In this document: positions 1 through 64,000 of the stretch, in pieces
How positions within the stretch are numbered: position 1 is the stretch's first letter
Layout: the number at the start of each line of letters is the position of its first letter
Virus genome (UHGV): UHGV-0124283
Source of the DNA: a virus
Reading direction: 5' to 3' (one strand)
Length of the DNA stretch: 64,000 bases
Program-made: the position numbers and the translations under genes
Notes under the pieces: model-generated
What the model saw: the letters and a program-made list of their open reading frames with translations, nothing else
What the model was told of the DNA's origin: nothing
Databases searched by the model: none

Positions 1-49
1 TGATTTCTCCACACCGGCTAAAGCGACCGCAGAGTCGGGAGCGTAACCG

Positions 50-793
50 ATGACGAGTCCCGCACAGCGCCACATGATGCGGGTCTCGGCAGCGATGACC
101 GCGCAGCGGGAAGCCGCCCCGCTGCGACATGCAACTGTCTATGAGCAGATGCTGGTTAAGCTCGCCGCAGACCAGCGCACACTGAAAGCGATTTATTCAA
201 AAGAGCTGAAGGCCGCGAAAAAGCGCGAACTGCTGCCGTTCTGGTTGCCGTGGGTGAACGGCGTGCTGGAGCAGGGCAAAGGTGCACAGGATGACATTCT
301 GATGACGGTCATGCTGTGGCGTCTGGATACCGGCGATATTGCCGGTGCGCTGGAGATTGCCCGTTATGCCCTGAAGTACGGTCTGACCATGCCGGGTAAA
401 CACCGCCGCACCCCGCCGTACATGTTCACCGAGGAGGTGGCGCTTGCGGCCATGCGTGCCCACGCTGCCGGTGAGTCTGTGGATACGCGCCTGCTGACGG
501 ACACCCTTGAACTGACCGCCACGGCTGACATGCCTGATGAAGTGCGCGCAAAGCTGCACAAAATCACCGGTCTGTTTCTGCGTGACGGTGGTGATGCCGC
601 AGGTGCGCTGGCGCACCTGCAACGTGCGACACAGCTCGACTGTCAGGCAGGCGTCAAAAAAGAGATTGAACGACTGGAGCGGGAGCTGAAACCGAAGCCG
701 GAGCCACAGCCAAAAGCGGCCACCCGCGCCCCGCGTAAGACCCGGAGTGCGACACCGGCAAAACGTGGACGCCCGAAAAAGAAAGCCAGTTAA
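50..793 (+). CDS. M: P2-like terminase endonuclease (small) subunit
   Basis: 247 aa translation MTSPAQRHMMRVSAAMTAQ... recognised as P2 gpM-like; ATG at 50; basic C-terminal tail. Confidence 0.85.
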   Translation: MTSPAQRHMMRVSAAMTAQREAAPLRHATVYEQMLVKLAADQRTLKAIYSKELKAAKKRELLPFWLPWVNGVLEQGKGAQDDILMTVMLWRLDTGDIAGALEIARYALKYGLTMPGKHRRTPPYMFTEEVALAAMRAHAAGESVDTRLLTDTLELTATADMPDEVRAKLHKITGLFLRDGGDAAGALAHLQRATQLDCQAGVKKEIERLERELKPKPEPQPKAATRAPRKTRSATPAKRGRPKKKAS

Positions 794-892
794 CAACCGA
801 ATGCGCCCCGCGCCAGGGCGGCACGCCGGTCAGTGAGGGTGAATCACCTGATACTGCACCGGCGTCCACCGCCCGACTTTTCAGAGGTAGTC

Positions 893-1402
893 ATGATGAC
901 GCTGATTATTCCGCGAAAGGAGGCTCCCGTGTCCGGTGAGGGTACGGTGGTCATCCCGCAACCGGCAGGCGACGAGCCGGTGATTAAAAACACGTTCTTT
1001 TTTCCCGATATCGACCCGAAGCGCGTCCGGGAACGTATGCGCCTTGAGCAGACCGTCGCCCCCGCCCGTCTGCGTGAGGCCATCAAGTCAGGCATGGCGG
1101 AGACAAATGCGGAGCTGTACGAGTACCGCGAACAGAAAATTGCCGCCGGTTTTACGCGTCTGGCTGACGTCCCGGCGGACGACATCGACGGTGAAAGCAT
1201 CAGGGTTTTTTACTACGAGCGCGCCGTGTGCGCGATGGCGACCGCGTCGCTTTATGAGCGTTATCGCGGCGTAGATGCCAGTGCGAAAGGCGACAAGAAG
1301 GCTGACAGCATTGACAGCACCATTGATGAGCTGTGGCGGGATATGCGCTGGGCGGTGGCGCGCATCCAGGGCAAGCCGCGCTGCATCGTGAGTCAAATCT
1401 GA
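893..1402 (+). CDS. L: P2-like head completion protein
   Basis: MMTLIIPRKEAPVSGEGTVVIPQ... gpL-like; start moved to ATG 893 after GAGG; stop overlaps next start (ATGA). Confidence 0.8.
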   Translation: MMTLIIPRKEAPVSGEGTVVIPQPAGDEPVIKNTFFFPDIDPKRVRERMRLEQTVAPARLREAIKSGMAETNAELYEYREQKIAAGFTRLADVPADDIDGESIRVFYYERAVCAMATASLYERYRGVDASAKGDKKADSIDSTIDELWRDMRWAVARIQGKPRCIVSQI

Positions 1403-1605
1403 TGAAGACCTTTGCGCTACAGGGCGACACGCTCGACGCCATTTGTGTCCGGTATTACGGGCGCACTGAGGGCGTGGTCGAAGCCGTGCTCGCCGCAAAT
1501 CCGGGACTGGCTGAACTGGGCGCGGTGCTGCCGCACGGCACCGCCGTCGAGCTGCCCGACGTTCAGACCGCGCCCGTGGCTGAAACTGTCAATCTGTGGG
1601 AGTAA
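1402..1605 (+). CDS. X: P2-like tail protein X
   Basis: 67 aa MKTFALQGDTLDAICVRYYGRTEGVVEAVLAANPGLAELG... gpX-like; ATG 1402. Confidence 0.75.
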   Translation: MKTFALQGDTLDAICVRYYGRTEGVVEAVLAANPGLAELGAVLPHGTAVELPDVQTAPVAETVNLWE

Positions 1606-1608
1606 CGC

Positions 1609-1890
1609 ATGACAGCAGAAGAAAAAAGCGTCCTGTCGCTTTTCATGATTGGGGTGCTGATTGTTGTCGGCAAGGTGCTTGCCGGTGGTGAACCCATCAC
1701 CCCGCGTCTGTTTATCGGGCGCATGTTGCTCGGTGGCTTTGTCTCGATGGTTGCCGGTGTTGTTCTGGTGCAGTTTCCTGACCTGTCACTGCCTGCGGTG
1801 TGCGGCATTGGCTCCATGCTGGGTATCGCCGGTTATCAGGTGATTGAGATTGCCATTCAGCGCCGCTTTAAGGGCAGGGGGAAACAGTAA
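1609..1890 (+). CDS. Y: holin
   Basis: 93 aa with two hydrophobic helices and charged C-terminus (RRFKGRGKQ); P2 gpY position. Confidence 0.75.
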   Translation: MTAEEKSVLSLFMIGVLIVVGKVLAGGEPITPRLFIGRMLLGGFVSMVAGVVLVQFPDLSLPAVCGIGSMLGIAGYQVIEIAIQRRFKGRGKQ

Positions 1891-2387
1891 TGCCGGTAAT
1901 GAACACGCATCAGAATATCGCCGCCTTTCTCGACATGCTGGCCGTGTCCGAAGGGACGGCGAACCATCCGCTGACGAAAAACCGGGGCTATGACGTGATA
2001 GTCACCGGACTGGACGGGAAGCCGGAAATTTTCACCGACTACAGTGACCACCCGTTCGCGCATGGCCGACCGGCGAAGGTGTTTAACCGTCGCGGTGAAA
2101 AATCCACGGCCTCCGGTCGCTATCAGCAGCTTTACCTGTTCTGGCCGCATTACCGCAAACAGCTTGCCCTGCCGGATTTCAGTCCGTTGTCACAGGACAG
2201 ACTCGCCATTCAGTTGATCCGCGAACGCGGTGCGCTGGATGACATCCGGGCGGGACGCATTGAGCGCGCCATTTCACGCTGTCGCAGTATCTGGGCGTCC
2301 CTGCCGGGTGCCGGTTACGGTCAGCGTGAGCATTCACTGGAAAAACTGGTCACCGTCTGGCGTACCGCCGGCGGCGTACCGGCTTAA
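1890..2387 (+). CDS. K: endolysin (lysozyme-like)
   Basis: 165 aa, P2 gpK-like; start overlaps holin stop. Confidence 0.8.
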   Translation: MPVMNTHQNIAAFLDMLAVSEGTANHPLTKNRGYDVIVTGLDGKPEIFTDYSDHPFAHGRPAKVFNRRGEKSTASGRYQQLYLFWPHYRKQLALPDFSPLSQDRLAIQLIRERGALDDIRAGRIERAISRCRSIWASLPGAGYGQREHSLEKLVTVWRTAGGVPA

Positions 2388-2401
2388 ACGGAGTAAACAC
2401 C

Positions 2402-2827
2402 ATGAAGAAATTATCCCTTTCACTGATGCTGAACGTGTCGCTGGCGCTGATGCTGGCACTGTCCCTGATTTACCCGCAGAGCGTGGCCGTCAATTTTGTT
2501 GCTGCCTGGGCGATTCTGGCGACGGTTATCTGTGTGGTTGCCGGTGGTGTCGGCGTGTATGCCACTGAGTATGTGCTGGAACGCTACGGGCGGGAGCTGC
2601 CGCCGGAATCGCTGGCCGTGAAGATTGTCACGTCGCTGTTTTTGCAGCCGGTGCCGTGGCGCAGGCGGGCAGCGGCTCTGGTGGTGATGGTGGCGACGTT
2701 TATCTCGCTGGTCGCTGCCGGGTGGATTTTTACTGCGCTGATTTACCTCGTGGCGTCGGTGTTCTTCCGGCTGATACGTACGGCCTGCCGTCAGCGTTTT
2801 GAGGGGCGGGAACCATGTCAAAGCTGA
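2402..2827 (+). CDS. lysA: lysis-timing membrane protein LysA
   Basis: 141 aa polytopic membrane protein at P2 lysA position. Confidence 0.65.
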   Translation: MKKLSLSLMLNVSLALMLALSLIYPQSVAVNFVAAWAILATVICVVAGGVGVYATEYVLERYGRELPPESLAVKIVTSLFLQPVPWRRRAAALVVMVATFISLVAAGWIFTALIYLVASVFFRLIRTACRQRFEGREPCQS

Positions 2828-3240
2828 TGATTGTGCTGGTCGTGTTGTTATCACTGGCGGTGCCGGGGCTGTTTCTGGTGAAGCATGAAAATGCCAGCCT
2901 GCGCACCTCACTGGACAGGGCGAACAGCGTCGCCAGCGGGCAGCAGACGACCATCACCATGCTGAAAAATCAGCTTCATGTTGCACTCACCAGGGCAGAC
3001 AAAAACGAGCTGGCGCAGGTGGCACTGCGTCAGGAACTGGAGAACGCGGCGAAGCGTGAAGCACAGCGCGAGAAAACCATCACGAGGTTACTGAATGAAA
3101 ACGAAGATTTTCGCCGCTGGTATGGTGCTGACCTGCCTGATGCTGTGCGCCGGTTGCACCAGCGCCCCGCCTGCACCGACGCCAGTGATTGTCGCCAACG
3201 CCTGCCCGAAAGTGAGCCTTTGCCCGATGCCGGGCAGTGA
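2815..3240 (+). CDS. lysB: i-spanin-like LysB
   Basis: N-terminal TM helix then coiled-coil periplasmic domain; P2 lysB position. Confidence 0.65.
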   Translation: MSKLMIVLVVLLSLAVPGLFLVKHENASLRTSLDRANSVASGQQTTITMLKNQLHVALTRADKNELAQVALRQELENAAKREAQREKTITRLLNENEDFRRWYGADLPDAVRRLHQRPACTDASDCRQRLPESEPLPDAGQ

Positions 3241-3385
3241 CCCGGAGACGAACGGCGATTTAAGTGCTGATATCCGGCAGCTTGAGAACGCGCTGGCACG
3301 CTGTGCCAGCCAGGTAAAAATGATTAAACACTGTCAGGACGAAAACGATGCTCAAACCCGACAGCCTGCGCAGGGCGCTGACTGA
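3095..3385 (+). CDS. lysC: o-spanin lipoprotein LysC (overlaps lysB out of frame)
   Basis: Signal peptide with lipobox LCAGC, proline-rich mature part; ATG 3095 embedded in lysB. Confidence 0.5.
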   Translation: MKTKIFAAGMVLTCLMLCAGCTSAPPAPTPVIVANACPKVSLCPMPGSDPETNGDLSADIRQLENALARCASQVKMIKHCQDENDAQTRQPAQGAD

Positions 3386-3815
3386 TGCCGTCACGGTGCT
3401 GAAAACTAACCCCGATATGCTGCGGATATTCGTGGATAACGGGAGTATTGCCTCCACACTGGCGGCGTCGTTGTCATTCGAAAAGCGTTACACGCTCAAT
3501 GTCATTGTGACCGACTTTACCGGTGATTTTGACCTGCTCATCGTGCCGGTGCTGGCGTGGCTGCGGGAAAATCAGCCCGACATCATGACCACCGACGAAG
3601 GCCAGAAAAAGGGCTTCACGTTTTATGCAGACATCAACAATGACAGCAGCTTTGATATCAGCATCAGCCTGATGCTGACCGAGCGCACGCTGGTCAGTGA
3701 GGTGGACGGCGCGCTGCATGTGAAGAATATCCCGGAACCTCCGCCGCCGGAGCCGGTCACCCGCCCGATGGAGCTTTATATCAATGGCGAACTGGTGAGT
3801 AAGTGGGATGAATGA
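3348..3815 (+). CDS. R: tail completion protein R
   Basis: 155 aa, P2 gpR-like translation and position. Confidence 0.8.
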   Translation: MLKPDSLRRALTDAVTVLKTNPDMLRIFVDNGSIASTLAASLSFEKRYTLNVIVTDFTGDFDLLIVPVLAWLRENQPDIMTTDEGQKKGFTFYADINNDSSFDISISLMLTERTLVSEVDGALHVKNIPEPPPPEPVTRPMELYINGELVSKWDE

Positions 3816-4260
3816 GTTTAAGCGTTTTGAAGACCGGCTGACCGGACTGATTGAGTCGCTGTCACCGTCAGGGCGTCGGCGACTGAGTGCCGAACTGGCG
3901 AAACGTCTGCGGCAGAGTCAGCAGCGTCGGGTGATGGCTCAGAAAGCCCCGGACGGCACACCCTACGCGCCACGCCAGCAGCAGAGCGCCAGAAAAAAGA
4001 CTGGTCGTGTTAAGCGAAAAATGTTTGCGAAACTTATCACCAGTCGTTTTTTGCATATCCGCGCCAGCCCGGAACAGGCATCAATGGAGTTTTACGGCGG
4101 GAAGTCACCGAAAATCGCCAGTGTGCATCAGTTCGGTCTGTCGGAAGAAACCCGGAAAGACGGTAAGAAAATTGATTATCCGGCGCGTCCTCTGCTCGGT
4201 TTTACCGGTGAGGATGTGCAGATGATTGAAGAGATTATCCTGGCTCACCTTGAGCGTTAG
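3808..4260 (+). CDS. S: tail completion protein S
   Basis: 150 aa, P2 gpS-like translation and position. Confidence 0.8.
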   Translation: MNEFKRFEDRLTGLIESLSPSGRRRLSAELAKRLRQSQQRRVMAQKAPDGTPYAPRQQQSARKKTGRVKRKMFAKLITSRFLHIRASPEQASMEFYGGKSPKIASVHQFGLSEETRKDGKKIDYPARPLLGFTGEDVQMIEEIILAHLER

Positions 4261-4284
4261 TTGTGTCATTCCCGACACCTCATT

Positions 4285-4320
4285 GCTGCTGCCGGTGCTT
4301 ACCGGCAGCAGTCTTCTGTT
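4285..4320 (+). terminator. rho-independent-type hairpin after gene S
   Basis: Stem ctgctgccggt / accggcagcag (4286-4311), U-rich tail tcttctgtt. Confidence 0.45.
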
Positions 4321-4340
4321 AGAATACGTTAAAACTAAAG

Positions 4341-5441
4341 CTAAGGTTGTGTGCTTATGTTTTCTCTTATATTCGAGAAAAAATCGGAGATATCTCTGTT
4401 TTTCAGATTTAAACCTGCTTTGTTATTAAATTCAGATTCTAACGAAGGTGAGTTTTGAAACGCAACGATAATTTGACATAAATAACTCAAAAGAGCTTCT
4501 TTTGGCATGGTGGTTTCTCTGTAATAATTAATAAATGGTTCTCCGAAGCAGAATATTCTATCTACTATCTGCTTTTTCATTTGTGAGAGTTTTTGATTGA
4601 GTTGTTCTATTGTAGTTATGTTGGCTAGGTTTAAACCATTTAGTAGGTATCCCAAATCTTTATCCTTGTATCGGCCATGTACTGTGATTCCTGTTTTTTC
4701 TTTTATCTCTTCTGAAAGTTCACTCATAACTCGACTTGTGTTTAAGAATTCATCCAAAGTGAAAATATCTAAAACTGAATCACTAGTTCCTTGCTCTAGT
4801 TCTTTTGCAACCTCTTTCTGCCGTTCAGAAATCTTTTTTCTGATTTTAATAAATTCATCATCGGCCATTTCTAAAAGACCAGCTAAGCGTGAAAAGTATC
4901 TTCTTATTTCATTAGGCAGTCCTGTGGCCGACTTATAACCAATGTCGTGTTCAATCTCCGCCCAGGCATGCTGAAGGATTGATCGTATTTGTAATTCGGC
5001 TTTGATGTTTTTATATACTTCATATTCTTTTAAGTTTGTTCTGGTTGAGTTTAAAGTTACTATATAATGAAGTGATAGGTAACCAAATTTATCAGGCGCA
5101 ATTGAGGTTCTTTTATCAATAGAGTTCTCTTGGTCAATGGTGAACTCCTTTTCAACTATAGCAGCTATCTTATCAACATCATCAGCATAATGTGTGATGA
5201 TCCTGATACCAACGATATCAGTAATATCATCTATAGACTTGTATTTTCCCTTTTTATTAATCTTACCTTCAAGGCTTTTTTTTGTTTTAACTCTTGATTC
5301 AAGTGAGTGAATTGAAATTTTTTCATTGCGAATTAACGTGGTTAATAACGATTTAAGAGTAAGGGCATAGGACTCAAATTTATCTTTCCGTTCATCATAA
5401 GTAATTAGAATGTCTGACATGCGTGTATCCATTGGCTCCAA
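4341..5441 (-). CDS. RelA/SpoT-domain nucleotide pyrophosphokinase; candidate fused toxSAS toxin-antitoxin (CapRel-like)
   Basis: 366 aa; motifs RVKTKKSLEGK, DIVGIRIITHY, FGYLSLHYIV, ELQIRSILQHAWAEIEHD typical of RelA/SpoT synthetase fold; ~170 aa C-terminal extension; AT-rich island between P2-like S and V. Confidence 0.6.
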   Translation of the reverse strand: MEPMDTRMSDILITYDERKDKFESYALTLKSLLTTLIRNEKISIHSLESRVKTKKSLEGKINKKGKYKSIDDITDIVGIRIITHYADDVDKIAAIVEKEFTIDQENSIDKRTSIAPDKFGYLSLHYIVTLNSTRTNLKEYEVYKNIKAELQIRSILQHAWAEIEHDIGYKSATGLPNEIRRYFSRLAGLLEMADDEFIKIRKKISERQKEVAKELEQGTSDSVLDIFTLDEFLNTSRVMSELSEEIKEKTGITVHGRYKDKDLGYLLNGLNLANITTIEQLNQKLSQMKKQIVDRIFCFGEPFINYYRETTMPKEALLSYLCQIIVAFQNSPSLESEFNNKAGLNLKNRDISDFFSNIRENISTQP

Positions 5442-5565
5442 TTAGTGAGGATGTTTTTTTGCCAGTTAAGTAATCATTATATTCACTTCAAATGGAGTGT
5501 TGTGTCAACCTTAGAAAAACACTCTTTTATTGTTCTCATCAGTTCTCAGCAGCATGCTAGATCTT

Positions 5566-6201
5566 ATGAAAACACTCGCAAATATCCAGGAACTCGCGCG
5601 CGCACTGCGCAACATGATCCGCACCGGCATTATCGTCGAAACCGACCTTAACGCCGGTCGCTGCCGTGTGCAGACCGGCGGCATGTGCACCGACTGGCTT
5701 CAGTGGCTGACACATCGTGCCGGGCGTTCGCGCACATGGTGGGCACCTTCCGTGGGGGAACAGGTGCTGATTCTGGCCGTGGGCGGTGAACTCGACACGG
5801 CGTTCGTTCTGCCGGGGATTTATTCCGGCGATAACCCCGCGCCGTCTGCGTCGGCGGATGCCCTGCATATCCGTTTCCCTGACGGGGCGGTGATTGAGTA
5901 TGAACCCGAAACCAGTGCACTCACGGTAAGCGGAATTAAAACGGCCAGCGTGACGGCTTCTGATTCTGTTACTGCCACGGTGCCGGTGGTCATGGTGAAA
6001 GCGTCAACCCGCATCACCCTGGACACACCGGAGGTGGTCTGCACCAACAGGCTGATTACCGGCACGCTGGAAGTGCAGAAGGGCGGGACGATGCGCGGCA
6101 ACATTGAACACACCGGCGGTGAGCTCTCATCAAACGGTAAGGTACTGCATACCCATAAACACCCCGGCGACAGCGGCGGCACAACCGGGAGTCCTCTATG
6201 A
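5566..6201 (+). CDS. V: baseplate spike/assembly protein V
   Basis: MKTLANIQELARALRNMIRTG... gpV-like; ATG 5566 chosen over upstream TTG 5530. Confidence 0.8.
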   Translation: MKTLANIQELARALRNMIRTGIIVETDLNAGRCRVQTGGMCTDWLQWLTHRAGRSRTWWAPSVGEQVLILAVGGELDTAFVLPGIYSGDNPAPSASADALHIRFPDGAVIEYEPETSALTVSGIKTASVTASDSVTATVPVVMVKASTRITLDTPEVVCTNRLITGTLEVQKGGTMRGNIEHTGGELSSNGKVLHTHKHPGDSGGTTGSPL

Positions 6202-6545
6202 CAGCGCGTTATCTCGGAATGAATCGCAGTGATGGCCAGACTGTCACTGACCTTGAGCATATCAGCCAGAGTATCGGCGATATCCTGCGCACACCGGTCG
6301 GCTCACGGGTGATGCGTCGTGATTACGGCTCGTTGCTGGCATCAATGATTGACCAGCCGCAGACCCCGGCGCTTGAGCTGCAGATTAAGGTCGCCTGTTA
6401 CATGGCGGTACTGAAATGGGAACCCCGCGTCACCCTGTCATCCGTCACCACGGCGCGCAGTTTTGACGGGCGAATGACGGTCACGTTAACCGGTCAGCAC
6501 AACGACACCGGCCAGCCACTTTCGTTAACCATCCCTGTGAGTTGA
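6198..6545 (+). CDS. W: baseplate wedge protein W
   Basis: 115 aa gpW-like; overlaps V stop. Confidence 0.8.
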   Translation: MTARYLGMNRSDGQTVTDLEHISQSIGDILRTPVGSRVMRRDYGSLLASMIDQPQTPALELQIKVACYMAVLKWEPRVTLSSVTTARSFDGRMTVTLTGQHNDTGQPLSLTIPVS

Positions 6546-6549
6546 AACC

Positions 6550-7458
6550 ATGCCGATTATCGACCTGAACCAGCTACCCGCACCGGATGTGGTCGAGGAG
6601 CTGGACTTTGAAACCATTCTTGCCGAACGCAAGGCGACACTGATTTCCCTTTACCCGGAAGACCAGCAGGAGGCGGTCGCCCGTACCCTGACGCTGGAAT
6701 CCGAGCCTCTCGTCAAACTGCTGGAGGAAAACGCTTATCGTGAGCTTATCTGGCGTCAGCGTGTGAATGAGGCCGCACGGGCGGTGATGCTGGCCTGTGC
6801 CGCCGGTAATGACCTTGATGTGATTGGTGCCAATTACAACACCACGCGCCTGATTATCACCCCGGCAGATGATTCGACCCTCCCGCCGACACCGGCAGTG
6901 ATGGAATCTGACACCGATTATCGTCTGCGTATTCAGCAGGCGTTTGAGGGCTTAAGCGTCGCCGGGTCGGTGGGAGCCTATCAGTATCATGGCCGCAGTG
7001 CCGACGGGCGTGTCGCGGATATCTCTGTCACCAGTCCGTCTCCGGCCTGCGTCACCATCTCCGTGCTGTCACGTGAAAATAACGGCGTCGCATCCGAAGA
7101 CCTGCTGGCCGTGGTGCGTAACGCCCTTAATGGCGAGGACGTCAGGCCGGTGGCCGACCGCGTGACCGTGCAGTCTGCCGCCATTGTTGAATATCAGATA
7201 AACGCCACGCTTTACCTTTACCCAGGTCCCGAAAGCGAACCCATCCGCGCTGCTGCCGTGAAAAAACTGGAAGCGTACATCACGGCACAGCACCGGCTTG
7301 GGCGCGACATCCGTCTGTCTGCCATTTATGCCGCTTTGCATGTGGAAGGCGTGCAGCGTGTCGAACTGACTGCACCTCTGGCTGACATTGTGCTCAACAG
7401 TACGCAGGCGTCTTTCTGCACCGAATACAGCGTCGTGACCGGAGGCTCGGATGAGTGA
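6550..7458 (+). CDS. J: baseplate protein J
   Basis: 302 aa gpJ-like. Confidence 0.8.
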   Translation: MPIIDLNQLPAPDVVEELDFETILAERKATLISLYPEDQQEAVARTLTLESEPLVKLLEENAYRELIWRQRVNEAARAVMLACAAGNDLDVIGANYNTTRLIITPADDSTLPPTPAVMESDTDYRLRIQQAFEGLSVAGSVGAYQYHGRSADGRVADISVTSPSPACVTISVLSRENNGVASEDLLAVVRNALNGEDVRPVADRVTVQSAAIVEYQINATLYLYPGPESEPIRAAAVKKLEAYITAQHRLGRDIRLSAIYAALHVEGVQRVELTAPLADIVLNSTQASFCTEYSVVTGGSDE

Positions 7459-8062
7459 TTCGCGCCTGCTGCCGACCGGCTCATCACCGCTTGAAGTCGC
7501 CGCCGCAAGAGCCTGTGCGGAAATTGAAAAAACGCCGGTCAGTATTCGTGAGCTGTGGAACCCGGATACCTGTCCGGCAAATCTGCTGCCGTGGCTGGCG
7601 TGGTCATTTTCGGTTGACCGCTGGGATGATAAGTGGCCGGAAGCGACAAAACGCGCTGTTATCCGCGATGCGTATTTCATTCACTGCCATAAGGGCACTA
7701 TTGGTGCGATTCGCCGTGTGGTGGAGCCGCTCGGCTATCTGATTGAGGTGAGGGAGTGGTGGCAGCTCAACGAGGAGCCGGGGACGTTCCGCATCGTTGT
7801 TGGCGTGCTTGAGCAGGGTATTACCGAGGAAATGTATCAGGAGCTGGAGCGTCTCGTTGCTGATGCAAAACCTGCAAGCCGCCATCTGACGGGACTGGCT
7901 ATCAGTTTAAGTACAACCGGCAACATTTTTGCCGGTGCGGGATGCTATCACGGCGACGCCCTGACGGTTTATCCCTACACCCCGGAGGCCATTATTGTCG
8001 GAGGGGATTATTTCCCGGCCTCGGCCATTCATTTAATTGATAACCTGAGAGTAAACGCATGA
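7451..8062 (+). CDS. I: baseplate/tail protein I
   Basis: 203 aa at P2 gpI position; overlapping starts and stops. Confidence 0.7.
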   Translation: MSDSRLLPTGSSPLEVAAARACAEIEKTPVSIRELWNPDTCPANLLPWLAWSFSVDRWDDKWPEATKRAVIRDAYFIHCHKGTIGAIRRVVEPLGYLIEVREWWQLNEEPGTFRIVVGVLEQGITEEMYQELERLVADAKPASRHLTGLAISLSTTGNIFAGAGCYHGDALTVYPYTPEAIIVGGDYFPASAIHLIDNLRVNA

Positions 8063-9387
8063 CAGTGAAATACTACGCCATTCTGACTAATCAGGGCGCA
8101 GCACGGCTGGCTAACGCGACGATGCTCGGCAGTAAGCTGAATCTGACGCAAATGGCCGTTGGTGATGCAAATGGTGTCTTGCCGACACCAGACCCGGCAC
8201 AGACAAAACTTATTAACCAGAAACGCATCGCGCCGCTGAATCTTCTGAGTGTTGACCCGAACAACCAGAGCCAGATTATTGCGGAGCAAATCATCCCTGA
8301 GAACGAGGGCGGATTCTGGATCCGTGAGATTGGGCTTTATGATGATGAAGGCGTACTCATTGCGGTGGCGAACTGCCCGGAAACGTACAAACCGCAGTTG
8401 CAAGAAGGAAGTGGTCGTACCCAGACTATCCGCATGATTCTGGTTGTCACGAATACCGAAGCTATTACGCTAAAAATCGACCCGTCGGTGGTACTGGCGA
8501 CCCGTAAATACGTGGATGATGAAGTCCTGGAATTAAGGCTGTATGTGGATGACCAGATGAGAAACCACATTGCCGCACAGGATCCTCATACCCAGTATGC
8601 ACAGAAACATAATCCGACATTTACCGGAGAACCAAAAGCGCCGACGCCTGCCGCAGGAAATAACACCACGCGGATTGCGACCACTGCGTTTGTTCAGGCC
8701 GCTATTACCGCTCTGATTAACGGTGCGCCAGCCACGCTGGACACACTGAAAGAAATTGCCGCAGCCATTAACAATGACCCGAAATTCAGCACCACCATTA
8801 ACAATGCGCTGTCAGGTAAGCAGCCACTGGATGAGACGCTGACTCATTTGAGCGGAAAGGATGTTGCCGGCCTTCTCGCATACCTTGGTTTGGGAGAAGG
8901 CTCTGCATTACCTGTTGGTGTGCCTGTTCCATGGCCTTCAGCCACACCGCCAACAGGCTGGCTGAAATGCAACGGTGCGGCTTTTTCTGCTGAAGAATAC
9001 CCGGAACTGGCAAAGGCTTACCCGACAAATAAATTGCCTGATTTACGTGGTGAGTTCATTCGTGGCTGGGATGACGGGCGCGGGATTGATCCAGGTCGCT
9101 CTATTTTAAGCGAGCAAGGATATGCAACGGAGGATCATGCTCACGGATTACCGTCAAAATCAACCGTAGCAACTGACAGCTCAATTAATTTCTACTTTGA
9201 CGAGGCATGGGCTACTAGTGGTAATACGGGAGTTATCAGATGGGGGAACACAAGCGATGCAGGATTGCCAGCCCCTAATTATGGAACTTTTAAAACATAT
9301 AAACAGTCCGTAGCTAATTTAGGTACTGCTGGCTTAGAAACCCGCCCTCGTAATATTGCATTTAATTATATTGTGAGGGCGGATTAA
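8059..9387 (+). CDS. H: tail fibre protein: P2 H-like N-terminus joined to a P1 Sv-type variable C-terminus
   Basis: N-terminus MTVKYYAILTNQGAARLANATMLG...GLYDDEGVLIAVAN resembles P2 gpH; from ~aa 275 (LGLGEGSALPVGVPVPWP...RPRNIAFNYIVRAD) it shares the junction and terminal motif of the minus-strand cassettes. Confidence 0.7.
   Translation: MTVKYYAILTNQGAARLANATMLGSKLNLTQMAVGDANGVLPTPDPAQTKLINQKRIAPLNLLSVDPNNQSQIIAEQIIPENEGGFWIREIGLYDDEGVLIAVANCPETYKPQLQEGSGRTQTIRMILVVTNTEAITLKIDPSVVLATRKYVDDEVLELRLYVDDQMRNHIAAQDPHTQYAQKHNPTFTGEPKAPTPAAGNNTTRIATTAFVQAAITALINGAPATLDTLKEIAAAINNDPKFSTTINNALSGKQPLDETLTHLSGKDVAGLLAYLGLGEGSALPVGVPVPWPSATPPTGWLKCNGAAFSAEEYPELAKAYPTNKLPDLRGEFIRGWDDGRGIDPGRSILSEQGYATEDHAHGLPSKSTVATDSSINFYFDEAWATSGNTGVIRWGNTSDAGLPAPNYGTFKTYKQSVANLGTAGLETRPRNIAFNYIVRAD
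8873..8900 (+). other. candidate serine-invertase crossover site (cix/gix-like) at constant/variable junction
   Basis: TTCTCGCATACCTTGGTTTGGGAGAAGG; the half ACCTTGGTTTGGGAGAA recurs inverted at 10451-10477, 10924-10950 and 11364-11391. Confidence 0.4.
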
Positions 9388-9392
9388 TTATA

Positions 9393-10004
9393 TCAACTGG
9401 CTGTAGAAAGTTGTTTTTCAGGCCAGTTGAGATCTGGTGCCGTGGTTAAATCCATCGCGTTCAGCTCGTCTATATAATCTAGCACGGAGTTAAGCTGCGT
9501 GGTTTCTGCCTGCGTCAACTTCCGTCCAGCCCGTAATTTCAACTGAATCAGACTAATGGAATCCATCGCAGTATCAATCAATGACTGACGTTTTGTTTCT
9601 GCTGCCTCTACAGCTGCACTATGTTGAGCCTCAGTATCAACCACCCATTTCTCTCCATCCCATTTGTCGTATGGTGTTAGCGGGGCGATAGTGGTTGTAT
9701 TTTCCGGATAGTCACCCAACACCGTGATTTCTTCGGGATTCCCAGTGTCAATGCTATAGACAGTTTCGCCACGATGATCTGGCACATACTCCCATGAACT
9801 TAAATCCTCTGAACGGAGAATCGCATAACCTGCTTTATGTGAGCCTGGAGCATCCAAACAAGAATGTGCCGGAATACCAACGCCAACAGCAAGATATTCA
9901 GTTGATGCAGAAATATATTCCCGATTACCACCATCATAGTTATAAACGATAATGTTTCCTGCCTGTATGGCTATAAGTTCGCTATTTAATATCGCATTAT
10001 CCAT
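9393..10004 (-). CDS. tail fibre assembly protein (P1 U / Tfa-like)
   Basis: 203 aa; follows a variable cassette with ATGA overlap; converges on H stop. Confidence 0.65.
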   Translation of the reverse strand: MDNAILNSELIAIQAGNIIVYNYDGGNREYISASTEYLAVGVGIPAHSCLDAPGSHKAGYAILRSEDLSSWEYVPDHRGETVYSIDTGNPEEITVLGDYPENTTTIAPLTPYDKWDGEKWVVDTEAQHSAAVEAAETKRQSLIDTAMDSISLIQLKLRAGRKLTQAETTQLNSVLDYIDELNAMDLTTAPDLNWPEKQLSTAS

Positions 10005-10462
10005 TATGCTGCTCTCACAATATAATTGAAGGCAATGTTACGTGGGCGGGTTTCATTCCCCCCAGATAACTCCGTTCTGTATTGACTGGTAAATTTACCA
10101 TTAATCGCTCCTTCTTGGACGGCGTTATCTGTCGACAACAGACTATCCCCCCCTCTGTCATTTGGCACCAATACCGTGTTATCCCACGCGTCCCATGACC
10201 GAATATTATGATAATGACTTCCTGTTAACCACCCCTGTATGCTTAAGATGACCCTTCCCGCATCCACACCTCGCCCATCATCCCAACCACGGATAAACTC
10301 ACCGCGTAAATCAGGTAATTTTAACGTTGGGTAAACCTTTGCCAGATTTGGGTACTTTTCAGAAGAAAATGCTGCACCATTGCATTTCAGCCACCCCGTT
10401 GGTGGTGTGGCTGAGGGCCATGGAACAGGGACACCAACAGGTAATGCAGAGCCTTCTCCCAA
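10004..10462 (-). other. promoterless tail-fibre variable C-terminal cassette (Sv-like)
   Basis: Opens at the conserved junction (L)GEGSALPVGVPVPWPSATPPTGWLKCNGAAF and ends ...RPRNIAFNYIVRAA; no N-terminal constant region; preceded by cix-like site. Confidence 0.5.
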
Positions 10463-10472
10463 ACCAACGTTT

Positions 10473-10933
10473 TTATGCCGCCCTTACGATATAATTAAAG
10501 GCAATATTACGAGGACGGTTTTCATTAGCTGTTGGCACGACACGAGAGGCGTCGAATCCAAGGTCATCGGTTTTGCCTATATCAGTTGTGTTATTCGGCA
10601 TTCTCGCAGATCGTGTTCCTGCATCATAAAAAGCCCCTCTGATTGCATCAAAAGACATGCCAATCCCGCCATCTGCGAACCCCTCAATATTTCTTATTGC
10701 ATCCCCCTGTGAAGATAATAATTGTCGCCCGGCATCCACACCACGTCCGTCATCCCAGCCACGAATAAATTCACCGCGTAAATCCGGCAATTTATTAGTA
10801 GGGTAAGCCTTTGCCAGATTTGGGTACTTTTCAGAAGAAAATGCTGCTCCGTTACATTTCAGCCACCCCGTTGGTGGTGTGGCTGAGGGCCATGGAACAG
10901 GTACACCAACGGGCAGCGCCGAGCCTTCCCCTA
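10473..10933 (-). other. second promoterless tail-fibre variable cassette
   Basis: Open frame from conserved junction (GLGEGSALPVGVPVPWPSATPPTGWLKCNGAAFSSEKYPNLAKAYPTNKLPDLRGEF...) to ...NIAFNYIVRAA; first in-frame start only at TTG 10790. Confidence 0.45.
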
Positions 10934-10944
10934 AACCAACGTTT

Positions 10945-12594
10945 TCATGCCGCCCTTACGATATAATTAAACGCAATGTTACGAGGACGAATGGTTACAT
11001 AATTAACCCCATCACCTCGTGAAGGCCCTGCAAATGAAAAACGGGAAAATCCTGGTTGGTTAGAAACAATTTGGTCATAGTTATTGATTGAATGACCAGA
11101 CCCAATGTCGAAATTACCTCCGTAATGAGAAAAACTTGTACCATCCTGCCCTGAAAGCAGGGTACGTCCCGCATCAATCCCGCGCCCATCATCCCAGCCA
11201 CGGATAAATTCACCGCGTAAATCCGGTAATTTATTGGTGGGGTAGGCTTTTGCCAGTTTGGGATACATTTCAGAAGAAAATGCTGCTCCGTTACATTTTA
11301 GCCAGCCCGTTGGTGGTGTTTCTAAGGGCCACGGAACGGGCACACCAACAGGCAGTGCAGAGCCTTCCCCCAAACCAAGGTAATTAAGAACGCTCTGAAT
11401 ACTGGGCTTACTAAGAATTGCACGTCCAACACTTGTCAGTGCAGTTAACGCGGCACGATCAACCCCTGTGAAATAAGGGAGTTTATCTGCTGCGGTAGCT
11501 AGTGCCGCTAGAGCAGTGAGCGTAGCGTCTGCCGCTTGCTTTCCATTAGCCAAATCATATGCAGCCTTGACAGCTTTCGGTGTAGCGGCCAGCACTTCAG
11601 ACGTGCTGTTAGTGGCACTACTGAGCTGAGTGATGCCTTTCGCTGTCAATGAAGCTGTTGGCACACCAGTGATCTGATTCCATGGATGTGTATGACTGGA
11701 TGGTGCCTTTCCGGCTGCTAGATCGTATGCAGCTTTAACCGCTTTTGGCGTTGCAGCTAATGTTTCAGAAGTGCTGTTGGTGTCGCTACTGAGCTGAACT
11801 ATCCCTTTTTGTGTCGTGGTTGCATCCTGGGCTGTATACTTCCCGTTAGCCAGGTCATATGCAGCCTTGACAGCTTTCGGTGTGGCGGCCAGCACTTCGG
11901 ACGTACTGTTAGTGGCACTACTGAGCTGAACTAATCCCTTTTGCGTTGTGCTTGCATCCTGCGCCGTATACTTGCTTTTCGCCAGATCGTAGGCTTTTTT
12001 AACTGCCAGCGAACTCGCAGCAACATCACTTCTGGTACTGGTTACAGAGTCTGAAATATCAATGCCGATCGTGCGGTTGATACGCTCGGATGTATCAATC
12101 ATCTCTTGAGTAATGGTAGATACGCCAGCAGGGATATTCACCGTACAAACCAGCAGTTCCCCATCACCTAACTGATATGAATCGGTATAGGTTCTGGCAA
12201 CAAATTCAGCTGCATGAATATGTGACGCGGTATTCACCTGATAGGTATCTTCTCCAAGAAGGTATCTTCCCTTCAGCACAATTGCATATTTCTTGCCTGC
12301 GTTAAGTGCAAGAGAGATATCCTTACGATGCTGAATAGTTACCTGGTAGAATTCACCAATATCCACTGACGCCGCGCCAGCGGTTTTATCTCCATCCACT
12401 GAGGTGATTAACAGGTTCATCCCACCGCCAGGCTTAGGCAAGAAACCAGCATAAAATCCCGGGTCAACAATTCCCCTGAATTTTCGGTTTAGAGCGGCTG
12501 ACAGATATGGTTCGTGGTATTGCACATCAGCCACCAGAGCCAACGACTCGGGTGATGGGTAAGTAACCGATGTAACAACTGTAACGTCATTCAT
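10945..12594 (-). CDS. tail fibre protein (P1 S-like; constant plus variable part)
   Basis: Start ATG 12594 (MNDVTVVTSV...) with AAGGA RBS; repeated TAQDA..TQKG.VQLSS.TNSTSE.LAATPKAVKAAYDLA motifs; same C-terminal module. Confidence 0.7.
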   Translation of the reverse strand: MNDVTVVTSVTYPSPESLALVADVQYHEPYLSAALNRKFRGIVDPGFYAGFLPKPGGGMNLLITSVDGDKTAGAASVDIGEFYQVTIQHRKDISLALNAGKKYAIVLKGRYLLGEDTYQVNTASHIHAAEFVARTYTDSYQLGDGELLVCTVNIPAGVSTITQEMIDTSERINRTIGIDISDSVTSTRSDVAASSLAVKKAYDLAKSKYTAQDASTTQKGLVQLSSATNSTSEVLAATPKAVKAAYDLANGKYTAQDATTTQKGIVQLSSDTNSTSETLAATPKAVKAAYDLAAGKAPSSHTHPWNQITGVPTASLTAKGITQLSSATNSTSEVLAATPKAVKAAYDLANGKQAADATLTALAALATAADKLPYFTGVDRAALTALTSVGRAILSKPSIQSVLNYLGLGEGSALPVGVPVPWPLETPPTGWLKCNGAAFSSEMYPKLAKAYPTNKLPDLRGEFIRGWDDGRGIDAGRTLLSGQDGTSFSHYGGNFDIGSGHSINNYDQIVSNQPGFSRFSFAGPSRGDGVNYVTIRPRNIAFNYIVRAA

Positions 12595-12605
12595 CAAGCA
12601 TATCC

Positions 12606-13040
12606 TTATGCTGTAGTCGAGTTTATGGCCATAACTGCGGTATATGTTTTGCCCACATACAGCGAGTCTTCCTGGACACAAATAATGGCGATTGGCTTAT
12701 TCTCGTTATCCAGAACAACCAGAGTGTTGAATGGGTAGTTTTTCCCTTCCTGCAGCTGACTTTGATCAAGGTCCATTCGGACAGTAATTATCCCGCCTGA
12801 GTAGGTTGGGACGAGGTTGATGGTGCAAAATTGACTGGTCAGTTCTGCCAGATCGAAAGCCTTTGGCAGTTCTCCAATCTCATAAGTGCCATCTCCTTTC
12901 TTAGTAACCAGTGAACTGGTACCGAAAACGGCCTTGCTGATTAAAAATCGAGAGCCTTTGTTAATGGACGATTCAGCGCGCCGCTGATAGTAATAGTCCA
13001 ACAACTGACTCTTATAGAGGTTTGTTGAGACGTCAGACAT
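12606..13040 (-). CDS. tail-fibre-associated structural protein (P1 R position)
   Basis: 144 aa ORF immediately upstream of tail fibre gene, same strand. Confidence 0.45.
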   Translation of the reverse strand: MSDVSTNLYKSQLLDYYYQRRAESSINKGSRFLISKAVFGTSSLVTKKGDGTYEIGELPKAFDLAELTSQFCTINLVPTYSGGIITVRMDLDQSQLQEGKNYPFNTLVVLDNENKPIAIICVQEDSLYVGKTYTAVMAINSTTA

Positions 13041-13118
13041 GATTTTCCCTAATCAATGTTGTGAAGCCTCATTGTAAGATAAGTAACTTGTCACCCCGCC
13101 CTGCGGACGGGGTGATTG

Positions 13119-13958
13119 TCACGCATCGCTATCCAACAGCAAATCATCTGCGCGGGTGCGATCAAACGTAGGCGTTGCTTTCACAATAGTGCCGCCCGGC
13201 GTTGCAGTGATCGGGGCGTTAATCGACGTAACTTCAGTAAGCGAAGTTGTATCCGAAGTTTCAAACCAGCAGAATGCTTTTTCGGTATCAGAAATCTCAT
13301 TCAAAGTGATCATGTCGGCCTGTTCATTTACAACAACCGACAAATAGAGCGTAAGCCCATCAAACACTATATGCAGTGGCAGTAGAGGCTTTACGAACTG
13401 ATTAAACTTTCTGAGAATTTCTTCTGTAATTGCGGACTGATCTATCGTTCCAGTAATACCCATTGTCCGGGCCAGGTCGTTTATGGGAATACTGATCATT
13501 CCTCTGGAAGTCAGAAACATCTCGCCGAATGTGCCGCCGGTGGTTTCCAGTGTGCTTTCTGGAATCAGGACCGTGCCATAGGGATGACGTTCAAAGTCCA
13601 CCGGAGCATATATTGGATCCCATAAAACCGATATACCGTTAAATTCGCGATAAATTGTCTGGTTTATAGGGCGTTCAGTACCCTTAAAATGGATCTCATC
13701 AAACCGCTGTTGTAACAACATCGGAACGGAAGATGAATTCGACGTTCTGATAGTAAAAAACTGGCCAAGTTCATTTGTCCTAGTCTCCAGATCCTCCTTG
13801 CTCATGGAGAAAATAGACTTCCGGTTGGTAATTCGCTCCAACCATGGGTCAACAAAGGTGTCCATCATTGACTGAACCAAATCAGCCAATGATTTATAAA
13901 GTAATGACTTTTGCTTAGCTGATGTAAGCCGGTTATTAAACCAGGAACGCTGCATCAC
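13119..13958 (-). CDS. phage tail/baseplate protein
   Basis: 279 aa ORF in tail gene block; overlaps next gene. Confidence 0.4.
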   Translation of the reverse strand: MMQRSWFNNRLTSAKQKSLLYKSLADLVQSMMDTFVDPWLERITNRKSIFSMSKEDLETRTNELGQFFTIRTSNSSSVPMLLQQRFDEIHFKGTERPINQTIYREFNGISVLWDPIYAPVDFERHPYGTVLIPESTLETTGGTFGEMFLTSRGMISIPINDLARTMGITGTIDQSAITEEILRKFNQFVKPLLPLHIVFDGLTLYLSVVVNEQADMITLNEISDTEKAFCWFETSDTTSLTEVTSINAPITATPGGTIVKATPTFDRTRADDLLLDSDA

Positions 13959-15388
13959 TCCTCCTCATACGAAATATTAAAGGTGGAGTTTTCTGTATCC
14001 AGATAAACGAAATCGTAAAAGCCGTTGGACTCATTCCACTCGACAAATTCCAGATAAAAGTCGCGGAAATAACCCAGCGTTTCGATAAATGCCCAAACGT
14101 CTTTTTTCTTGATTAGGATGTACTTGCCGACACGGTTCGGATCAAAGAAAGTTGAGTCACGCCCAAATTTTGTTTCCAGTGCCGACTTCAGCTCATCAGT
14201 CACGTTCTCAATGGTCAGGCTTGCCGATATCCGCCCAGTGATAGTGATCTTAAAGGGGAGTTTTCTGACCTCTTTATACGAGAATTTCTTGTTCAACTCA
14301 TTCGGCACCTTCTTAAAGGCAGCCAGGATCACTTCTTCAAGCTCTGACTGGCTTTTGTTTGGATGCCATCCTGAAATAAATATCTTATTGATATTCCGAA
14401 CATTATAAGCACCATCTAATTTCTCTTGCTGGCCTTCGCCCCATGCCTTTACCCAGGACAGTCCCGGGATGTTACGCACCAAAAAATACGTATAGTCCCC
14501 GCCCCATACGACCTGATCATCATAGGCAAGGTAATATTGTGCACGATTACGTGTGATCTCCGTTGTTTCGGCATCGGTACCTGCGGTTATGGGTGTCGTT
14601 GTCTTAACTGAAATCAAATTAGCTAAATTAGCCGCAGAATCGACAGGCGTCAGGTTTTGGCCAGCAACCAGGGTTATATCTCCGTTGGTGCACCATACCT
14701 TAAGTGTAATGGTCGAGCCTTCTGGCGGTATTTGCCCAATTAGCCCATCACCGAATCGAACCCCCAACTGCTCGGATGGCTTATAAAACTCAACGTAGAC
14801 CTGGCTTTTACTACCGGCTAACCGGAACATAGTGCTGGAAGACCACTGCGTGGTCTTACCATCGGTCGTCACGAATACTTCCAGCTTATAGCAGACAGCA
14901 GTGAGAGCCTTTGATAACACGACTTCCAGAAATTCTTTGGCTGCCGTAACGGTATATGTCACCTCCTGGATTTCCAACTGTGCCACTTCTACCGTACCGG
15001 TGCCGTCAACCAACCTGCATACATCCATAGTCATGTAAGGGTACTGGTCGTCAGATATTAAAGGCATATTTTTGGGGATTACCGCTGGGGCATCTTCACT
15101 TGTGGCGGTGATCTCAATCATCCCCGATGACGGTGTTGGCTTGGTACCAACGTAACTATTCGTTTCTGCCGCTGCCAGGATAGAGGAACGCCGCGTCGCG
15201 GTCGATATAAAGCCTTCAGCCAGCGCCGCATCGGCATACTGAAAGCACCTGTAGACAATCTGGGTAATAAACAATGTCAGCATCGAGACAAATTGAGAGC
15301 CGACAAACTTCGACCAGAATGAATCTTTCTCGACAAGCTCTTCAAACTCTGCACGAATACTGTCTTTAGTCGGTGTTGTTTTACTCAT
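13955..15388 (-). CDS. phage baseplate protein
   Basis: 477 aa ORF, translationally coupled to neighbours. Confidence 0.4.
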   Translation of the reverse strand: MSKTTPTKDSIRAEFEELVEKDSFWSKFVGSQFVSMLTLFITQIVYRCFQYADAALAEGFISTATRRSSILAAAETNSYVGTKPTPSSGMIEITATSEDAPAVIPKNMPLISDDQYPYMTMDVCRLVDGTGTVEVAQLEIQEVTYTVTAAKEFLEVVLSKALTAVCYKLEVFVTTDGKTTQWSSSTMFRLAGSKSQVYVEFYKPSEQLGVRFGDGLIGQIPPEGSTITLKVWCTNGDITLVAGQNLTPVDSAANLANLISVKTTTPITAGTDAETTEITRNRAQYYLAYDDQVVWGGDYTYFLVRNIPGLSWVKAWGEGQQEKLDGAYNVRNINKIFISGWHPNKSQSELEEVILAAFKKVPNELNKKFSYKEVRKLPFKITITGRISASLTIENVTDELKSALETKFGRDSTFFDPNRVGKYILIKKKDVWAFIETLGYFRDFYLEFVEWNESNGFYDFVYLDTENSTFNISYEEE

Positions 15389-15744
15389 AGCACCACGTCC
15401 TGTGTGATAGTTATATCCCTGATACGAATGGATATTTTCAACTTATCAAAAGCATCTCCCTCGGCTACTGACAAGCCAGAAATCGGTATGTCAGGTAAAT
15501 CTACCGTCAGTTTTTGCAACAGCATTGCCTCAACCGCAATTTGAACATGCGACAAGTTGGTCGGTTCGTGTTTAAACTGCGGTAAAACATTGCCCCATGA
15601 CGGATCTCCGTATACCTCACCCTGATAAGTGTTTAGCCACTCATATAAACGAGCGCCCCAGGCCTCCTCCTGGGACTCATACGTTTTTACGCCGGATAAC
15701 TCCAGCGTCAGCAAAGGATCAATTTCGTTATTGTTGGCCATCAA
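15385..15744 (-). CDS. phage structural protein
   Basis: 119 aa ORF with overlapping stop/start on both sides. Confidence 0.35.
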   Translation of the reverse strand: MMANNNEIDPLLTLELSGVKTYESQEEAWGARLYEWLNTYQGEVYGDPSWGNVLPQFKHEPTNLSHVQIAVEAMLLQKLTVDLPDIPISGLSVAEGDAFDKLKISIRIRDITITQDVVL

Positions 15745-18700
15745 TCAACTCTCGCGTAGTCATTCATCAACGGATCATCAATTGACAGTGGTACCGTGCG
15801 CATAACGCCCGGCTGAGGCGTGCTGACCTTTACGACAGTTCCCTGGCCTTTCGCCGAGTCTTTGGTGTGCTCTTCAATCCTGGCAAGCAATGAGGTCATC
15901 TGCGCAAACAGCCGCTTCGTTTCACCATCAAGTGAAACGGTATTATCAGCCAACTGCATTGTCGGCTTGGCACCGGAGCCGCCAAGGTCACTAATAACCT
16001 GTCCGTCTATCTGCATACGACCGGTTGGTTGCTGCAAATCGTTGGCGGCAGTCGTCACCTGGAACGTGGATGCTGGTTGAGGAGAATTATTTGAGCGCAT
16101 TCCCCGGGCATTAATGAGTTTGTCATACAGTCCATCAATCCCCATTTGTGCGCCGAGCTGGTCAAAGTAACTTGAGTTGCTGGCCACTGGACGCGCCTCT
16201 TCAACTGGCGTCGGAGTATCAACATACACATTGCCAGCTGCTGTTGCGGTCCCATTTCCTCGTGCACGTTCTTCGAGGGTTCCCTGGACGACTTCTCGAC
16301 GCATCCCCCGACCATTCATGAATTTGTTGACCAGATCGTTAACGCCAACAGCATTACCGATTTTGTCTACCAGACCGCCCTTCTCAAACGGGCTATCACC
16401 AGGGGTAAACGCCAGGCCAGTAGACTGATCGATAACGGCGTTATCAGGCAGTGGTCCCCTCACTCCATATTGCGCCCCCCCCTGTGCTCCTGCCCCTGGT
16501 GTATAGATTTCACCACCTAAATAGCGAGCACGATGAGTATTGACCTTGATCGCGTACTCACGGTTTTCTTTCGATAAGTCACCTGTGCCTTTTTTCCACC
16601 TATTAATAGTGCCAAACCCAGCGTTATATGCAGTGATGGCCTCGTTTAAGTCTCCATTGGCTTGCTTCAGATACTTGCTCATGAGAAGAGCCGCAGCTTC
16701 TGCCGATTTCACAGGATCAAATGCATCCGGTTCCGATATCCCTGTCTCTTTACGAGCAATACTCGTGAACTGGAACATCCCGAGTGCGCCACCACTTAAC
16801 TTTCCATCTGGTGATCTTGTAAGCGGAGACTTTGCGTTAGGATCCCCTCCTGATTCAGTTGCAGCAATCGCGTAAAGAGTGCCTTCAGGAAGACCATATT
16901 TATTCTCTAGTTCAGCAAAATACGGAGCTAACTTATCGAGATTTGCCTTACCTTCAGCGCCAAGGCTTCCGACTTTTACATCTAAGTTGCCATTATTGTA
17001 GGTATCAGCAGCTTTCTGAATGTCATTCCCAGTGCCGGTGGTATTACGCGACGATGATGACGAGCTATTTTGTCCAATAGCTGAATCAATTTTCCGCACC
17101 GCGCTATTGCCCATTTCTACGGCATTTGCATTGATAATCTGATTGGCAGTTTCTTTAACTGTTTTATTGCTATCTTTCGCCGTGTCCAGTGCCGCATTTA
17201 TCACGCGGGTAGCAATATTAGTCTGTTTAGCATCGGATTCAGTTTTAGAATCAGATGTCTCCTGGTGGCTATTAACCGGAGCTTTTAACTCTGGAGTGAT
17301 TTCTTTTGCATTAGCCTCGCCGATCGGATTGGGTATTTTTGATACAATCATTGCCGCAGGGGTATTTTTAACGGCATCAACCGCTGCATCTAATGCTTTA
17401 CCGGGTAAATTTTTAACCCCATCCCAAATATTACCAGCCGCCTCTTTAATGTGTTTCCCTGGGTTCTTAATGAAATCAATTGCACTATCAATTGCATCAC
17501 TGAAAACCTGTTTCAGGTTATCAACAGTAAAGAAGTCTTTGATGGCATCCAGCTTTTCAAGCAGCTTATTAGATGTATCGCTAAACCATGCTGAAACAGC
17601 ATCACCAATCTTTGCTGTGTAATCTTCGAACTTGGTAGAAATGGTGTCGCCAAGGTTAGAAATATATGTTTCTAAGTTGGTAATCCCACTATCAATGGCC
17701 TGGGCAATACTTTCCGTCGAAAATGATTGCAACATATTGCCGATATCCTCAAATCCAAGTGATTTGAGAACCTCACCAATGGCGCTGCTAATACCAGATA
17801 CCAGTCCCCCCATATCAAGAACATTGGCTAACGTATAAGCGGCTTTTTGCTGGAATGATGGCTCTTGTCCTGATTTAAGCCCAAACGCTCGACGTTGCGC
17901 TTCTGTATCATTCCAACCGGTTACCGCATCATAAATACCTCCAGCCACTGTGCCGACTAAGGGAATTGCGCGTAACGCCCCTTTACCAACTGCCTTTAAT
18001 CCAAATTTACCTGCTGCCCGGGCAGCCAAATCTCCACCTTCATGGGCGATAGTCTTCTTGCCACCACCGCGTAGCATTCCTACAAGTTTCTTTGCCCCCA
18101 GAGCGCCAAAAGCGAGTGCTCCAGCTTTTTTCAGCATGCCACGCCCCATTAACAACGACGCGACGCCACCGGCCCCCTTCCCTAACAGGCTAAATAGTTT
18201 GGACAGCAAGCCGCCCTTCTTTTTCCCGGTGTTTTTGGCTATCTGATCAAGGGCGCTGAGAATCTTGTCATTGCCCTCTTTAATTTCGCTGGTCTGCTCC
18301 TGAAGTTCCTGAACCGTCCGTTTTTGGGTGTTAACCTGAACGACATCGGCACTATTTTGCGATTTACGCCTAAAAAAACCTTTTCTACGGCTGTTATCGT
18401 CATTGCCACGAATCACATCGGCAATAGACTTTCTGGCACCATTAAGCGATCCACCAACTTCTTTTGATATCCCGCCAAGCTCCTTCCCTGCTGCCCACAA
18501 TGGACCAGCAACGGCATAACCTAACGCATCGACGGCACGAGTCTCTGAAGGGTTACCTATGCCTTCAGCTACTTTTGACAGTTTTTTTAATAAACCTGAT
18601 TCAGCATTTAGACGCTCATCATCCTCTTTGCGCCTGGCCTTTTCAGCACGTTCAGCACGGGCATCTTCCGCTGCGGCCTTACTCCCTGACTTTCCAATAA

Positions 18701-19460
18701 AACGACCACGCGCATCGCGTTGGTTTTGGCTTTTTTGCGCACCGCCTTTTTGATCGAACATTTCGCGAGCGTGTTCGGCTGCTTCGGTCCGTTGTGCCTT
18801 TATATCCTCTGATATAGCCTTCCTGCGTCTTTTTTTACCCTTTGGTGTAGTTGATTTGGCCTGCTGTTCCTCTTGAGCAATGCCCTCCTGAACTACACGA
18901 GAAACGTCCCCTAAATTAAGCCGTTTCATTGCGTCAACAATAGGGTCTACTGATGGCGCATTGGCCACAAAGTCTGGCCGGGAATTTTCGATTGTTCGAT
19001 TTAATGCCGACACACTGCGAGATACTGGGTCAACCGTTGCAACGCGTTCCCCTTTCAAATCACGAGCGAGTTTGACCGTTTCTAACCGCTGTGCTTTAAC
19101 ATCCTCTGTTATTGCCTCTCTTCGTCTATTTGGGGGATTGTGCGCTGTTGGTGCAGCCTGCTGTTCACGGTTAGTGACTTTGTCCTCCCGTATACGAGAA
19201 ACGTCCCCTAAATTAAGCCGTTTCATTGCGTCAACAATAGAGTCCACTGATGGCACATTGGTCACAAAGTCAGGACGTGAATTTTCGATTGTGCGATTTA
19301 ATGCCGACACACTGCGAGAGACAGGATCAACAGTTGCAACTCGTTCCCCTTTCAAATCTTCAACAGCTTCCCGAATACCTGCAAGCTCTTCCAGCTCTTT
19401 CGCGCTGGCGGTTTCAACTGTCCTTATAACATCGTCAATATTGGCGTTTTTTCTTTCCAT
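15741..19460 (-). CDS. sit: tape-measure/injection protein with lytic transglycosylase domain (P1 Sit-like)
   Basis: 1239 aa; SLT-type motif ...GMFQFTSIARKETG...AITAYNAGFGTINRWKK; Gly-rich and helical regions. Confidence 0.7.
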   Translation of the reverse strand: MERKNANIDDVIRTVETASAKELEELAGIREAVEDLKGERVATVDPVSRSVSALNRTIENSRPDFVTNVPSVDSIVDAMKRLNLGDVSRIREDKVTNREQQAAPTAHNPPNRRREAITEDVKAQRLETVKLARDLKGERVATVDPVSRSVSALNRTIENSRPDFVANAPSVDPIVDAMKRLNLGDVSRVVQEGIAQEEQQAKSTTPKGKKRRRKAISEDIKAQRTEAAEHAREMFDQKGGAQKSQNQRDARGRFIGKSGSKAAAEDARAERAEKARRKEDDERLNAESGLLKKLSKVAEGIGNPSETRAVDALGYAVAGPLWAAGKELGGISKEVGGSLNGARKSIADVIRGNDDNSRRKGFFRRKSQNSADVVQVNTQKRTVQELQEQTSEIKEGNDKILSALDQIAKNTGKKKGGLLSKLFSLLGKGAGGVASLLMGRGMLKKAGALAFGALGAKKLVGMLRGGGKKTIAHEGGDLAARAAGKFGLKAVGKGALRAIPLVGTVAGGIYDAVTGWNDTEAQRRAFGLKSGQEPSFQQKAAYTLANVLDMGGLVSGISSAIGEVLKSLGFEDIGNMLQSFSTESIAQAIDSGITNLETYISNLGDTISTKFEDYTAKIGDAVSAWFSDTSNKLLEKLDAIKDFFTVDNLKQVFSDAIDSAIDFIKNPGKHIKEAAGNIWDGVKNLPGKALDAAVDAVKNTPAAMIVSKIPNPIGEANAKEITPELKAPVNSHQETSDSKTESDAKQTNIATRVINAALDTAKDSNKTVKETANQIINANAVEMGNSAVRKIDSAIGQNSSSSSSRNTTGTGNDIQKAADTYNNGNLDVKVGSLGAEGKANLDKLAPYFAELENKYGLPEGTLYAIAATESGGDPNAKSPLTRSPDGKLSGGALGMFQFTSIARKETGISEPDAFDPVKSAEAAALLMSKYLKQANGDLNEAITAYNAGFGTINRWKKGTGDLSKENREYAIKVNTHRARYLGGEIYTPGAGAQGGAQYGVRGPLPDNAVIDQSTGLAFTPGDSPFEKGGLVDKIGNAVGVNDLVNKFMNGRGMRREVVQGTLEERARGNGTATAAGNVYVDTPTPVEEARPVASNSSYFDQLGAQMGIDGLYDKLINARGMRSNNSPQPASTFQVTTAANDLQQPTGRMQIDGQVISDLGGSGAKPTMQLADNTVSLDGETKRLFAQMTSLLARIEEHTKDSAKGQGTVVKVSTPQPGVMRTVPLSIDDPLMNDYARVD
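18897..19358. repeat. tandem duplication (two ~165-bp near-identical segments, 297-bp period) inside sit 5' region
   Basis: 18897-19061 and 19194-19358 nearly identical; protein repeats ERVATVDPVSRSVSALNRTIENSRPDF...MKRLNLGDVSR twice. Confidence 0.7.
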
Positions 19461-19541
19461 GATCTTATCGCCTACCGTTTCGGTTTAAGTTTTTCTTCCA
19501 GTTTCTCCAACAGGAAAAACGCATAGGATTCAGTAAGCCTT

Positions 19542-20423
19542 TCAGCGTCCTGAATCGGTATACCCCCATACAAAACCAGGTTGGACACTAAGGTCTGATA
19601 GCTTTTCAATCCCCACCTGTGGAATGAAGTCGGTAGCCCGAAAGGGCACCCACAGACGGGTATACGCACCCTCTGTGGACTCCTTTGTATCCTGGTTTGG
19701 GCATTTGTGCGGCGGGAGACGAAGACGCATTTCGCCTTTATCGATGTAGCACGGTAAACCATGTTCGAGCTTTTCATGAGCCAGCCGGATGTGTGCCGCC
19801 AGCTTCATAAATTCAGTATCAATGGCCATCCGTTTGATCGTTTCATAACGACGCTCAGCCTGCTCTTCACGAGTACCGCTAACATCGTTATAAAGTTCAC
19901 ACTGATAAGCGAATTCCCAAAAACGCAAATCAACGATCGCTTCTTTGAATTCCGCGTCGTCTTCAGGTGGCAATGCTGCTCGGCGCATCTCCAGCATTTC
20001 CATTGCCCAACCATCAAGCGGCACGATACGCCATTGATAAGGCACGCCCTCTACAGACACCTCAATATCGTCAATGAACGGTTCCACTTCCAGGACCTGG
20101 ATATCTTCAGCCAGAGCATTCATATCGCAATCGTAATAATGCTCTTTACCGCAATGTTTACAGGTGTAGGTAAATGTCTCGATCGGTGTTTCGCGGGAGC
20201 CAGTAAATATCCACCATAACGCGGTAATCCGGTCCTGCGCCGTCCATGTCAGGGGATCATATTTCGCGGGTTCAGCCAGCAAGGCTTTTAAATACGCCGT
20301 TGTCTGTTGTTCTTGTTCCTCCGGTGTTATCGAGTTGAAACGCATCGCATCAGCAATATTTGGCTGACGGAACTGGATCAATTCAGTTGGCCGCGATGGT
20401 AGCGGGAAAAGAGGTAAAAGCAT
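19542..20423 (-). CDS. hypothetical phage protein
   Basis: 293 aa ORF upstream of sit. Confidence 0.35.
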   Translation of the reverse strand: MLLPLFPLPSRPTELIQFRQPNIADAMRFNSITPEEQEQQTTAYLKALLAEPAKYDPLTWTAQDRITALWWIFTGSRETPIETFTYTCKHCGKEHYYDCDMNALAEDIQVLEVEPFIDDIEVSVEGVPYQWRIVPLDGWAMEMLEMRRAALPPEDDAEFKEAIVDLRFWEFAYQCELYNDVSGTREEQAERRYETIKRMAIDTEFMKLAAHIRLAHEKLEHGLPCYIDKGEMRLRLPPHKCPNQDTKESTEGAYTRLWVPFRATDFIPQVGIEKLSDLSVQPGFVWGYTDSGR

Positions 20424-20437
20424 CCTTGCTCCTTAAT

Positions 20438-21049
20438 TTAAAGCGAAAAACTAAAGCCCAGAAGGGAAGCTAAAGAACTTGAGGATTGGTTAAACGTGCT
20501 GTGCAATGCGAAGGTCATTGGGAATGACTTAAATTCCGTAACCTGATCCCGCGCATAGGTGACATCGCCGGTAGTGACCGGGAATACCGTCATCTCATTT
20601 TCCAGTTTGGTTAAACCGGAGGACAGCAACCGATAAATACGCACATTGAGCAAATATTTAGACGGTATATTCCCGGTACCGTCCGGATTGATCACCCGAC
20701 TTTTTGCCGTCTTAAACCAGTCCAAAACGAGGCCATCAACGGTATCCCTGACCATCATTGTTATCTGCCCAGGCGAACGCTCCGTTGGCTGAAGGATATT
20801 CCCTCCGCCGATTTTAATCGTTTCATATTCGATGCTGTAATCGTGGTAGGTAATGTCTTTAGCAAAGAAGTCTGCCCCCTCCAGACCATCAACTTCGACA
20901 GAGAACTGCCATCCTTGCGCGAACAGCATTTTGTTCATGATGATTGACGTCAGCTTACCAACTTCCCGCTCACCAACGCCGGAGCCAAATAATGTCGTCG
21001 TTAATGCCGAAGATACATAAGACTTTACTGAAGCAACATTAAGCCCCAT
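20438..21049 (-). CDS. hypothetical phage structural protein (possible tail tube)
   Basis: 203 aa ORF, tight spacing with neighbours. Confidence 0.35.
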   Translation of the reverse strand: MGLNVASVKSYVSSALTTTLFGSGVGEREVGKLTSIIMNKMLFAQGWQFSVEVDGLEGADFFAKDITYHDYSIEYETIKIGGGNILQPTERSPGQITMMVRDTVDGLVLDWFKTAKSRVINPDGTGNIPSKYLLNVRIYRLLSSGLTKLENEMTVFPVTTGDVTYARDQVTEFKSFPMTFALHSTFNQSSSSLASLLGFSFSL

Positions 21050-21059
21050 ATCAGCCCCC

Positions 21060-21650
<591 letters not shown>

Positions 21651-21779
21651 TTACCCGATTCTACGAGTTGTCATTTGTTACCGGTCAGTCTACACATTTC
21701 AGATGCTGCGTTAAAAAACCCAAGTACTTCAAGTAGCACATCGTCATCAACACCCAGCCCCAAGATACGGTGATAAAAT

Positions 21780-22814
21780 TCAAGCCTTAAGAGGCTTTGT
21801 GTATGTTCGTGTAATCCATCCAGTAATAAACTCGTCCCCTGATTTAACCTGCACGAAAAGCCATTGGCGATCTTTTTTATCTAAAACAGCCACTATAGTA
21901 TTTTTGCCAATGCATTCAATCACCTCACTATTTATAGAAGGACTGACGTGTAATCTTACGTTCTCACCAGTTATAAAACGAAAACCATTGAGATCTTCCC
22001 AACTAATTTCTTTGTTTTCTTTAATTAATTGTTGTTTTGATATTGGTTTATCCTCAAACAGAGATATAAAATATGATTCTGCCTTGTGTATTCCCAGCAA
22101 GGTTTTCTCTTTTCCGTAATCAATAAAAGCACCAAACACAACTTGAGAAAATATAACCATTAGTAACCATTGCAGTGGATAAGGAAGCTCTTTAAATGAA
22201 TCAACAAACTTTGAGCTAGGTTTATTTAATCCTTTATTTTGAACATTACTTTTGGTGTGTGATGTTTCAGTAGCACCTTCAGCATAAGCCTGCGCAATAG
22301 ATGAAATCCCCTGCTCTATTATTTGATGTAATGAAGCATTTCTTGTTCTAGCATAGTGATCTAGTACTTTCTTTATGTCTTGGCTTACATCTATTTTATA
22401 ACTTGCACTTTGTTGTAATTCTTTAAGTATCGCTTGCATGTTATTTAAACCAGCTTGCTTATTAAGCACCTCAAGCTGTTTTCGTAATGGCATAGCTATT
22501 TCGGCCTGTTTCCTTAGCATTTGAATATATCTATTTGCATCATGAGGGAAAAGAGCCTGAGTCTGTTTCTGTAAAATCGCGATATGTTCACGATACTTGC
22601 TGCCTATTCCAGCCAAGTTCGGTATACTAGCCAATTGTTTTCGAAGAGAGTTACTAATTACAGCTTGTCTATTCAATCTTGGCATATTTTGAAAAGAATG
22701 TTTTTCTATTCCTAATTGTTTTTGCAAGATCGCTACGTGATCTTTGTATGATGGAATGAGCACTGACTGTTTATACAGCAACTTCAACTCATTAGAATTA
22801 GTAATTTTTGTCAT
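21780..22814 (-). CDS. AT-rich accessory protein: N-terminal helical repeats, one TM helix, C-terminal SH3b-like domain
   Basis: 344 aa; three ~30-aa repeats with ILQKQ / LRKQL cores; hydrophobic LQWLLMVIFSQVVFGAFIDYG; C-terminal ...EFITGWITRTYTKPL; strongly AT-rich codons. Confidence 0.5.
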   Translation of the reverse strand: MTKITNSNELKLLYKQSVLIPSYKDHVAILQKQLGIEKHSFQNMPRLNRQAVISNSLRKQLASIPNLAGIGSKYREHIAILQKQTQALFPHDANRYIQMLRKQAEIAMPLRKQLEVLNKQAGLNNMQAILKELQQSASYKIDVSQDIKKVLDHYARTRNASLHQIIEQGISSIAQAYAEGATETSHTKSNVQNKGLNKPSSKFVDSFKELPYPLQWLLMVIFSQVVFGAFIDYGKEKTLLGIHKAESYFISLFEDKPISKQQLIKENKEISWEDLNGFRFITGENVRLHVSPSINSEVIECIGKNTIVAVLDKKDRQWLFVQVKSGDEFITGWITRTYTKPLKA

Positions 22815-22888
22815 ATTATTCCATTTCTATAATAGAATATTACGCAACCAATGTTTTATTGATTGCGTTAATCTTTAACACAGAAAGA

Positions 22889-23365
22889 TCATTTGCCTCG
22901 TTTAATACATCCATCCATTTTGGCTTGTTGATACAACTTACTTAGCCCAGAAAGAGGGAATGTAGCAATTTTTTCATTATCAACATAAGCATCAATCATA
23001 TTAGCATTTGAATCTGCTGCATCTTGCCAAAAGGCATACCACCAAGAATCTCCAACCATTGATCCAAGATTGCTAAAAGGATATTGATCACCATCTATAG
23101 TTAATACTATTTTATTCTTGTCAGCATTATACTCTTTTTTATTATTCGACGAACTTAGCAACAAGCCTAAACTACCTGCACTATCTGGTGAACCATACAT
23201 GAATCCCATATCACATAAAAAACTTATCTTATCACCATTATGATTATGGATTGTATATTCTCTCCCCCCTCTCTCTTCAATTACATTCCATTGTAGAGGA
23301 TCAATTTTTGCAAATGTTCCTGCTGAAACTAACGATACAAATAATAAAAACCATCTCATATTCAT
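22889..23365 (-). CDS. secreted/periplasmic protein
   Basis: 158 aa; signal peptide MNMRWFLLFVSLVSAGTFA; two Cys; AT-rich. Confidence 0.5.
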   Translation of the reverse strand: MNMRWFLLFVSLVSAGTFAKIDPLQWNVIEERGGREYTIHNHNGDKISFLCDMGFMYGSPDSAGSLGLLLSSSNNKKEYNADKNKIVLTIDGDQYPFSNLGSMVGDSWWYAFWQDAADSNANMIDAYVDNEKIATFPLSGLSKLYQQAKMDGCIKRGK

Positions 23366-23387
23366 TCTTTTCGCTTCTTATCTGTAA

Positions 23388-23738
23388 TTATTCTGCAATA
23401 TCATTTGCCCATTGCACGGCAGCAAAATGAGTACCCAAACCACTCAGGAAAGCAATTACCCCCAAAACAATACTTGCTGCTGTTGATTCAAACAAAGTAC
23501 CAATACTATAGCCAATAGCTCCCCATACTAAGCTAAATACAATCATCAATGGTATTGCTAGAAATTTTATTCTTAAACTAAAAATCAGTCCAAGAAAAGA
23601 ACCGCCAAAGGCCCACCATGATTTAGACATTAAACCTATCAGTATTGACAGAATTCCTATTTCAATAAAGAGAATATTAGATTGCTCTTCATTGAATTTC
23701 GCATTTGTTACACCTTTACGAACATGTTCAGATGACAT
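23388..23738 (-). CDS. small polytopic inner-membrane protein
   Basis: 116 aa with three to four hydrophobic helices; AGGAG RBS 9 nt upstream; first gene of minus-strand operon. Confidence 0.5.
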   Translation of the reverse strand: MSSEHVRKGVTNAKFNEEQSNILFIEIGILSILIGLMSKSWWAFGGSFLGLIFSLRIKFLAIPLMIVFSLVWGAIGYSIGTLFESTAASIVLGVIAFLSGLGTHFAAVQWANDIAE

Positions 23739-23787
23739 GATTAACTATCTCCTGCCACAGATAAAACGCCTTAAAATAACATTTTGT

Positions 23788-23827
23788 AGCATAAAGTTTC
23801 ACCATGCAATGGTCAAAATCTTTGACC
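23788..23827 (-). promoter_or_regulatory. sigma70-like promoter for the AT-rich operon with inverted repeat over the -35
   Basis: Minus strand TTGACC-N17-TATGCT (plus coords 23811-23816 and 23788-23793); inverted repeat GGTCAAA-atc-TTTGACC at 23811-23827. Confidence 0.4.
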
Positions 23828-23884
23828 CATATCAATTAAACTCATACATTTTAGTTACCAGAGAAATAATTTACATGGTTGCAA

Positions 23885-23901
23885 GTTGCTCTAATTATTT
23901 T
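23885..23901 (+). promoter_or_regulatory. C1-operator-like site (immI Op51 position)
   Basis: GTTGCTCTAATTATTTT versus consensus ATTGCTCTAATAAATTT. Confidence 0.45.
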
Positions 23902-24099
23902 ATTTTTTTAGCTTCATATGCTACATTAACTTGCTTGCGTGCTAATGCATTTTCGGTTTATCCTAAACAGGCATCTTAGTAACACGGATGCCGGGATTGG
24001 AACCCCGGATAATGCAAAAGGCGACATAGACGCCAAAAGCGTCTTTTTTTGTGTCATGCCATCGCACAACCATACGTAGCACATAGCTCCGAGATCAAT

Positions 24100-24175
24100 G
24101 GTAGTGCTGGCTGGGCTGCCGAAAGGCAGGCCGGTTCCCTTTTGCGCCGGTAGTTCCAACCCAGTCAGTGCTACC
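24100..24175 (+). ncRNA. c4: structured RNA upstream of icd-ant; candidate c4-type antisense repressor RNA or its precursor
   Basis: 16-bp helix (24100-24115 with 24160-24175) containing three G-U pairs that pair only in the plus-strand transcript; internal hairpin ctgcc-gaaag-gcagg. Confidence 0.35.
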
Positions 24176-24235
24176 GCCATTGAGATTGGAACCTCACGCG
24201 GTAGCTCCTTAAATTAGCAAAAGGAGGCTGCCATT

Positions 24236-24457
24236 GTGGCTACTATCCCTACCCCTACTCATCCTGAATTTATCTGGCGCTTTTACTCCTGCCAAAAACA
24301 CCACTATCACTTCGTTATCGCAGCAACAGAAGACGAAGCACGCTCTCAATTGCCTGATGGCCCCTGCATTTTTACTGCCCGTTTTTCAACTAACTCGCGC
24401 AATTCACTTAGTTACTGGAGCCTCCCCTTCTCTGCCGACGTTCAGGGGGGTTTATGA
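24236..24457 (+). CDS. icd: Icd-like small protein (cell division inhibitor of immI region)
   Basis: 73 aa; GTG start 8 nt after AAGGAGG; stop overlaps ant start. Confidence 0.55.
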   Translation: MATIPTPTHPEFIWRFYSCQKHHYHFVIAATEDEARSQLPDGPCIFTARFSTNSRNSLSYWSLPFSADVQGGL

Positions 24458-25863
24458 AAACACCTCTCGTCACCCGTAATGAAATAGCCGAAGCGATCGC
24501 CTTGCATACTGCCTGTATGCCGACACGGGAGATCCCCGGCGCAATTGCTAACTATTTCATGATAACCAGACGTTTTTATACCCGAACAGATAAGGCTGTG
24601 ATCAACAGGCTACTGATAGCCGAGATCAGGGATTATTTGATTGAACAAGGACGTCTACGTTACGCAACAGTGGCAGCAGAAATGAGAAAGGAGGCACATA
24701 GAATGACCGGTAATAATTTAAATGTTGAAAAAACAGCACCTGTTGCTTCAGCTACGCCATCACCAGCTGTGAATGTTATCTCCAACACTGGAGACACAAT
24801 CGACAGCCAGACACTGTTAAAGATGGTCAATGAAGCGCGTAAGTTATGTGGGGAACCAGAGGTTCGGAACAACAAATTCATCGAAAAAATACTCGACGAA
24901 TTAGAAGGTGAGGACGGTTACACAAAAAGTGCAACCGTGCCGCCAGGTGGCGGTACGCCTATGGTTGTCATAACCATGACCTACAAACAAGCCCTGCGAG
25001 TTGCCGCGCGCGAGTCAAAAGCGGTCCGCCGTTCGCTACATACCATGATTCAGGCATTGGAACCTATAAATGTTGAAAATCATCCTGATGAAATTCCCGT
25101 TCTGGAATGGCAGGGAGTACGCGTCGTGACAACCGAGACTCTTGCTAGAGGGTATGGCACTACACCTACTCGTATTCAGCAGAACTACAATCGCAATGAA
25201 GAACGATTTGTAGAGGGTAAACACTTCTTTAAAATCAAAGGAGATGAGATAAAAAGTTTGCGACTATCTTTTAGCGAGTTGCAAATTTCCCCCAAGACCA
25301 GATCCTTAATACTCTGGACCGAACGCGGAGCGGCACGCATGTCTAAGATCGTAGACACAGAGCAAGCGTGGGCATTCTTTGAAAAACTGGAAGACAGCTA
25401 CTTCCGGCAAAAAGAACAGCAACCGGTCGCAATCCCCCAGACGCTTCCCGAAGCTCTGCGCCTGGCTGCCGAGCTGGCTGAACAAAAGCAGCTACTGGAA
25501 CAGAAAACCCACCAGCTAAATCAACAGCTGGTGGCCGCAGCCCCTAAAGTCGATTTTGCCGACCGGGTATCAGCGGCTAATGGAATCCTGATCGGGAACT
25601 TTGCAAAGGTCGTTGGACTTAAGCAAAACGCCCTTTTCTCATGGTTGCGCCAGAACGGCATTCTCATGGCTTTTGGTGCGCGCAAAAACGTACCGCGCCA
25701 GCAGTACATTAACGCCGGGTATTTCACGGTGAAAGAAGTGGTGCTGGATGATGAAAATGGCTACCAGATACGGCTGACGCCCCAATTAACGGGTAAAGGC
25801 CAGCAGTGGTTAACTCGCAAGCTACTTGATGCTGGTTTGTTAAAACCAGTAGCAATAGGTTAA
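24454..25863 (+). CDS. ant: antirepressor (ORF6N/Bro-N-like and KilA-C domains)
   Basis: 469 aa; C-terminal ...AAPKVDFADRVSAANGILIGNFAKVVGL...LTGKGQQWLTRKLLDAGLL antirepressor signature. Confidence 0.8.
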   Translation: MKTPLVTRNEIAEAIALHTACMPTREIPGAIANYFMITRRFYTRTDKAVINRLLIAEIRDYLIEQGRLRYATVAAEMRKEAHRMTGNNLNVEKTAPVASATPSPAVNVISNTGDTIDSQTLLKMVNEARKLCGEPEVRNNKFIEKILDELEGEDGYTKSATVPPGGGTPMVVITMTYKQALRVAARESKAVRRSLHTMIQALEPINVENHPDEIPVLEWQGVRVVTTETLARGYGTTPTRIQQNYNRNEERFVEGKHFFKIKGDEIKSLRLSFSELQISPKTRSLILWTERGAARMSKIVDTEQAWAFFEKLEDSYFRQKEQQPVAIPQTLPEALRLAAELAEQKQLLEQKTHQLNQQLVAAAPKVDFADRVSAANGILIGNFAKVVGLKQNALFSWLRQNGILMAFGARKNVPRQQYINAGYFTVKEVVLDDENGYQIRLTPQLTGKGQQWLTRKLLDAGLLKPVAIG

Positions 25864-25874
25864 CAAAAGAAAAA

Positions 25875-25902
25875 AACCTGCCAGCAAACTGGCAGGTTTC
25901 TG
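25875..25902 (+). terminator. rho-independent terminator after ant
   Basis: aacctgccag-caaa-ctggcaggtt followed by tctg. Confidence 0.55.
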
Positions 25903-25940
25903 AGCAGATCGTCCAACCCGATCTGGATCGAGCCAGAAAA

Positions 25941-25958
25941 ATTTGCTCTAATAAATTT
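25941..25958 (+). promoter_or_regulatory. C1 operator upstream of kilA-repL (Op53 position)
   Basis: ATTTGCTCTAATAAATTT. Confidence 0.6.
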
Positions 25959-26027
25959 CGTTTTCTAAGTGCAAAGAATCACCATTTCGAGCTGGTGATT
26001 GAAGGTTGATGCAAATTTGGAGAAAAA

Positions 26028-26828
26028 ATGCAACAAACATTCAATGCGGATATGAATATATCAAACCTTCATCAAAATGTCGATCCTTCAACCACTCTGC
26101 CCGTTATTTGTGGTGTTGAAATTACGACCGACCGCGCTGGCCGTTACAACCTTAATGCTCTACACAGAGCGAGCGGACTCGGTGCCCATAAAGCGCCAGC
26201 TCAATGGCTAAGAACGCTGTCAGCTAAACAGCTCATCGAAGAGCTTGAAAAAGAAACTATGCAGAATTGCATAGTTTCGTTCGAAGGCCGTGGCGGCGGC
26301 ACTTTTGCCCATGAATTGCTCGCTGTGGAGTACGCAGGCTGGATTTCTCCCGCGTTTCGGCTGAAGGTAAACCAGACATTTATCGACTATCGAACCGGAA
26401 GATTACAACCTGCTATTCCGCAGAGTCTCCCTGAAGCTCTCCGTTTGGCTGCCGACCTGGCAGAGCAAAAGCAACGGCTGGAGCAAAAAATGCTTATGGA
26501 TGCACCTAAAGTCGAATTCGCTGAACGCGTTGCTACCGCCAGCGGGGTTCTAATCGGCAACTATGCCAAAGTGCTCGGCCTGGGCCAAAACTATCTCTTC
26601 ACCTGGTTGCGTGATAACGGAATTCTGATCGCAACCGGTGAACGCAGGAACGTCCCCAAACAAGAATACATATCCCGTGGGTATTTCACCCTTAAAGAAA
26701 CCGTGATCGATACAAGCAATGGAAGCAGGATTTCTTTCACGACTCGTATAACCGGCAAAGGTCAGCAGTGGCTGATGAAGCGATTGCTTGATGCTGGTGT
26801 GCTGGTACCTGTCGCGGCAACGCGCTAA
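26028..26828 (+). CDS. kilA: KilA (KilA-N plus KilA-C domain protein)
   Basis: 266 aa; C-terminus paralogous to Ant C-terminus (DAPKVEFAERVATASGVLIGNYAKVLGL...TGKGQQWLMKRLLDAGVL). Confidence 0.75.
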   Translation: MQQTFNADMNISNLHQNVDPSTTLPVICGVEITTDRAGRYNLNALHRASGLGAHKAPAQWLRTLSAKQLIEELEKETMQNCIVSFEGRGGGTFAHELLAVEYAGWISPAFRLKVNQTFIDYRTGRLQPAIPQSLPEALRLAADLAEQKQRLEQKMLMDAPKVEFAERVATASGVLIGNYAKVLGLGQNYLFTWLRDNGILIATGERRNVPKQEYISRGYFTLKETVIDTSNGSRISFTTRITGKGQQWLMKRLLDAGVLVPVAATR

Positions 26829-26857
26829 CAGACGTAGTAAGAACCACCAGCATTGTA

Positions 26858-27703
26858 ATGCTGGCTAAAGTCACTTTCCTGAGCTGTATAACGATGAGCG
26901 ATTTTACTTTTTCTGGCTATGAATTGGCCTGCTTTGTAACACACTCCGGTCTATCCCGTAGCGCCGGGCATATCCTGTCGCAATGTGCAAATCTCGCGGC
27001 AACAACCAGTGAATACTTCATTCACAAGCCTCACCGCCTGATCGCGGCAGAAACTGGTTATAGCCAATCAACCGTCGTTCGTGCATTCCGTGAAGCTGTA
27101 AACAAAGGAATCCTGTCTGTAGAGATTGTTATCGGCGATCACCGTGAACGTCGCGCTAACCTGTACCGGTTTACACCATCCTTTTTGGCCTTCGCACAAC
27201 AAGCCAAAAATGCGCTGATTGAAAGCAAATTAAAGATCTCTTCAGCGGCAACCAAGGTTAAAGCTGTTCTCGCTAAGACATTGGCTTTATTTAATTTTTT
27301 ATCCACACCCCCATGTCAAAATGATACCCCCTCCCCCTGTCAGGATGACGTGGCAATAAAGAATAAGAAGTCACAAGTTAAAAAAACAAAAAGATCAGTT
27401 TCCGGCGGTGCCGGAACGAGCAGACTCAAAAAATTGACTTCATGGATCGCTGAGACAAAAGCAAAGGCTGACAATCTGCGGTTATCCAAAAAACGCGCAC
27501 AAAAACATGAGTTCAAGCAGAAAGTAGAGGCGGCAGCGCGGAAATATGCTTACCTGAAGAACAAGCGTTCTCCTGATATTGGCGGGGTATCAAACTTCGA
27601 TAATTTGCCGCATTGCATGACGGTAAACGAAGCTCTTAATGCGGTTTTAGCCAAAAATAAAGATAACGAAAAATGGGGTATACCGGCAGGATTCAGAGGG
27701 TGA
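26858..27703 (+). CDS. repL: lytic replication initiator RepL
   Basis: 281 aa, RepL-type HTH protein directly downstream of kilA. Confidence 0.7.
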   Translation: MLAKVTFLSCITMSDFTFSGYELACFVTHSGLSRSAGHILSQCANLAATTSEYFIHKPHRLIAAETGYSQSTVVRAFREAVNKGILSVEIVIGDHRERRANLYRFTPSFLAFAQQAKNALIESKLKISSAATKVKAVLAKTLALFNFLSTPPCQNDTPSPCQDDVAIKNKKSQVKKTKRSVSGGAGTSRLKKLTSWIAETKAKADNLRLSKKRAQKHEFKQKVEAAARKYAYLKNKRSPDIGGVSNFDNLPHCMTVNEALNAVLAKNKDNEKWGIPAGFRG

Positions 27704-27753
27704 TAGATTGCTCTAATCTGGAGTCACCTGGCGTTTTCAGTTTGAGGTCGGAG

Positions 27754-27999
27754 ATGCAATCTGATTTTTTACAGTTAGCGATCGCTTTTGCAGGATATGT
27801 TTGTATTGGCTTCTGTGTATACATGATCAGCCGAAAAATGCTTGTCGATATCGACCGCAAAGAACAAGCAGAGGAGATCTTAGAATGGATTTTCTTTGGC
27901 GCGGTCTGGCCATTAGGGATCATGTTTGCTGCAACATTTCTTCTGATGTGGATATTCACCCTTCCAGGTGATTTCTATAGAAAAAAAGCCAGACATTGA
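27754..27999 (+). CDS. small membrane protein
   Basis: ATG 27754 after GAGG; two hydrophobic helices. Confidence 0.3.
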   Translation: MQSDFLQLAIAFAGYVCIGFCVYMISRKMLVDIDRKEQAEEILEWIFFGAVWPLGIMFAATFLLMWIFTLPGDFYRKKARH

Positions 28000-28181
28000 T
28001 ACAATCGTTGCGGGTGCTTGAGGCTATCTGCTTCAGGCATTACCCGAAAAGCAGATAGAAGAAAGCCCCAGATAACATTACGCGTCCTGCAAGACGCTTA
28101 ACATTAATCTGAGGCCATATCTATGCTTAGCATACGTAGATTAACCCTCTCCCCTTTTAAGGAGCAAGGAATTTTTTACTG

Positions 28182-28778
28182 CTATGCCGCATTTCCAATT
28201 ATGGATTCAGCGACCAGAACAACCCCATGCTTACTTCGATCTGGGTGTTCACTCCATATCTCGGATTCAGGAATACTTACCCCGTCATAGCAAACACGTT
28301 CGCCGTCAAACGGGTAATACTGAGCGGCATCGGTGTCAAGGATAAACACTTTTAGCTCGGAAGAGCGACGGGCGATGTGTTGCCAAAGAGCTTTTCCACC
28401 TTCGTATTGCTCATTATCACTGAGCAAAACAACACCAGCTTTTGAGGCTACGGTTTCGTAAACAAAAGTAGCTAAACCGACATCCCGGACGGTTCCATCA
28501 ACCACGATACCTTCAATCTGGGCAACATCGCTATCCTCCCAGAACTTCCTTACCAGTACGCCTTCAAGCTGCGGGCGACGTTGAAGTTCAAGAGTAGCGA
28601 CAACCTTATGGCGCATATCACCATCGATAACAGAAGGCGCAGCCTCTATTACAGCTGCAAATGGGGTTTTGGAATCCCATATAACCTGGTAAAGCACACC
28701 CTGGATGGTAACTCCGTCCAGGATCGAAAATCGACGAGCGACAGTACCCGGGGAGTACGACATTGGAATCACAGCCAT
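28182..28778 (-). CDS. hypothetical phage protein
   Basis: Start set at ATG 28778 (MAVIPMSYSPG...) with AAGGGGGA RBS. Confidence 0.4.
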   Translation of the reverse strand: MAVIPMSYSPGTVARRFSILDGVTIQGVLYQVIWDSKTPFAAVIEAAPSVIDGDMRHKVVATLELQRRPQLEGVLVRKFWEDSDVAQIEGIVVDGTVRDVGLATFVYETVASKAGVVLLSDNEQYEGGKALWQHIARRSSELKVFILDTDAAQYYPFDGERVCYDGVSIPESEIWSEHPDRSKHGVVLVAESIIGNAA

Positions 28779-28904
28779 TTTAGAGTCCCCCTTTAACAGT
28801 ACAGGCACAAACATCTACCTCAATAATTGTAGTTTATTAGAACATTAATAATCTAACATAAAACTCAAGACAATGTTATCGATGCATTCTTATATAAAAT
28901 AGTT

Positions 28905-28930
28905 ATAAAAAAAGCTCCCGAAGGAGCTTT
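28905..28930 (-). terminator. bidirectional hairpin terminator
   Basis: agctcc-cgaa-ggagct flanked by A-run and T-run. Confidence 0.5.
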
Positions 28931-28949
28931 AAAATACAAGGGATGACTC

Positions 28950-29459
28950 TTAATCCCACTCAATCCAGTTGTAGACGATACGAAGTGACGGGCGCACAGC
29001 GGCAGTCACATCTTCGGTACTAAAGTCGATTGCATCACTGTAGATTTTGCAGTCCAACATTTCAATTGTTGTAGCAGCTTTTGTCACAGCGTTAACCCCG
29101 GAAGATTTGGATTCAGGGGTAGCAGCCATCGTGATATCAACATAGTCCTTCGCCGCAATGCGATCCTTGATGAACTGAAGAATATCGCCTTCGATAGTCT
29201 CCACGCACTGGACCTGGATTTCCCCAGAGTTTCGAATTGGTCCGTGCTGGTTGAACTTCACACCATTCGGACCATAGTCCTCCACATCCTCGCGTGTCAT
29301 TTCAGGGATTTGCGACGTGCGAACCAGTACGCTGATATCTTCATGGCCTGCAAAAGTGAGCTGGAATTCAGAAGATACCAGTCGTTCGCCTTTGGCCGCG
29401 TTGGCAGTATAGCGGCCCTTAATAAATTTACGGTTTCCCTTAGTGTTATTGTGCCCCAT
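28950..29459 (-). CDS. hypothetical phage structural protein
   Basis: 169 aa ORF in late structural block. Confidence 0.4.
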   Translation of the reverse strand: MGHNNTKGNRKFIKGRYTANAAKGERLVSSEFQLTFAGHEDISVLVRTSQIPEMTREDVEDYGPNGVKFNQHGPIRNSGEIQVQCVETIEGDILQFIKDRIAAKDYVDITMAATPESKSSGVNAVTKAATTIEMLDCKIYSDAIDFSTEDVTAAVRPSLRIVYNWIEWD

Positions 29460-29470
29460 ATAAAATCCTT

Positions 29471-30052
29471 TTACTGGAACGCCCGAACAATATCGGAGCT
29501 GTTATATATCGAAGAACCGGTCAACTGGAGGTTGACGGTGTTTTTCAGGAAATATCCATTACTGTCCCTTGGCGCATCGAGATCAAAACTTAAGTCCTGG
29601 ATGGCGACATCGGTGATGTTGATCCGGCGACCAATGTTTAGCGTCACGCGCTCCGGGATTCGACCACCAACATTGGCCGCTTTTAGTTCCGGGCTAATCA
29701 TGGCTGTCAACGCGGCGATAGCGCCTGAAACTTCAATGAATGGATTGTTCAAAGCAATGAAAGTTACAGGCAGCGTGAACGTCGGCGGAGTCCCCCCTTC
29801 CCAAACCATTAAGCTATTCCAACGGGCAACCGACGTTGTTTCAGTACCTACTTGCACAAAACCACCCAGAGCACCAGAAACAGATCCCATGGACATACCG
29901 GTAAATGGCGCTTCCCAATTCTGGGCCATGTTCATTGCCGCTCCCTGGCTGATATATCCGGTAACCTGGTACTGAGAGTTCGTTAAAGTAACTTTCAGAT
30001 ATGGCGATACACCGTCAGCCTGGCTGTAAACCCCATAAGCTATAGGAGCCAT
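29471..30052 (-). CDS. hypothetical phage structural protein
   Basis: 193 aa ORF. Confidence 0.4.
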   Translation of the reverse strand: MAPIAYGVYSQADGVSPYLKVTLTNSQYQVTGYISQGAAMNMAQNWEAPFTGMSMGSVSGALGGFVQVGTETTSVARWNSLMVWEGGTPPTFTLPVTFIALNNPFIEVSGAIAALTAMISPELKAANVGGRIPERVTLNIGRRINITDVAIQDLSFDLDAPRDSNGYFLKNTVNLQLTGSSIYNSSDIVRAFQ

Positions 30053-30087
30053 TCAAGTTAAAGGCCGGAGTTCTCCGGCCCCCTCCT

Positions 30088-30903
30088 TTAGCCAAGGCGC
30101 TTACGGCGCAGTTTCATTGACTTTTTGCGGGCAAGTTTTGCCGCGCCGGTCTGGGCTTTTCGACGCGCTTTTTTCAGCGCCGATTTTTGAGCCGCAGTCA
30201 GACGTTTTTTACGCAGGCGTTTACGGATGAGTTTGATCTCACCGTTACGAACAACCTTCTTAAATGCTTCAGTCAGCATTTCATCAGAAGTGCCAGCAAC
30301 AACAAACGCCGCTTCCAGTTCGTCACGGTCGTCGCTATCTAAACCAGCGATAGAGGCACCAACATCAGCAGCAGCGTCGTCGTCTTCATCGTCAGCCAGT
30401 GCTTCGATCAGGTCATCATCTACACCGCATGCTGCGAGGAAGTCAGCAACATTTGCCCATGCTTCGTTATAGGCATCGTCCTGTTCTTCTGTAACTTCGG
30501 AGTCGTCGTCATCAGAGATACCAGCGATAGCCTGAACGAAACCATCAAGGGAGTCGAAAGTCAGATCACCGCTATCAGCCCAGGAGAAAACGGCGTCGGC
30601 CGCATCACTCAACGCATTCTGCATAGCACTTCGATTTGCAGCTTCCAGAATCATCTGGTGCGCCTGTTCGACGGTCCATTCTTTACCGTCTTTCCCTTCC
30701 AGGATTTGCTCTGGAGCCGGGGCAGATGGAACGTTATCGTTAGTCTGTGCCGCCGGTTCCGGATTATTATTAATAACCGGATCTGTTGGCGGTTCGGCGC
30801 TTGCTCGGGCAGACTCCATCAGCTGCACAGGATCAGAGTTCAAAGCGAAACGGGACAGTCCATTCCCCAAAAATGCCCCGGATTGAAAAAAGTTTTTGCT
30901 CAT
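30088..30903 (-). CDS. acidic phage protein with poly-basic C-terminal tail
   Basis: 271 aa; Asp/Glu-rich core (DDEDDDAAAD) then RKRLRKKRLTAAQKSALKKARRK... Confidence 0.4.
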   Translation of the reverse strand: MSKNFFQSGAFLGNGLSRFALNSDPVQLMESARASAEPPTDPVINNNPEPAAQTNDNVPSAPAPEQILEGKDGKEWTVEQAHQMILEAANRSAMQNALSDAADAVFSWADSGDLTFDSLDGFVQAIAGISDDDDSEVTEEQDDAYNEAWANVADFLAACGVDDDLIEALADDEDDDAAADVGASIAGLDSDDRDELEAAFVVAGTSDEMLTEAFKKVVRNGEIKLIRKRLRKKRLTAAQKSALKKARRKAQTGAAKLARKKSMKLRRKRLG

Positions 30904-30912
30904 TGTATTCCC

Positions 30913-32502
30913 TTACTTAATAAGCAGCGGTACGCCCTGGATACGACGGGCTACGCCAGTCGGGCAGCAGGCCCAGACTACTTCCCATTTATCGAATTCC
31001 GCCTGCGTAACTTTCAGCACATACGGTTCTGTACCGTCAGCATCAGGATCACGAGGAGCCACCAGAGCGCCGGAGGCGACAAAGCGATCTAAAAGTTTGG
31101 TCATCCCTTTAGTCAGGCCAGCCGCAGTAATACCGTCCGGGCTATGCTTCATCTGTCGGGCTAACTGGACAAAGAAACGGCTGATTGCATTCATCAGGGA
31201 TGGGACGTGCTGGAAGTGCAGATAGTTATCCTGCGTGCAGCAAGTTAAAGCATCGTCGATGATCATCTGGCCAGAGGTGCCAACAGATACTTTATTGAGA
31301 CGGCCCTTGACCATTGCTTCTTCGTCCGGGGTATCTTCCGGATACAGCGGTTGAATTGACGCACGAGCAATGACGGCACGTTCTTCACCAGCCGGTGAGT
31401 AATGCCAACCGCCGACATCAGAGTTTTTCTTGACGCCACGAGCTTTCGCCGCATACGCCGCGCCAGACAGACCGAAGACCACACGGGATTGGGTCCATTT
31501 GTCTTTGCAGGAGAACGGGAAGTGATAGACAGCACAGCTTACATAATCGGTACCAAGTAAACCGGTATCTTCAACAGCAGAGAGCGCTTCCGTATACGTC
31601 AATGTCGGTTTGACATCAAAGAAGCCATCAATCAGGCGATCAGAACAGATATTACCTAACGCGGTGATCGCCGCATTGTCATAGCAACCCAGGCCGAGAA
31701 CAGCGGTGTACATGTACGGCGCATTATTCAGCACTTTAACCGCACGCAGGTACGCAGCGGTTGAGATTTTCGACTGATCGCCGTTGGTACCGCCAGTGAA
31801 CGCCAACGATTTTTTGTTTGTTACTTTCGCTGTCGAAATCAGCTCTTCATTAACAACCGCGCGCAGATATTTAGAACGGGCTTCCAGAGCCGTAGGCAGA
31901 TAACACAAGCGGCCCATGTCATCTTTCGCTTCTTCCGCCAAAGACACAGTGTGTGTCTCCAGGGTCGTTACCACGCCGAGCGAAGTCGTCTGGGTCAGTT
32001 TTAAGAGGAAGCGTTCATTACCCGCGCTGTCCGCTGTTGCCGTTTCGATGGTTAACTCACGGGTAGGTGAAATACACGGATCACCATCATCAACGTAGAT
32101 AGCAAAGGCTTCGCCACTATCAAGTTCAATTTCAGAACCGTATGGCAACGCACTGTAAGCCGGTTCGCCTGATTCATCGAACATAATAATCGGGAACTTC
32201 GCATCATCCGGAACAGCGCGAACAACATAACCAGACGTTTGCTGAATAGCTTCGTATACATGGCGAATTGGTTCGAACTGTGAGCCGGAAGACGGCTTCA
32301 GCGGTTCGCCGAGAACATCTTCGTAATTGGACTCAGTAACCGCAAGAACAGTAAACGGCTTGCCACGCGCAAATACGCCAATACCAGCCCATAAGCTGCT
32401 ATTTAATGCAACACCGGTAGATAACGTCGCATCGGCATTGATCGGGCTAACCGCGACGCCGGATGCATTACCTAATGACTGTTGAATTGAATATTGAGAC
32501 AT
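30913..32502 (-). CDS. putative tail sheath protein (P1 gene 22 position)
   Basis: 529 aa ORF adjacent to head-region gene; assignment by size and synteny only. Confidence 0.45.
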   Translation of the reverse strand: MSQYSIQQSLGNASGVAVSPINADATLSTGVALNSSLWAGIGVFARGKPFTVLAVTESNYEDVLGEPLKPSSGSQFEPIRHVYEAIQQTSGYVVRAVPDDAKFPIIMFDESGEPAYSALPYGSEIELDSGEAFAIYVDDGDPCISPTRELTIETATADSAGNERFLLKLTQTTSLGVVTTLETHTVSLAEEAKDDMGRLCYLPTALEARSKYLRAVVNEELISTAKVTNKKSLAFTGGTNGDQSKISTAAYLRAVKVLNNAPYMYTAVLGLGCYDNAAITALGNICSDRLIDGFFDVKPTLTYTEALSAVEDTGLLGTDYVSCAVYHFPFSCKDKWTQSRVVFGLSGAAYAAKARGVKKNSDVGGWHYSPAGEERAVIARASIQPLYPEDTPDEEAMVKGRLNKVSVGTSGQMIIDDALTCCTQDNYLHFQHVPSLMNAISRFFVQLARQMKHSPDGITAAGLTKGMTKLLDRFVASGALVAPRDPDADGTEPYVLKVTQAEFDKWEVVWACCPTGVARRIQGVPLLIK

Positions 32503-32562
32503 AACTTTCCCTGTTATGCGCCCCGCACGGGGGCGCTATGTTAAACGGAGAACTTCCCCTGA

Positions 32563-34290
32563 TTACTCAGAGTCACCGGCATCAATCGTGTCGCCGCTAA
32601 TGAAGTTAAGCCCGCCTTTTTTGGCCATTGTCAGCGTTACACGAGTGAAGTAATCAGCGCCGTTGCGTGGGTGCATATCGTTGATAGCCGAACCCCACAG
32701 CGTGGTACGGTTGACCAGCGCCGGAGTGGTCGGATGCTGGAACGGGATGGCCGGGACAGCATCACCAGTCACGAAGCCTGCTTTACCCGGATTTTCATCA
32801 CGGACGTAGCACAGCACATCCATCGAGCTGAACTGAATGTTCTCTGTCGTTAAGTTCTTACAAATACCAGCAGGTACTTCGTACACTTTCACGTTACCGA
32901 ACAGGGTACCGATGTAGTGAACATACGGAGTCTGGATATAGTCTTCGGCTGGCTGGAAGAAATCCTTCGGCAACTGTTTGAAGAAAGATGCTGCATCAGC
33001 ACCAGCAAACATCCCCATCGCACCAGAAGATTTAACGCGCTCAATAATGTCGCGATATACAGTCTGGAATTTGCCACGAATGATGGTTGCCCATACATCA
33101 AAGGACTGGTTAACCGGCAGAGCGATGTCAAAGGTGTCGTTCGCAAGAGTACGCCAGATCATGATGCGAAGACGCAGCATATCCTGTTCATGAGACAGGT
33201 ATTCCTTCAGGGTGCGGAACTGTAGGGAACCCAGGTCCAGACCAAATTCACGCTGTGCTTCATACGCCGCCTGTACCGTGTGCTCAGCCGCGATAACGAA
33301 CTGGCTTGGGAACAGGGTGTATTTCTTCATTTCGTGGTTGATCAGCGGGATCAGCTCAGGAGCGGCTTCAATATTGATTTCCGTCTCAATTGCGATCTCA
33401 GTGCCTTTATCCGGCGCTTTGGAGAACGACAGGGCAATCTGACCAATGTTGTAGTTCAGAGAGCAGGTAACAGTGATTTGCTCACCAGCAGCATTAGTAA
33501 ACGAGTGAAGTAGGCTGCCGGAACCGTTATCAACAACAGACTTAATACGGTTAACGTAGATATTAGTGCGACCTTTTCGGATTGGTACATTCTGGCCTTC
33601 GAAGTCTTCCATCTTGAAGGTTGCGGTTTTGCTGGTGCCATCGGAGCTTGCCACCAGCACATAGCGGCGGCGTAACTGGCTGTACACACCGACGGATTGC
33701 ATGTCCAGAACATCACCAGCAGCATAAGAACCAAAAGAGGAACCTGCCACGTTAAAGACTTCATAGATGTCGGACTGGTCACGCGTAACCGGAATGAAGG
33801 TACACGCATCAGCGGTAGCTGCCCCCAACTGAACAGGCAGGATCATCGCGAGGAATAAAGGCAGACGCATAACACCGTCAGAAACGCTCATCATCTCTGC
33901 TGCGACGGATTCCAGCATCGCTTTATTAGTGGCATCCATGCTATTGCGGGTGGACTCAATCAGGCAGTTTTCCAGCGTCTGGTGGCAGGAGGCCAGAATT
34001 TCCGGACGCGGCATAGATTTATGTGCTGCGGCGTAGTCAGCCAGTGCACTTGCCCACGCTGTAGCGATTTGAGCGGTGGCATTATCAGAGATACCCGCAA
34101 AAACCGGGTCTTTACGTGCAGCTTCAAGGATAGATGCGGCACGCGCGGCATCATCTTTAATGAATTGGTTATCAGTACCGAACTGCGCAGTGCTTGCCCA
34201 GCCAAGCACAGCTTTAGAGCGTTTTGCGATATCTGCAATACGATTCTGGTATTCGCGTAAGTTACTCAATTTACTCTTCCTTAAACACAA
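32563..34290 (-). CDS. putative major head-region protein (P1 gene 23 position)
   Basis: 575 aa ORF immediately before parS-parB-parA; TTG start, true start uncertain. Confidence 0.45.
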   Translation of the reverse strand: MCLRKSKLSNLREYQNRIADIAKRSKAVLGWASTAQFGTDNQFIKDDAARAASILEAARKDPVFAGISDNATAQIATAWASALADYAAAHKSMPRPEILASCHQTLENCLIESTRNSMDATNKAMLESVAAEMMSVSDGVMRLPLFLAMILPVQLGAATADACTFIPVTRDQSDIYEVFNVAGSSFGSYAAGDVLDMQSVGVYSQLRRRYVLVASSDGTSKTATFKMEDFEGQNVPIRKGRTNIYVNRIKSVVDNGSGSLLHSFTNAAGEQITVTCSLNYNIGQIALSFSKAPDKGTEIAIETEINIEAAPELIPLINHEMKKYTLFPSQFVIAAEHTVQAAYEAQREFGLDLGSLQFRTLKEYLSHEQDMLRLRIMIWRTLANDTFDIALPVNQSFDVWATIIRGKFQTVYRDIIERVKSSGAMGMFAGADAASFFKQLPKDFFQPAEDYIQTPYVHYIGTLFGNVKVYEVPAGICKNLTTENIQFSSMDVLCYVRDENPGKAGFVTGDAVPAIPFQHPTTPALVNRTTLWGSAINDMHPRNGADYFTRVTLTMAKKGGLNFISGDTIDAGDSE

Positions 34291-34404
34291 GGCACTTGTG
34301 TGAATCCCTTTTCGGAAGAGATTTTATTGAAAGTCACTTGTTGACTTTCTCGTGACAAGCAATTTTTTTATTTTTTTCGGGAGTAGGGGAGGAAGGTAAA
34401 ATCC

Positions 34405-34493
34405 AAGGTGAAATCGTGGCGATTTCACCTTGAAATTTTAGATAGATTTACTTTAAAAACAGTTGGTTAATAGTGAAATTTGAATGGCGAAAG
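34405..34493. promoter_or_regulatory. parS: parS centromere
   Basis: Heptamer ATTTCAC and hexamer TCGCCA boxes (ggtgaaatcgtggcgatttcacc ... tagtgaaatttgaatggcga) around an AT-rich bend, immediately downstream of parB. Confidence 0.6.
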
Positions 34494-34494
34494 T

Positions 34495-35496
34495 TTAAGG
34501 CTTCGGCTTTTTATCGAGGCTCTTTCTAAGGATATGCCCAATCATCCTGTCGAGTTCTTCCTGTAGCTCTTTTGAAAGTCGATTAAACTCATAAGAAAAT
34601 GCACGGCCTTTCACGCGCTTCCTTGCAAAGCGATCCTTGTCCTCAAATTTCCATAATTCAGTAACTACGGATTTATCTTTAGAACCTTTATCCGTGAGTA
34701 GTGAGGCTTCCTTTGTTATCAAGCGCAGGATTTTATTTTTAACTTCATCTTCGGCCATTTCTTCAATGGATAAGATGTCGTTTATTTCCGGGGATATGTT
34801 TTGAATAAGCTGATCAAACTCTAAATTCTTGTTCCCCATTTCGTCGCCAACAGCACAAAGCGTTTTGTAGTCCGAAAAGGTTAATTCCGACTGAACAGGG
34901 AAAAGGGCGACTAATTCTTCCGGAGCACTCGCTGCCTGGAGAGCACGCGTGACCTTCGCCTGAGACAGCCCTTCTTTGGCTGCAATATCCTTCTGACTCA
35001 TCCCATCATTTTTCATTCGCATCAAACGCAGACCTATTTCTCGAATGCTGTGCTGCAATGCTGTCTGAACGTCTTTCGCTAAATTCTGCGCTTCCTGAAC
35101 GCTGATCTCCTGGTCCGTGACTAAAACCCGCAACCCTACGTTCTCTAAGATGGCAGAAGCTCGACGCCGGGAACCATCCAAAATTTCAATTTTCCCTGTA
35201 GCCCGTCTAACACCTATTGCAGGGTAAAATTGCTGATGCTTAATAGTGCTTCGGATACTTTTTAATGATTTTGGCGTAAGAGATGCCTGGTCACGCCCGT
35301 TGTTATGCTGATCAACAAAGGTATCGCTTTCTACCTGGTTCGGAGGTATTACCTCTTCAATAAATGTGGCCTGGCGACCAGTTGATAACTTGAATACCTG
35401 CTCGACTCGATCGCCAGAGGCTGAAGAACTATCAAATCCGCTTAATATTGAAGGATTAAGGGTTCGCCCAATTGTTGGTCTGTTTTTCTTTGACAT
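34495..35496 (-). CDS. parB: partition protein ParB
   Basis: 333 aa; translation MSKKNRPTIGRTLNPSILSGF... recognised as P1 ParB. Confidence 0.85.
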   Translation of the reverse strand: MSKKNRPTIGRTLNPSILSGFDSSSASGDRVEQVFKLSTGRQATFIEEVIPPNQVESDTFVDQHNNGRDQASLTPKSLKSIRSTIKHQQFYPAIGVRRATGKIEILDGSRRRASAILENVGLRVLVTDQEISVQEAQNLAKDVQTALQHSIREIGLRLMRMKNDGMSQKDIAAKEGLSQAKVTRALQAASAPEELVALFPVQSELTFSDYKTLCAVGDEMGNKNLEFDQLIQNISPEINDILSIEEMAEDEVKNKILRLITKEASLLTDKGSKDKSVVTELWKFEDKDRFARKRVKGRAFSYEFNRLSKELQEELDRMIGHILRKSLDKKPKP

Positions 35497-35512
35497 GGGG
35501 GTTTCTTACTCC

Positions 35513-36709
35513 TCAGTTAGATCTGATAAATTCAATACGGTCAAAAACTGCTTTAGCAAAATCTTCCGCGGCAATTCGCGCGTTCTTCAATGCATCAGCA
35601 CTACCAACATACGTTGCCGGGTTAGCTGAAATAACAGTGTCAAAAGACTCGCCGCAGCGTTCAAAACCGTCAAGGCGAGGGAGGACGACATCAAGCATAT
35701 CCCCACCGAACACTTCTTTAGCCAGGCTATGGCAATACTTATGATCTGCCTTGTTACTCAACTTGGACATAAAACCAATGTTAGTCGCAAGCTGGCACTC
35801 GCAGCCTTCATCCGAAATGAGTTTTACCAACTCAGGAAGGCGGGCAACGTATTTAAGCGATGAGTGGAAATCGACAGTTGCTGGCGGCAGAGGTGTAAAC
35901 AGTATATTGGCCGAGGCCAAAGCATTTTTCAGGAAGGCGTCAAGGTGAGGACCACTATCAACGAGGATAAAGTCATAATCGCTCTTCAGCTTATCAATCA
36001 CATTTTCTTTCAGGACAGCATGGATGTTCTGACCCGGTAGATGCTCATTGCACAGCTCTCTCCAATCGGATGCAATAAAGGCATCGTCAATCGACGCAGG
36101 CATAACGTCAACCCCAGGTACAACAGAAGGAACAATAAACTCCTCTAACAGCTCTTCACGGCTTACATTCTGCAACATAGCCTGTGCAGATGTTGCGTTT
36201 ACGATACCAATAGAGTGTTTATGGCTTAAAAACATCGTTGCTGAAGATTGCGGATCAAGGTCAATAACCAGAATCCTTAAATCTTCCATCAGAAGATGAG
36301 GGTGGGCACGCATTGCATGCGCCAGAGAAACCGTCGATACAGTTTTTGACACACCGCCTTTAAGATTGGAGATGAAAATCACATACGCTTCGCTGTAGCG
36401 ATCCCGGTATTTTGGCACTCCGCGATGTTCATATATGTCAATGATGTTCTGAATTGACATCGCATATTTCATTGAAGAGCCAGCAGGGCGTTTATCGAAA
36501 ACATAACCCTTTTCTTCCATTTCACTTACGGCATAGTCAACGTTCGCTCGAGTCAGTAGAGGCAATTTTGCCAGTGCCGCTTTCGCATAGACCTGGTAAA
36601 ACTCGTTCGCGTGTAGCTCATCCTTTTGCAACTGTACTTGTTCAGTCAGAACATTGAGCATTCTGTTTGCTCTTTGAGCAACCTTGTGAAGCTGGCTGGA
36701 ATCACTCAT
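35513..36709 (-). CDS. parA: partition ATPase ParA
   Basis: 398 aa; deviant Walker A KGGVSKT; N-terminal DNA-binding extension. Confidence 0.85.
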   Translation of the reverse strand: MSDSSQLHKVAQRANRMLNVLTEQVQLQKDELHANEFYQVYAKAALAKLPLLTRANVDYAVSEMEEKGYVFDKRPAGSSMKYAMSIQNIIDIYEHRGVPKYRDRYSEAYVIFISNLKGGVSKTVSTVSLAHAMRAHPHLLMEDLRILVIDLDPQSSATMFLSHKHSIGIVNATSAQAMLQNVSREELLEEFIVPSVVPGVDVMPASIDDAFIASDWRELCNEHLPGQNIHAVLKENVIDKLKSDYDFILVDSGPHLDAFLKNALASANILFTPLPPATVDFHSSLKYVARLPELVKLISDEGCECQLATNIGFMSKLSNKADHKYCHSLAKEVFGGDMLDVVLPRLDGFERCGESFDTVISANPATYVGSADALKNARIAAEDFAKAVFDRIEFIRSN

Positions 36710-36844
36710 CGAAAGTCATCCTTTATGCTGTATTTTTGAATTTAATTAAAAATGCTGCATAAAATAATAATGTATGCGTAGATGCTTGTACATAGCATTC
36801 TCTGCATGTTTGGTTCATTTTGCACGATTGAGAGTTACAAGGAG

Positions 36845-36872
36845 GGCACAAAAAAGCCCCGTTCAGGGGCAT
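36845..36872 (-). terminator. rho-independent terminator of the inserted T5orf172-like gene
   Basis: Minus strand gcccc-tgaac-ggggc followed by TTTTTT. Confidence 0.55.
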
Positions 36873-36877
36873 CAGTG

Positions 36878-37687
36878 TTATTTGCTAAGAGCAGCGAATA
36901 ATCGTTCGAAATCGATAGTATCTATAGCACGCGTAAGCGCCGGAAGTTCAGCCTCAAAGTACCCGTGTCGATCGTAAAAGAAGGGACCGAAGAGCGAGGC
37001 ATGTTGGATTCTACTTCGCCCCAGCCCGGACACACAGTTAAGCCCATTACCGGCTAAAAGGCTAAAAAACTTCTCTGGATTATCGTGGTAAAGCTGGGAA
37101 TCAATGGTGGCGGTTAACTCTTCCATAGGGAAGCACACCCGCCCTGTATCCCAGGGATATTTAGTCCGAAGCATAAACATTGCTTTCAGCAATTCACATT
37201 GAGCGCGGATCGCGTCCGGTTCATAGCCAGATATGGAGACATAAGCCACGTCCCTCATTCCTGCGTCATCTTTGAAAGTCACGATAGAAGTAACATCCAG
37301 CTCTTTTTCGAAAGAGCAAGCAGCATCTACTGGACGCTGAAGTAAATCATTCGACTTAATGCGCTCGAGAATCCCTCCCCACATATCATTTAGATATTCG
37401 ATATGAGCCAAAACCTTATCAAGACACTCTCGTGTAAACCATTCAGTATGCCCGCCACCGACGCTTTTCTCCCACGGCGCATTCCAGGGGAAAAAGGTTG
37501 CGTGTAAAGCCCGCTCAAGATTAACCATTACCAAACGCGTACCACGATAGACCCGTGAAAGCGCAAAATCGGGACTCACTTGTAGCCCTTTAAACCGTGC
37601 CAATGGACCACATGAAATGCCGATTTTAAAAGTATCTCCGTTCTCTGGCACCAGAACGTAGAGGTAGTGTTGTTTCTCTTCTTGCAT
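36878..37687 (-). CDS. GIY-YIG/T5orf172-like domain protein with unknown C-terminal domain
   Basis: 269 aa; N-terminal YLYVLVPENGDTFKIGIS...R...HTEWF pattern; sits between incA iterons and parA promoter. Confidence 0.5.
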   Translation of the reverse strand: MQEEKQHYLYVLVPENGDTFKIGISCGPLARFKGLQVSPDFALSRVYRGTRLVMVNLERALHATFFPWNAPWEKSVGGGHTEWFTRECLDKVLAHIEYLNDMWGGILERIKSNDLLQRPVDAACSFEKELDVTSIVTFKDDAGMRDVAYVSISGYEPDAIRAQCELLKAMFMLRTKYPWDTGRVCFPMEELTATIDSQLYHDNPEKFFSLLAGNGLNCVSGLGRSRIQHASLFGPFFYDRHGYFEAELPALTRAIDTIDFERLFAALSK

Positions 37688-37704
37688 ATCAATACCACTG
37701 CTTG

Positions 37705-37975
37705 ATGAGAACCGCGCAAATGTTGACTATGCGCGAAGGTTAATGTGAATAGTTGACTATGCGCGATGTGACTACAGTCAAAAGTTGACTGTAGTCGATT
37801 TAACTCCACCAAAGATCGACTATGTAAGATATTGTCGGGAGAAACGTTGACTATACGCGATGAAATGCCCCTAAAAGCCATCTCAATAGCGACTTGCAGA
37901 ATATTGACGCCAGCAAAAATCCACCAGCGTCAACGAATGTCGCCTATAGTCAACTTCTCGCTATCGCATATAGTC
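37705..37975. repeat. incA-type iteron array downstream of repA
   Basis: About eight copies of tTGACTATgCGCGA-like iterons in both orientations. Confidence 0.65.
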
Positions 37976-37979
37976 AATA

Positions 37980-38864
37980 TTATGGATTGCGCTTATGGAT
38001 CTGGAAGCCGATTTTCCTGCCGTTTTTTATCTCTGAAAATTTAAGATATTCAATAGCTTCCAAATCTTTCATGGCTTTTCTGATAACGCTATTTTGCACG
38101 CTAACGGATGATTTGAGATTAAGCCTCGCTCTAAGGCGCTCAATGCTGACAGGTGCCGGGTTGGCGGGTAGAGCCTCAAAGAATGTATACAGTACCTTGG
38201 CCGTCTCTTTGCGCCCTAGTTTATCCAGCATCTTCAGCTTCAGGATTCGCTTATAGTCAACATAGTAAAGTTCAGATAGCTGTTTCTGCGGCTGGATCTC
38301 GATAACATCAAGCTCGGTATTCAGGCTGCTATATGCCAACAAGTTGACGTTAATGTTATTGAGATGACCTTTTGCCGCCGGGAAGCGGAATTTGACAACT
38401 GTCTGCTGAATGCGTGTCAGAGAGTCATCAATACTTTTACGGAACGCCTTTGAAAGGCGCTTACGTGGATAGCCGCATCGATCGGCAAACTCGGAGAATG
38501 GCAGGGTGATTATGCCGTCATCATCAGGTGCGTAGTCAAACAACGCGGAGGTTATGCCCACCCACACCTTAAAATCAGTATCCATATCCAGGCGTGGACC
38601 ATGAATTTCAATTCCCTCATAGCCTTCCTGCTCAACAATTTTGAGGCTTGATAGTTCTTCAGTTGCGTTCGTTGTGTTTGTTGTAACTGACGATCCGCGA
38701 CGTAGCGCCACATTGGTAGATTTTAAGGTTGGCACAAACACACCTAAGCGCAACAAAGCGATGGGTTGTATAGTGCTGTTGTTATTGGGCTTCAGGCTGT
38801 GGATTTCTCCTGTATTTCCTGCAACTTCTTCAACGCTAAGGAAGCCTTTACTTTCTTCCGGCAT
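37980..38864 (-). CDS. repA: iteron-binding replication initiator RepA
   Basis: ATG 38864 after GGAGAAA RBS; flanked by iteron arrays on both sides. Confidence 0.8.
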   Translation of the reverse strand: MPEESKGFLSVEEVAGNTGEIHSLKPNNNSTIQPIALLRLGVFVPTLKSTNVALRRGSSVTTNTTNATEELSSLKIVEQEGYEGIEIHGPRLDMDTDFKVWVGITSALFDYAPDDDGIITLPFSEFADRCGYPRKRLSKAFRKSIDDSLTRIQQTVVKFRFPAAKGHLNNINVNLLAYSSLNTELDVIEIQPQKQLSELYYVDYKRILKLKMLDKLGRKETAKVLYTFFEALPANPAPVSIERLRARLNLKSSVSVQNSVIRKAMKDLEAIEYLKFSEIKNGRKIGFQIHKRNP

Positions 38865-38944
38865 CACGGTTTCTCCATGTGTGGCGCGGCCTGACGTCAA
38901 TTTGGATGGCTGTTATCAACAGCTGTGAATATTCAGACTCTAAA

Positions 38945-39150
38945 ATCGCTTACAGTCAATGTTTCTGTCGCGTATAGTCAACAATAAATCGCGTGCAGTC
39001 AACAATAAATCGTGCACAGTCAACATAAAATCGCGTATAGTCAATGTTGATCCCATTTCAGGCCAGTAATGACGCGGCTTACAGCGATCCGGGATCTTCT
39101 TTGGATCTTCCTAGGTTCTCTTTAGGATCTGTTTATTGGATCTATGCTGT
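38945..39150. repeat. plasmid origin oriR: five iterons, GATC cluster and DnaA box
   Basis: Five direct repeats TCGCGTATAGTCAACAAT-like (38945-39048), then five or more GATC sites and tgtggataa. Confidence 0.65.
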
Positions 39151-39199
39151 GGATAAGTTGAATAAACCGGCCAACAAAGCCGGTTGGAAGGAAGTCATA

Positions 39200-39592
39200 T
39201 TATTCTACGCTTTCGATAAGAAGACCATGTTCATAACATTTAAGCTCATCGCCTTCGTACAGGAATTGGTATCCAATACCACCATTTTCATGGACATTAG
39301 GGAATAACTCATAACTCACTGAAGAGCAAATCACACCAATGCAACGATCAACGCCTTCTCGTTCTTCAGTGCTGAAAAAATCCTCTTCGGTAAGAACATG
39401 AGTACATTGCTCATCAGCATAGGTCGGAAATACATGCTCGATGCAATCCGGGTGTTTTAAACCAAGCTGATCGGCAAGCTCGAAAGCATGACGGTATTGT
39501 TCAGATCCTGGCTTGCCAACAGTGATGTGCTCAATTTTGTAGATTGAAGTCGCTTTGTTGATAGTTTGCTTTACTGTTACTTTATCAGACAT
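39200..39592 (-). CDS. hypothetical protein
   Basis: 130 aa ORF. Confidence 0.35.
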   Translation of the reverse strand: MSDKVTVKQTINKATSIYKIEHITVGKPGSEQYRHAFELADQLGLKHPDCIEHVFPTYADEQCTHVLTEEDFFSTEEREGVDRCIGVICSSVSYELFPNVHENGGIGYQFLYEGDELKCYEHGLLIESVE

Positions 39593-39603
39593 AAAAATCC
39601 CTT

Positions 39604-39855
39604 TTAGTTACCGCTGATAGCGCGGTTGTAATCATTAACGTTGCGATTCTTCCTGTTAATCCCCATCAGCATCGTTTCTGTATCGAGGATATACGCTGGC
39701 AGATCATCAAAATATTCACTGCTAAACTCTGGCATCCTGCACATAAATGCACTTTTTGGGGCAGGGTGGTTAACCTTTGTCGGCGTCGGCGTTAAATTCG
39801 CTGATCGACTCCCGGAGCAACCGCTGAGTGTCAGCAGGAATACGCTGGCGAACAT
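39604..39855 (-). CDS. o-spanin-like lipoprotein embedded in upstream gene
   Basis: From ATG 39855: MFASVFLLTLSGCSG with lipobox LSGC; Pro-rich mature region; overlaps 3' end of i-spanin out of frame. Confidence 0.5.
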   Translation of the reverse strand: MFASVFLLTLSGCSGSRSANLTPTPTKVNHPAPKSAFMCRMPEFSSEYFDDLPAYILDTETMLMGINRKNRNVNDYNRAISGN

Positions 39856-40192
39856 TACCCGCCGCAACCAGTTGTTTCTGAACTTCAGCTTTTCGTTCCA
39901 TTTGCCTGTCAGCATATTTGGCTTGTTCTGATTCATTTTTCACTTCCTGGCTGTGAAAATGTTGCTCTGCTTTGTTCATCGTCTCAATGGTCTGGTTAAG
40001 ATCCATTATTGACTTATCACGTTCCTTAACAGCCTGATCAAGACTGCCAATTTTCTCGATGGCTTGCTTTAGCTGATGACGTTCCCATGCAAACCCAGCA
40101 CCAACAAGTGCGCAAATCAGAACAAGAACACCAGTAGCAGCAAGTTTCTCCTTCAAAGACAAAGCTGTTTTTAACGTAGAAAAGAATGACAT
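39770..40192 (-). CDS. i-spanin-like protein (N-terminal TM plus coiled coil)
   Basis: ATG 40192 with AGGAGG RBS; TM GVLVLICALVGAGFAW then helical region. Confidence 0.5.
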   Translation of the reverse strand: MSFFSTLKTALSLKEKLAATGVLVLICALVGAGFAWERHQLKQAIEKIGSLDQAVKERDKSIMDLNQTIETMNKAEQHFHSQEVKNESEQAKYADRQMERKAEVQKQLVAAGNVRQRIPADTQRLLRESISEFNADADKG

Positions 40193-40231
40193 GTCTTCCT
40201 CCTGAAGAAAAATTATCAATGAAGTCCTTTG

Positions 40232-41020
40232 TTACTGTGCCGCTTTGTTTAATTCATCAAGAACAGAATCAGGAACCAAAGCGGCAACTGCGCTGGCTGT
40301 GCTGGCCTTATTTGCTGATGCTTCCGCAAGCGCGGTACCGATAGCATGGTTATAAGCAGTTATGGCTACGTTGGCGCTTTCATTCGCTCGTTCATACTGC
40401 TGTTGTAACGCAGTTGTGGGCGCTGTTGTCTGGTTGAAAACAACCCCAAACTGTTCAGTTGCTACTTTCAGAGATTCAATTTGCTCTTCTGTTAGTGCTG
40501 GTGGGGGAGTGGCAGTGCCGCCGCCTGAACCAGAGCCTGACGAGCTTCCTGAGCCAGTGTTAAGGGTCTGGTTAATCTCCCCCATAGCAGCAACTAAACT
40601 TGATGTATTAAGCGCGTTTACAGCGTCCTCAAGCGATTTAGTAATAGTCACATCACCAATGGCAATAGAGATCGGCAGTTCTGAAACTTCTCGCTCATTA
40701 GCACGGCAGTAAACATCCCAACCAATATCGAGTTGAAGCAGCATTGACAGATCTGCATAACCAGCCAACAGGTCCGCGTGCTTAGTTGCCAGTTCGACAA
40801 TGTTCGTTAAGCCTGTTGTGGTTGTTCTGATCGTTGAAACATAACTGGTAATAGTGTCGGGATAGACAATTGTATCCAAAATTAATCCGATCAATTCTTC
40901 TGCAAGCTGTTTTGCCGTGTTAGCACTGTTTCGTGCCGATGTTATGGCACCAAGTGTTTTCATCCCACCGGCTGCGGCCAATTTTTTATATGCGGATAAC
41001 TGGTAGTCTTTTTCCAGCAT
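40232..41020 (-). CDS. hypothetical protein with Gly/Ser-rich linker
   Basis: ATG 41020 with AGGAG RBS; TGSGSSSGSGSGGGTATPPP linker. Confidence 0.4.
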   Translation of the reverse strand: MLEKDYQLSAYKKLAAAGGMKTLGAITSARNSANTAKQLAEELIGLILDTIVYPDTITSYVSTIRTTTTGLTNIVELATKHADLLAGYADLSMLLQLDIGWDVYCRANEREVSELPISIAIGDVTITKSLEDAVNALNTSSLVAAMGEINQTLNTGSGSSSGSGSGGGTATPPPALTEEQIESLKVATEQFGVVFNQTTAPTTALQQQYERANESANVAITAYNHAIGTALAEASANKASTASAVAALVPDSVLDELNKAAQ

Positions 41021-41028
41021 GATATCTC

Positions 41029-41313
41029 CTAACTTACCTGAACTAGGCCGTCTCCGGACGCTACGGTAGATCCGCATGAAACAGGGTCACCAACGCATAC
41101 GATCCCTTTACCATTGACGGTAAACCATGCCCTGGTTGATATAGCTTGCCCACCGTGCGTACTGTTTCCATCGGTATGCTGTGCATATTGCTTACCATCA
41201 ACTAATACTTCGACTCCGTTGACTTTAAGTAGTGGTTCACTCTCTACAGGAGGCCTGGATGGGAATCCTCCGTGCCCCGAACAAATGCTGTCTTTTGTTG
41301 CAATACTTGCCAC
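41029..41313 (-). CDS. PAAR-like small protein
   Basis: 94 aa; Cys/Gly pattern CSGHGG ... VNGKGIVCVGDPVSCGS. Confidence 0.45.
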   Translation of the reverse strand: MASIATKDSICSGHGGFPSRPPVESEPLLKVNGVEVLVDGKQYAQHTDGNSTHGGQAISTRAWFTVNGKGIVCVGDPVSCGSTVASGDGLVQVS

Positions 41314-41394
41314 GTCATCACCAATTATTTGCTCTGATTTTCGTTATTTTAACTCAGGTTATTTGTGGTCTACATGGAGTTCAACTATTGCAAA

Positions 41395-41411
41395 ATTGCT
41401 CTAATAAATAT
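41395..41411 (+). promoter_or_regulatory. C1 operator upstream of hrdC operon
   Basis: ATTGCTCTAATAAATAT. Confidence 0.6.
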
Positions 41412-41482
41412 TGTTTTTTATGTCGTATTTTCGGTACCATTCAGCCATCGCCCTTCAATGGGCATTTGTTTGGAGTCGTCAG

Positions 41483-41767
41483 ATGCAGATGGAGCTAATA
41501 AGCCGCAAAGAGTTCGATAGCCGTGTAACCAGCGGTGAACTCGACAACTTGCAGGCTATCAAGGTGAAAGAAGGCTTTTGCCTCATTGGGAATCAGAGCG
41601 GAACAAATCGCGTTTTTATGCTTCGCCGTACGGATTTGAAGCCATTTGTCTGGAAGAACGAAATTGGTCCCAGCTCATACGCTCAAACGAGGGGGTGCCA
41701 CAACTTGGCCTTTTTCTACAAAGACGAGCTTTCTGTGGTTGATATTCAAGGGTTACAACATGTTTAA
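41483..41767 (+). CDS. small protein upstream of hrdC
   Basis: ATG 41483 seven nt after GGAG; overlaps hrdC start. Confidence 0.4.
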
Positions 41768-42665
41768 GCACTGGAAAAATATTACTATTTATAAACTTTC
41801 TCGTGAGGCGGATCTGACCGACTTAGAAGATAAAAAGAAAATGATCCTTTTCACGCCATGCGGTAGTCAGGATATGGCCAAGTTCGGTTTTGTATCGCCA
41901 TTTGGTGATAATTCCGAAGTTATCGCTATGCATGGAAATGGTTTTATCCTTGTTGAAGCAAAGCGCGAAACAAAAATTCTTCCCCCGCCGGTTATCCAGC
42001 GAGCTATTCAAGAAAAAATTGAAAAACTTGAGCAAGAACAAGCGCGTAAACTGAAGAAAACAGAGAAGGACTCCCTGAAAGACGAAGTTCTGCATTCTCT
42101 TCTGCCACGGGCTTTTTCAAAGTTTTCTGTTATCCAGGCGATCTACGACGGTTCAACTAAACGTATCTATATCAATGCCAGCGCGCGGCAGGCAGAGGAT
42201 ATGCTCGCGCTTATGCGTAAGTCTCTGGGTTCTCTTCCTGTTGTGCCACTAAGTGTTGAAAATCCCATTGAGTTAACGCTGACCGACTGGGTACGTGATG
42301 CTAGTGCTCCACAGGGATTTCAAATGGGGGATGCGGCAGAACTTAAGGCAGTGCTTGAGGATGGCGGTATCGCCCGAGTGAAAAAGCAGGATTTGGGAAG
42401 CGATGAAATTTCCACACACCTGGAAGCTGGCAAGCTCGTCACTAAGTTGGCACTCGACTGGCAGAACCGCATTAAATTTACACTGGACCATAACTTCAGC
42501 ATTACCAGCGTCAATTTTGCGGATGAATTGCTTGAGCAGAACTCTGATATTGATAGTGAAGATGTTGCGCAGCGACTGGACGCAGATTTCTTCCTATTGA
42601 CCAGTGAAATTTCGTGCCTGGTTGATGCTCTGGTAAATGCCCTTGGTGGAGAGGCTAAGCAGTGA
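41760..42665 (+). CDS. hrdC: RdgC-like recombination-associated protein
   Basis: 302 aa from ATG 41760 ([13 protein letters not shown]...); RdgC family resemblance. Confidence 0.65.
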
Positions 42666-45600
42666 AAGAGCTGTGCTATGGATCTGTTTGCAGTGGAATT
42701 GAAGCCGCGAGTATTGCCTGGGAACCGTTGGGTATGCGTCCGGTTTGGTTTGCTGAAATCGAGCCTTTTCCATCGGCCGTTCTTGCGCTCCGCTGGCCCC
42801 ATGTCGCCAACCTTGGCGACATGACAAAACTTGCCAAAAAAGTCTTGGCTGGGGAAATCGAATCCCCTGACGTGCTCGTCGGGGGAACACCATGTTTTAC
42901 CGCGGGGCATATGGTTCTTTGTAAAAATGGTTATAAACCAATAGAAGATGTTTGCCCTGGCGATTACGTAGTCAGTCATCTCGGGCGGTTACAACAAGTA
43001 AAAAGAGTTGGTTCAAAAATAGCTAATACGGGGTTACTTAATGCCGTTGGGCAGCCTTTAGGTATAAGAACAACCAATGACCATCCCTTCCTGGCTGTTC
43101 GGTGGAAAGCCCAAAACACCCGGAAAAATGGCACATATTTTAAGAGAGAGTTGTTGTCTGAACCGGAATGGCGAGCAGCATGTGATATGCCGGGATATCA
43201 ATGGTGCGCTCTAACTAATTTCAATATTGCATCTCCAGATATTTGTTCTCGGTTCTTGTCTGAAGAACAGGCTATGTATCTTGCGGGCGCTTATGTTGGC
43301 GATGGATATATTAGGAGATGGAGAGGTAAATCTAAGAAGGCGGTTGTTTTTGGCATAAATTGCCAGAAATTGAGAAAGTTTCATTGCCGCATACCAGAAA
43401 ACATATTTTCCGTGGCAAGCGAAATCCGAGGGAGCATCAAAGTAACCTTGAATGATACGTGTTATGCCAATTGGCTTAATGAACATTTTGGCGAGTTAAG
43501 CCATGCTAAGCGTATCCCTGCATGGGTGATGTCGCATCCATTGCGTCATGTGTTTTTACAAGGCTATCTTGATACTGATGGGACACCAAGTGGTAAAGCG
43601 GGATTTAGAATTAATAGTGTTAGTCCTGCGCTTGCTTGGGGCGTTGCGGGGTTGTCACAGACTTGTGGTTATGTTTCTTCGGTCAGCTTTATTGAAGTTG
43701 AGCCCAAAAAAGTGATCGAGGATCGCGTGGTAAATCAACGGAATTATTATCAGGTAACAATCTGCCCGCAGAAATTGTCACGTAAATCAAGATTGGCTCA
43801 TGGAATGCTTTTACGAACAGTCAAAGAGTTTAAATCGGTAGGCCTAGATACTGTATACAACATAGAAGTCGAAGGTGATCATTCCTATATCCTCAATGGT
43901 GCGGTGGTCCATAACTGTCAGGCATTCAGTATCGCGGGATTACGTGGTGGGCTTGATGATGAGCGTGGCGCGCTAACTTTAAAGTATGTGGAGCTTGCAA
44001 ATGCAATTGACGACAAACGGGCTGAGTCATTTCTCAAACCAGCCGTTATTGTCTGGGAAAATGTCCCAGGAGTCTTGTCATCGGCAGATAACGCCTTCGG
44101 ATGTTTCCTTGCCGGATTGGCTGGAGAAGATGCGCCATTTGAACCAGGTGATCGACCTGAATCAGGAAAAAGTAACGCGTTCTGGCGGTGGGATGGCAAA
44201 ACCGGTTGCCATGCTCCAAAGTGGCAGCAGTGTGGTTGTATTTATGGGCCGCAGCGAAAGGTGGCCTGGAGAATCCTTGATGCCCAATACTTCGGAGTGG
44301 CACAACGACGCCGACGCGTGTTTGTTGTCGCAAGTGCTCGAACAGACCTCGATCCCGCAACGGTACTTTTTGAGTTCGAAGGCGTGCGCCGGGATATTGC
44401 GCCGAGCAGAGGCGAGGGGAAGGAAACTACCAGATATACTTCAAACATCGCTATCAGATCTTGCGATGATACAAACATAGTTGCCATGGCACATGGGCAA
44501 GGAGGGGCTGAGATAAAAACCGATAATTCGGCACCAACTTTAACATGTAACCATGAAGCACCAATTGTATTGCTCGGCGACGGTAGAATACGCCGTCTTA
44601 CCCCTGTCGAATGTGAAAGGCTGCAAGGTTTTCCTGATGGGCATACGTTGATCCCTACGGAAAAGCGTAAAAAAGTTTCTTCAGATGAACTGGCATACCT
44701 TCGCAATAACTATCCTGATTTAAGCGAAGAAGAGGCCGCGATGCTTGCAGCTGACGGACCGCGTTACAAAGCGATCGGCAATAGTATGGCAATACCAGTA
44801 ATGCGCTGGATTGGCGATCGGATTACTAAGGCCGTATGTCGGCAGAAAGAAGGAAGTGAAACAAAAGAGCGAAAAGTTAAACCAGCGGCAGAATTCGAAC
44901 GGTCCATATTCAAATGGGCTGGTGGAAAATTTGGTGTTCTGGAACAAATCTTTCGCTATTTGCCAGAAGGGAAGCGCCTGATTGAACCTTTCGTTGGTGG
45001 CGGAGCTGTCTTCATGAATGCCGGATACCAGGAAAATCTGCTAAATGATGTGAATGCTGACCTGATTAACTTTTACAAGACTCTGCAACGCGAGGCGCAT
45101 TCACTTATCACTCTGGCACATCGTTTCTTCCAGGACTACAACACACAGGAAGGATACCTGGCAGTACGGAATGCGTTTAACAAACAAGTCTATGATGATT
45201 TACATCGCGCAGCGGCGTTTTTGTTCCTGAACCGACATTGTTTTAACGGATTGACGCGTTACAACCAGGCCGGTGAGTTCAATGTCGGTTATGGGAAGTA
45301 TAAAACTCCGTATTTCCCATTACAGGAGATGGAAGCCTTCCTCGGTGCGGAAGGGCGGTCTGAGTTTGTATGCGGTGATTTTGCAGCGGTGATTGAAGCT
45401 GCCGGAGAAGGAGATGTCATCTTTTGCGATCCGCCGTATGAACCGCTTCCAAATACAGAGGGATTCACGAACTATTCCGGTCATGACTTTAAGTTTGAAG
45501 AGCAAAAACGCCTGGTGTCTCTGTTGACGGATGCTCATCGTCGAGGTGCAAAGGTTCTCATTACTAACAGTGGCGCGCCAAACATCAGAGAGCTTTATCA

Positions 45601-45703
45601 TGACAGTGGCTTCAGAGTGGAACCTCTTTTTGCCAGACGTTCTGTGTCTTGTAAGGGGGACACTCGAGGTGTAGCTCATGACGTTTTGGGTATATTGCTC
45701 TAA
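42662..45703 (+). CDS. dmt: bifunctional DNA methyltransferase (N-terminal C5-cytosine, C-terminal Dam-like N6-adenine) interrupted by an intein
   Basis: GTG start overlapping hrdC stop; C5 motifs GGTP-[intein]-[22 protein letters not shown]; Dam-like C-terminus with DPPY. Confidence 0.8.
42893..43915 (+). mobile_element. intein (341 aa) with LAGLIDADG homing-endonuclease domain at the PCQ catalytic motif
   Basis: N-terminal Cys ([13 protein letters not shown]), TxxH block (TNDHPF), two LAGLIDADG motifs ([21 protein letters not shown]), C-terminal ...[21 protein letters not shown] then Cys+1; removal restores [12 protein letters not shown]. Confidence 0.75.
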
Positions 45704-45710
45704 TAAATTT
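45694..45710 (+). promoter_or_regulatory. C1 operator overlapping dmt stop codon
   Basis: ATTGCTCTAATAAATTT, exact consensus. Confidence 0.6.
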
Positions 45711-45883
45711 ATTAGTGTAATATCGCCTCGATGAATCGTGATTTATAGAGCGATTTAGCTGTTAGCCGCGACAGGCGCGGCGGTAAGCATGGCTGGGCCT
45801 AGTCCTCCCAGACAAACCACCGAGTTGCCAGGTTGACCATGCGCCTAAGTGGCAACGCCGAAGTGCGTTACGAGCTTCCAGTT

Positions 45884-45910
45884 TGCCCATCTTCGGGTGG
45901 GCGTTTTTTT
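45884..45910 (+). terminator. rho-independent terminator
   Basis: gccca-tcttcgg-gtgggc then GTTTTTTT. Confidence 0.55.
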
Positions 45911-46375
45911 CAGGGTTTTCGTCATGGTTAGCGACTTTGCGGCGGTTTAGAAACTGACCATTAAAGTAAATGCAAACGATGATCTGATGATGGTAGCGGC
46001 CTAAGAAGCCAGATGCCACGGGGTATGAGTCGTCCCCCGTCAAAAAATCGACCGCAGAGTGTCCCCGTCTGTGTATTAGGGAACGGGGAGGCACAACAGG
46101 TAAGGGCGCTGGTGTGATTAACCAGATGAACGAGAAGGGGCCATCTGTTGGTCAGCGTCCTTTCCTGTTGCGTTTTCTTTTCAGCGTAACAGCGGTGCTT
46201 AACAGCACTTTGGGTACAGTTCCACGAATTTACGGGTATATCCCGTCATGCTGAAGGCGCTAATCACGCTGGAAGCCAGGGTTGTGCATCCCCTGTTACC
46301 GAATTGCAGCTAGGGCGAGGTGCGCCGAAAAGCATACGGAGGTGGAAGCCCTCGCCGGAGACGTACCCGGCAAGT

Positions 46376-46451
46376 GATGGTGTAGCTCAGCGGTTAGAGC
46401 GGTTGACTGTTAATCAACGGGTCGATGGTTCAAATCCATTCACCATCGCCA
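46376..46451 (+). tRNA. tRNA-Asn (anticodon GTT)
   Basis: Hand-folded cloverleaf: acceptor gatggtg/caccatc, D arm gctc..gagc, anticodon stem gttga/tcaac with loop CTGTTAA, T loop TTCAAAT, CCA encoded. Confidence 0.85.
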
Positions 46452-46453
46452 AT

Positions 46454-46529
46454 GCCGGTTTAGCTCAGTTGGTAGAGCGCCTGCCTTGTAAGCAGGATGT
46501 CAGCGGTTCGAGTCCGTTAATCGGCACCA
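46454..46529 (+). tRNA. tRNA-Thr (anticodon TGT)
   Basis: Hand-folded: acceptor gccggtt/aatcggc, anticodon stem cctgc/gcagg with loop CTTGTAA, T loop TTCGAGT, CCA encoded. Confidence 0.85.
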
Positions 46530-47335
46530 GCACAACAGGTAAGGGTATTTTGCGACGTCGGAGATCGCCGAGCTTGGCAGAGGGTTCGAATCCCTACGAA
46601 GTACCCTTACCGTTGTGATGAATGCGCAGGCTGATGCGCGAAAGACATTGCAGCTATTGCGGAAAAGAGCTGTTCGGCGGGGCAATTAAACGCCCGTGAG
46701 AGTCTGAAATAACCGCAAGCCGGAGATCAGCACCGGTCATCACAACACAACAGGTAAGGGCATTCTCCCTTATGGAGCTTGGCTTAAATGCATCGAGTGC
46801 TCTTACCGTTGTGATGAAGTGCAGCTCTTTGAAGCAACCAGAAGATAAGCATCTGGCTTCACAACATAAACCGCAGGAACGACCAATAAACGGTAGTCCG
46901 TATGGAGAACACCCCGTTGAGGAAGAGGCCTGGCCGGAACCGTAACCGGCACTACAACGTTGAGAACACTGGCGTAACGGGGTCATATCCCAATCTACGA
47001 ATAAATGTTGCGTTGCAGCGTGACAACCAGTGTTCTCAACATTGTGGTGAATGCACAGGCTGATGTGCCGCAACTACAGTAGTGCGCGCTTTGCGGGGCT
47101 TGCTACAACCCTGTGTCGGAGTTCAGCACCGACCATCACAGTTTGATTCTCTGGCATGAGCATAACGCTGAAATAAGTCCAGTCTGGTGCGGCCCGATCA
47201 CCCGCCGTTAGCTCCACGAAACGGAGCACGTAACAGGTAAGAGCATTCTCCTGTAACGGGTTCATATCCCAATCTACAGGTCCACCAAGAATGCTCTTTC
47301 CGTTGCGGTGAATGCGGCTAAGCGCACGCGGGGAA
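46530..47335 (+). repeat. array of four ~100-110-bp tRNA-like hairpin repeat units
   Basis: Units at ~46530-46640, 46745-46826, 46957-47072, 47228-47333 share ACAACAGGTAAGRGCA...CTTACCGTTG long stem with internal T-arm-like hairpin, followed by GTGATGAATGC-CAGGCTGATG-GC hairpin; no anticodon arm. Confidence 0.45.
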
Positions 47336-47421
47336 ATGGTTATATCAGTCCATTCATTTCTCCTTGTTTCCCCGTCCACGGTGGATAACCAGCCAAAGGA
47401 CACCGGGAGGAACCCGGCACC

Positions 47422-47438
47422 GCAATCTAATAAATATG
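47422..47438 (+). promoter_or_regulatory. degenerate C1-operator-like site upstream of tciA-ban operon
   Basis: GCAATCTAATAAATATG, partial match. Confidence 0.3.
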
Positions 47439-47461
47439 TCACTTTTATTGAGGGATAACCA

Positions 47462-47896
47462 ATGTTCGGTAAATTGTTCGGCAAGAAAGTCGCTTCTGCA
47501 AAAGTAGAGCTGAAAAAAGTTGAGAATCGCGATCTGATGGAGGCCATTATCGGTGGCTGTTTGTTGGTGTCTGCCGCTGATGGTGAAATCGAAAAAGAAG
47601 AAACAGCGAAACTTGATCAGCTTGTCCGCTCTAATCCGCGTCTTAGTCATTTTGGTAACGAAATTACTGCAACAATTACCCGCTTTACCGAGCAACTGGA
47701 AGCTGGCTTCCGTGTTGGTCGCATGAATATCCTTCGCGAAATTGAAGATATCAAAAACGATCCAAAAGAAGCGGAAGAAGTATTCGTTAACATGCTGACA
47801 ATTGCAGAAGCGGACGGTGAAATCGAGCCAGCAGAACACAAAGTACTGGAAGAAGTAGGCCGTCGTTTAGGTCTTCGTGTGGAAGATTATCTGTAA
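47462..47896 (+). CDS. tciA: TerB-like protein
   Basis: 144 aa with duplicated AADGEIE / EADGEIE acidic motifs. Confidence 0.6.
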   Translation: MFGKLFGKKVASAKVELKKVENRDLMEAIIGGCLLVSAADGEIEKEETAKLDQLVRSNPRLSHFGNEITATITRFTEQLEAGFRVGRMNILREIEDIKNDPKEAEEVFVNMLTIAEADGEIEPAEHKVLEEVGRRLGLRVEDYL

Positions 47897-48060
47897 TGGC
47901 AAGCAAGGCACGTATCGCAATCGCCATTGGTTTTCTCTTGCTGTCCGTGCTGGTGGATTTCACCAGCACAATCCTGTCAGTTTTATCGGACGGGGCGTTG
48001 GTGGCAGTAGCTGTAACATTGGTATGGCCGATATTTAAAACAGCTTCGAAGGATCAGTGA
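47896..48060 (+). CDS. small membrane protein
   Basis: 54 aa, ATG overlaps tciA stop; hydrophobic IAIAIGFLLLSVLVDF (below ORF-track cutoff). Confidence 0.35.
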   Translation: MASKARIAIAIGFLLLSVLVDFTSTILSVLSDGALVAVAVTLVWPIFKTASKDQ

Positions 48061-48167
48061 TGGGCTTCTGGGATTTTGCTGACAAGTATCCAATTGTTCT
48101 CATTATTATTGTTGCCATAGTTGTAGGCGGCATTGTTAGCGCCATTGAAGCACTTAGTAAACAGTAA
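48060..48167 (+). CDS. small membrane protein
   Basis: 35 aa MGFWDFADKYPIVLIIIVAIVVGGIVSAIEALSKQ; ATG overlaps previous stop. Confidence 0.35.
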   Translation: MGFWDFADKYPIVLIIIVAIVVGGIVSAIEALSKQ

Positions 48168-48170
48168 TCC

Positions 48171-48246
48171 GGCCCCTTAGCTCAGTGGTTAGAGCTGGCG
48201 ACTCATAATCGCACGGTCACCGGTTCAAGTCCGGTAGGGGCCACCA
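48171..48246 (+). tRNA. tRNA with CAT anticodon (Met or lysidine-type Ile)
   Basis: Hand-folded: acceptor ggcccct/aggggcc, D arm gctc..gagc, anticodon loop CTCATAA, T loop TTCAAGT, CCA encoded. Confidence 0.8.
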
Positions 48247-48526
48247 TATTTGGTTGTAACACGGCGTCTGGCACATGCGTCGTTAGCGGTCTGGTGACGT
48301 TAAAGGGGTAACCTTTCCCCTAGCTCAGGCAACAAACCAGGTAGCCGGAATGTGCAAGCCCCGTTCATAGCGTCGGACTGCGGATTCACCATCTTGGCGA
48401 TTCGGTGTGACAGCCGGGAAGAGTCCGGCGAATTAATCCTGATTTTCTGGTGATGACTCATATCGTTAGGAGTGATTTGAGTATGCCGATTATATCTGAC
48501 ATTCAGCACGCCTGGGTGGAGTGCTA

Positions 48527-49891
48527 ATGTCTGCATCCCCTCTTGAATCCATGCCAAATTCCCTTAGTGCAGAACAAGCTGTACTTGGTGGCTTAATGCT
48601 TGATAACTGCCGCTGGGATGAAGTGGCAGATCGTATAGTTGCTGATGATTTTTATACCAATGCTCATCGTGAAATTTTCAGTGAGATGGAGAGGTTATTA
48701 AGTCATGGCAAACCGATTGATTTGATAACACTTGCTGAAGCACTTGAACAGAACGGTAAATTAGAACGCGCCGGTGGTTTTGCGTACCTTGCGGAGATGT
48801 CAAAGAACACGCCCAGCGCGGCAAATATTTGTGCTTATGCGGATATCGTTCGTGAACGCGCGGTTGTTCGTGAAATGATTTCCGTCGCAAATGAAATAGC
48901 TGAAGCTGGATATGCGCAGGATGGCCGGGGCAGCAATGAATTGCTGGATATGGCCGAGCGCCGCGTTTTTGAAATAGCTGAAAAACGACAAAAGAGCGGT
49001 AGTGGTCCAAAAGATATCGCCAGCATTCTCGATGCAACGGTATCTCGCATAGAAGAGTTGTTTCAGCGACCGCATGATGGTGTAACGGGGCTTGATACCG
49101 GATTTAACGATCTCAATAAGAAGACGGCAGGGCTTCAGTCGTCCGATCTCATCATTGTCGCCGCTCGCCCATCTATGGGGAAGACCACGTTTGCGATGAA
49201 TCTCGTCGAAAATGCCGCAGTTCGTAACGATAAGCCCGTATTGGTTTTTAGCCTTGAGATGCCGAGCCACCAGCTGATGATGCGCTCACTGGCTTCTCTT
49301 GCACGCGTTGATCAGACTCGTATTCGAACAGGGCAACTTAACGACGAGGATTGGGCGCGGGTTTCTGGCGCAATGGGGATTCTGTTGGACAAGCAGAATA
49401 TTTTTATTGATGACTCAAGCGCCCTGACACCTACAGAGCTTCGTTCCCGCGCTCGTCGTGTTTATAAAGAAAATGGTGGTTTGAGCATGATTATGATCGA
49501 CTACCTGCAACTTATGCGCGTCCCCGAGCTGCAAGATAACCGAACGCTGGAAATTGCCGAGATTTCTCGCTCACTGAAGGCTTTGGCGAAGGAATTACAA
49601 GTACCGGTGGTGGCATTGTCACAACTTAATCGATCGCTTGAACAGCGTGCGGACAAACGACCGGTAAATTCAGATTTACGTGAATCAGGAGCAATTGAGC
49701 AGGACGCAGACCTGATCATGTTTCTGTATCGCGACGAAGTTTATCACCCGGATAGCGAAATGAAGGGCATTGCCGAGGTAATTATCGGAAAGCAACGAAA
49801 TGGCCCAATTGGCACGGTGAGATTGGCTTTTAACGGCCAATACTCACGGTTTGATAACTATGCTGGTGCTGACTGGCAAGAGGATTATTAA
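48527..49891 (+). CDS. ban: DnaB-family replicative helicase (P1 Ban-like)
   Basis: ATG 48527 after GGAG; DnaB hallmarks AEQAVLGGLMLDN, Walker A ARPSMGKTTFA, IGKQRNGPIG. Confidence 0.85.
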   Translation: MSASPLESMPNSLSAEQAVLGGLMLDNCRWDEVADRIVADDFYTNAHREIFSEMERLLSHGKPIDLITLAEALEQNGKLERAGGFAYLAEMSKNTPSAANICAYADIVRERAVVREMISVANEIAEAGYAQDGRGSNELLDMAERRVFEIAEKRQKSGSGPKDIASILDATVSRIEELFQRPHDGVTGLDTGFNDLNKKTAGLQSSDLIIVAARPSMGKTTFAMNLVENAAVRNDKPVLVFSLEMPSHQLMMRSLASLARVDQTRIRTGQLNDEDWARVSGAMGILLDKQNIFIDDSSALTPTELRSRARRVYKENGGLSMIMIDYLQLMRVPELQDNRTLEIAEISRSLKALAKELQVPVVALSQLNRSLEQRADKRPVNSDLRESGAIEQDADLIMFLYRDEVYHPDSEMKGIAEVIIGKQRNGPIGTVRLAFNGQYSRFDNYAGADWQEDY

Positions 49892-63689: not shown

Positions 63690-63985
63690 GTGTATATCTT
63701 ATTGATAAACGTCGACGTGGGCAACAAATACCACCTGTAGGAATTCCGAATCACACATGGTTTTGCGTACTTGATATCGATGGTATGGATGCGTTGGTTG
63801 ACACTCGTCATTACTGCGATACCGCAACAGCTACTCCGGCGAAAGCAAAGAAAATGGCTGCTCTGATAGAAAACTGGACTCCACCTGATGGTTGGTGCAA
63901 TGGGAATGATCGAGATTGGCATGAAAAAATGAAGGGCTATATCTGCGATTTCTTACGTAAATGCAACGGATTCAGGGTGATGTGA
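63686..63985 (+). CDS. hypothetical protein
   Basis: GTG 63686 six nt after AAAGGAGG, overlapping upstream stop. Confidence 0.35.
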   Translation: MSVYLIDKRRRGQQIPPVGIPNHTWFCVLDIDGMDALVDTRHYCDTATATPAKAKKMAALIENWTPPDGWCNGNDRDWHEKMKGYICDFLRKCNGFRVM

Positions 63986-64000
63986 CATGAACAAGATTGA

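What the first reader, a model, noticed from the sequence alone, without database searches (positions are those of the whole stretch)
8860..11400. Tail-fibre variable-cassette locus bridging the P2-like and P1-like blocks; cix-like sites but no invertase
Four copies of a conserved ~150-bp junction (protein LGLGEGSALPVGVPVPWP..TPPTGWLKCNGAAF) each precede a different C-terminal module ending ...RPRNIAFNYIVRA(A/D): one on the plus strand inside H, and three on the minus strand (in full-length S and in two start-less cassettes packed stop-to-junction before the tail fibre assembly gene). Each junction contains ACCTTGGTTTGGGAGAA-like sequence resembling Gin/Cin/Hin-family crossover sites, and the plus-strand copy is inverted relative to the other three. 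This is the substrate geometry of a multiple-inversion host-range switch, yet no recombinase ORF is in the window. Alternatively the shared junction is the homology through which the P2-like and P1-like modules were joined. H has no cognate assembly-chaperone gene on its own strand.
Basis: partly seen in the sequence, partly recalled or inferred. Interest (0 to 1): 0.6.

Follow-up and report, generated by a model that had tools for sequence, protein, structure and literature searches.

The report
P1-plasmid tail-fibre cassette switch, chimeric join
The repeats are the already known invertible tail-fibre cassette array of a P1-like plasmid, and its apparent fusion to a P2-like prophage gene runs through 89 shared bases, so it is probably an assembly artefact rather than a new switch.

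Summary
There are four about 230-nt junction copies, one on + and three on -. Each starts with a 26-bp cix-like site with a TT core and opens in frame into a different C-terminal module.

This is the Min/Cin-type multiple-inversion cassette array of a P1-like IncY phage-plasmid. The same block is 97-99% identical in many about 95-kb plasmids. There it sits beside a serine invertase and occurs as exact inversion isomers.

The invertase is missing only because the plasmid sequence is opened at this point. It should lie about 37 kb beyond the window's right end.

The P2::P1 join is not at the crossover site. Window 1-8899 is 99.99% identical to a chromosomal P2-like prophage. Positions 8885-9020 equal that prophage's own inverted cassette. 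From 8932 onward the sequence equals the plasmid cassette. The switch therefore lies in an 89-bp identical stretch, 46-136 bp 3' of the core, and is homology-driven.

The source is a short-read, SPAdes-style ENA contig with about one plasmid length after the join. The hybrid H protein is unique among 15 billion proteins. I judge an assembly chimera most likely (about 0.65) and a real RecA cointegrate less likely (about 0.25). Interest is low.

The parts
8059..9387 (+). Composite 'H' ORF of 442 aa. It is made of the P2-like H constant part (8059-8884), the crossover site, a P2-type junction up to at least 8931, and the plasmid c4 receptor-binding module from 9021 at the latest to the stop.
   Evidence: ORF and Pfam domains Phage_tail_fib plus Collar. 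SNP mapping. The protein is a singleton cluster found on one contig only.
8873..8898 (+). cix-like crossover site in H: TTCTCGCATACC TT GGTTTGGGAGAA.
   Evidence: Dyad symmetry is 10/12, and the right half matches P1 cix at 10/12. Identity to prophage L009 H ends at 8899, and identity to L009's inverted cassette starts at 8885.
8932..9020 (+). Interval where the sequence switches from P2-prophage type to P1-plasmid type. This 89-bp stretch is identical in both putative parents.
   Evidence: The window carries G8922 and A8931 as in the L009 inverted cassette, whereas the plasmids carry C and G. The window carries C9021 and C9057 and everything 3' of them as in plasmids L025, L003 and L028, whereas L009inv carries T and T and then diverges.
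9393..10004 (-). Tail fibre assembly chaperone gene (tfa, P1 U-like), 203 aa. It is co-oriented with S and convergent with the c4 module.
   Evidence: Pfam Caudo_TAP, E 3e-30. The same c4/tfa convergent pair occurs in plasmids L003, L025 and L028.
10004..10479 (-). Silent start-less cassette A (module 10468-10004) with its site at 10454-10479: GGCATAAAAACG TT GGTTTGGGAGAA.
   Evidence: Collar domain.
10473..10951 (-). Silent start-less cassette B (module 10940-10473) with its site at 10926-10951: GGCATGAAAACG TT GGTTTAGGGGAA.
   Evidence: Collar domain.
10945..12594 (-). Expressed P1-type tail fibre gene S, 549 aa by the gene call. The constant part Sc runs 12594-11380. The site is at 11365-11390 (TTCTTAATTACC TT GGTTTGGGGGAA). 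The current variable module runs 11379-10945 and is identical to the silent cassette WP_023156927 of pMB9698_1.
   Evidence: About 97% identity to P1/P7 S-R from 11907 onward.
12606..13040 (-). P1 gene R. It marks the start of the colinear P1-like backbone that runs to the window end.
   Evidence: Pfam Phage_P1_tail_fiber_R on the contig gene call. Colinearity with P1 and IncY plasmids.

Best explanation
Window 8.86-11.40 kb is the receptor-binding cassette array of a Min/Cin-type (Din-family serine invertase) multiple-inversion switch. It belongs to a P1-like IncY phage-plasmid.

How the switch works. S is transcribed on the minus strand. Its constant part ends in a 26-bp cix-like site that lies in the codons Y-L-G-L-G-E. 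Behind it come the currently fused module, two silent start-less modules, one tfa chaperone gene, and one oppositely oriented silent module (c4). The invertase cuts at the TT core of two inverted sites and flips what lies between them. This fuses another module in frame to Sc. That step is inferred from the family and supported by natural isomers.

Why the invertase is missing. In the plasmid circle the invertase gene, and the enhancer that in P1 lies inside it, sit just left of the (+) cassettes. The contig opens the circle at c4, so they fall about 37 kb beyond the window's right end.

The link to the P2-like H gene. This is a second, separate thing. A chromosomal P2-like prophage with its own two-module invertible segment contributes H up to its site, plus the first 47 nt of its own Collar-type cassette. 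The sequence then changes to the plasmid's c4 inside an 89-bp stretch (8932-9020) that is identical in both. The join is therefore through homology and not at the crossover core.

The join is most likely made by the short-read assembler crossing a shared repeat. The contig is then chromosome, plus P2 left arm, plus one lap of the plasmid.
For: Array identity:
- Window 8882-11378 occurs as one block at 96.9-98.7% identity in about 95-kb E. coli plasmids.
- c4 plus tfa is 99.3-99.6% identical in more than 13 complete plasmids.
- Those plasmids carry a recombinase next to the cassettes.
- The sites match P1 cixL/cixR: same TT core, right halves 9-10/12.

The switch works in this plasmid family:
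- In the complete plasmid pRHBSTW-00503_2, Sc is fused to c4 exactly at the core.
- The joint reads TTCTTAATTACC TT GGTTTGGGAGAA, with plasmid-type SNPs directly after it.
- The tfa and five cassettes are inverted there.

Join position:
- Window 1-8899 is 99.989% identical to prophage L009.
- Positions 8885-9020 are identical to L009's inverted cassette.
- The plasmid c4 differs at 8922 and 8931 and is then identical over the whole stretch compared, 8932-9441.

Origin of the two sides:
- The left part has 2479 chromosomal versus 8 plasmid places.
- For the right part, 379 plasmid records cover at least 80%.

Pointers to an artefact:
- The source is ENA ERZ1311137 NODE_12_length_154363_cov_12.58.
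- 94.6 kb follow the join, which is about one plasmid length; relatives are 93.9-99.6 kb.
- No record among 5,426 complete E. coli genomes, the plasmid set or the phage set covers at least 80% of window 7500-13500, the stretch that spans the join.
- The hybrid H is a singleton among about 15 billion proteins.
- Other assemblies break their contigs in this very region (L013, L014).
- Chimeric contigs through shared k-mers are a recognised failure of metagenome assembly (PMC7299287).
Against: The reads could not be inspected. An 89-bp repeat is shorter than most Illumina reads and inserts, so an assembler would usually resolve it or break there rather than misjoin.

The k-mers that link H_N to the G8922/A8931 junction must exist in the reads. 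A flipped P2 isomer, or a recombinant, is therefore really present in the sample. Yet the predicted flipped-isomer H protein is absent from the collection, while the unflipped one is on 28 contigs.

That ERZ1311137 is a metagenome assembly rests on the tool's description of its ENA source and on the contig name, not on sample metadata.

The far end of the contig, where the invertase is predicted, could not be fetched.
Confidence: 0.62

Rival explanations
1. Real cointegrate. The P1-like plasmid integrated into the chromosomal P2-like prophage by RecA-type homologous recombination. The exchange lay in the 89-bp identical (about 185 bp at about 97%) Collar junction shared by the flipped prophage cassette and plasmid cassette c4. 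H would then end in a plasmid module, and the P2 tail genes would lie about 95 kb away.
For: The switch lies inside homology, as a single crossover predicts. The H ORF stays in frame. H_N joined to the P2-type junction must be present in the reads. A repeat this short is normally resolved by reads.
Against: No comparable structure was found in 5,426 complete E. coli genomes, 72,556 plasmids or 50,697 phage records. The hybrid protein is unique. The contig stops after one plasmid length and does not continue into the P2 right arm. The event is rare a priori and would have to be fixed in the sampled population.
Confidence: 0.25
2. Invertase-made fusion. A Cin/Min-type recombinase joined the H site of the prophage to the c4 site of the plasmid at the TT core, between two molecules.
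For: Both sites have an identical core and right half (TT GGTTTGGGAGAA). The invertases of the two element types are 79-93% identical. Similarity to plasmids begins at 8882-8885.
Against: The first 47 nt after the core carry the prophage alleles G8922 and A8931. All examined plasmid c4 copies carry C and G, including the true invertase product Sc::c4 in pRHBSTW-00503_2. From my own knowledge of Gin/Hin/Cin enzymology, wild-type Din invertases need inverted sites and the enhancer on one supercoiled molecule, and they disfavour fusions.
Confidence: 0.05
3. This is a native P2/P1 hybrid phage with a single four-site inversion switch, and its recombinase is encoded elsewhere or has been lost, leaving relic cassettes.
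For: One + and three - sites with the same core are the right substrate geometry.
Against: Each half is over 97% identical to a separate, complete and common element with its own adjacent invertase. The cassettes are not relics, because near-identical plasmids exist as inversion isomers.
Confidence: 0.03

Closest known systems
Min multiple-inversion region (M segment) of plasmid p15B, E. coli 15T-. References seen in reference lists: Sandmeier et al. 1990 PNAS 87:1109; Iida et al. 1990 Mol Microbiol 4:991; Sandmeier, Iida and Arber 1992 J Bacteriol 174:3936.
   Same: P1-related IncY plasmid. More than two crossover sites. Start-less 3' tail-fibre gene segments that can be fused to one constant 5' part. 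A Din-family serine invertase next to the array in intact relatives. The window's P1-side flanks (S, R) are about 96-97% identical to P1, and the P1 record annotates that stretch as 96% identical to p15B.
   Different: The window itself lacks the invertase and the remaining (+) cassettes. The p15B sequence X62121 was not available for direct comparison, so the equivalence of individual cassettes is untested.
Cin / C-segment of phage P1, and Gin / G-segment of Mu
   Same: The crossover site sits at the same Y-L-G-L position of S. It has the same TT core and a right half-site GGTTTAAGAGAA against GGTTTGGGAGAA here. The mechanism is inferred to be the same.
   Different: P1 has two sites, two long modules (about 1.6 kb) and a U/U' chaperone pair. 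Here there are at least four sites, short modules of about 0.45 kb, and a single tfa for all of them. The invertase of the relatives is only 74% identical to Cin.
Invertible H segments of chromosomal P2-like prophages (for example L031 / GCA_025523585.1, L006, L011)
   Same: These supply the left part of the window. The order is H constant part, site, module, tfa, inverted tfa, inverted Collar module, a 197-aa Resolvase/HTH_7 invertase, then the sheath gene. The junction is 93.6-97.2% identical to that of the plasmid cassettes.
   Different: They hold two modules only. In the window this segment is cut 47-136 nt after the site and replaced by plasmid sequence.
R64-type shufflon (Rci tyrosine recombinase, sfx sites)
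   Same: Multiple inversions shuffle the C-terminal segments of one surface-protein gene.
   Different: The recombinase class and the sites differ. Here the sites are cix-like dyads and the relatives encode serine invertases. This locus is not a member.

Membership tests
Din-family (Cin/Min/Gin/Hin/Pin) invertible tail-fibre segment | 26-bp crossover sites: two 12-bp imperfect inverted half-sites around a 2-bp core, homologous to cix. | tested here: met
   There are four sites, all with a TT core. Their right halves match P1 cix at 9-10/12. Their left halves match at 8-9/12 for H and S, and at 4/12 for the two silent cassettes.
Din-family (Cin/Min/Gin/Hin/Pin) invertible tail-fibre segment | Sites lie at the constant/variable boundary, so that inversion swaps C-termini in frame. 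| tested here: met
   All four modules are open from the core to a stop in the frame set by Y-L-G-L-G-E. A natural Sc::c4 fusion lies exactly at the core in pRHBSTW-00503_2.
Din-family (Cin/Min/Gin/Hin/Pin) invertible tail-fibre segment | A serine invertase gene (Resolvase plus HTH_7), with the enhancer in its 5' part, adjacent in cis. | tested here: not met
   It is absent from the 64-kb window (tblastn best E 3.7). It is present next to the array in every intact relative. It is predicted on the same contig about 37 kb past the window end, but this was not verified.
Din-family (Cin/Min/Gin/Hin/Pin) invertible tail-fibre segment | Alternative orientations (isomers) are observed. | tested here: met
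   This was seen between near-identical plasmids, not within this sample. c4 is silent in pMS6198C and pMB9698_1 but fused to Sc in pRHBSTW-00503_2. The window's Sv equals the silent cassette of pMB9698_1. Within-sample isomers cannot be tested without the reads.
p15B Min-type multiple inversion system | More than two sites and several start-less cassettes on a P1-related plasmid backbone. | tested here: met
   There are three plasmid-side sites in the window plus c4. Relatives carry 5-8 cassettes. The backbone is colinear with IncY plasmids.
p15B Min-type multiple inversion system | Sequence identity of the invertase and the mix sites to p15B itself. | not testable with these tools
   X62121 is not in the collections, and the primary papers are not held. 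PMC6906374 reports a 98.5% Min-like invertase in a related P1-like plasmid.
Site-specific (invertase-made) P2::P1 fusion | The parental switch lies exactly at the 2-bp core. | tested here: not met
   The switch maps to 8932-9020, which is 46-136 nt 3' of the core. Compare the true core joint.

The most novel reading that the evidence does not exclude
The join is real. A P1-like phage-plasmid has integrated into a resident P2-like prophage by recombination within the shared Collar-domain junction of their tail-fibre cassettes. The P2 H site and the plasmid's Min sites have an identical core and half-site. They would then lie in cis and inverted, so one invertase could hand plasmid cassettes to the P2 fibre gene and flip large chromosome segments.
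Probability: 0.22. Interest if true: 0.45.

Novelty: already known. Interest (0 to 1): 0.15.

Why it matters
If the join is an artefact, which I think most likely, the main lesson is practical. The conserved junctions of invertible tail-fibre cassettes are shared at 97-99% nucleotide identity between chromosomal P2-like prophages and P1-like plasmids. They can therefore fuse a plasmid to a chromosome in short-read contigs, creating false "hybrid phages" and false "orphan" inversion systems.

Biologically, the locus adds one more isomer of a well-sampled Min-type host-range switch. It also confirms that the two unrelated phage types draw on one pool of sites, cassettes and invertases, an idea already proposed in the early 1990s.

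Only if the cointegrate were real would it be a modestly interesting case of phage-plasmid integration through tail-fibre homology.

Tried and rejected
1. Fetching the far end of the source contig to see the invertase and how the contig ends.
- A look-up with the last window protein returned other contigs only.
- A homology search with the Min-like invertase returned no representative identical to the common plasmid protein.
- Cluster tables gave no contig of 154,363 bp for these widespread proteins.

2. Direct comparison with p15B. X62121 is not in the collections. Sandmeier 1992 and Lobocka 2004 are not held.

3. I first assumed the join was at the crossover site, because all plasmid similarity starts at 8882-8885. 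I rejected this after the SNP comparison with the prophage's own inverted cassette.

4. I considered that the cassette block might belong to the P2-like side, because a chromosomal prophage covers window 7552-11378 at 88.6%. I rejected this because plasmids match the same block at 97-99%.

5. The promoter and terminator scan of 8000-13200 found nothing above chance. It says nothing about tfa expression.

6. I looked for the predicted flipped-isomer H protein of the prophage. It is not in the collection.
Full report
**What is in the sequence**

The window has two very different halves.

- Positions 1-9387 (+) carry P2-type late genes: M, L, X, holin, lysis genes, R, S, a RelA/SpoT-like insert, then V, W, J, I and H.
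- From 9393 onward everything is P1-type on the minus strand: tfa, two start-less cassettes, S, R, gene 16, the baseplate genes, sit, and so on to the window end.

- One junction copy lies on + (8870-9111) and three lie on - (10241-10470, 10726-10942, 11165-11393). They are 75-89% alike.
- The 14-mer TTGGTTTRRGRGAA occurs four times against 0.15 expected by chance.
- Each module is open in frame from the core to a stop and carries a Collar domain.
- There is no invertase in the window.

**The sites**

Written in coding orientation, the four sites are:

| Site | Left half | Core | Right half |
|---|---|---|---|
| H, 8873-8898 | TTCTCGCATACC | TT | GGTTTGGGAGAA |
| Cassette A, 10454-10479 | GGCATAAAAACG | TT | GGTTTGGGAGAA |
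| Cassette B, 10926-10951 | GGCATGAAAACG | TT | GGTTTAGGGGAA |
| S, 11365-11390 | TTCTTAATTACC | TT | GGTTTGGGGGAA |
| P1 cixL | CAATCCTAAACC | TT | GGTTTAAGAGAA |
| P1 cixR (reverse complement) | TTATCCAATACC | TT | GGTTTAAGAGAA |

The P1 sites come from the annotated P1 record. The window sites are therefore cix-family sites. They sit at the same Y-L-G-L position of the fibre gene as in P1, and all have the same core.

In the silent cassettes the 5' half-site is made by the preceding module's conserved ...RAA-stop. This explains the stop-to-site packing.

**What the array is**

- Window 8882-11378 is bounded on both sides by sites. It occurs as one block at 96.9-98.7% identity in about 95-kb E. 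coli plasmids.
- c4 plus the convergent tfa is 99.3-99.6% identical in more than 13 complete plasmids.
- In pMS6198C the order is invertase(-), four (+) cassettes, tfa(-), one (-) cassette, S(-).
- In pMB9698_1 it is invertase(-), seven (+) cassettes, tfa(-), S(-).
- The module now fused to Sc in the window is, residue for residue, the silent cassette nearest the invertase in pMB9698_1.

I built the hypothetical Sc::c4 fusion and searched for it. In 29 plasmid records one place covers at least 80% of it.

In the complete plasmid pRHBSTW-00503_2, S ends in c4. The tfa and five cassettes are inverted, and the joint is exactly TTCTTAATTACC TT GGTTTGGGAGAA.

So this plasmid family carries a working multiple-inversion switch of the kind described for p15B Min (references). 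It is related to P1 Cin, but with many short modules and a single tfa. The invertase of these plasmids is 74% identical to Cin. It is 93% identical to that of one chromosomal P2-like prophage and 79% identical to that of another.

**Why no invertase is in the window**

The window is colinear with P1 from P1 coordinate 37.15 kb upward. P1 cin lies at 31.7 kb, so it falls about 37 kb beyond the right end of the window.

The source contig extends 39.5 kb beyond the window. That is enough to hold the invertase and about 1.5-2 kb of (+) cassettes. This is a prediction; I could not fetch that end.

**Where the P2 and P1 sequences meet**

The P2-like half is essentially the prophage of GCA_025523585.1 (L009/L031). 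Window 1-8899 matches it with 1 mismatch in 8899 nt.

In that prophage the order is H (Gp53-like module), tfa, inverted tfa, an inverted Collar-type cassette, a 197-aa Resolvase/HTH_7 invertase, then the sheath gene.

- Identity of the window to L009 H stops at 8899.
- Identity to L009's inverted cassette starts at 8885. This is what a flip at the site would give.
- The identity to the inverted cassette continues without mismatch to 9020.
- It includes G8922 and A8931, where every plasmid c4 examined has C and G. That holds even for the true invertase product in pRHBSTW-00503_2.
- From 9021 on, the window follows the plasmid allele (C9021, C9057, and the whole c4 body, the tfa and beyond). It differs from the prophage cassette.
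- The plasmid pMB9698_1 is identical to the window over the whole stretch compared, 8932-9441.

The change of parent therefore lies in the 89-bp stretch 8932-9020, which is 46-136 nt 3' of the core. That excludes a simple invertase crossover. It points to homology, either in vivo or in the assembly graph.

**Real or artefact**

The window comes from ENA ERZ1311137, contig NODE_12_length_154363_cov_12.58. The name is SPAdes style, and the look-up tool describes its ENA source as metagenome assemblies.

Points in favour of an artefact:

- The join is at about 59.74 kb, and 94.6 kb follow it. Related plasmids are 93.9-99.6 kb. The contig therefore looks like chromosome, plus P2 left arm, plus one lap of the plasmid, ending where the lap closes.
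- The left half is almost always chromosomal (2479 versus 8 places). The right half is almost always on about 95-kb plasmids (379 records).
- No record among 5,426 complete E. coli genomes, 72,556 plasmids or 50,697 phage records covers at least 80% of window 7500-13500, the stretch that spans the join.
- The hybrid H protein is a singleton among about 15 billion proteins.
- Other draft assemblies simply break in this region (L013, L014).
- An 89-bp exact repeat exceeds k = 55, which from my own knowledge is the largest default k of metaSPAdes. Both elements also have invertible, hence heterogeneous, flanks here. Chimeric contigs through shared k-mers are a known failure mode (PMC7299287).

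Points against an artefact:

- The repeat is shorter than most reads.
- The H_N::P2-junction k-mers must truly exist in the sample.
- The predicted flipped-isomer H is not in the collection, while the unflipped one is on 28 contigs.

My estimates are: assembly chimera about 0.65, real RecA-type cointegrate about 0.25, and other explanations under 0.1.

**The "missing chaperone"**

c4 is convergent with the single tfa in all intact plasmids, and no site lies between them. Any gene that ends in c4 therefore lacks a same-strand tfa. This applies to the true Sc::c4 isomer and to the composite H alike. It is a property of the array, not of H. How tfa is expressed in the Sc::c4 isomer is not explained. 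The consensus scan showed nothing above chance.

**Verdict**

The biological entity is an already known kind and is abundantly sampled. The bridge to P2 is probably not a real feature. Interest is low.

Noticed in passing
window 4341-5441 (-): A RelA/SpoT-domain gene (PF04607; weak PADLOC match to candidate system PDC-S33, E 1e-16) sits in the P2 slot between S and V. It is present in some otherwise near-identical prophages (L008-L010, L013, L031, L035). Other genes take its place, or nothing does, in others (L005-L007, L012, L030, L037). It looks like a defence-type cargo gene.
   Followed up: partly
window 9393-10004 (-) and L028 6131-6742: The Min-type arrays have one tfa for 5-8 modules. 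In the natural Sc::c4 isomer (pRHBSTW-00503_2) the tfa is antisense to S. It is unclear how the chaperone is expressed there, or whether c4 needs it.
   Followed up: partly
L002 (NZ_CP062865.1) 11314-17525: In this chromosomal P2-like prophage the tail block (sheath, tube, E, tape measure, U) lies on the strand opposite to H, directly after the invertase. L006 and L031 have it co-oriented with H. This may be a large inversion.
   Followed up: no
L001 (pD72-mcr1) 3119-5914: ISApl1 and mcr-1.1 are inserted inside the cassette array, between the tfa and the (+) cassettes of a P1-like plasmid.
   Followed up: no
L015 (GCA_026684595.1, 186-kb contig) 13279-20683; L023 (225-kb contig): P1-like genes lie on draft contigs much longer than a P1 plasmid. 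In L015 they run straight into genes of another phage (Terminase_2, Head-tail_con, GP7). These may be further chimeric contigs or real hybrids.
   Followed up: no
window 11539-11970 (-), inside S: There are three copies of a 132-nt unit (64-75% identical to the reference copy; Phage_fiber_2 repeats). S length varies from 549 aa here to 859-872 aa in related plasmids. This is like the a/b repeated elements annotated in P1 S.
   Followed up: no
L025 4037-4495 versus L009 20224-20742: The Collar-type module of the P2-like prophage also occurs as a silent cassette in P1-like plasmids. The protein is similar, but the junction is only about 81% identical at the DNA level. The two element types thus share module types as well as sites.
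   Followed up: partly
window 10945-12681 (-): The mechanical ORF for S starts at a TTG and overlaps R by 76 nt. The gene call on the contig starts S at the ATG at 12594 (MNDVTVV..., 549 aa), which matches P1 S.
   Followed up: yes

What the first reader, a model, noticed from the sequence alone, without database searches (positions are those of the whole stretch)
21780..23830. AT-rich three-gene membrane/secreted operon divergent from the immI (c4-icd-ant) region
Three co-oriented minus-strand genes (polytopic 116-aa membrane protein; 158-aa signal-peptide protein; 344-aa protein with three ~30-aa helical repeats, one TM helix and a C-terminal SH3b-like domain) form a visibly AT-rich island inside an otherwise ~50 percent GC backbone. 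It has its own promoter (TTGACC-N17-TATGCT) whose -35 is covered by a 7-bp inverted repeat (GGTCAAA-atc-TTTGACC), and a C1-operator-like site lies ~60 bp away. The position next to immI is where P1-type phages carry superinfection-exclusion functions. I do not recognise any of the three proteins as a described family. The envelope localisation suggests an entry-blocking or abortive-infection module.
Basis: partly seen in the sequence, partly recalled or inferred. Interest (0 to 1): 0.8.

Follow-up and report, generated by a model that had tools for sequence, protein, structure and literature searches.

The report
Envelope-protein cassette in P1 sim slot
A P1-like phage-plasmid carries, where phage P1 keeps its superinfection-exclusion genes (simABC), an unrelated low-GC set of three membrane or periplasmic protein genes; they are real genes of untested function and are most plausibly another way of blocking incoming phages.

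Summary
The three minus-strand genes and the AT-rich island (about 21688-23885; 31-37% GC against about 47-50% in the flanks) are real. They lie between pmgC and Op51/c4/icd/ant, which is exactly the simABC slot of phage P1. This slot is already published as a low-GC hypervariable region of P1-like phage-plasmids.

The cassette is not one indivisible operon. It has two modules:
- **g1 + g2:** a small four-helix inner-membrane protein tightly followed by a periplasmic protein of the Pfam YfjT family (PF27224, uncharacterised).
- **g3:** a single-pass membrane protein with a nearly invariant C-terminal SH3b domain and a hypervariable, repeat-built, basic N-terminal domain. It is set off by a strongly structured spacer, is replaced in sister plasmids, and is a solo gene in more distant phage-plasmids.

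None of the three resembles SimA/B/C or any PADLOC defence model. At least eight alternative cassettes occupy this slot, and all encode exported or membrane proteins. dN/dS is 0.07-0.31, so all three genes are under purifying selection.

My best reading, at about 0.4, is a prophage-expressed entry-blocking module that works like Sim or T4 Imm/Sp. This rests on position and predicted location only. I rate it a moderately interesting new variant of a known kind.

The parts
21688..23885 (.). Low-GC accessory island, about 2.2 kb, occupying the sim slot of a P1-like phage-plasmid.
   Evidence: GC is 0.31-0.37 inside and 0.46-0.52 outside. P1/P7 DNA similarity stops at about 21680-21687, and similarity to JL22/RCS47/D6 resumes at 23886.
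23388..23738 (-). g1: a 116-aa small inner-membrane protein with four hydrophobic segments and an invariant N-terminal motif VRKGxTNAKFNEE (PHROG 15014, no Pfam family).
   Evidence: dN/dS is 0.07. A strong SD (AGGAGA) lies 8 nt upstream of the ATG.
22889..23365 (-). g2: a 158-aa secreted (periplasmic) protein of the YfjT family (Pfam PF27224, PHROG 3429). It has a signal peptide at 1-19 and conserved C51/C153, W26 and W109.
   Evidence: The AF2 model has pLDDT 86.7. The gene starts 22 nt after the g1 stop.
22815..22888 (-). Structured g2-g3 spacer with three hairpins. One has an 11-bp stem (22868..22842) followed by a U-rich tail, and one covers the g3 ribosome-binding region.
   Evidence: RNA fold MFE is -23.0 kcal/mol, against -9.8 +/- 2.5 for shuffles (z = -5.3). 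It also appears as a terminator-like hit.
21780..22814 (-). g3: a 344-aa single-pass membrane protein. It has a basic, helical, repeat-built N-terminal domain (1-212), a TM helix at about 213-234 and a C-terminal SH3b domain at about 278-340 (PHROG 7086).
21782..21797 (-). Palindromic hairpin overlapping the g3 stop codon (AAGCCTCTTAAGGCTT). It is terminator-like on both strands.
   Evidence: The fold is and is not significant (z = -1.35).
23788..23816 (-). Sigma-70-like promoter candidate for g1-g2: TTGACC-N17-TATGCT.
   Evidence: The match is 9/12 and is not enriched over shuffles. Homology with the SimA-containing variant L004 ends at 23784, just downstream of the -10.
23811..23827 (.). 7-bp inverted repeat GGTCAAA-atc-TTTGACC, which places a TTGACC hexamer on each strand.
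   Evidence: I12.
23885..23901 (+). C1-operator-like site (GTTGCTCTAATTATTTT, 3 mismatches). It is the positional equivalent of P1 Op51/Oc4, which controls c4-icd-ant.
   Evidence: 9 operator matches in the window against 0.34 expected. The P1 annotation is and the P7 annotation.
21060..21626 (-). Left flank: pmgC, the first gene of the late pmgC-tub-pmgB-sit operon. The LPsit-region inverted repeat lies at 21627-21673.
   Evidence: I1.
23971..24457 (+). Right flank (immI): isrK-like RNA (23971-24049), C4 antisense RNA (24094-24181) and icd (24236-24457), followed by ant (24454-25863).
Evidence: Rfam hits at 55.1 and 76.7 bits.

Best explanation
**What it is.** The region is a horizontally acquired, prophage-borne accessory cassette. 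It sits in the sim slot of a P1-like IncY phage-plasmid, which is the hypervariable locus between the late tail operon and immI where P1 encodes its periplasmic superinfection-exclusion proteins.

**Its two modules.**
- Module 1 is g1 plus g2. g1 is a strongly conserved four-helix inner-membrane protein. g2 is a fast-diverging periplasmic protein of the YfjT family with one predicted disulfide.
- Module 2 is g3. I infer that its basic, hypervariable, repeat-built N-terminal domain is cytoplasmic and that its near-invariant SH3b domain faces the periplasm and peptidoglycan.

**Most likely function (inferred, not shown).** The lysogen expresses the cassette and it acts at the cell envelope to stop superinfecting phages after adsorption and before DNA reaches the cytoplasm.
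- g1 would occupy or alter an inner-membrane passage, as T4 Imm does.
- g2 would bind a component of the incoming tail tip or its transglycosylase in the periplasm, as T4 Sp does and presumably P1 SimC.
- g3 would be an independent, peptidoglycan-tethered add-on.

**Shown versus inferred.** Gene reality, location signals, locus identity, modularity and variability are shown. Expression in lysogens, topology and the exclusion activity are inferred.
For: - **Locus identity.** The flanks match P1 pmgC/LPsit and the c4-icd-ant region, and the cassette replaces simCBA. The sim genes are annotated as superimmunity genes and are dispensable for P1 plaque formation, whereas pmgC is essential (PMC10695390).
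- **An envelope theme across the slot.** Every alternative I catalogued at this slot encodes exported or membrane proteins. These are SimA/B/C (signal peptides), full-length SimA, YfjT-family proteins, g1, the SH3b protein, a multi-helix-membrane DUF4760 protein, and the P7 lipoprotein plus DUF5384.
- **Recurrence of YfjT proteins.** YfjT-family proteins recur at the slot in E. coli, Salmonella and Cronobacter P1-like phages as alleles only 28-57% identical.
- **Contrasting divergence of g1 and g2.** Between the E. coli and Salmonella cassettes g1 stays 73% identical while g2 falls to 28%. This fits a conserved host-facing part and a fast-evolving phage-facing part.
- **Mosaic g3.** The N-terminal segments have about 30% mean pairwise identity and the SH3b domain 79%.
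- **Purifying selection.** dN/dS is 0.07, 0.2 and 0.31 for g1, g2 and g3.
- **Independent transcription.** A sigma-70-like promoter and a strong SD precede g1, and the cassette lies outside the late operon.
- **A similar arrangement elsewhere.** A small membrane protein sits directly upstream of a YfjT gene in K-12 cryptic prophage CP4-57 (ypjK-yfjS-yfjT) and in an Enterobacter chromosome.
- **Precedent for the mechanism.** T4 Imm (membrane) and Sp (periplasmic inhibitor of the gp5 lysozyme) act this way (PMC9311878).
Against: - No sequence or profile similarity to SimA/B/C.
- No PADLOC hits and no Pfam superinfection-exclusion family hit.
- The promoter match is no better than chance.
- There are no expression or phenotype data for this cassette or for YfjT in the searchable literature.
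- g1 homologues occur in non-phage contexts in Vibrio and in metagenomes.
- A YfjT homologue occurs in lytic jumbo Serratia phages. The family is therefore not restricted to prophage exclusion loci.
Confidence: 0.4

Rival explanations
1. The cassette is a lysogenic-conversion envelope module unrelated to phage exclusion. It would protect or remodel the cell envelope of the lysogen, for example as immunity against periplasm-acting toxins (colicins, T6SS peptidoglycan hydrolases, host lysozyme) or as a stress or colonisation factor.
For: - Small secreted disulfide-bonded proteins paired with small membrane proteins are typical immunity or conversion genes.
- A YfjT homologue lies about 1.5 kb from a T6SS hcp gene in an Enterobacter chromosome.
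- P7 carries an outer-membrane lipoprotein at the same slot.
- g1 homologues occur outside phages.
Against: - The only experimentally defined function at this slot is phage exclusion (Sim).
- Nearly all copies are on P1-like phage-plasmids: 115 of 116 places in E. coli genomes are on plasmids.
- The YfjT family also occurs in strictly lytic jumbo phages, where conversion of a lysogen makes no sense.
Confidence: 0.2
2. g3 is a membrane-anchored abortive-infection or sensor-effector protein. Its hypervariable cytoplasmic repeat domain would recognise a phage protein, and the membrane helix and peptidoglycan-bound SH3b domain would then damage the envelope or halt growth. g1-g2 would be a separate system.
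For: - g3 shows extreme mosaic diversification of the N-terminal domain with a near-invariant TM and SH3b part.
- g3 is a free-standing, oppositely oriented solo gene in distant phage-plasmids.
- In sister plasmids g3 is replaced by another membrane protein, DUF4760.
- The N-terminal domain has a net charge of +14, which fits a cytoplasmic location.
Against: - No enzymatic or pore-forming domain is detectable.
- There are no PADLOC hits.
- The AF2 model of the N-terminal domain is uninformative, with pLDDT below 50.
- The topology is inferred only from charge and from the absence of a signal peptide.
Confidence: 0.15
3. The genes serve the phage's own life cycle, for example in lysis timing, virion release, injection or host range, and act on the resident phage rather than on competitors.
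For: - SH3b domains are common cell-wall-binding modules of phage lysins; a weak PHROG amidase hit covers g3 residues 276-342 (E 0.009).
- The cassette adjoins the tail/Sit (injection transglycosylase) operon.
- A YfjT homologue is present in lytic jumbo phages.
Against: - The cassette is absent from most P1-like phages, including the viable P1, P7 and Ro157c2YLVW. It therefore cannot be a required morphogenetic or lysis function.
- No catalytic domain accompanies the SH3b domain.
- The cassette lies upstream of, and outside, the late promoter LPsit.
Confidence: 0.1

Closest known systems
Phage P1 simA-simB-simC (superimmunity / superinfection exclusion locus)
   Same: - Same genomic slot between pmgC/LPsit and Op51-c4-icd-ant, and same orientation, divergent from immI.
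- Same low GC (P1 sim 0.34).
- A small multi-gene set whose products are all exported or membrane proteins.
- Dispensable for lytic growth in P1.
   Different: - No detectable sequence or profile similarity.
- P1 has three signal-peptide proteins and no polytopic membrane protein or SH3b protein.
- Exclusion is demonstrated for P1 Sim (own knowledge: Devlin 1982; Kliem & Dreiseikelmann 1989; Maillou & Dreiseikelmann 1990). It is not demonstrated for this cassette.
Phage T4 Imm + Sp (Spackle) superinfection exclusion
   Same: The proposed division of labour is the same: a small inner-membrane protein plus a small periplasmic protein acting on DNA entry or on the tail lysozyme (PMC9311878).
   Different: - No homology, with no Pfam or PHROG link.
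- imm and sp are separate genes of a lytic phage, whereas here the two genes are a tight pair in a prophage.
- The resemblance is of mechanism only and is untested.
E. coli K-12 cryptic prophage CP4-57 ypjK-yfjS-yfjT
   Same: - g2 is a true homologue of YfjT: 28% identity with E 2e-10 pairwise, profile E 2e-36, and Pfam PF27224.
- In both cases the YfjT gene is immediately preceded by a small hydrophobic membrane-protein gene in a prophage accessory region.
   Different: - g1 is not similar to YpjK or YfjS.
- K-12 has an extra lipoprotein and no SH3b gene.
- The K-12 genes are themselves uncharacterised.
Phage P7 upf50.5 (lipoprotein) + upf50.0 (DUF5384), and other sim-slot cassettes of P1-like phage-plasmids
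   Same: These are alternative occupants of the identical slot. They are also low in GC and also encode exported or membrane proteins. The slot is published as 'highly variable region 4' (PMC9603915).
   Different: The protein families are different, and their function is equally unknown.

Membership tests
P1 Sim (SimA/SimB/SimC) superinfection-exclusion proteins | Sequence homology to SimA, SimB or SimC | tested here: not met
   BLASTP best E is above 1. hhalign of the g2 family profile against SimC, SimB and full-length SimA gives probabilities below 1%, covering signal peptides only.
P1 Sim (SimA/SimB/SimC) superinfection-exclusion proteins | Location between pmgC and the c4-icd-ant immI operon, divergently oriented from immI | tested here: met
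   The flanks align to P1 and P7, and the cassette replaces simCBA.
P1 Sim (SimA/SimB/SimC) superinfection-exclusion proteins | Exported (signal-peptide-processed) product | tested here: inconclusive
   g2 has a canonical n-h-c signal sequence with T-F-A at positions -3 to -1, and its homologues all do too. No signal-peptide predictor or experiment was available.
P1 Sim (SimA/SimB/SimC) superinfection-exclusion proteins | Blocks infection after adsorption and before DNA entry | not testable with these tools
   This needs phage challenge, adsorption and DNA-entry assays.
Pfam YfjT family (PF27224), for g2 | Significant match to the family, or homology to E. coli K-12 YfjT | tested here: met
   The nearest clusters of g2 and the Salmonella sim-slot homologue carry precomputed PF27224 'YfjT'. 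g2 against K-12 YfjT gives E 2e-10, and the A2 profile against YfjT gives E 2e-36. The model itself is not in the local Pfam copy.
Bacterial SH3 domain SH3_3 (PF08239), for the g3 C-terminus | Match to the Pfam model at or above the gathering score | tested here: inconclusive
   The window protein scores 26.0 bits against a cut-off of 27 (E 1.1e-5, residues 285-338). All 32 aligned family members match at E <= 1e-3, with a best E of 2.3e-9. Precomputed PF08239 is present on most homologues. The AF2 model shows a beta-strand domain at pLDDT 57-73 only.
Known anti-phage defence systems (PADLOC-DB v2) | Match of any of the three proteins to a defence-system model | tested here: not met
   No hits at E <= 1 for g1, g2 or g3. 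There are also none for DUF4760, full-length SimA, SimC, SimB or the Ro157 YfjT homologue.
T4 Imm / Sp exclusion proteins | Sequence homology (Pfam or PHROG family shared with Imm or Sp) | tested here: not met
   The Pfam and PHROG scans returned only the SH3_3 match and unknown-function PHROGs.
Single three-gene operon | The three genes are always co-inherited and co-transcribed | tested here: not met
   g1-g2 occur without g3 (L003, L009/10). g3 homologues occur with other partners (L018) or alone (L007, L008). The 74-nt g2-g3 spacer folds into three hairpins with z = -5.3. Co-transcription itself cannot be tested here.

The most novel reading that the evidence does not exclude
The sim slot of P1-like phage-plasmids would be a combinatorial envelope-exclusion locus, with YfjT-family periplasmic proteins as a previously unrecognised, fast-evolving class of superinfection-exclusion factors. 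These proteins have so far been pure 'y-ome', including K-12 YfjT. They would work together with interchangeable membrane partners (g1, full-length SimA). The SH3b protein g3, tethered to peptidoglycan and carrying a shuffled repeat domain, would be a second, new type of membrane-anchored anti-phage determinant.
Probability: 0.3. Interest if true: 0.65.

Novelty: new variant of a known kind. Interest (0 to 1): 0.45.

Why it matters
- **A function for YfjT.** If the cassette excludes phages, it would give a first function to the YfjT family. That family is present in E. coli K-12 itself, in P1-like phages of several genera and in jumbo phages.
- **Competition between phage-plasmids.** It would show that P1-like phage-plasmids, which are clinically relevant carriers of ESBL and mcr genes, swap envelope-level exclusion modules at one hotspot. 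That would shape which phage-plasmids can co-infect or displace each other, and which therapeutic phages work on lysogens.
- **Mechanism of Sim-type exclusion.** That mechanism has been unresolved since the 1980s. A set of non-homologous alternatives at one locus would give comparative handles on it.
- **If there is no phenotype.** The finding then remains an ordinary accessory cassette in an already described variable region.

Tried and rejected
- **Homology to Sim proteins:** BLASTP and profile comparison found none.
- **Family and defence libraries:** PADLOC, NCBIfam and the local Pfam gave nothing beyond SH3_3.
- **Phage records:** megablast found only the flanks, and tblastn with g3 found nothing.
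- **PDB sequence searches:** there was no meaningful hit for g2 or its family profile. The g3 family profile hit only generic helical-repeat proteins (HP0242 chimera at E 6e-4, ApoA-IV), which I treat as compositional.
- **AF2 of g3:** mean pLDDT was 47, and the Foldseek matches to it are meaningless.
- **Repeat proteins among the g2 hits:** long repeat proteins in the exhaustive HMMER search (P0072, P0077, P0083) look spurious or compositional.
- **Genome-wide locus search with the broad YfjT alignment:** it failed because no conserved stretch was found. A narrower alignment found only two loci.
- **Inverted repeat as an operator:** this is not supported beyond its presence. Promoter-like sites are not enriched.
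- **g1 as a holin:** I rejected this by inspection, because g1 has no charged basic C-terminus and is conserved outside phages.
- **Literature:** searches on yfjT, ypjK, yfjS, DUF4760 and phage-plasmid exclusion found no functional data.
Full report
**1. What is in the sequence**

The ORF listing finds the three minus-strand ORFs exactly as described:
- g1 at 23388-23738, 116 aa
- g2 at 22889-23365, 158 aa
- g3 at 21780-22814, 344 aa

GC falls to 0.31-0.37 between about 21800 and 24000. It is 0.46-0.52 on both sides.

The ORFs are real genes:
- Each matches a PHROG of unknown function very strongly: phrog_15014, phrog_3429 and phrog_7086, with E from 1e-71 to 1e-184.
- Each has homologues elsewhere.
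- Against sister plasmids, dN/dS is 0.07 for g1, about 0.2 for g2 and 0.31 for g3. The substitution counts are small.

**2. Where it is**

The window is a P1-like IncY phage-plasmid; an identical segment lies in E. coli plasmid NZ_AP022163.
- To the left are pmgC (21060-21626), tub, pmgB and sit.
- To the right are a C1-operator-like site (23885-23901), an isrK-like RNA (23971-24049), the C4 antisense RNA (24094-24181), icd (24236-24457) and ant.

In P1 the same interval holds simC-simB-simA, PsimA, Op51 and the c4 promoters.
- P1 and P7 DNA similarity ends about 80-88 bp beyond pmgC.
- Similarity to JL22, RCS47 and D6 resumes at window 23886.
- The island is therefore about 21688-23885, and it replaces simABC precisely.

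The sim region has already been published as one of eight low-GC "highly variable regions" of P1-like phage-plasmids (PMC9603915). A CRISPRi screen found the sim genes dispensable for P1 plaque formation and pmgC essential (PMC10695390).

**3. The three proteins**

*g1*
- It has four hydrophobic segments (about 21-37, 41-55, 59-83 and 87-103). The only basic loop is RIK at 56-58, which fits an N-in/C-in inner-membrane protein that is almost fully buried.
- Homologues of 58-73% identity occur in Salmonella P1-like plasmids, Vibrio metschnikovii and metagenomes.
- The N-terminal tail VRKGxTNAKFNEE is invariant across them.
- No Pfam, NCBIfam or PADLOC family matches.

*g2*
- It has a canonical signal peptide and two conserved cysteines, C51 and C153.
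- The precomputed Pfam label of its nearest clusters and of its Salmonella counterpart is PF27224 "YfjT".
- I confirmed the homology directly against E. coli K-12 YfjT: pairwise E 2e-10 and family profile E 2e-36.
- An exhaustive HMMER search of 1.84 billion representatives found only 21 relatives. Most are signal-peptide proteins of about 150 aa.
- AF2 gives a confident model with pLDDT 86.7 and pTM 0.79. It is a beta-rich domain with one long helix.

*g3*
- It has a single hydrophobic helix at about 213-234.
- The C-terminal SH3_3 match scores 26.0 bits against a gathering cut-off of 27. All 32 aligned homologues match, with a best E of 2.3e-9.
- The N-terminal 212 residues are basic (30 K/R against 16 D/E), predicted helical, and built from two repeats of about 52 aa carrying six L[QRN]KQ motifs.
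- With no signal peptide and a net charge of +14, I infer that the N-terminal domain is cytoplasmic and the SH3b domain periplasmic.
- The family has 48 clusters. Every cluster that carries a source organism name is from Enterobacteriaceae (many carry none), and many lie on contigs of about 85-100 kb.
- It shows a striking gradient. Mean pairwise identity is about 30% in the three N-terminal segments, 49% in the TM-plus-linker segment and 79% in SH3b. Segments are mosaic between alleles, and repeat number varies, giving lengths of 325-481 aa.

**4. It is two modules, not one fixed operon**

- g1 and g2 are 22 nt apart and travel together. 52 PLSDB plasmids carry the pair, but only 27 carry all three genes.
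- A second group of plasmids has a plus-strand DUF4760 membrane protein in place of g3 (L003; further examples).
- A Salmonella P1-like element has full-length SimA + g1 + YfjT and no g3.
- g3 alleles also occur with a different YfjT allele and full-length SimA (L018).
- In Salmonella and Citrobacter phage-plasmids, g3 homologues of about 40% identity are solo, oppositely oriented genes in an early or accessory region next to Ulx-like and DarB-like genes.
- The 74-nt g2-g3 spacer is strongly structured. It folds into three hairpins with z = -5.3. One is an 11-bp terminator-like stem and one covers the g3 ribosome-binding site.

**5. The slot as a whole**

I catalogued at least eight cassette types by sampling P1-like plasmids and phages:
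- P1 simA(truncated)-simB-simC
- full-length SimA + YfjT (E. coli plasmids, phage Ro157c2YLVW, Cronobacter phage JK004)
- SimA + YfjT + SH3b
- g1 + YfjT + SH3b (this window)
- g1 + YfjT + DUF4760
- SimA + g1 + YfjT + SH3b
- SimA + g1 + YfjT
- P7-type lipoprotein + DUF5384

What they share:
- Those measured are low in GC, at 0.34-0.43.
- All encode exported or membrane proteins.
- YfjT-family genes are the commonest non-P1 component, as alleles only 28-57% identical.

Between the E. coli and Salmonella cassettes g1 remains 73% identical while the YfjT partner drops to 28%.

Prevalence:
- 137 of about 650-670 P1-like plasmids carry P1-type simABC and 27 carry this cassette.
- 37 of 5,426 complete E. 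coli genomes carry this cassette, and 115 of the 116 matching places are on plasmids.

**6. Regulation**

- TTGACC-N17-TATGCT (23816..23788, minus strand) and the 7-bp palindrome (23811-23827) are present.
- Promoter-like sites in this AT-rich DNA are not enriched: 8 found against 10.5 +/- 3.2 in shuffles.
- The palindrome also makes a plus-strand TTGACC with its own -10-like box. It may simply be two divergent -35 boxes.
- The C1-operator-like site is credible in context, because the window has 9 operator matches against 0.34 expected.
- That site is the positional equivalent of Op51, which controls c4-icd-ant. It lies 69 bp from the g1 -35, so C1 control of the cassette is not implied.
- The strong SD (AGGAGA) before g1, and the position upstream of and outside the late promoter LPsit, fit expression independent of the late operon.
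- Expression in lysogens remains an inference.

**7. Interpretation**

The best-supported reading is a prophage accessory cassette acting at the envelope, most plausibly in superinfection exclusion.

The arguments for it:
- The slot's only experimentally known function is Sim exclusion. By my own knowledge of Devlin 1982, Kliem & Dreiseikelmann 1989 and Maillou & Dreiseikelmann 1990, Sim is a processed periplasmic protein that blocks infection after adsorption.
- Every alternative at the slot is an envelope protein.
- The periplasmic component and the g3 N-terminal domain diversify quickly, while g1 and the SH3b domain are conserved.
- The pairing of a small inner-membrane protein with a periplasmic protein mirrors T4 Imm and Sp (PMC9311878).

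Against it, there is no homology to any known exclusion or defence protein, no phenotype and no expression evidence.

I put this reading at about 0.4. The rivals are:
- an envelope lysogenic-conversion or immunity function unrelated to phages, at about 0.2
- an abortive-infection or sensor role for g3, at about 0.15
- a role in the phage's own cycle, at about 0.1; this is weakened because viable P1, P7 and Ro157c2YLVW lack the cassette

**8. Novelty and score**

- The variable sim region, the P1-versus-P7 difference at this slot, and the database annotations ("SH3 domain-containing protein", "hypothetical protein") are all known.
- This analysis adds four things:
  - the exact placement of the cassette
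  - the two-module anatomy
  - the identification of g2 as a YfjT-family protein that recurs at the slot
  - the conserved-anchor, hypervariable-domain architecture of g3
- I rate it a new variant of a known kind. It is a reasonable and cheap experimental target, but a specialist would not find it very surprising. Interest is 0.45.

Noticed in passing
window 23971-24181: The immI leader carries two Rfam RNAs in tandem: an isrK-like Hfq-binding RNA (23971-24049, 55 bits, with its own terminator at 24028-24044) directly upstream of the C4 antisense RNA (24094-24181, 77 bits). P1 and P7 annotate only c4 here. RefSeq annotates a 39-aa 'ash family protein' ORF over part of the C4 RNA, which is probably spurious.
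   Followed up: partly
window 23886-24700: The c4/icd/ant region resembles phages JL22, RCS47 and D6 (86-93% identity), not P1 or P7. The ant gene is 469 aa, against 347 aa for P1 ant1. This suggests an immI specificity different from P1/P7, so the sim slot and immI type recombine independently.
   Followed up: no
L001 3913-4071 (P1 simA) versus L004 4704-5342, L014 2302-2949, L009 4234-4902 and L015 2901-3470: The 52-aa SimA of P1 is the N-terminal remnant of a periplasmic protein of about 190-222 aa. That protein is intact in many P1-like phage-plasmids of E. coli, Salmonella and Cronobacter (92% identity over the first about 50 residues).
   Followed up: partly
window 25942, 41395, 45694/45705, 55760, 59384/59433, 61525: There are eight further matches to the P1 C1 operator consensus ATTGCTCTAATAAATTT with 0-3 mismatches, against 0.34 expected for the whole window. 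This confirms a P1-type C1 regulon across the window.
   Followed up: no
L021 (JAFAFU010000002.1, labelled 'MAG: Bacillota bacterium'): This 2.9-kb contig encodes a YfjT homologue followed by pmgC, tub and pmgB that are nearly identical to those of E. coli P1-like phages. It is almost certainly a mis-binned enterobacterial phage-plasmid fragment.
   Followed up: partly
L022 3581-4444 (Enterobacter sp. chromosome): A chromosomal YfjT homologue is preceded at 42 nt by an unrelated 116-aa two-helix membrane protein. It lies about 1.5 kb from a T6SS hcp gene and an OmpA-like gene. This is another pairing of a small membrane protein with YfjT outside phages.
   Followed up: no
L016 2974-3417 (Serratia jumbo phage 2050HW gp245) and relatives: Lytic jumbo phages of Serratia and Pectobacterium (about 275 kb) encode distant YfjT-family proteins of about 25% identity. 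One is annotated 'putative adhesin' in BFVD.
   Followed up: no
window 21627-21673: A 21-nt imperfect inverted repeat (86% complementary) lies immediately upstream of pmgC. It overlaps the position of the late promoter LPsit as annotated in P1 and P7.
   Followed up: no
L011 439-1608 and L012: In two metagenomic contigs the g1 homologue (66% identity) follows a DUF4431 protein at a 12-nt gap. In a Vibrio contig it follows an AAA_15/AAA_21 ATPase gene. g1 therefore has partners other than YfjT outside P1-like elements.
   Followed up: no

Follow-up and report, generated by a model that had tools for sequence, protein, structure and literature searches.

The locus described here is part of a stretch of viral DNA of 64,000 nucleotides, the whole of which was analysed and is called the window below. 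Positions 23400-24700 are 100% identical to E. coli plasmids of ~97 kb, e.g. NZ_AP022163.1, and the window therefore comes from a P1-like phage-plasmid. The locus has the order C1 operator, promoter, a1b1, c4, icd, ant, kilA and repL, which is the P1 immI layout. The c4 element lies on the same strand as the antirepressor operon and directly upstream of it. The start codon of ant overlaps the stop codon of icd as ATGA, and the two genes are therefore translationally coupled. The RNA and the two genes are:

24100-24178, plus strand: predicted mature c4 RNA of 79 nt, with ends placed by homology to the annotated 77-nt c4 of P1
24236-24457, plus strand: icd, 73 aa with a GTG start, predicted to be the first gene repressed by c4; matches NCBIfam phage_ICD_like with 52.8 bits
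24454-25863, plus strand: ant, a 469-aa antirepressor with ORF6N and KilAC/ANT domains

A preliminary description of this DNA, made from the letters alone, had proposed a 16-bp helix with three G-U pairs upstream of icd, and had claimed that the helix would be stable only in the plus-strand transcript. Fold, covariation and pairing agree on its two strands:

24100-24115, plus strand: 5' strand of the closing helix
24160-24175, plus strand: 3' strand of the closing helix

Base-by-base pairing of 24100-24115 with 24175-24160 on the plus strand yields exactly this helix, composed of 13 Watson-Crick and 3 G-U pairs. The G-U pairs are U24105-G24170, G24106-U24169 and G24110-U24165, and all three positions become C-A or A-C mismatches on the minus strand. 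The MFE fold of 24094-24181 has precisely the 16-bp helix as its closing stem, with two hairpins inside. Compared with 200 dinucleotide shuffles per strand, the plus-strand fold is far more stable than expected (-46.4 kcal/mol versus -28.8 +/- 3.2 in shuffles; z -5.46; 0 of 200 as low), whereas the reverse complement of the same segment reaches -32.0 kcal/mol, a value that 22 of the 200 shuffles also reach (z -1.38). Because the fold is strong on the plus strand and shuffle-like on the minus strand, the c4 structure is non-random and strand-specific, as had been claimed.

An ungapped alignment of 27 homologs was used to study covariation. Here, the closing helix extends by one pair to 17 bp, and 99.8% of its cells are paired, with G-U pairs making up 15% of them. 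Nine of the 17 pairs change on both sides, as do all five pairs of hairpin 1, while the invariance of hairpin 2 in this alignment is an effect of the search pattern, which fixed that hairpin. Taking all helices, standard pairs are present in 99.9% of pair cells, and 14 of the 27 pairs change on both sides. When the 3' partners were slid by 1-3 columns as a control, just 28-50% of cells could pair. This alignment replaced an earlier MAFFT alignment of all pattern hits, which was distorted by length variants and by six chance matches to the pattern (L023, L032, L047, L052, L062 and L106) that are not C4.

A long inverted repeat does exist in the DNA, and it could conceivably be a palindrome that acts at the DNA level as a protein-binding or recombination site. 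However, the three G-U pairs among the 16 turn into C-A mismatches on the other strand, and the minus strand folds no better than shuffles. Moreover, the family-wide 15% of G-U in the closing helix, and the changes among G-C, G-U and A-U, fit pairing in RNA. We consider the DNA-level explanation extremely improbable, and the compensatory changes uphold the earlier suggestion that selection acts on an RNA structure rather than on a DNA palindrome.

The whole 64-kb window was scanned against Rfam 15 at gathering thresholds. The C4 model (RF01695) aligns at 24094-24181 on the plus strand over its full length (positions 1-87 of 87) and scores 76.7 bits, where 45 is the gathering score (E 3e-13). 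The annotated c4 RNAs of P1 and P7 reach 68.8 and 69.6 bits with the same model, both below the element in the window. Our own covariance model, built from the 27 homologs, gives 93.8 bits at c4, and this is its sole match within the 64-kb window. A tRNA identity was also tried and rejected, as the Rfam tRNA model matches only at 46376-46448, 46454-46526 and 48171-48243. The likeness of c4 to a tRNA is confined to its acceptor-like stem and CCA tail.

The RNA contains two short segments, a' and b', that have complements on both sides of c4:

23997-24003, plus strand: a1, UUGGAAC, in the loop of the second hairpin of the leader element
24014-24021, plus strand: b1, GCAAAAGG, the upstream complement of b'
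24138-24145, plus strand: b', CCUUUUGC, in the 12-nt loop of hairpin 2
24153-24159, plus strand: a', GUUCCAA, within the unpaired stretch that joins hairpin 2 to the closing helix
24186-24192, plus strand: a2, UUGGAAC, in the loop of a small hairpin immediately downstream of c4
24217-24224, plus strand: b2, GCAAAAGG, a target site overlapping the icd Shine-Dalgarno sequence

The 7-nt a' is exactly complementary to both a1 and a2, and the 8-nt b' is exactly complementary to both b1 and b2. Both segments appear to be accessible: every base of a' has a predicted unpaired probability of at least 0.99, and seven of the eight bases of b' have one of 0.8-1.0. The fold prediction places a1 and a2 in hairpin loops. 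Duplex energies were calculated from the unpaired segments alone, given that RNAduplex of full-length c4 against the whole flanks unfolded both molecules; they amount to -8.5 kcal/mol each for a'/a1 and a'/a2, -13.1 for b'/b1 and -12.4 for b'/b2. An a-type and a b-type site occur together at only two places in the 64-kb window, and these two places flank c4. The icd Shine-Dalgarno sequence, AAGGAGG, is at 24221-24227, 8 nt ahead of the GTG, and is overlapped by b2. The a1, b1, a2 and b2 sites of the window match one-to-one the features of those names in the GenBank record of P1, which assigns a2 and b2 to the "repression of icd ant translation".

The preliminary description had suggested a c4-type regulatory RNA, and had named the Rfam C4 model and complementarity to the icd/ant leader as ways to check it; the end-to-end RF01695 match and the exact pairing of a' with a2 and of b' with b2 answer both in its favour. 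With high confidence, we regard 24100-24178 on the plus strand as a c4-type antisense RNA, the immI secondary repressor of a P1-like plasmid prophage, in a D6-type module and including its mechanism. Very probably, this RNA keeps the anti-repressor genes of the prophage off. Its processing and repressive action are attributed to it because of its homology with P1 and P7, while the sequence anatomy was computed here. In P1, synthesis of Ant is repressed by c4 RNA (PMC8546580; PMC8198154).

To see the specificity segments across the family, we searched viral contigs with a pattern for the C4 core and obtained 120 loci, of which 90 are unique and usable. The cognate sites a1, b1, a2 and b2 all occur at fixed offsets. 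A cognate 7-nt a2 is found downstream in 84 of the 90 loci, versus 0.3% of non-cognate pairings, and a cognate a1 is found upstream in 76 (3.5% for non-cognate pairings), where these and the following counts are of sequences and not of independent events. Matches of at least 8 nt to b2 are present in 78 of the 90 loci and to b1 in 63, with non-cognate rates of 1.5% and 1.2%, respectively. The 90 viral loci contain ~45 different a'/b' combinations. Judged by sequence, the co-variation of the RNA with its sites is unambiguous, because many distinct alleles exhibit it. For the majority of homologs, the last bases of the cognate b2 are the GGA of a motif that resembles a ribosome-binding site and is located at a fixed offset before the downstream start codon.

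Upstream of c4, we found the following features:

23885-23901, plus strand: C1-repressor operator-like site GTTGCTCTAATTATTTT, at the position of P1 Op51/Oc4
23935-23964, plus strand: predicted sigma-70 promoter with a -35 box TTGCGT (23935-23940), an 18-nt spacer and a -10 box TATCCT (23959-23964), equivalent to P1 P51b/P1c4
23971-24049, plus strand: isrK-like leader element with two hairpins, a single-stranded linker and a terminator hairpin, the counterpart of P1 c4-a1b1
24028-24050, plus strand: intrinsic-terminator-like hairpin AGACGC/GCGUCU with a U-run, from a terminator scan

The operator-like site has 3 mismatches to the P1 operator consensus, and its P1 counterpart is annotated as Oc4. 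The window contains 9 C1-operator-like sites, versus 0.34 expected by chance. The helix was said to lie between a C1-operator-like site and the start of icd, and it does so, the limits being 23885-23901 and the GTG at 24236. The promoter at 23935-23964 and the transcription start are predictions: TTGCG and TATnnT stay unchanged in the window, D6, the second module of RCS47 and two further loci (L011 and L022), with diverging surroundings, and the predicted -10 box aligns with that of P1c4. The module begins further upstream than the preliminary description had it, its first part being a terminator-ended isrK-like element with a1 and b1.

This leader element matches Rfam isrK (RF01394) at 23971-24049 with 55.1 bits against a gathering score of 50, while c4-a1b1 (RF03163) stays below threshold in the Rfam scan of the window. 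The homologous region of D6 likewise matches isrK. By contrast, P1 and P7 match c4-a1b1 at the homologous position, a family in the same clan as C4. The TTTTTGTGTC of the terminator is kept in the window, D6, P1 and P7. A short IsrK-like RNA should end at the 24028-24050 terminator, and transcription that continues past it would make the c4-icd-ant transcript. The position of this terminator between a1b1 and c4 could be a limit on c4 synthesis. The RNA from 23971-24050 carries a1 and b1, and may be a decoy for c4. Among 13 diverse phage loci, 13 of the 15 C4 hits have isrK directly upstream. Some phage loci contain two tandem isrK-C4 modules.

The same DNA has also been read as a gene. A RefSeq CDS for an "ash family protein" of 39 aa (24098-24217, plus strand) is placed exactly on the element, and if this small protein is what is conserved, the helix would be incidental. 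The ORF scores 33 bits with the Pfam family Phage_ASH (PF10554), whose cut-off is 26, and the ash frame has no stop inside c4 in any of the 27 homologs. Over 150 nt upstream, the ash frame is free of stops in 58 of 72 loci, compared with 17 and 5 for the other two frames. In many lambdoid relatives, the ash frame is unexpectedly open far upstream and runs in frame into the downstream gene, and the equivalent ORF of the Salmonella prophage Gifsy-1, orf45, is reported to be translated and required for coupling to anrP.

However, the variable columns are distributed evenly over the three codon positions (19/29, 18/28 and 17/28) with no third-position bias, and the substitutions are compensatory across the helix and make use of G-U pairs, unlike those of a protein gene. 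There is no Shine-Dalgarno sequence ahead of the ATG at 24098, and in the window a stop closes the ash frame 6 codons upstream, and the frame does not reach icd. The c4 of P1, an annotated RNA gene, has an in-frame stop inside it. Positions 1-95 of Phage_ASH align to the translated a1 hairpin, the terminator with its U-run (as 'VFFCV'), c4 and a2. In addition, a review of the Gifsy-1 work describes the nucleotide sequence of orf45 as conserved and its amino-acid sequence as variable. In the Pfam search, neither the c4-frame ORF of P7 (31 aa) nor the upstream-frame peptide of the window gave a match, which confines the Phage_ASH match to the lambdoid and D6-type groups. We judge it very unlikely that a small protein gene accounts for the conserved stretch, although a translated role for the ash frame is conceivable in some lineages. 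A new, if modest, point is to recognise isrK elements and "Ash" proteins as parts or artefacts of one RNA module.

The ends of the c4 RNA carry conserved signals. None of the 27 homologs departs from A(-2), U(-1) and G(+1) at the 5' end, and 21 of them carry an RCCA tail at the 3' end, which in the window reads GCCA. P1 c4 is said, in work by Citron and Schuster from 1990 and 1992, Biere et al. from 1992 and Hartmann et al. from 1995, to be a stable RNA of ~77 nt that is processed by RNase P. If the homology with P1 and P7 extends to function, c4 and the icd-ant message would share the transcripts that read through the terminator. RNase P would then cut between U(-1) and G(+1), and trimming of the 3' end near GCCA would leave a stable RNA of ~79 nt. 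On the same homology, the a' of c4 would pair with a2 and its b' with b2, and translation of icd would be blocked. In this scheme icd would not be translated because b2 covers its ribosome-binding site, nor would ant, because it starts inside the icd stop (ATGA). For RNase P processing and for termination after translational repression, this scheme follows background knowledge and the P1 GenBank annotation. The untranslated icd-ant message would probably be terminated early. With no Ant made, the C1 repressor would stay active and lysogeny would be maintained.

The c4/CI-type RNA could instead act mainly as in the satellite phage P4, through premature termination or control of read-through at the isrK terminator, and not through a block of icd translation. 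The succession of upstream site, RNA and downstream site is that of P4 seqA-CI-seqC, and an intrinsic terminator lies between a1b1 and c4. The authors of the Gifsy-1 study draw the P4 parallel for IsrK and STnc1160 (PMC4825925). In P4, CI is a small RNA processed out of the leader of the operon that it controls, with complementary sites on either side (PMC4825925); it is described as acting through premature transcription termination, and it is compared with the element in the window by layout. A translational block, by contrast, is what is predicted from b2 on the icd Shine-Dalgarno sequence and from the RBS-like GGA at a fixed offset in most homologs, and the P1 record assigns a2 and b2 to repression of translation. 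Mainly P4-like action is unlikely in our view. P4-like termination is possible alongside the translational block, as the two modes are not mutually exclusive, but it is not favoured because b2 sits on the ribosome-binding site.

Beyond the block of icd translation, the upstream sites may add a further layer of control. Whether in a terminated short RNA or in cis, a1 and b1 would bind c4 no less strongly than the targets, and these copies would probably set the amount of free c4. Tentatively, we propose a circuit of three RNAs with a two-part address code, in which a' and b' reassort independently of each other and the IsrK-like RNA is a decoy that removes c4 and so derepresses icd-ant; this proposal is somewhat less likely to be right than wrong. 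If the circuit is real, "activator" sRNAs of the IsrK type would in general be anti-antisense sponges of c4-type RNAs. Likewise, the combination of GUUCCAA and CCUUUUGC would be an immI specificity of its own, heteroimmune to P1, P7 and perhaps D6, and the "Ash family protein" of Pfam and RefSeq would largely be a conceptual translation of an RNA leader.

The isrK locus of Gifsy-1 resembles the module in several ways. It too produces a terminated short RNA, its read-through leads to a processed RNA of ~80 nt followed by an antirepressor gene, and the short and processed RNAs share complementary sequences. Specifically, the terminated IsrK, a read-through isoform, the ~80-nt STnc1160 processed within "orf45" and the complementarity of IsrK with STnc1160 have all been described, and the authors liken the arrangement of isrK to P4 seqA/CI (PMC4825925). 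Only in Gifsy-1 is IsrK known to accumulate as a short RNA that binds Hfq and works in trans (PMC4825925), and in the published model IsrK activates the mRNA directly. The operons also differ. The one in Gifsy-1 is reported as isrK-orf45-anrP, in which no icd is described, and orf45, which overlaps the processed RNA, is the reported translated partner of anrP, whereas the ORF in the window stops before icd.

The c4 of the window shares with those of P1 and P7 the three-helix fold and the place between a C1-controlled promoter region and icd-ant1/2-kilA-repL. Also shared are the a1/b1 sites upstream, the a2/b2 sites downstream with b2 at the icd ribosome-binding site, the coupling of icd and ant, and 5' and 3' end signals that resemble an RNase P substrate. 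Apart from the isrK-type leader, there are some differences. Hairpin 1 is 2 nt longer in the window, with a predicted length of 79 nt versus 77 for the RNA, and the 3' tail is GCCA rather than the ACCU of P1 and P7. Upstream of the module, the window has genes other than the sim genes.

Megablast similarity to P1 and P7 starts only at ~24263, inside icd. Instead, the stretch from ~23970 to 24384 matches phage D6, at 87.5% by megablast. Over positions 23960-24260 of the window, identity is 93% to D6, 93% to the second module of JL22 and 90% to that of RCS47, both of which are P1-like phages. In RCS47 and JL22, this immI-like module is a second copy between pacB and c1, whereas the module in the window occupies the canonical immI position. 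Going by these alignments, the immI region of the window is a mosaic, in which a promoter-proximal RNA cassette of D6 type is recombined inside icd onto a P1-like 3' part of icd and ant. The mosaic with its D6-type cassette explains why the preliminary description could not match the sequence to P1 c4, and the alternative it offered, a divergent immI RNA, agrees with the match to D6.

In the plasmid prophage D6, the c4 homolog is unannotated. Its b', b2 and promoter motifs are identical to those of the window, while its a' is GUCUCAA as opposed to GUUCCAA, a difference of two bases that is compensated in both a1 and a2. The two a' sequences combine with two b' loops (..UUUUGCG and ..UUUGACG) in all four possible ways, represented by the window, D6, the second RCS47 module and a further viral locus (L022), and each of the four combinations carries matching a1/a2 and b1/b2 sites. 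Against the targets of D6, the c4 of the window matches at 5 of 7 a positions and 8 of 8 b positions. Against those of P1 and P7, whose specificity sequences are unrelated, it reaches 4 of 7 and 4 of 8 at best, and it is therefore near-certain, as far as can be predicted from complementarity, that its immI specificity is distinct from both. The two-base compensated difference in a' suggests that the specificity may also be separate from that of D6.

The C4 family, its mechanism and its genomic niche are already known, and the exact sequence studied here is already public. The novelty is modest: a P1-like phage-plasmid has, in the canonical immI position, a D6-type allele that was unannotated and whose specificity is predicted to be new. 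The allele and its close variants ride on P1-like phage-plasmids, often with resistance genes, and are labelled as a protein; the RNA behind the label probably governs prophage induction and superinfection immunity. The co-varying pairs of a and b addresses should make immI cross-immunity between phage-plasmids predictable from sequence. In addition, the constant isrK-C4 tandem joins the literature on P1 c4 with that on Salmonella IsrK and suggests a decoy mechanism. Among E. coli P1-like plasmids the allele is common, and RefSeq labels it "ash family protein" there. We found c4 with its leader in 303 of 5,426 complete E. coli genomes, with ~101 records at an identity of at least 99%.

Where the window has its c4 RNA gene, RefSeq/PGAP places a CDS of 39 aa named "ash family protein" (24098-24217, + strand; WP_001396852.1). 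The c4 gene of locus L004 (4199-4318) is likewise under this CDS label, and no ncRNA is entered in the RefSeq/PGAP annotation at either position. Among the matches listed, nearly all E. coli records with a feature under the match carry the same label. In lambdoid loci, positions 1-95 of the Phage_ASH profile (PF10554) correspond to the conceptual translation of a1b1 (the upstream sites complementary to the unpaired a' and b' segments of c4), the terminator, c4 itself and the downstream site a2, with a best score of 73.5 bits. Given that the profile aligns to translated parts of the RNA leader, the Phage_ASH family looks to be largely translated RNA.

We surveyed reading frames from -150 to +141 relative to the 5′ end of c4 in viral contigs L006-L125. 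An AUG at the 5′ edge of c4 is invariant in this survey. Of 72 loci, 58 have no stop in its frame over the preceding 150 nt; the two remaining frames are stop-free in 17 and 5 loci. The stop-free frame spans the intrinsic terminator and, in many loci, runs on in frame into an icd-like or ant-like gene downstream. Stops are present in this frame in the window, D6 and P1. Inheritance and RNA-level constraint may together explain the stop-free frame.

Another reading frame overlaps the RNA genes on the opposite strand:
23926-24180 in the window, minus strand: 84-aa ORF overlapping isrK and c4
2412-2711 in L002 (the D6 locus), minus strand: hypothetical protein orf84, the annotated equivalent of the window ORF
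Pfam gives no match for the window ORF, which is probably a spurious call on top of RNA genes.

The isrK (RF01394) match lies immediately 5′ of c4 (23971-24049, + strand). P1 and P7 have a c4-a1b1 (RF03163) match at this position. It appears that isrK and c4-a1b1 are two Rfam models of one a1/b1 leader element. Among diverse phage loci, isrK is found upstream of 13 of 15 C4 matches.

Some phage contigs have two tandem c4 modules with differing a'/b' alleles, and two P1-like phages carry a second isrK-c4-ant module of the D6 type:
L007, 6535-6723 and 7191-7379: tandem modules, each c4 with its own upstream isrK match
L014, 4574-4762 and 5233-5421: tandem modules, each c4 with its own upstream isrK match
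L024, 9708-9796 and 11020-11108: tandem c4, seen as two C4 core matches (the Rfam scan covered L007 and L014)
RCS47 (L005), 3001-3301: second, D6-type module
JL22, 96397-96697: second, D6-type module
The tandem arrangement suggests stacked antirepressor switches. In RCS47 and JL22, which also have the canonical P1-type immI, the D6-type module is located between pacB and c1 and has its own C1-operator-like site, TTTGCTCTAATAAATTG.

Eight further C1-operator-like sites, with 0-3 mismatches to the P1 consensus, occur in the window (25942-25958, 41395-41411, 45694-45721, 55760-55776, 59384-59449 and 61525-61541). One precedes kilA, which is the position of Op53, and those at 45694-45721 form an overlapping, divergent pair. 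On the basis of these sites, the window carries a P1-type C1 regulon.

The window also contains the following features:
28012-28186, plus strand: match to the sok antitoxin (Rfam sok, 94.7 bits versus a gathering score of 59), shortly 3′ of repL
46376-46448, 46454-46526 and 48171-48243, plus strand: three tRNA genes (Rfam tRNA, 66-73 bits)
21780-23738, minus strand: genes preceding the c4 module, which encode one protein with an SH3 domain and two hypothetical proteins of membrane or secreted type
The strong sok match implies a hok/sok-type toxin-antitoxin locus downstream of repL; such a locus is absent from the portion of the P1 record examined. The genes 5′ of the c4 module differ from both simABC of P1 and the P7 genes at that position, in line with the literature, which describes immI as a hot-spot of recombination among P1-like plasmids (PMC6906374).

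Follow-up and report, generated by a model that had tools for sequence, protein, structure and literature searches.

A T5orf172-type nuclease gene at the edge of an exchangeable replicon cassette in P1-like phage-plasmids

The gene between the repA-downstream iterons and the par promoter of the window (the whole 64,000-nucleotide stretch of DNA analysed here, a p0111/RCS47-type P1-like phage-plasmid) encodes a predicted T5orf172 (GIY-YIG) nuclease and, as judged from alignments with related elements, is the terminal gene of a replicon cassette that is exchanged as a block through conserved flanks, i.e. the left-hand part of oriR on one side and the par promoter (Ppar) with parA on the other. 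The gene has so far been known by a generic GIY-YIG nuclease annotation only, with no dedicated study, and no link between GIY-YIG proteins and P1-like phage-plasmids was found in the literature searched; one report states, without more, that repA′ (p0111) and an unknown gene, gp57′, replace repA (PMC9603915). New here are that the gene belongs to, and marks the edge of, a swappable replicon cassette, that four very divergent lineages of it occupy one slot, that it is dispensable, and that its second domain, as modelled, looks like the winged helix of a replication initiator. Our best reading, by analogy, is that it is a variant of the T5orf172 homing or origin-directed nucleases with a possible role in phage-plasmid replicon replacement. 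We put at roughly 45% the proposal that the product is an accessory two-domain site-specific endonuclease of the homing type, tied to the replicon cassette of P1-family phage-plasmids.

The gene and its occurrence in one slot

The nuclease gene is an ATG-started open reading frame on the minus strand (36878..37687; 810 nt including the stop codon at 36878-36880; 269 aa); it is intact and agrees with the coordinates originally given, and the span 36845-37690 first assigned to it comprises the gene together with its terminator. The latter, an intrinsic-type hairpin followed by a T-run (36856..36870, minus strand; GCCCCTGAACGGGGC then TTTTTTGTGC), starts 8 nt past the stop codon, in line with the earlier claim that the gene has a terminator of its own; it terminates the nuclease gene and insulates Ppar, and may possibly also end a repA-gene transcript. 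A similar hairpin and T-run lies 3′ of the homologue at locus L005. The protein matches PHROG 2876, a PHROG without assigned function, over its full length and is annotated as ‘GIY-YIG nuclease family protein’ in RefSeq plasmids, while NCBIfam gave no match for the protein and Rfam none for a structured RNA in the region (E up to 1).

The 269-aa reading frame is not a chance one, since it is kept at 93-100% identity in plasmids, occurs in phage records, has a pN/pS of ~0.31, and has homologues of 26-44% identity at the same position. Protein identity is 93-100% in 401 of the 403 PLSDB plasmids with a match, and the plasmids with at least 90% identity (about 401) come mostly from E. coli, with some from Salmonella, Shigella and Klebsiella; the gene is also present in 12 phage records, and the cassette in 419 of 5426 complete E. 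coli genomes (7.7%). RepA′, the initiator encoded next to it, is found at ≥95% identity in ~395 PLSDB records, and the linkage of the two genes is close to one to one: PLSDB records showed no p0111 allele without the nuclease, and the gene is essentially fixed in the p0111 lineage. Word-index searches and an exhaustive HMM search of 1.84 billion representatives yielded only three further full-length lineages, P0004 (44% identical), P0009 (26%; Salmonella) and P0011 (28%; faecal metagenome), all three of which lie in the slot between a repA with iterons and the parA of a P1-like element. The homologues stand beside three types of RepA, one shared by the window and locus L003, one at L004 (83% identical to P1 RepA) and one at L005. 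At this single locus the gene is thus variably present, being found in the window, L003, L004 and L005 and absent from P1, P7 and Cronobacter phage JK004, in which only iterons and a short spacer lie between repA and parA; tblastn revealed no gene remnant in the incA-parA interval of any of the three. Nuclease identity between the lineages (26-44%) is lower than that of the flanks, and near-identical copies in diverged backgrounds, as a sign of recent homing, were not found among the four lineages.

Among six p0111-type alleles, pN/pS is 0.31 for the whole nuclease gene (0.23 for the N-terminal and 0.35 for the C-terminal domain), compared with 0.04 for repA, 0.00 for parA and 0.08 for parB, and the polymorphic nuclease codons involve an amino-acid change in 20 of 34 cases. 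Independent null alleles (Q36*, S112* and a 2-bp frameshift near codon 41) were present in three of the five divergent plasmids fetched, a sample biased towards divergent alleles, and these null alleles sit in complete circular plasmids. About 4-6 of 40 evenly spaced PLSDB matches (~10%) look disrupted, and 205 truncated N-terminal variants, of which several come from long contigs, form a protein cluster of their own. Most alleles are nevertheless intact and of full length, the reading frame is open in all four lineages, and some purifying selection still acts on the gene. A 168-aa C-terminal ‘protein’ (P0003) was rejected as evidence of decay, being cut by the start of its contig.

The gene is dispensable for plasmid maintenance. 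The original prediction had named, as a finding that would count against it, the presence of the gene in P1-like reference plasmids as a conserved maintenance component. This holds only by half: about 400 plasmids and three divergent lineages do carry a homologue at this position, but the weak constraint and the natural nonsense and frameshift alleles in complete plasmids show that it is not a maintenance gene, and its absence from P1, P7 and JK004 likewise sets it apart from the core P1-type maintenance components.

A replicon cassette ending in the nuclease gene

The ‘p0111’ replicon of the window is that of RCS47-, SJ46- and JL22-type elements. Along the minus strand, upfA comes first in this region, then the GATC/DnaA part of oriR, the origin iterons, repA, further iterons, the nuclease gene, its terminator, the par promoter, parA, parB and parS. 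upfA (39200-39592, minus strand) is followed by the retained P1 part of oriR (39086..39163, minus strand), comprising the GATC cluster and a DnaA box (TTATCCACA at 39148-39156) mapped from the P1 annotation by alignment, and by five origin iterons at a spacing of 21-22 bp (38946..39045), the equivalent of incC. repA′ (37980..38864, minus strand, from the RefSeq start codon) encodes a Rep3-type, RepFIB-like ‘p0111’ initiator of 294 aa with Pfam Rep3_C and Rep3_N matches, which shares 45-48% identity with the RepFIB proteins that large enterobacterial plasmids encode. Six iterons downstream of repA (37722..37978; TCGCGYATAGTCAAC, ≤3 mismatches), the equivalent of incA, fill the interval between the repA stop (37980) and the nuclease ATG, four of them (37722, 37752, 37784 and 37846) oriented one way and two (37940 and 37964) the opposite way, with the last ending 34 nt before the ATG; the whole window holds 16 matches to TCGCGYATAGTCAAC at ≤3 mismatches versus 2.5 expected by chance. 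Beyond the nuclease gene lie the P1 par promoter (36764..36792, minus strand; −35 at 36787-36792, −10 at 36764-36769), located from the P1 annotation through a 99.4% alignment and by a consensus scan, the ParA operator (~36707-36785, transferred from the P1 annotation by alignment), and P1-type parA (35513-36709) and parB (34495-35496; together 34495..36709, minus strand), identified by Pfam, whose products are 99.7% and 100% identical to those of P1. These coordinates agree with the predicted position of the gene exactly between the repA-downstream iterons and the parA promoter.

Alignment with P1 delimits the cassette on both sides. Identity to P1 is 99.4% by blastn across 34000-36811 (parB, parA and Ppar) and stops at the right-hand breakpoint (36811..36812), 67 nt past the nuclease stop codon; the left-hand breakpoint (39061..39062) falls within oriR, past the incC iterons, and from 39062 the window is again homologous to P1 (93.9%). 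The intervening cassette (36812-39061; 2250 bp), which carries the origin iterons, repA′, the downstream iterons and the nuclease gene, replaces the 1491-bp incC-repA-incA segment of P1. A comparable pattern is seen between L003 and L004, where the backbones are closely related (ParA 99.7%, ParB 98% and major capsid protein 99.5% identical; flanking DNA 96-98.6%) but the cassettes are not, RepA being only 39.6% and the nuclease only 28.5% identical. Here the breakpoint lies 84 nt past the stop codon of the homologue, and in a comparison of L005 with P7 it lies 54 nt past it, the other edge of the unique segment being about 180-200 nt upstream of repA in both comparisons. In three independent comparisons, then, the breakpoint falls 54-84 nt past the stop codon, adjoining essential genes.

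These results modify two parts of the original prediction. The comparison with reference elements proposed there confirmed that nothing lies between incA and parA in P1 or P7, and the gene is indeed extra relative to both; it did not, however, arrive by simple insertion into a P1 replicon but as the end of a whole replicon cassette. The flank had also been taken for P1 repA-incA, an assignment that did not hold, as RepA′ is only 41% identical to P1 RepA, belongs to the RepFIB-like ‘p0111’ type and is accompanied by different iterons. Compared with the incC-repA-incA-parA-parB-parS region of P1 and P7 (NC_005856 and NC_050152), the window thus has the same order, ParA and ParB that are 99.7-100% identical to those of P1, and the GATC/DnaA part of oriR, but differs in RepA, in its iterons and in the additional 810-bp gene and terminator before Ppar.

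The distance from the last iteron to the ATG is 20-34 nt in each of the four lineages, the nuclease gene is on the repA strand, and no terminator intervenes. A convincing sigma-70 promoter of the gene's own was not found in any lineage, whether between the last iterons or inside them, the sole nearby promoter-scan match on its strand being inside the coding region. Co-transcription with repA, or a start within RepA-bound iterons, therefore seems likely from the sequence context.

Domains of the protein and of its relatives

The N-terminal domain (residues 1-104; 37376..37687, minus strand) is predicted from sequence and modelling to be a T5orf172/GIY-YIG nuclease domain. All residues of the YxYVL...KIG.S...R...H.EWF pattern originally pointed out are present (Y8-L-Y10-V-L, F20-K21-I-G23-I-S25, R31 and H80-T-E82-W-F84), and residues 8-85 match Pfam T5orf172 (PF10544) above its gathering score (E 9.5e-6; 26.5 bits versus 20). 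In an alignment of 52 sequences Y10, K21, G23, R31, E58 and E82 are invariant and D40, S44, L61, H62, G79, T81, W83 and F84 near-invariant. In a set of 142 sequences, consisting of this protein and 141 relatives of its N-terminal domain, G23, R31, E58 and E82 are invariant and Y10 is ≥90% conserved, and 135 of the 142 match Pfam T5orf172. By analogy with Glu180 of Odn and with other GIY-YIG enzymes (PMC8263062), Y10, R31 and E82 are the probable catalytic residues, and they are retained in all four lineages, down to 26% identity between them. An AlphaFold2 (AF2) model built from the 52-sequence alignment (mean pLDDT 85.4, both domains confident) shows, on structure comparison, a GIY-YIG α/β fold for this domain.

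The C-terminal domain (residues 105-269; 36881..37375, minus strand) is an orphan by sequence with a modelled winged-helix fold. Consistent with its earlier description as unassigned, these ~165 residues received no sequence-level assignment: neither profile searching against PDB sequences nor scanning the C-terminal domains with Pfam found anything, and BLASTP and hhalign gave no similarity to six RepA proteins, ParA or ParB. A comparison with the Rep3 regions of fusion proteins (HMM, hhalign) also found nothing, although this test was insensitive, the true-RepA control having failed too. The best non-GIY neighbours of the model among solved structures are the Rep WH1 domain 6h24, RepE and RctB. 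These Rep-type matches probably belong to the C-terminal domain, since their fold differs from GIY-YIG and the alignment lengths fit, so that this domain of the model looks like a winged helix similar to those of iteron-binding initiators; a role in binding and targeting DNA is what we infer from it. A recent capture of a RepA domain of the kind seen in Odn was rejected, as the C-terminal domain has no sequence similarity to any initiator compared.

The relatives of the N-terminal domain offer a parallel. Their Pfam partner domains, across the 142 sequences, are almost all DNA-binding (HTH, winged HTH, RHH and zinc fingers), and the sole recurrent partner is Rep3_N, present in four proteins, with Rep3_C in two. 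Because Rep3_N recurs in this way, the combination of T5orf172 with the DNA-binding domain of an iteron initiator is, on domain matches, a real architecture in the subfamily. In a search with one such fusion, P0047, its Rep part proved up to 70% identical to stand-alone initiators. P0047 is encoded on the phage-like contig L014, where its gene follows a stand-alone rep at a distance of 20 nt, this rep having iterons of its own upstream; L017 is the same locus lacking the nuclease, with flanking genes 83-87% identical; the Rep part of the L014 fusion is 70% identical to the Rep of L017 but only 47% to its neighbouring L014 Rep, and the two alleles differ in their iterons. This pattern is as would be expected of a nuclease aimed at a rival replicon allele. 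The L014 arrangement was rejected as a general rule, because the fusions L020 and L021 do not lie directly downstream of rep.

Homing, defence and control as possible roles

The gene most likely serves competition between rival plasmid replication modules. Under the homing proposal, the T5orf172 domain would cut and the C-terminal winged helix would target DNA, so that, when two P1-like elements share one cell, the nuclease would cut the replicon region of the rival, either at the nuclease-less incA-Ppar junction or in its iterons. The flanks being conserved (the GATC/DnaA segment of oriR at one end, Ppar-parA at the other), repair of the cut by recombination between them would copy both the nuclease and the repA-iteron cassette to which it belongs into the backbone of the rival. 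Nuclease activity, DNA target, homing and mode of transcription are all putative. Several lines of evidence favour this reading: the Pfam match, the invariant residues and the GIY-YIG fold; patchy presence at one locus and a position at a boundary of genetic exchange; dispensable, decaying alleles; the Rep-type structural neighbours of the C-terminal domain and the Rep3_N fusions among relatives; and the L014/L017 phage locus together with the precedent of Odn (PMC8263062). Against it stand the 26-44% identity between lineages with no sign of recent homing between cassettes, the near-fixation of the gene in the p0111 lineage, the fact that the C-terminal domain resembles Rep proteins at the level of fold only, the covariation with RepA type, which linkage alone explains given the 20-34 nt from last iteron to ATG, and the want of a convincing promoter of its own.

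A stronger version of homing, which we think rather unlikely, is that the Rep-WH1-like domain recognises the iterons or RepA-iteron complexes of a rival, with repair of the cut swapping the whole ori-repA-incA cassette. If true, this would be a selfish system with a plasmid replicon as its cargo, would account for the IncY/p0111 split and for rare co-residence, and would make the L014/L017 pair a less diverged example of the same system. It also seems doubtful that the product is an Odn-type origin-directed defence nuclease, which would act without homing and benefit the resident element by destroying the iterons of unrelated competing replicons (plasmids, satellites or incoming phage-plasmids). 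The Rep-WH-like fold of the C-terminal domain and the T5orf172-Rep3 fusions are compatible with such a role, Odn provides an experimental precedent (PMC8263062), and nucleases of this kind have evolved repeatedly (PMC10448857); yet initiator sequence similarity is missing here, whereas Odn-type proteins show recent domain capture, and the constant slot at the cassette edge would be left unexplained. The 5426 complete E. coli genomes include 419 with the p0111 cassette and 361 with an IncY replicon (union 778), and just two with both, versus about 28 expected if the two were independent; this scarcity is compatible with exclusion, as by an origin-directed defence nuclease, but we give it no weight in favour of the nuclease: it is predicted equally by partition incompatibility, as both types have the P1 parABS, by immunity that they share and by the relatedness of strains.

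The remaining readings are each less probable still. The product might be an accessory of replication or partition control, its Rep-WH1-like domain binding iterons or pairing with the WH1 domain of RepA, the dimerisation domain of Rep initiators, and modulating handcuffing, copy number or expression from Ppar or repA. The placement of the ATG just past the last iteron on the repA strand in four lineages, with no terminator between, would suit this idea, as would the constant association of each allele with its RepA type and the precedent of CapR, a T5orf172-derived transcription repressor (PMC10448857), but we consider it improbable: P1, P7 and JK004 replicate and partition without the gene, null alleles persist in complete plasmids, catalytic residues needless to a pure regulator are fully kept, and constraint is far weaker than on repA and parA. 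T5orf172 and GIY-YIG domains also occur in defence systems, and the original prediction had mentioned their presence in anti-phage or mobile-element nucleases. As a moron of the prophage with no part in replication, the gene could be active in the lysogen and provide anti-phage defence or superinfection exclusion, either by cutting the DNA of incoming phages or through abortive infection. The gene's own terminator, its location on a plasmid-prophage and its fast-evolving C-terminal domain fit, but PADLOC matched no known defence system (0 families of PADLOC-DB v2 defence-protein models at E up to 1), the nearest documented kinds being T5orf172 homing endonucleases and origin-directed nucleases; moreover, it is a single gene with no partner, its four known lineages are confined to one P1-like replicon slot rather than to defence islands, and ~10% of sampled alleles look disrupted, all of which makes this role quite improbable. 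Least probable, in our judgement, is that the gene is the decaying remnant of an old mobile nuclease, now functionless and carried between two essential modules, as the nonsense and frameshift alleles, the many truncated variants and the raised pN/pS could suggest; the pN/pS of 0.31 is nevertheless clearly less than 1, full-length intact alleles form the majority, and the catalytic residues are conserved at 26% identity, with the frame open in each of the four lineages.

In E. coli and Salmonella, P1-like phage-plasmids occur commonly, and they repeatedly carry ESBL and other resistance genes. The split between IncY and p0111 replicons is used for typing, and we know of no explanation given for it. 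If the nuclease drives or polices replicon replacement, it would represent a mechanism of incompatibility switching and of competition between phage-plasmids, and a concept drawn from phage-satellite conflicts, that of origin-directed or homing T5orf172 nucleases, would then apply to plasmid replicons too. As nothing more than a decaying selfish gene, it would remain useful for marking the cassette edge.

T5orf172 homing endonucleases in phages ‘occupy boundaries of genetic exchange’, near essential genes, and are variably present and often frameshifted (PMC10448857). Free-standing genes of this kind, e.g. those of ICP1 (Barth, Dunham and Seed, 2023; PMC10448857), share with the present gene the Pfam nuclease domain joined to a DNA-binding domain (here putative), presence or absence at one locus, proximity to essential genes, a position at the edge of exchanged segments, and frameshifted or truncated alleles. 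They lie, however, among the core genes of lytic phages, whereas the present gene lies in a phage-plasmid replicon, between repA-iterons and par; its C-terminal domain differs from the zinc-finger, CapR, DUF723 and AP2 types reported for them; and its copies are very divergent between lineages and near-fixed in p0111, homing being putative in both cases. Odn (ICP1 gp88) is a T5orf172 nuclease with an initiator-like domain that cuts origin iterons, in a system in which repA/ori modules are swapped (PMC8263062), and it and related RepA_N-T5orf172 proteins (Barth et al., 2021; PMC8263062; PMC10448857) resemble the present case in the pairing of T5orf172 with a domain of initiator type, putative in the present protein, and in the swapped repA/origin cassettes. 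The DNA-binding domain of Odn is N-terminal, of the RepA_N family and similar in sequence to the RepA of its target, whereas here the domain is C-terminal and its likeness to a Rep3-type winged helix is one of modelled fold, with no sequence match. In addition, the gene described here adjoins the repA of its own element, in contrast to Odn, whose gene is carried by a predator of the element under attack.

I-TevI and SegA-G of phage T4 are GIY-YIG homing endonucleases of about 245-290 aa. The present protein is like them in size, in its ~100-aa N-terminal catalytic domain, linker and probable C-terminal DNA-binding domain, and in being free-standing and intergenic with expression signals of its own. 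It is unlike them in belonging to another GIY-YIG subfamily (‘FKIG’ for ‘YIG’) and in having neither NUMOD nor I-TevI-type helix-turn-helix modules.

T5orf172-Rep3 fusions

A fusion of a T5orf172 domain to Rep3_N and Rep3_C (430 aa) is encoded on L014, a phage-like metagenome contig, where a stand-alone rep gene, associated with three or four 32-bp iterons, lies 20 nt upstream of it. Comparison of this locus (L014:6617-9293) with that of a homologous contig lacking the nuclease (L017:300-1798) revealed that the Rep part of the fusion has 70% identity to the Rep encoded by the allele without the nuclease, but only 47% to the adjoining Rep on its own contig; the iterons also differ between the two alleles. 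Longer fusions of ~580 aa, in which T5orf172 is joined to a full-length Rep3 initiator, are present on two other contigs (L020:383-2125 and L021:5001-6749). The L020 fusion has no separate rep gene adjoining it, and that of L021 has one 2.4 kb away on the opposite strand. These longer proteins could be initiators with a nuclease domain attached, rather than anti-replicon weapons. T5orf172-Rep3 fusions are not mentioned in two accounts of T5orf172 nucleases (PMC10448857, PMC8263062).

Cassette flanks and stray iteron-like sequences

The flanks of the replicon cassette differ in their identity to P1, with 99.4% on the par side (window 34000-36811) versus only 93.9% on the upfA/ppfA side (39062-41000), an inequality in sequence identity that suggests unlike recombination histories for the two sides. 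A degenerate iteron-like sequence, TCGTGCAAAATGAAC, is located on the minus strand at window 36815-36829, directly past the terminator and, on the cassette side, a few nucleotides from the P1-homology breakpoint; 12 of its 15 positions agree with the origin iteron variant TCGTGCACAGTCAAC, and it is paired with 39001-39031 in a flagged inverted repeat. The match could reflect chance, or the sequence could be a relic showing that the nuclease gene sits within the iteron array. A single iteron, TCGCTTATAGTCAAC, with one mismatch, is present within the repA coding sequence (window 38247-38261).

Natural knock-outs and replicon co-residence

The nuclease gene has been knocked out independently in three complete circular plasmids, by Q36* (L011:2601-3410), a 2-bp frameshift near codon 41 (L012:2601-3405), and S112* (L013:2601-3410); these plasmids originate from Japan, the USA (E. 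albertii), and Germany. A 173-kb plasmid of Edwardsiella ictaluri, a host beyond the usual Escherichia/Salmonella range, has an annotated truncated copy of the nuclease of 184 aa (P0244, from cluster 2).

The IncY and p0111 replicon cassettes each occur in ~7% of 5426 complete E. coli genomes, yet only 2 of these genomes have both, compared with ~28 expected, and no single record in this set carries the two cassettes together.

Public annotation of the homologous region is inconsistent across PLSDB and GenBank: MOB-suite calls the replicon of these plasmids "IncHI1B", the nuclease gene is named "terminase small subunit" in phage phi456, and RefSeq phage records name RepA "replication helicase".

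What the first reader, a model, noticed from the sequence alone, without database searches (positions are those of the whole stretch)
42893..43915. Intein with LAGLIDADG homing endonuclease inserted at the catalytic PCQ motif of the phage methyltransferase
The 1013-aa Dmt-like ORF contains a 341-aa insertion beginning with Cys directly after GGTP and ending in HN followed by Cys (...[21 protein letters not shown]|CQAFSIAG). Conceptual excision reconstitutes the canonical C5-methyltransferase motif [14 protein letters not shown]. The insert carries intein blocks ([19 protein letters not shown]) and two LAGLIDADG motifs ([21 protein letters not shown]). Methylation by this anti-restriction enzyme would therefore depend on protein splicing. 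I am not aware of an intein described at this site in P1-family methyltransferases.
Basis: seen in the sequence. Interest (0 to 1): 0.7.

Follow-up and report, generated by a model that had tools for sequence, protein, structure and literature searches.

The report
Homing intein splitting P1-family Dmt methyltransferase
The methyltransferase gene of this P1-like phage is interrupted, exactly at the catalytic cysteine of its cytosine-methylase half, by a self-splicing protein element (an intein) carrying its own DNA-cutting enzyme. This is a textbook kind of selfish element, common in P1-like plasmids of E. coli, and I found no paper describing it for them.

Summary
Window 42893-43915 is a 341-codon in-frame insert in the 1013-aa dmt ORF (42662-45703). 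It is absent from P7 Dam (672 aa) and reference P1 Dmt (754 aa), and removing it restores GGTP|CQAFSIAG.

The insert carries the intein hallmarks:
- Cys1, TNDH, a C-terminal HN, and Cys at +1.
- Two LAGLIDADG motifs, each with its catalytic Asp.
- Hint_2, LAGLIDADG_3 and TIGR01443 all score above their cut-offs.
- The AlphaFold model (pLDDT 92) matches PI-SceI and the VMA, PI-PfuI and PI-PkoII inteins.

Its population pattern suggests homing:
- About 27% of P1-like plasmids in PLSDB carry it, as do 152 of 5426 complete E. coli genomes.
- It sits in at least three dmt backbones.
- It is 0-1.6% divergent, while the flanks diverge by up to 7.8%.
- The base at -1 is A in all 8 occupied alleles read, and no uninterrupted site with A was found in PLSDB.

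It belongs to a large family of inteins at the same motif-IV site of C5-methyltransferases. An identical allele is in a laboratory P1vir record (OP279344.1).

Splicing and cleavage are inferred, not shown. Only the C5 activity must depend on splicing. This is a new member of a known kind.

The parts
42662..45703 (+). dmt ORF (1013-aa precursor; GTG start overlapping the hrdC/rdgC stop). It encodes a bifunctional C5-cytosine plus N6-adenine DNA methyltransferase interrupted by an intein.
   Evidence: ORF found. It is 100% identical to the annotated dmt CDS of OP279344.1. Pfam hits to PF00145 and PF02086.
42662..42892 (+). N-extein (77 aa): C5-methyltransferase motif I region through ...VLVGGTP, the first half of motif IV.
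   Evidence: Alignment with intein-free P7 Dam and P1 Dmt. PF00145 stretch 8-135 is contiguous after excision.
42893..43915 (+). Intein (341 aa, class 1, with a nested LAGLIDADG homing endonuclease).
   Evidence: GC content is 43.0%, against 54.5% in the N-extein and 48.7% in the C-extein.
42893..42931 (+). Intein block A ([13 protein letters not shown]). Cys1 is the nucleophile for the N-S acyl shift.
   Evidence: C1, F2, A4 and G5 are invariant in 11 homologous inteins of 24-52% identity. CF... starts 148 of the 150 related inteins listed.
43073..43084 (+). Intein block B, TNDH (T61-x-x-H64).
   Evidence: T61 and H64 are invariant in alignment A2. The motif reads TNDH or TNEH in all 8 P1-family alleles.
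43220..43777 (+). LAGLIDADG homing-endonuclease domain (approximate limits, intein aa ~110-295).
   Evidence: PF14528 covers precursor aa 298-361 at 31.1 bits against a cut-off of 22.5. The AF2 model shows an alpha/beta domain over aa 124-292. Foldseek hits to I-SceI, I-AniI and I-OnuI at E~1e-4.
43280..43309 (+). LAGLIDADG motif 1 ([10 protein letters not shown]). Asp137 is the putative catalytic residue.
   Evidence: D137 is nearly invariant and G138 invariant in A2. The motif is identical in all 8 alleles.
43556..43585 (+). LAGLIDADG motif 2 ([10 protein letters not shown]). Asp229 is the putative catalytic residue.
   Evidence: D229 is nearly invariant and G230 invariant in A2. The motif is identical in all 8 alleles.
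43853..43915 (+). Intein blocks F and G ([21 protein letters not shown]). The penultimate His and terminal Asn carry out succinimide formation.
   Evidence: TIGR01443 intein C-terminal splicing region scores 28.9 bits against a cut-off of 15.6. Matches the Spl DnaX mini-intein C-terminus. N341 is invariant.
43916..43918 (+). +1 Cys codon (TGT). It would serve first as the transesterification nucleophile in splicing, then as the catalytic cysteine of C5-methyltransferase motif IV (PCQ) in the spliced enzyme.
   Evidence: Aligns with the PCQ cysteine of M.HhaI. Cys at +1 in 147 of the 150 related inteins listed.
43916..45703 (+). C-extein: the remainder of the C5-methyltransferase (motifs IV-X and a P7-type variable region) followed by the D12-class Dam domain (about 44903-45682).
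   Evidence: PF00145 and PF02086. TIGR00571 Dam at 249 bits over aa 748-1007.
42878..43934 (+). Disrupted homing site. The uninterrupted site in intein-free alleles reads GTCGGGGGAACACCT|TGTCAGGCATTCAGTATCG. The occupied allele has A instead of T at position -1 (42892).

Best explanation
Window 42893-43915 encodes a canonical class-1 intein with a nested double-motif LAGLIDADG homing endonuclease. It is inserted between Pro77 and the catalytic Cys of motif IV (GGTP|CQAFS) in the C5-cytosine methyltransferase half of a P1-family Dmt.

Inferred mechanism:
1. The 112.8-kDa precursor is translated from the C1-repressed uhr-hrdC-dmt operon.
2. The intein excises itself. Cys1 makes the N-S acyl shift, the +1 Cys attacks in the transesterification, Asn341 cyclises, and an S-N shift follows.
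3. This yields the 74.5-kDa Dmt, with PCQ restored, and a free 38.3-kDa endonuclease.
4. The endonuclease cuts the uninterrupted dmt site of intein-free P1-like genomes in the same cell. Repair from the intein-bearing copy then copies the intein in, which is homing.

C5 methylation requires splicing. The C-terminal Dam domain probably does not.

Shown here: the anatomy, the fold, the clean presence/absence polymorphism, and a population pattern consistent with homing. Inferred: actual splicing, endonuclease activity and target.
For: Anatomy:
- Clean 341-aa indel against P7 Dam and P1 Dmt.
- Cys1, T61xxH64, H340-N341 and Cys+1 are present, along with both LAGLIDADG Asp residues. All are conserved in 8 P1-family alleles and in homologues down to 24-30% identity.

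Profiles, each above its curated cut-off:
- LAGLIDADG_3: 31.1 bits against 22.5.
- Hint_2: 28.6 bits against 28.4.
- TIGR01443: 28.9 bits against 15.6.

Structure:
- AF2 model with pLDDT 92.2 and pTM 0.89.
- Best Foldseek hits are PI-SceI (E 9e-18), TliVMA, PhoVMA, PI-PfuI and PI-PkoII. Free-standing LAGLIDADG enzymes follow.

Extein repair:
- PF00145 rises from 107 to 128 bits after excision, with one contiguous stretch 8-135.
- The +1 Cys aligns with the PCQ cysteine of M.HhaI.

Mobility:
- 133 of about 497 P1-like PLSDB plasmids are occupied and 361 are uninterrupted.
- 152 of 5426 complete E. coli genomes carry it, and all copies are full length and at least 99% identical.
- The intein is found in dmt genes of 3042, 3288 and 3447 nt, which have different variable regions.
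- Pairwise divergence is 0-1.6% in the intein, up to 7.8% in the N-extein and up to 3.5% in the C-extein.
- Position -1 is A in all 8 occupied alleles and T in all 6 empty alleles.
- In PLSDB the empty-site 34-mer with A has 0 matches. The same 34-mer with T has 158 matching records, 156 of them exact.
- Intein GC is 43%, against 49-55% in the flanks.

Family:
- Most of the 150 relatives listed, roughly 140, sit between G-G-(T/S)-P and CQxxSxAG of C5-methyltransferases. 192 cluster representatives score E<1e-30.
- No Rfam intron family matches the region.
Against: - No experiment shows splicing or cleavage.
- Within the P1-family radiation the intein has 15 codons with amino-acid changes against 10 synonymous-only. 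Short-term purifying selection therefore looks weak, and an inactive endonuclease cannot be excluded.
- The low intein diversity and the linked -1 base could also come from one recent origin spread by ordinary homologous recombination, which is frequent among P1-like plasmids.
- C5 activity of P1 Dmt itself is annotated only as 'perhaps'.
- Hint_2 clears its cut-off only marginally, and PF14890 is below cut-off.
Confidence: 0.88

Rival explanations
1. The intein splices, but its endonuclease is dead or dying. The element spreads among P1-like plasmids only by vertical descent and general homologous recombination of dmt segments.
For: - The ratio of codons with amino-acid changes to synonymous-only codons is 15:10 among 8 alleles.
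- All copies are at least 99% alike in E. coli, as expected from a single recent origin.
- dmt is visibly mosaic, with different variable regions and flank haplotypes, so recombination is frequent anyway.
- One relative (P0009) has Asn in place of the second catalytic Asp.
Against: - Both catalytic Asp residues and the conserved Lys206 are intact in every P1-family allele read.
- All 153 E. coli copies are full length, with no truncated versions.
- The intein is consistently less diverged than sequence only tens to hundreds of bases away.
- The -1 base travels with it into different flank haplotypes such as L006 and L008. This fits short co-conversion tracts from double-strand-break repair.
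Confidence: 0.25
2. The insert is a splicing-defective intein relic that simply inactivates the C5 domain. The gene is kept because only the C-terminal Dam domain matters to P1, for example for GATC methylation at pac.
For: - C5 activity of P1 Dmt is only 'perhaps' in the P1 and P7 annotations.
- Reference P1 carries G74W right next to motif IV, which hints that the C5 half can tolerate damage.
- The Dam domain is uninterrupted.
Against: - All splicing residues (C1, TxxH, HN, C+1) are intact in all 8 alleles and across the 11-sequence alignment A2. Cys1, terminal Asn and +1 Cys are also kept in nearly all 150 relatives of roughly 30-57% identity.
- The C5 extein motifs are equally intact, and the extein remains 49-76% identical in distant intein-bearing relatives.
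- No frameshifts or stops appear in 153 E. coli copies, all full length.
Confidence: 0.07
3. The insert is an integral accessory domain of a long Dmt isoform, or an ORF or assembly artefact, and not a mobile element.
For: GenBank and RefSeq annotate the whole 1013-aa product simply as Dmt or 'Dam family methyltransferase', without flagging an intein.
Against: - Exact presence/absence polymorphism at a single peptide bond among genes otherwise 92-100% identical.
- HINT plus LAGLIDADG fold.
- The same sequence appears in over 130 independently assembled plasmids.
Confidence: 0.01

Closest known systems
PI-SceI (S. cerevisiae VMA1 intein) and the archaeal VMA, PI-PfuI and PI-PkoII inteins
   Same: They share the two-part architecture: a HINT splicing domain split by a double-motif LAGLIDADG endonuclease, with Cys1, TxxH, a C-terminal HN and Cys at +1. 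They are the best structural matches, at Foldseek E 9e-18 to 1e-8 and TM 0.51-0.63.
   Different: Sequence identity is only 11-17%. This intein is smaller (341 aa against 360-540 aa) and so may have a reduced DNA-recognition region or none. The host protein is a DNA methyltransferase on a phage-plasmid, not a V-ATPase, polymerase or RNR.
Inteins in actinobacteriophage DNA methylases (Kelley et al. 2016, PMC5050341; Gosselin et al. 2023, PMC9957025; preprint 10.1101/2025.01.02.630785, which lists N-6/N-4 and C-5 methylases as intein hosts)
   Same: These are also LAGLIDADG inteins in orphan phage methylases. [quoted passage not shown]
   Different: The hosts are Actinobacteria phages. The examples described in detail are N6/N4-type methylases. 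I could not check whether the insertion site of the listed C-5 cases is motif IV. None concerns P1, Punavirus or Enterobacteriaceae.
Unnamed intein family at motif IV (GG[TS]P|CQxxSxAG) of bacterial and phage C5-methyltransferases seen in the protein collections
   Same: The insertion point is the same peptide bond, the start (CF[TPV]AG) and end (VHN|C) are the same, and the size is the same at 330-360 aa. Identity to the window intein is 30-57%. One relative (P0027, 1148 aa) is also a C5-Dam fusion.
   Different: The window's allele forms its own cluster at 99% identity or more, confined to P1-like elements of Escherichia, Salmonella and Shigella. The relatives come from other, mostly unannotated genomes and metagenomes. 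Named examples include Mannheimia, Pseudonocardia and Parvibaculum.
Intein-free P7 Dam (AAQ07538, 672 aa) and P1 Dmt (YP_006537, 754 aa)
   Same: The exteins are 92-96% identical, the operon (uhr-hrdC-dmt) and position in the genome are the same, and the spliced product would be 672 aa, like P7 Dam.
   Different: Neither has an insert at GTP|CQ. Reference P1 has W instead of G at residue 74 and a different, 82-aa-longer variable region.

Membership tests
Class 1 intein (HINT domain) | N-terminal Cys/Ser (block A) as first residue of the insert | tested here: met
   Cys1 in CFTAGH. It is invariant in alignment A2 and present in all 150 relatives.
Class 1 intein (HINT domain) | Block B TxxH | tested here: met
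   T61-N-D-H64. T61 and H64 are invariant.
Class 1 intein (HINT domain) | C-terminal His-Asn followed by Cys/Ser/Thr at +1 (blocks F/G) | tested here: met
   ...VVHN|C. TIGR01443 scores 28.9 bits against a cut-off of 15.6.
Class 1 intein (HINT domain) | HINT fold | tested here: met
   AF2 model at pLDDT 92.2. Foldseek top hits are PI-SceI and the VMA inteins, with Prp8 mini-inteins also matched. Hint_2 scores 28.6 bits against 28.4. PF14890 is below its cut-off (18-22 bits against 35.8).
Class 1 intein (HINT domain) | In-frame insertion at a conserved site of a host protein, absent from close orthologues, whose removal restores the host motif | tested here: met
Class 1 intein (HINT domain) | Protein splicing demonstrated | not testable with these tools
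   Needs expression with western blot or mass spectrometry, and C78A/N418A controls.
LAGLIDADG homing endonuclease (monomeric, double motif) | Two LAGLIDADG motifs, each ending in an acidic catalytic residue | tested here: met
   LAGAYVGD137G and LQGYLDTD229G. These residues are conserved in homologues.
LAGLIDADG homing endonuclease (monomeric, double motif) | Profile and fold match | tested here: met
   PF14528 scores 31.1 bits against 22.5. Foldseek hits to I-SceI, I-AniI and I-OnuI at E 1e-4 to 1e-3.
LAGLIDADG homing endonuclease (monomeric, double motif) | Site-specific cleavage of the intein-less allele and super-Mendelian inheritance | not testable with these tools
   Only indirect evidence: patchy distribution, an intein less diverged than its flanks, and a co-conversion-like base at -1.
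C5-cytosine DNA methyltransferase (PF00145 / TIGR00675) | Motif IV PCQ with catalytic Cys, plus motifs I, VI, VIII and X in order | tested here: met
   After excision PF00145 scores 128 bits, with a contiguous stretch 8-135. GGTPCQAFS aligns to GFPCQAFS of M.HhaI. ENV, QRRRR and GNSM are also present.
C5-cytosine DNA methyltransferase (PF00145 / TIGR00675) | 5-methylcytosine formation and target sequence | not testable with these tools
   The P1 and P7 records say only 'perhaps' C5.
D12-class Dam N6-adenine methyltransferase | Profile match above cut-off, with the DPPY motif | tested here: met
   PF02086 at 192 bits. TIGR00571 at 249 bits against a cut-off of 114.85. CDPPY is present.

The most novel reading that the evidence does not exclude
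The intein is more than a passenger. Its endonuclease would give intein-bearing P1-like phage-plasmids an advantage over intein-free relatives that enter the same cell. It would do this by cutting their dmt, giving marker exclusion or gene drive between incompatible phage-plasmids. In addition, the Cys1/Cys+1 pair could make maturation of the C5-methyltransferase conditional, for example on redox state or timing. Cytosine methylation of P1 DNA would then be switched post-translationally while Dam activity stays constitutive.
Probability: 0.15. Interest if true: 0.65.

Novelty: new member of a known kind. Interest (0 to 1): 0.42.

Why it matters
P1 is a classic genetic tool, and E. coli K-12 is generally regarded as intein-free (my own knowledge, not checked here). 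In this analysis a full-size, apparently intact homing intein sits in about a quarter of P1-like phage-plasmids, in 2.8% of complete E. coli genomes, and in one sequenced laboratory P1vir stock. That makes it a genetically tractable natural system for studying intein splicing and homing in E. coli, including homing between co-resident or co-infecting phage-plasmids.

It also matters for annotation. Dmt lengths of 1013, 1095 and 1148 aa are precursors of 672-, 754- and 807-aa enzymes. The motif-IV site of C5-methyltransferases is a recurrent intein target, with well over a hundred 50%-identity clusters. The biology itself is ordinary for inteins, which typically sit at a conserved catalytic site of a nucleic-acid enzyme.

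Tried and rejected
Literature:
They combined intein with P1-like, phage P1, phage-plasmid, plasmid prophage, Dmt, cytosine methyltransferase, Dcm/COG0270 and RCS47, plus one for OP279344.
- None found a description of this intein.
- They did find methylase inteins in actinophages, and the origin of OP279344.1 as a laboratory P1vir stock.

Sequence search of the PDB with the intein gave only weak hits: Spl DnaX block G at E 1.4e-3 and PI-PkoII at E 0.027. The fold search was needed to settle the fold.

An intron explanation is rejected. Rfam found no match in 42400-47000 apart from two tRNAs, and the insert is in frame without stops.

I first assumed the window was OP279344.1 itself. That is wrong. 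Only dmt is 100% identical. The surrounding 9 kb is 99.27% identical, 11906-25000 is 96.8%, and the first ~9 kb is not P1 at all.

The synonymous versus non-synonymous count within the P1-family alleles rests on too few changes (25 codons) to decide whether the endonuclease is under selection.
Full report
**1. Observation**

The window has one long ORF on the + strand, 42662..45703 (GTG start, 1013 aa). Translating 42893-43915 gives 341 codons without a stop, beginning [13 protein letters not shown] and ending ...[21 protein letters not shown]. The next residues are CQAFSIAG. The ORF is 100% identical to the annotated dmt of GenBank OP279344.1, 'Escherichia phage P1 isolate del res del mod'. 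Two papers describe that record as the P1vir stock of one laboratory.

An alignment with P7 Dam (672 aa), reference P1 Dmt (754 aa) and RCS47 Dmt (1095 aa) shows one clean 341-residue gap in P7 and P1. It is bounded by GGTP (WGTP in reference P1) and [11 protein letters not shown]47 carries the same insert.

**2. What it is**

Profile searches of the whole protein give:
- PF00145 (C5 methylase), broken into four stretches.
- PF02086 (D12 Dam), with TIGR00571 Dam at 249 bits.
- LAGLIDADG_3: 31.1 bits against a cut-off of 22.5.
- Hint_2: 28.6 bits against 28.4.
- TIGR01443, the intein C-terminal splicing region: 28.9 bits against 15.6.

An alignment of the insert with ten homologues of 24-52% identity shows which residues are invariant or nearly so. 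These are Cys1, Thr61 and His64 (block B, TNDH), Asp137-Gly138 and Asp229-Gly230 (the ends of the two LAGLIDADG motifs), Lys206, Asp329 (block F), Asn341 and the +1 Cys.

AlphaFold2 run on that alignment gives a confident model, with mean pLDDT 92.2 and pTM 0.89. Its best Foldseek matches in the PDB are the intein-endonucleases PI-SceI (E 9e-18), TliVMA, PhoVMA, PI-PfuI and PI-PkoII. Free-standing LAGLIDADG enzymes (I-SceI, I-AniI, I-OnuI) and mini-inteins follow. No Rfam family, and so no known intron, matches the region.

After conceptual excision the 672-aa product gives a better PF00145 match: 128 bits against 107, with a single stretch 8-135 across motifs I-VI. Its [12 protein letters not shown] aligns with GFPCQAFSISG of M.HhaI. 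The cysteine of PCQ is the catalytic nucleophile of C5-methyltransferases; this is established knowledge, not tested here. The +1 residue of the intein would therefore be both the splicing nucleophile and, afterwards, the methyltransferase nucleophile.

Calculated masses are 112.8 kDa (precursor), 74.5 kDa (spliced) and 38.3 kDa (intein).

**3. Distribution and signs of mobility**

*Occurrence.* The 1023-nt insert is found in 133 PLSDB plasmids. Of these, 128 are at least 99% identical. The hosts are Escherichia, Salmonella and one Shigella, and almost all are non-mobilizable P1-like plasmids. Among sequenced phages it occurs only in OP279344.1, RCS47 and vB_EcoM-Ro157c2YLVW. A synthetic 'empty site' query (231 nt upstream plus 300 nt downstream) hits 497 plasmids. 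In 361 of them the site is uninterrupted, so about 27% are occupied. In 5426 complete E. coli genomes, 152 carry the insert. Every copy is full length and at least 99% identical, with 148 on plasmids and 5 on chromosomes.

*Backbones.* The intein sits in dmt genes of 3042, 3288 and 3447 nt. These correspond to spliced enzymes of 672, 754 and 807 aa with different central variable regions.

*Divergence.* Among eight occupied alleles, pairwise divergence is 0-1.6% in the intein. It reaches 7.8% in the 231-nt N-extein and 3.5% in the first 480 nt of the C-extein.

*The -1 base.* The base immediately 5' of the insert, the third position of the Pro77 codon, is A in all eight occupied alleles and T in all six empty alleles. 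This holds across two different flank haplotypes. In PLSDB the empty-site 34-mer with A has no match, whereas the same 34-mer with T matches 158 records, 156 of them exactly.

*Composition.* Intein GC is 43.0%, against 54.5% and 48.7% for the flanking extein DNA.

Together these results are what homing with short co-conversion tracts predicts. They do not prove endonuclease activity. Within this young radiation, 15 variable codons change the amino acid and 10 do not, which is uninformative to mildly relaxed.

**4. Wider family**

A full HMMER scan of 1.84 billion cluster representatives with the intein alone finds 4453 hits at E<=1e-3 and 192 at E<=1e-30. In most of the 150 best, roughly 140, the intein lies between ...G-G-(T/S)-P and C-Q-x-x-S-x-A-G. 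That is the same peptide bond of motif IV. It usually starts near residue 70-90 of the host protein. Examples with source names include Mannheimia haemolytica, Pseudonocardia (an SPE|CTNHS variant) and Parvibaculum.

One relative (P0027, 1148 aa) is also a C5-Dam fusion: 57% identical in the intein, 61-76% in the C5 extein parts and 49% in the Dam domain. The P1 element is therefore one allele of a large and old intein family specific to this site.

**5. Mechanism**

*Shown.* The anatomy, the fold, the presence/absence polymorphism and the restoration of the host motif.

*Inferred from established intein chemistry.*
1. N-S acyl shift at Cys1.
2. Transesterification to the +1 Cys.
3. Cyclisation of Asn341, assisted by His340.
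4. S-N shift giving GGTP-CQAFS.

*Inferred from LAGLIDADG biology and the population data.* The free intein cuts the uninterrupted site (GTCGGGGGAACACCT|TGTCAGGCATTCAGTATCG or close variants) in an intein-free P1-like genome in the same cell, and is then copied in by repair.

*Consequence.* The C5 half cannot be active before splicing, because 341 residues separate Pro77 from the catalytic Cys. The Dam half is a separate C-terminal domain and need not depend on splicing. The role of Dmt's C5 activity, 'anti-restriction', is not established; the P1 and P7 records say 'perhaps'.

**6. Comparison with what is known**

The architecture is that of PI-SceI-type inteins. Inteins in phage DNA methylases are documented for actinobacteriophages:
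- N6/N4 methylases (PMC5050341).
- A methylase family with an intein and other inserts (PMC9957025).
- A 2025 preprint that lists both N-6/N-4 and C-5 methylases as intein hosts.

I found no paper that mentions an intein in P1, P7, RCS47, Punavirus or phage-plasmid dmt. GenBank and RefSeq annotate the precursor simply as Dmt or 'Dam family methyltransferase'. Some fragments are named 'Hint domain-containing protein'. The library searched holds only open-access papers and bioRxiv preprints, so an earlier mention elsewhere cannot be excluded.

**7. Verdict**

It is a new member of a known kind, not a new kind of system.

Its value is practical. It offers a native, apparently intact homing intein in the E. 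coli mobilome and in a laboratory P1vir stock, and it corrects the annotation of Dmt lengths. Interest is moderate, at 0.42.

The most novel reading not excluded is that the endonuclease acts in competition between P1-like phage-plasmids, or that splicing conditionally gates cytosine methylation. I give this a probability of about 0.15.

Noticed in passing
window 1-12700: The first ~9 kb is a P2-like late gene block, not P1: small terminase 50-793, gpL 833-1402, gpR 3348-3815, gpS 3808-4260, baseplate J 6550-7458, gpI 7451-8062 and tail-fibre N-terminus plus collar 8059-9387. P1-like homology starts at about 8.9-11.9 kb, in or next to the tail-fibre genes. No complete E. coli genome or plasmid in the collections spans the joint. 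It is either a P2/P1 hybrid formed through tail-fibre homology or an assembly chimera.
   Followed up: partly
window 4341-5441 (-): A 366-aa minus-strand ORF with a RelA/SpoT nucleotidyltransferase domain (PF04607, E 1.9e-21) lies between the P2-like gpS and baseplate genes. It may be a cargo or defence gene of the small alarmone synthetase type.
   Followed up: no
OP279344.1 (L001 3001-6042), compared with window 39662-48703: A laboratory P1vir stock (OP279344.1, used in pAgo studies) carries a dmt 100% identical to the window's, intein included. The reference P1 sequences NC_005856/AF234172 lack the intein and have a different variable region. Over the surrounding 9 kb the window is only 99.27% identical to OP279344.1, and it is 96.8% identical over 11906-25000, so the window is a different P1-like element.
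   Followed up: partly
L004 (NC_005856.1) dmt codon 74; window 42881-42883: Reference P1 Dmt has Trp instead of the otherwise invariant Gly at residue 74 (VWGTPCQ against VGGTPCQ), three residues before the catalytic Cys and 13 nt from the intein insertion point. This could impair the C5 activity, alter the homing site, or both.
   Followed up: no
dmt variable region, window ~44400-44600; loci L002, L005, L011: P1-family dmt genes come with at least three or four different central (target-recognition-like) segments. Intein-free lengths are 672, 754 and 807 aa, and one is over 843 aa, cut at the locus end. The intein is combined with at least three of them.
   Followed up: partly
proteins P0011 (Mannheimia haemolytica, 439 aa) and P0024 (Rodentibacter pneumotropicus, 401 aa): P0011 has a full-length related intein, but its C-extein ends 20 residues after the +1 Cys (CQSDKGG...*). 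The record lists 578 contigs for this protein cluster. P0024 starts with the last ~50 residues of a related intein fused to an intact C-extein. These may be degenerating or mis-called stages of the same intein family.
   Followed up: no
window 44673-44690: The sequence that the P7 record annotates as a predicted late promoter inside dam (LPdam2, aagtttcttcagatgaac) is conserved here, downstream of the intein. If it is real, a late transcript could start inside dmt.
   Followed up: no
window 46376-46448 and 46454-46526 (+): Two tRNA genes lie downstream of dmt, at the position where the P1 records annotate tRNA-Asn and tRNA-Thr. They are ordinary for P1.
   Followed up: yes
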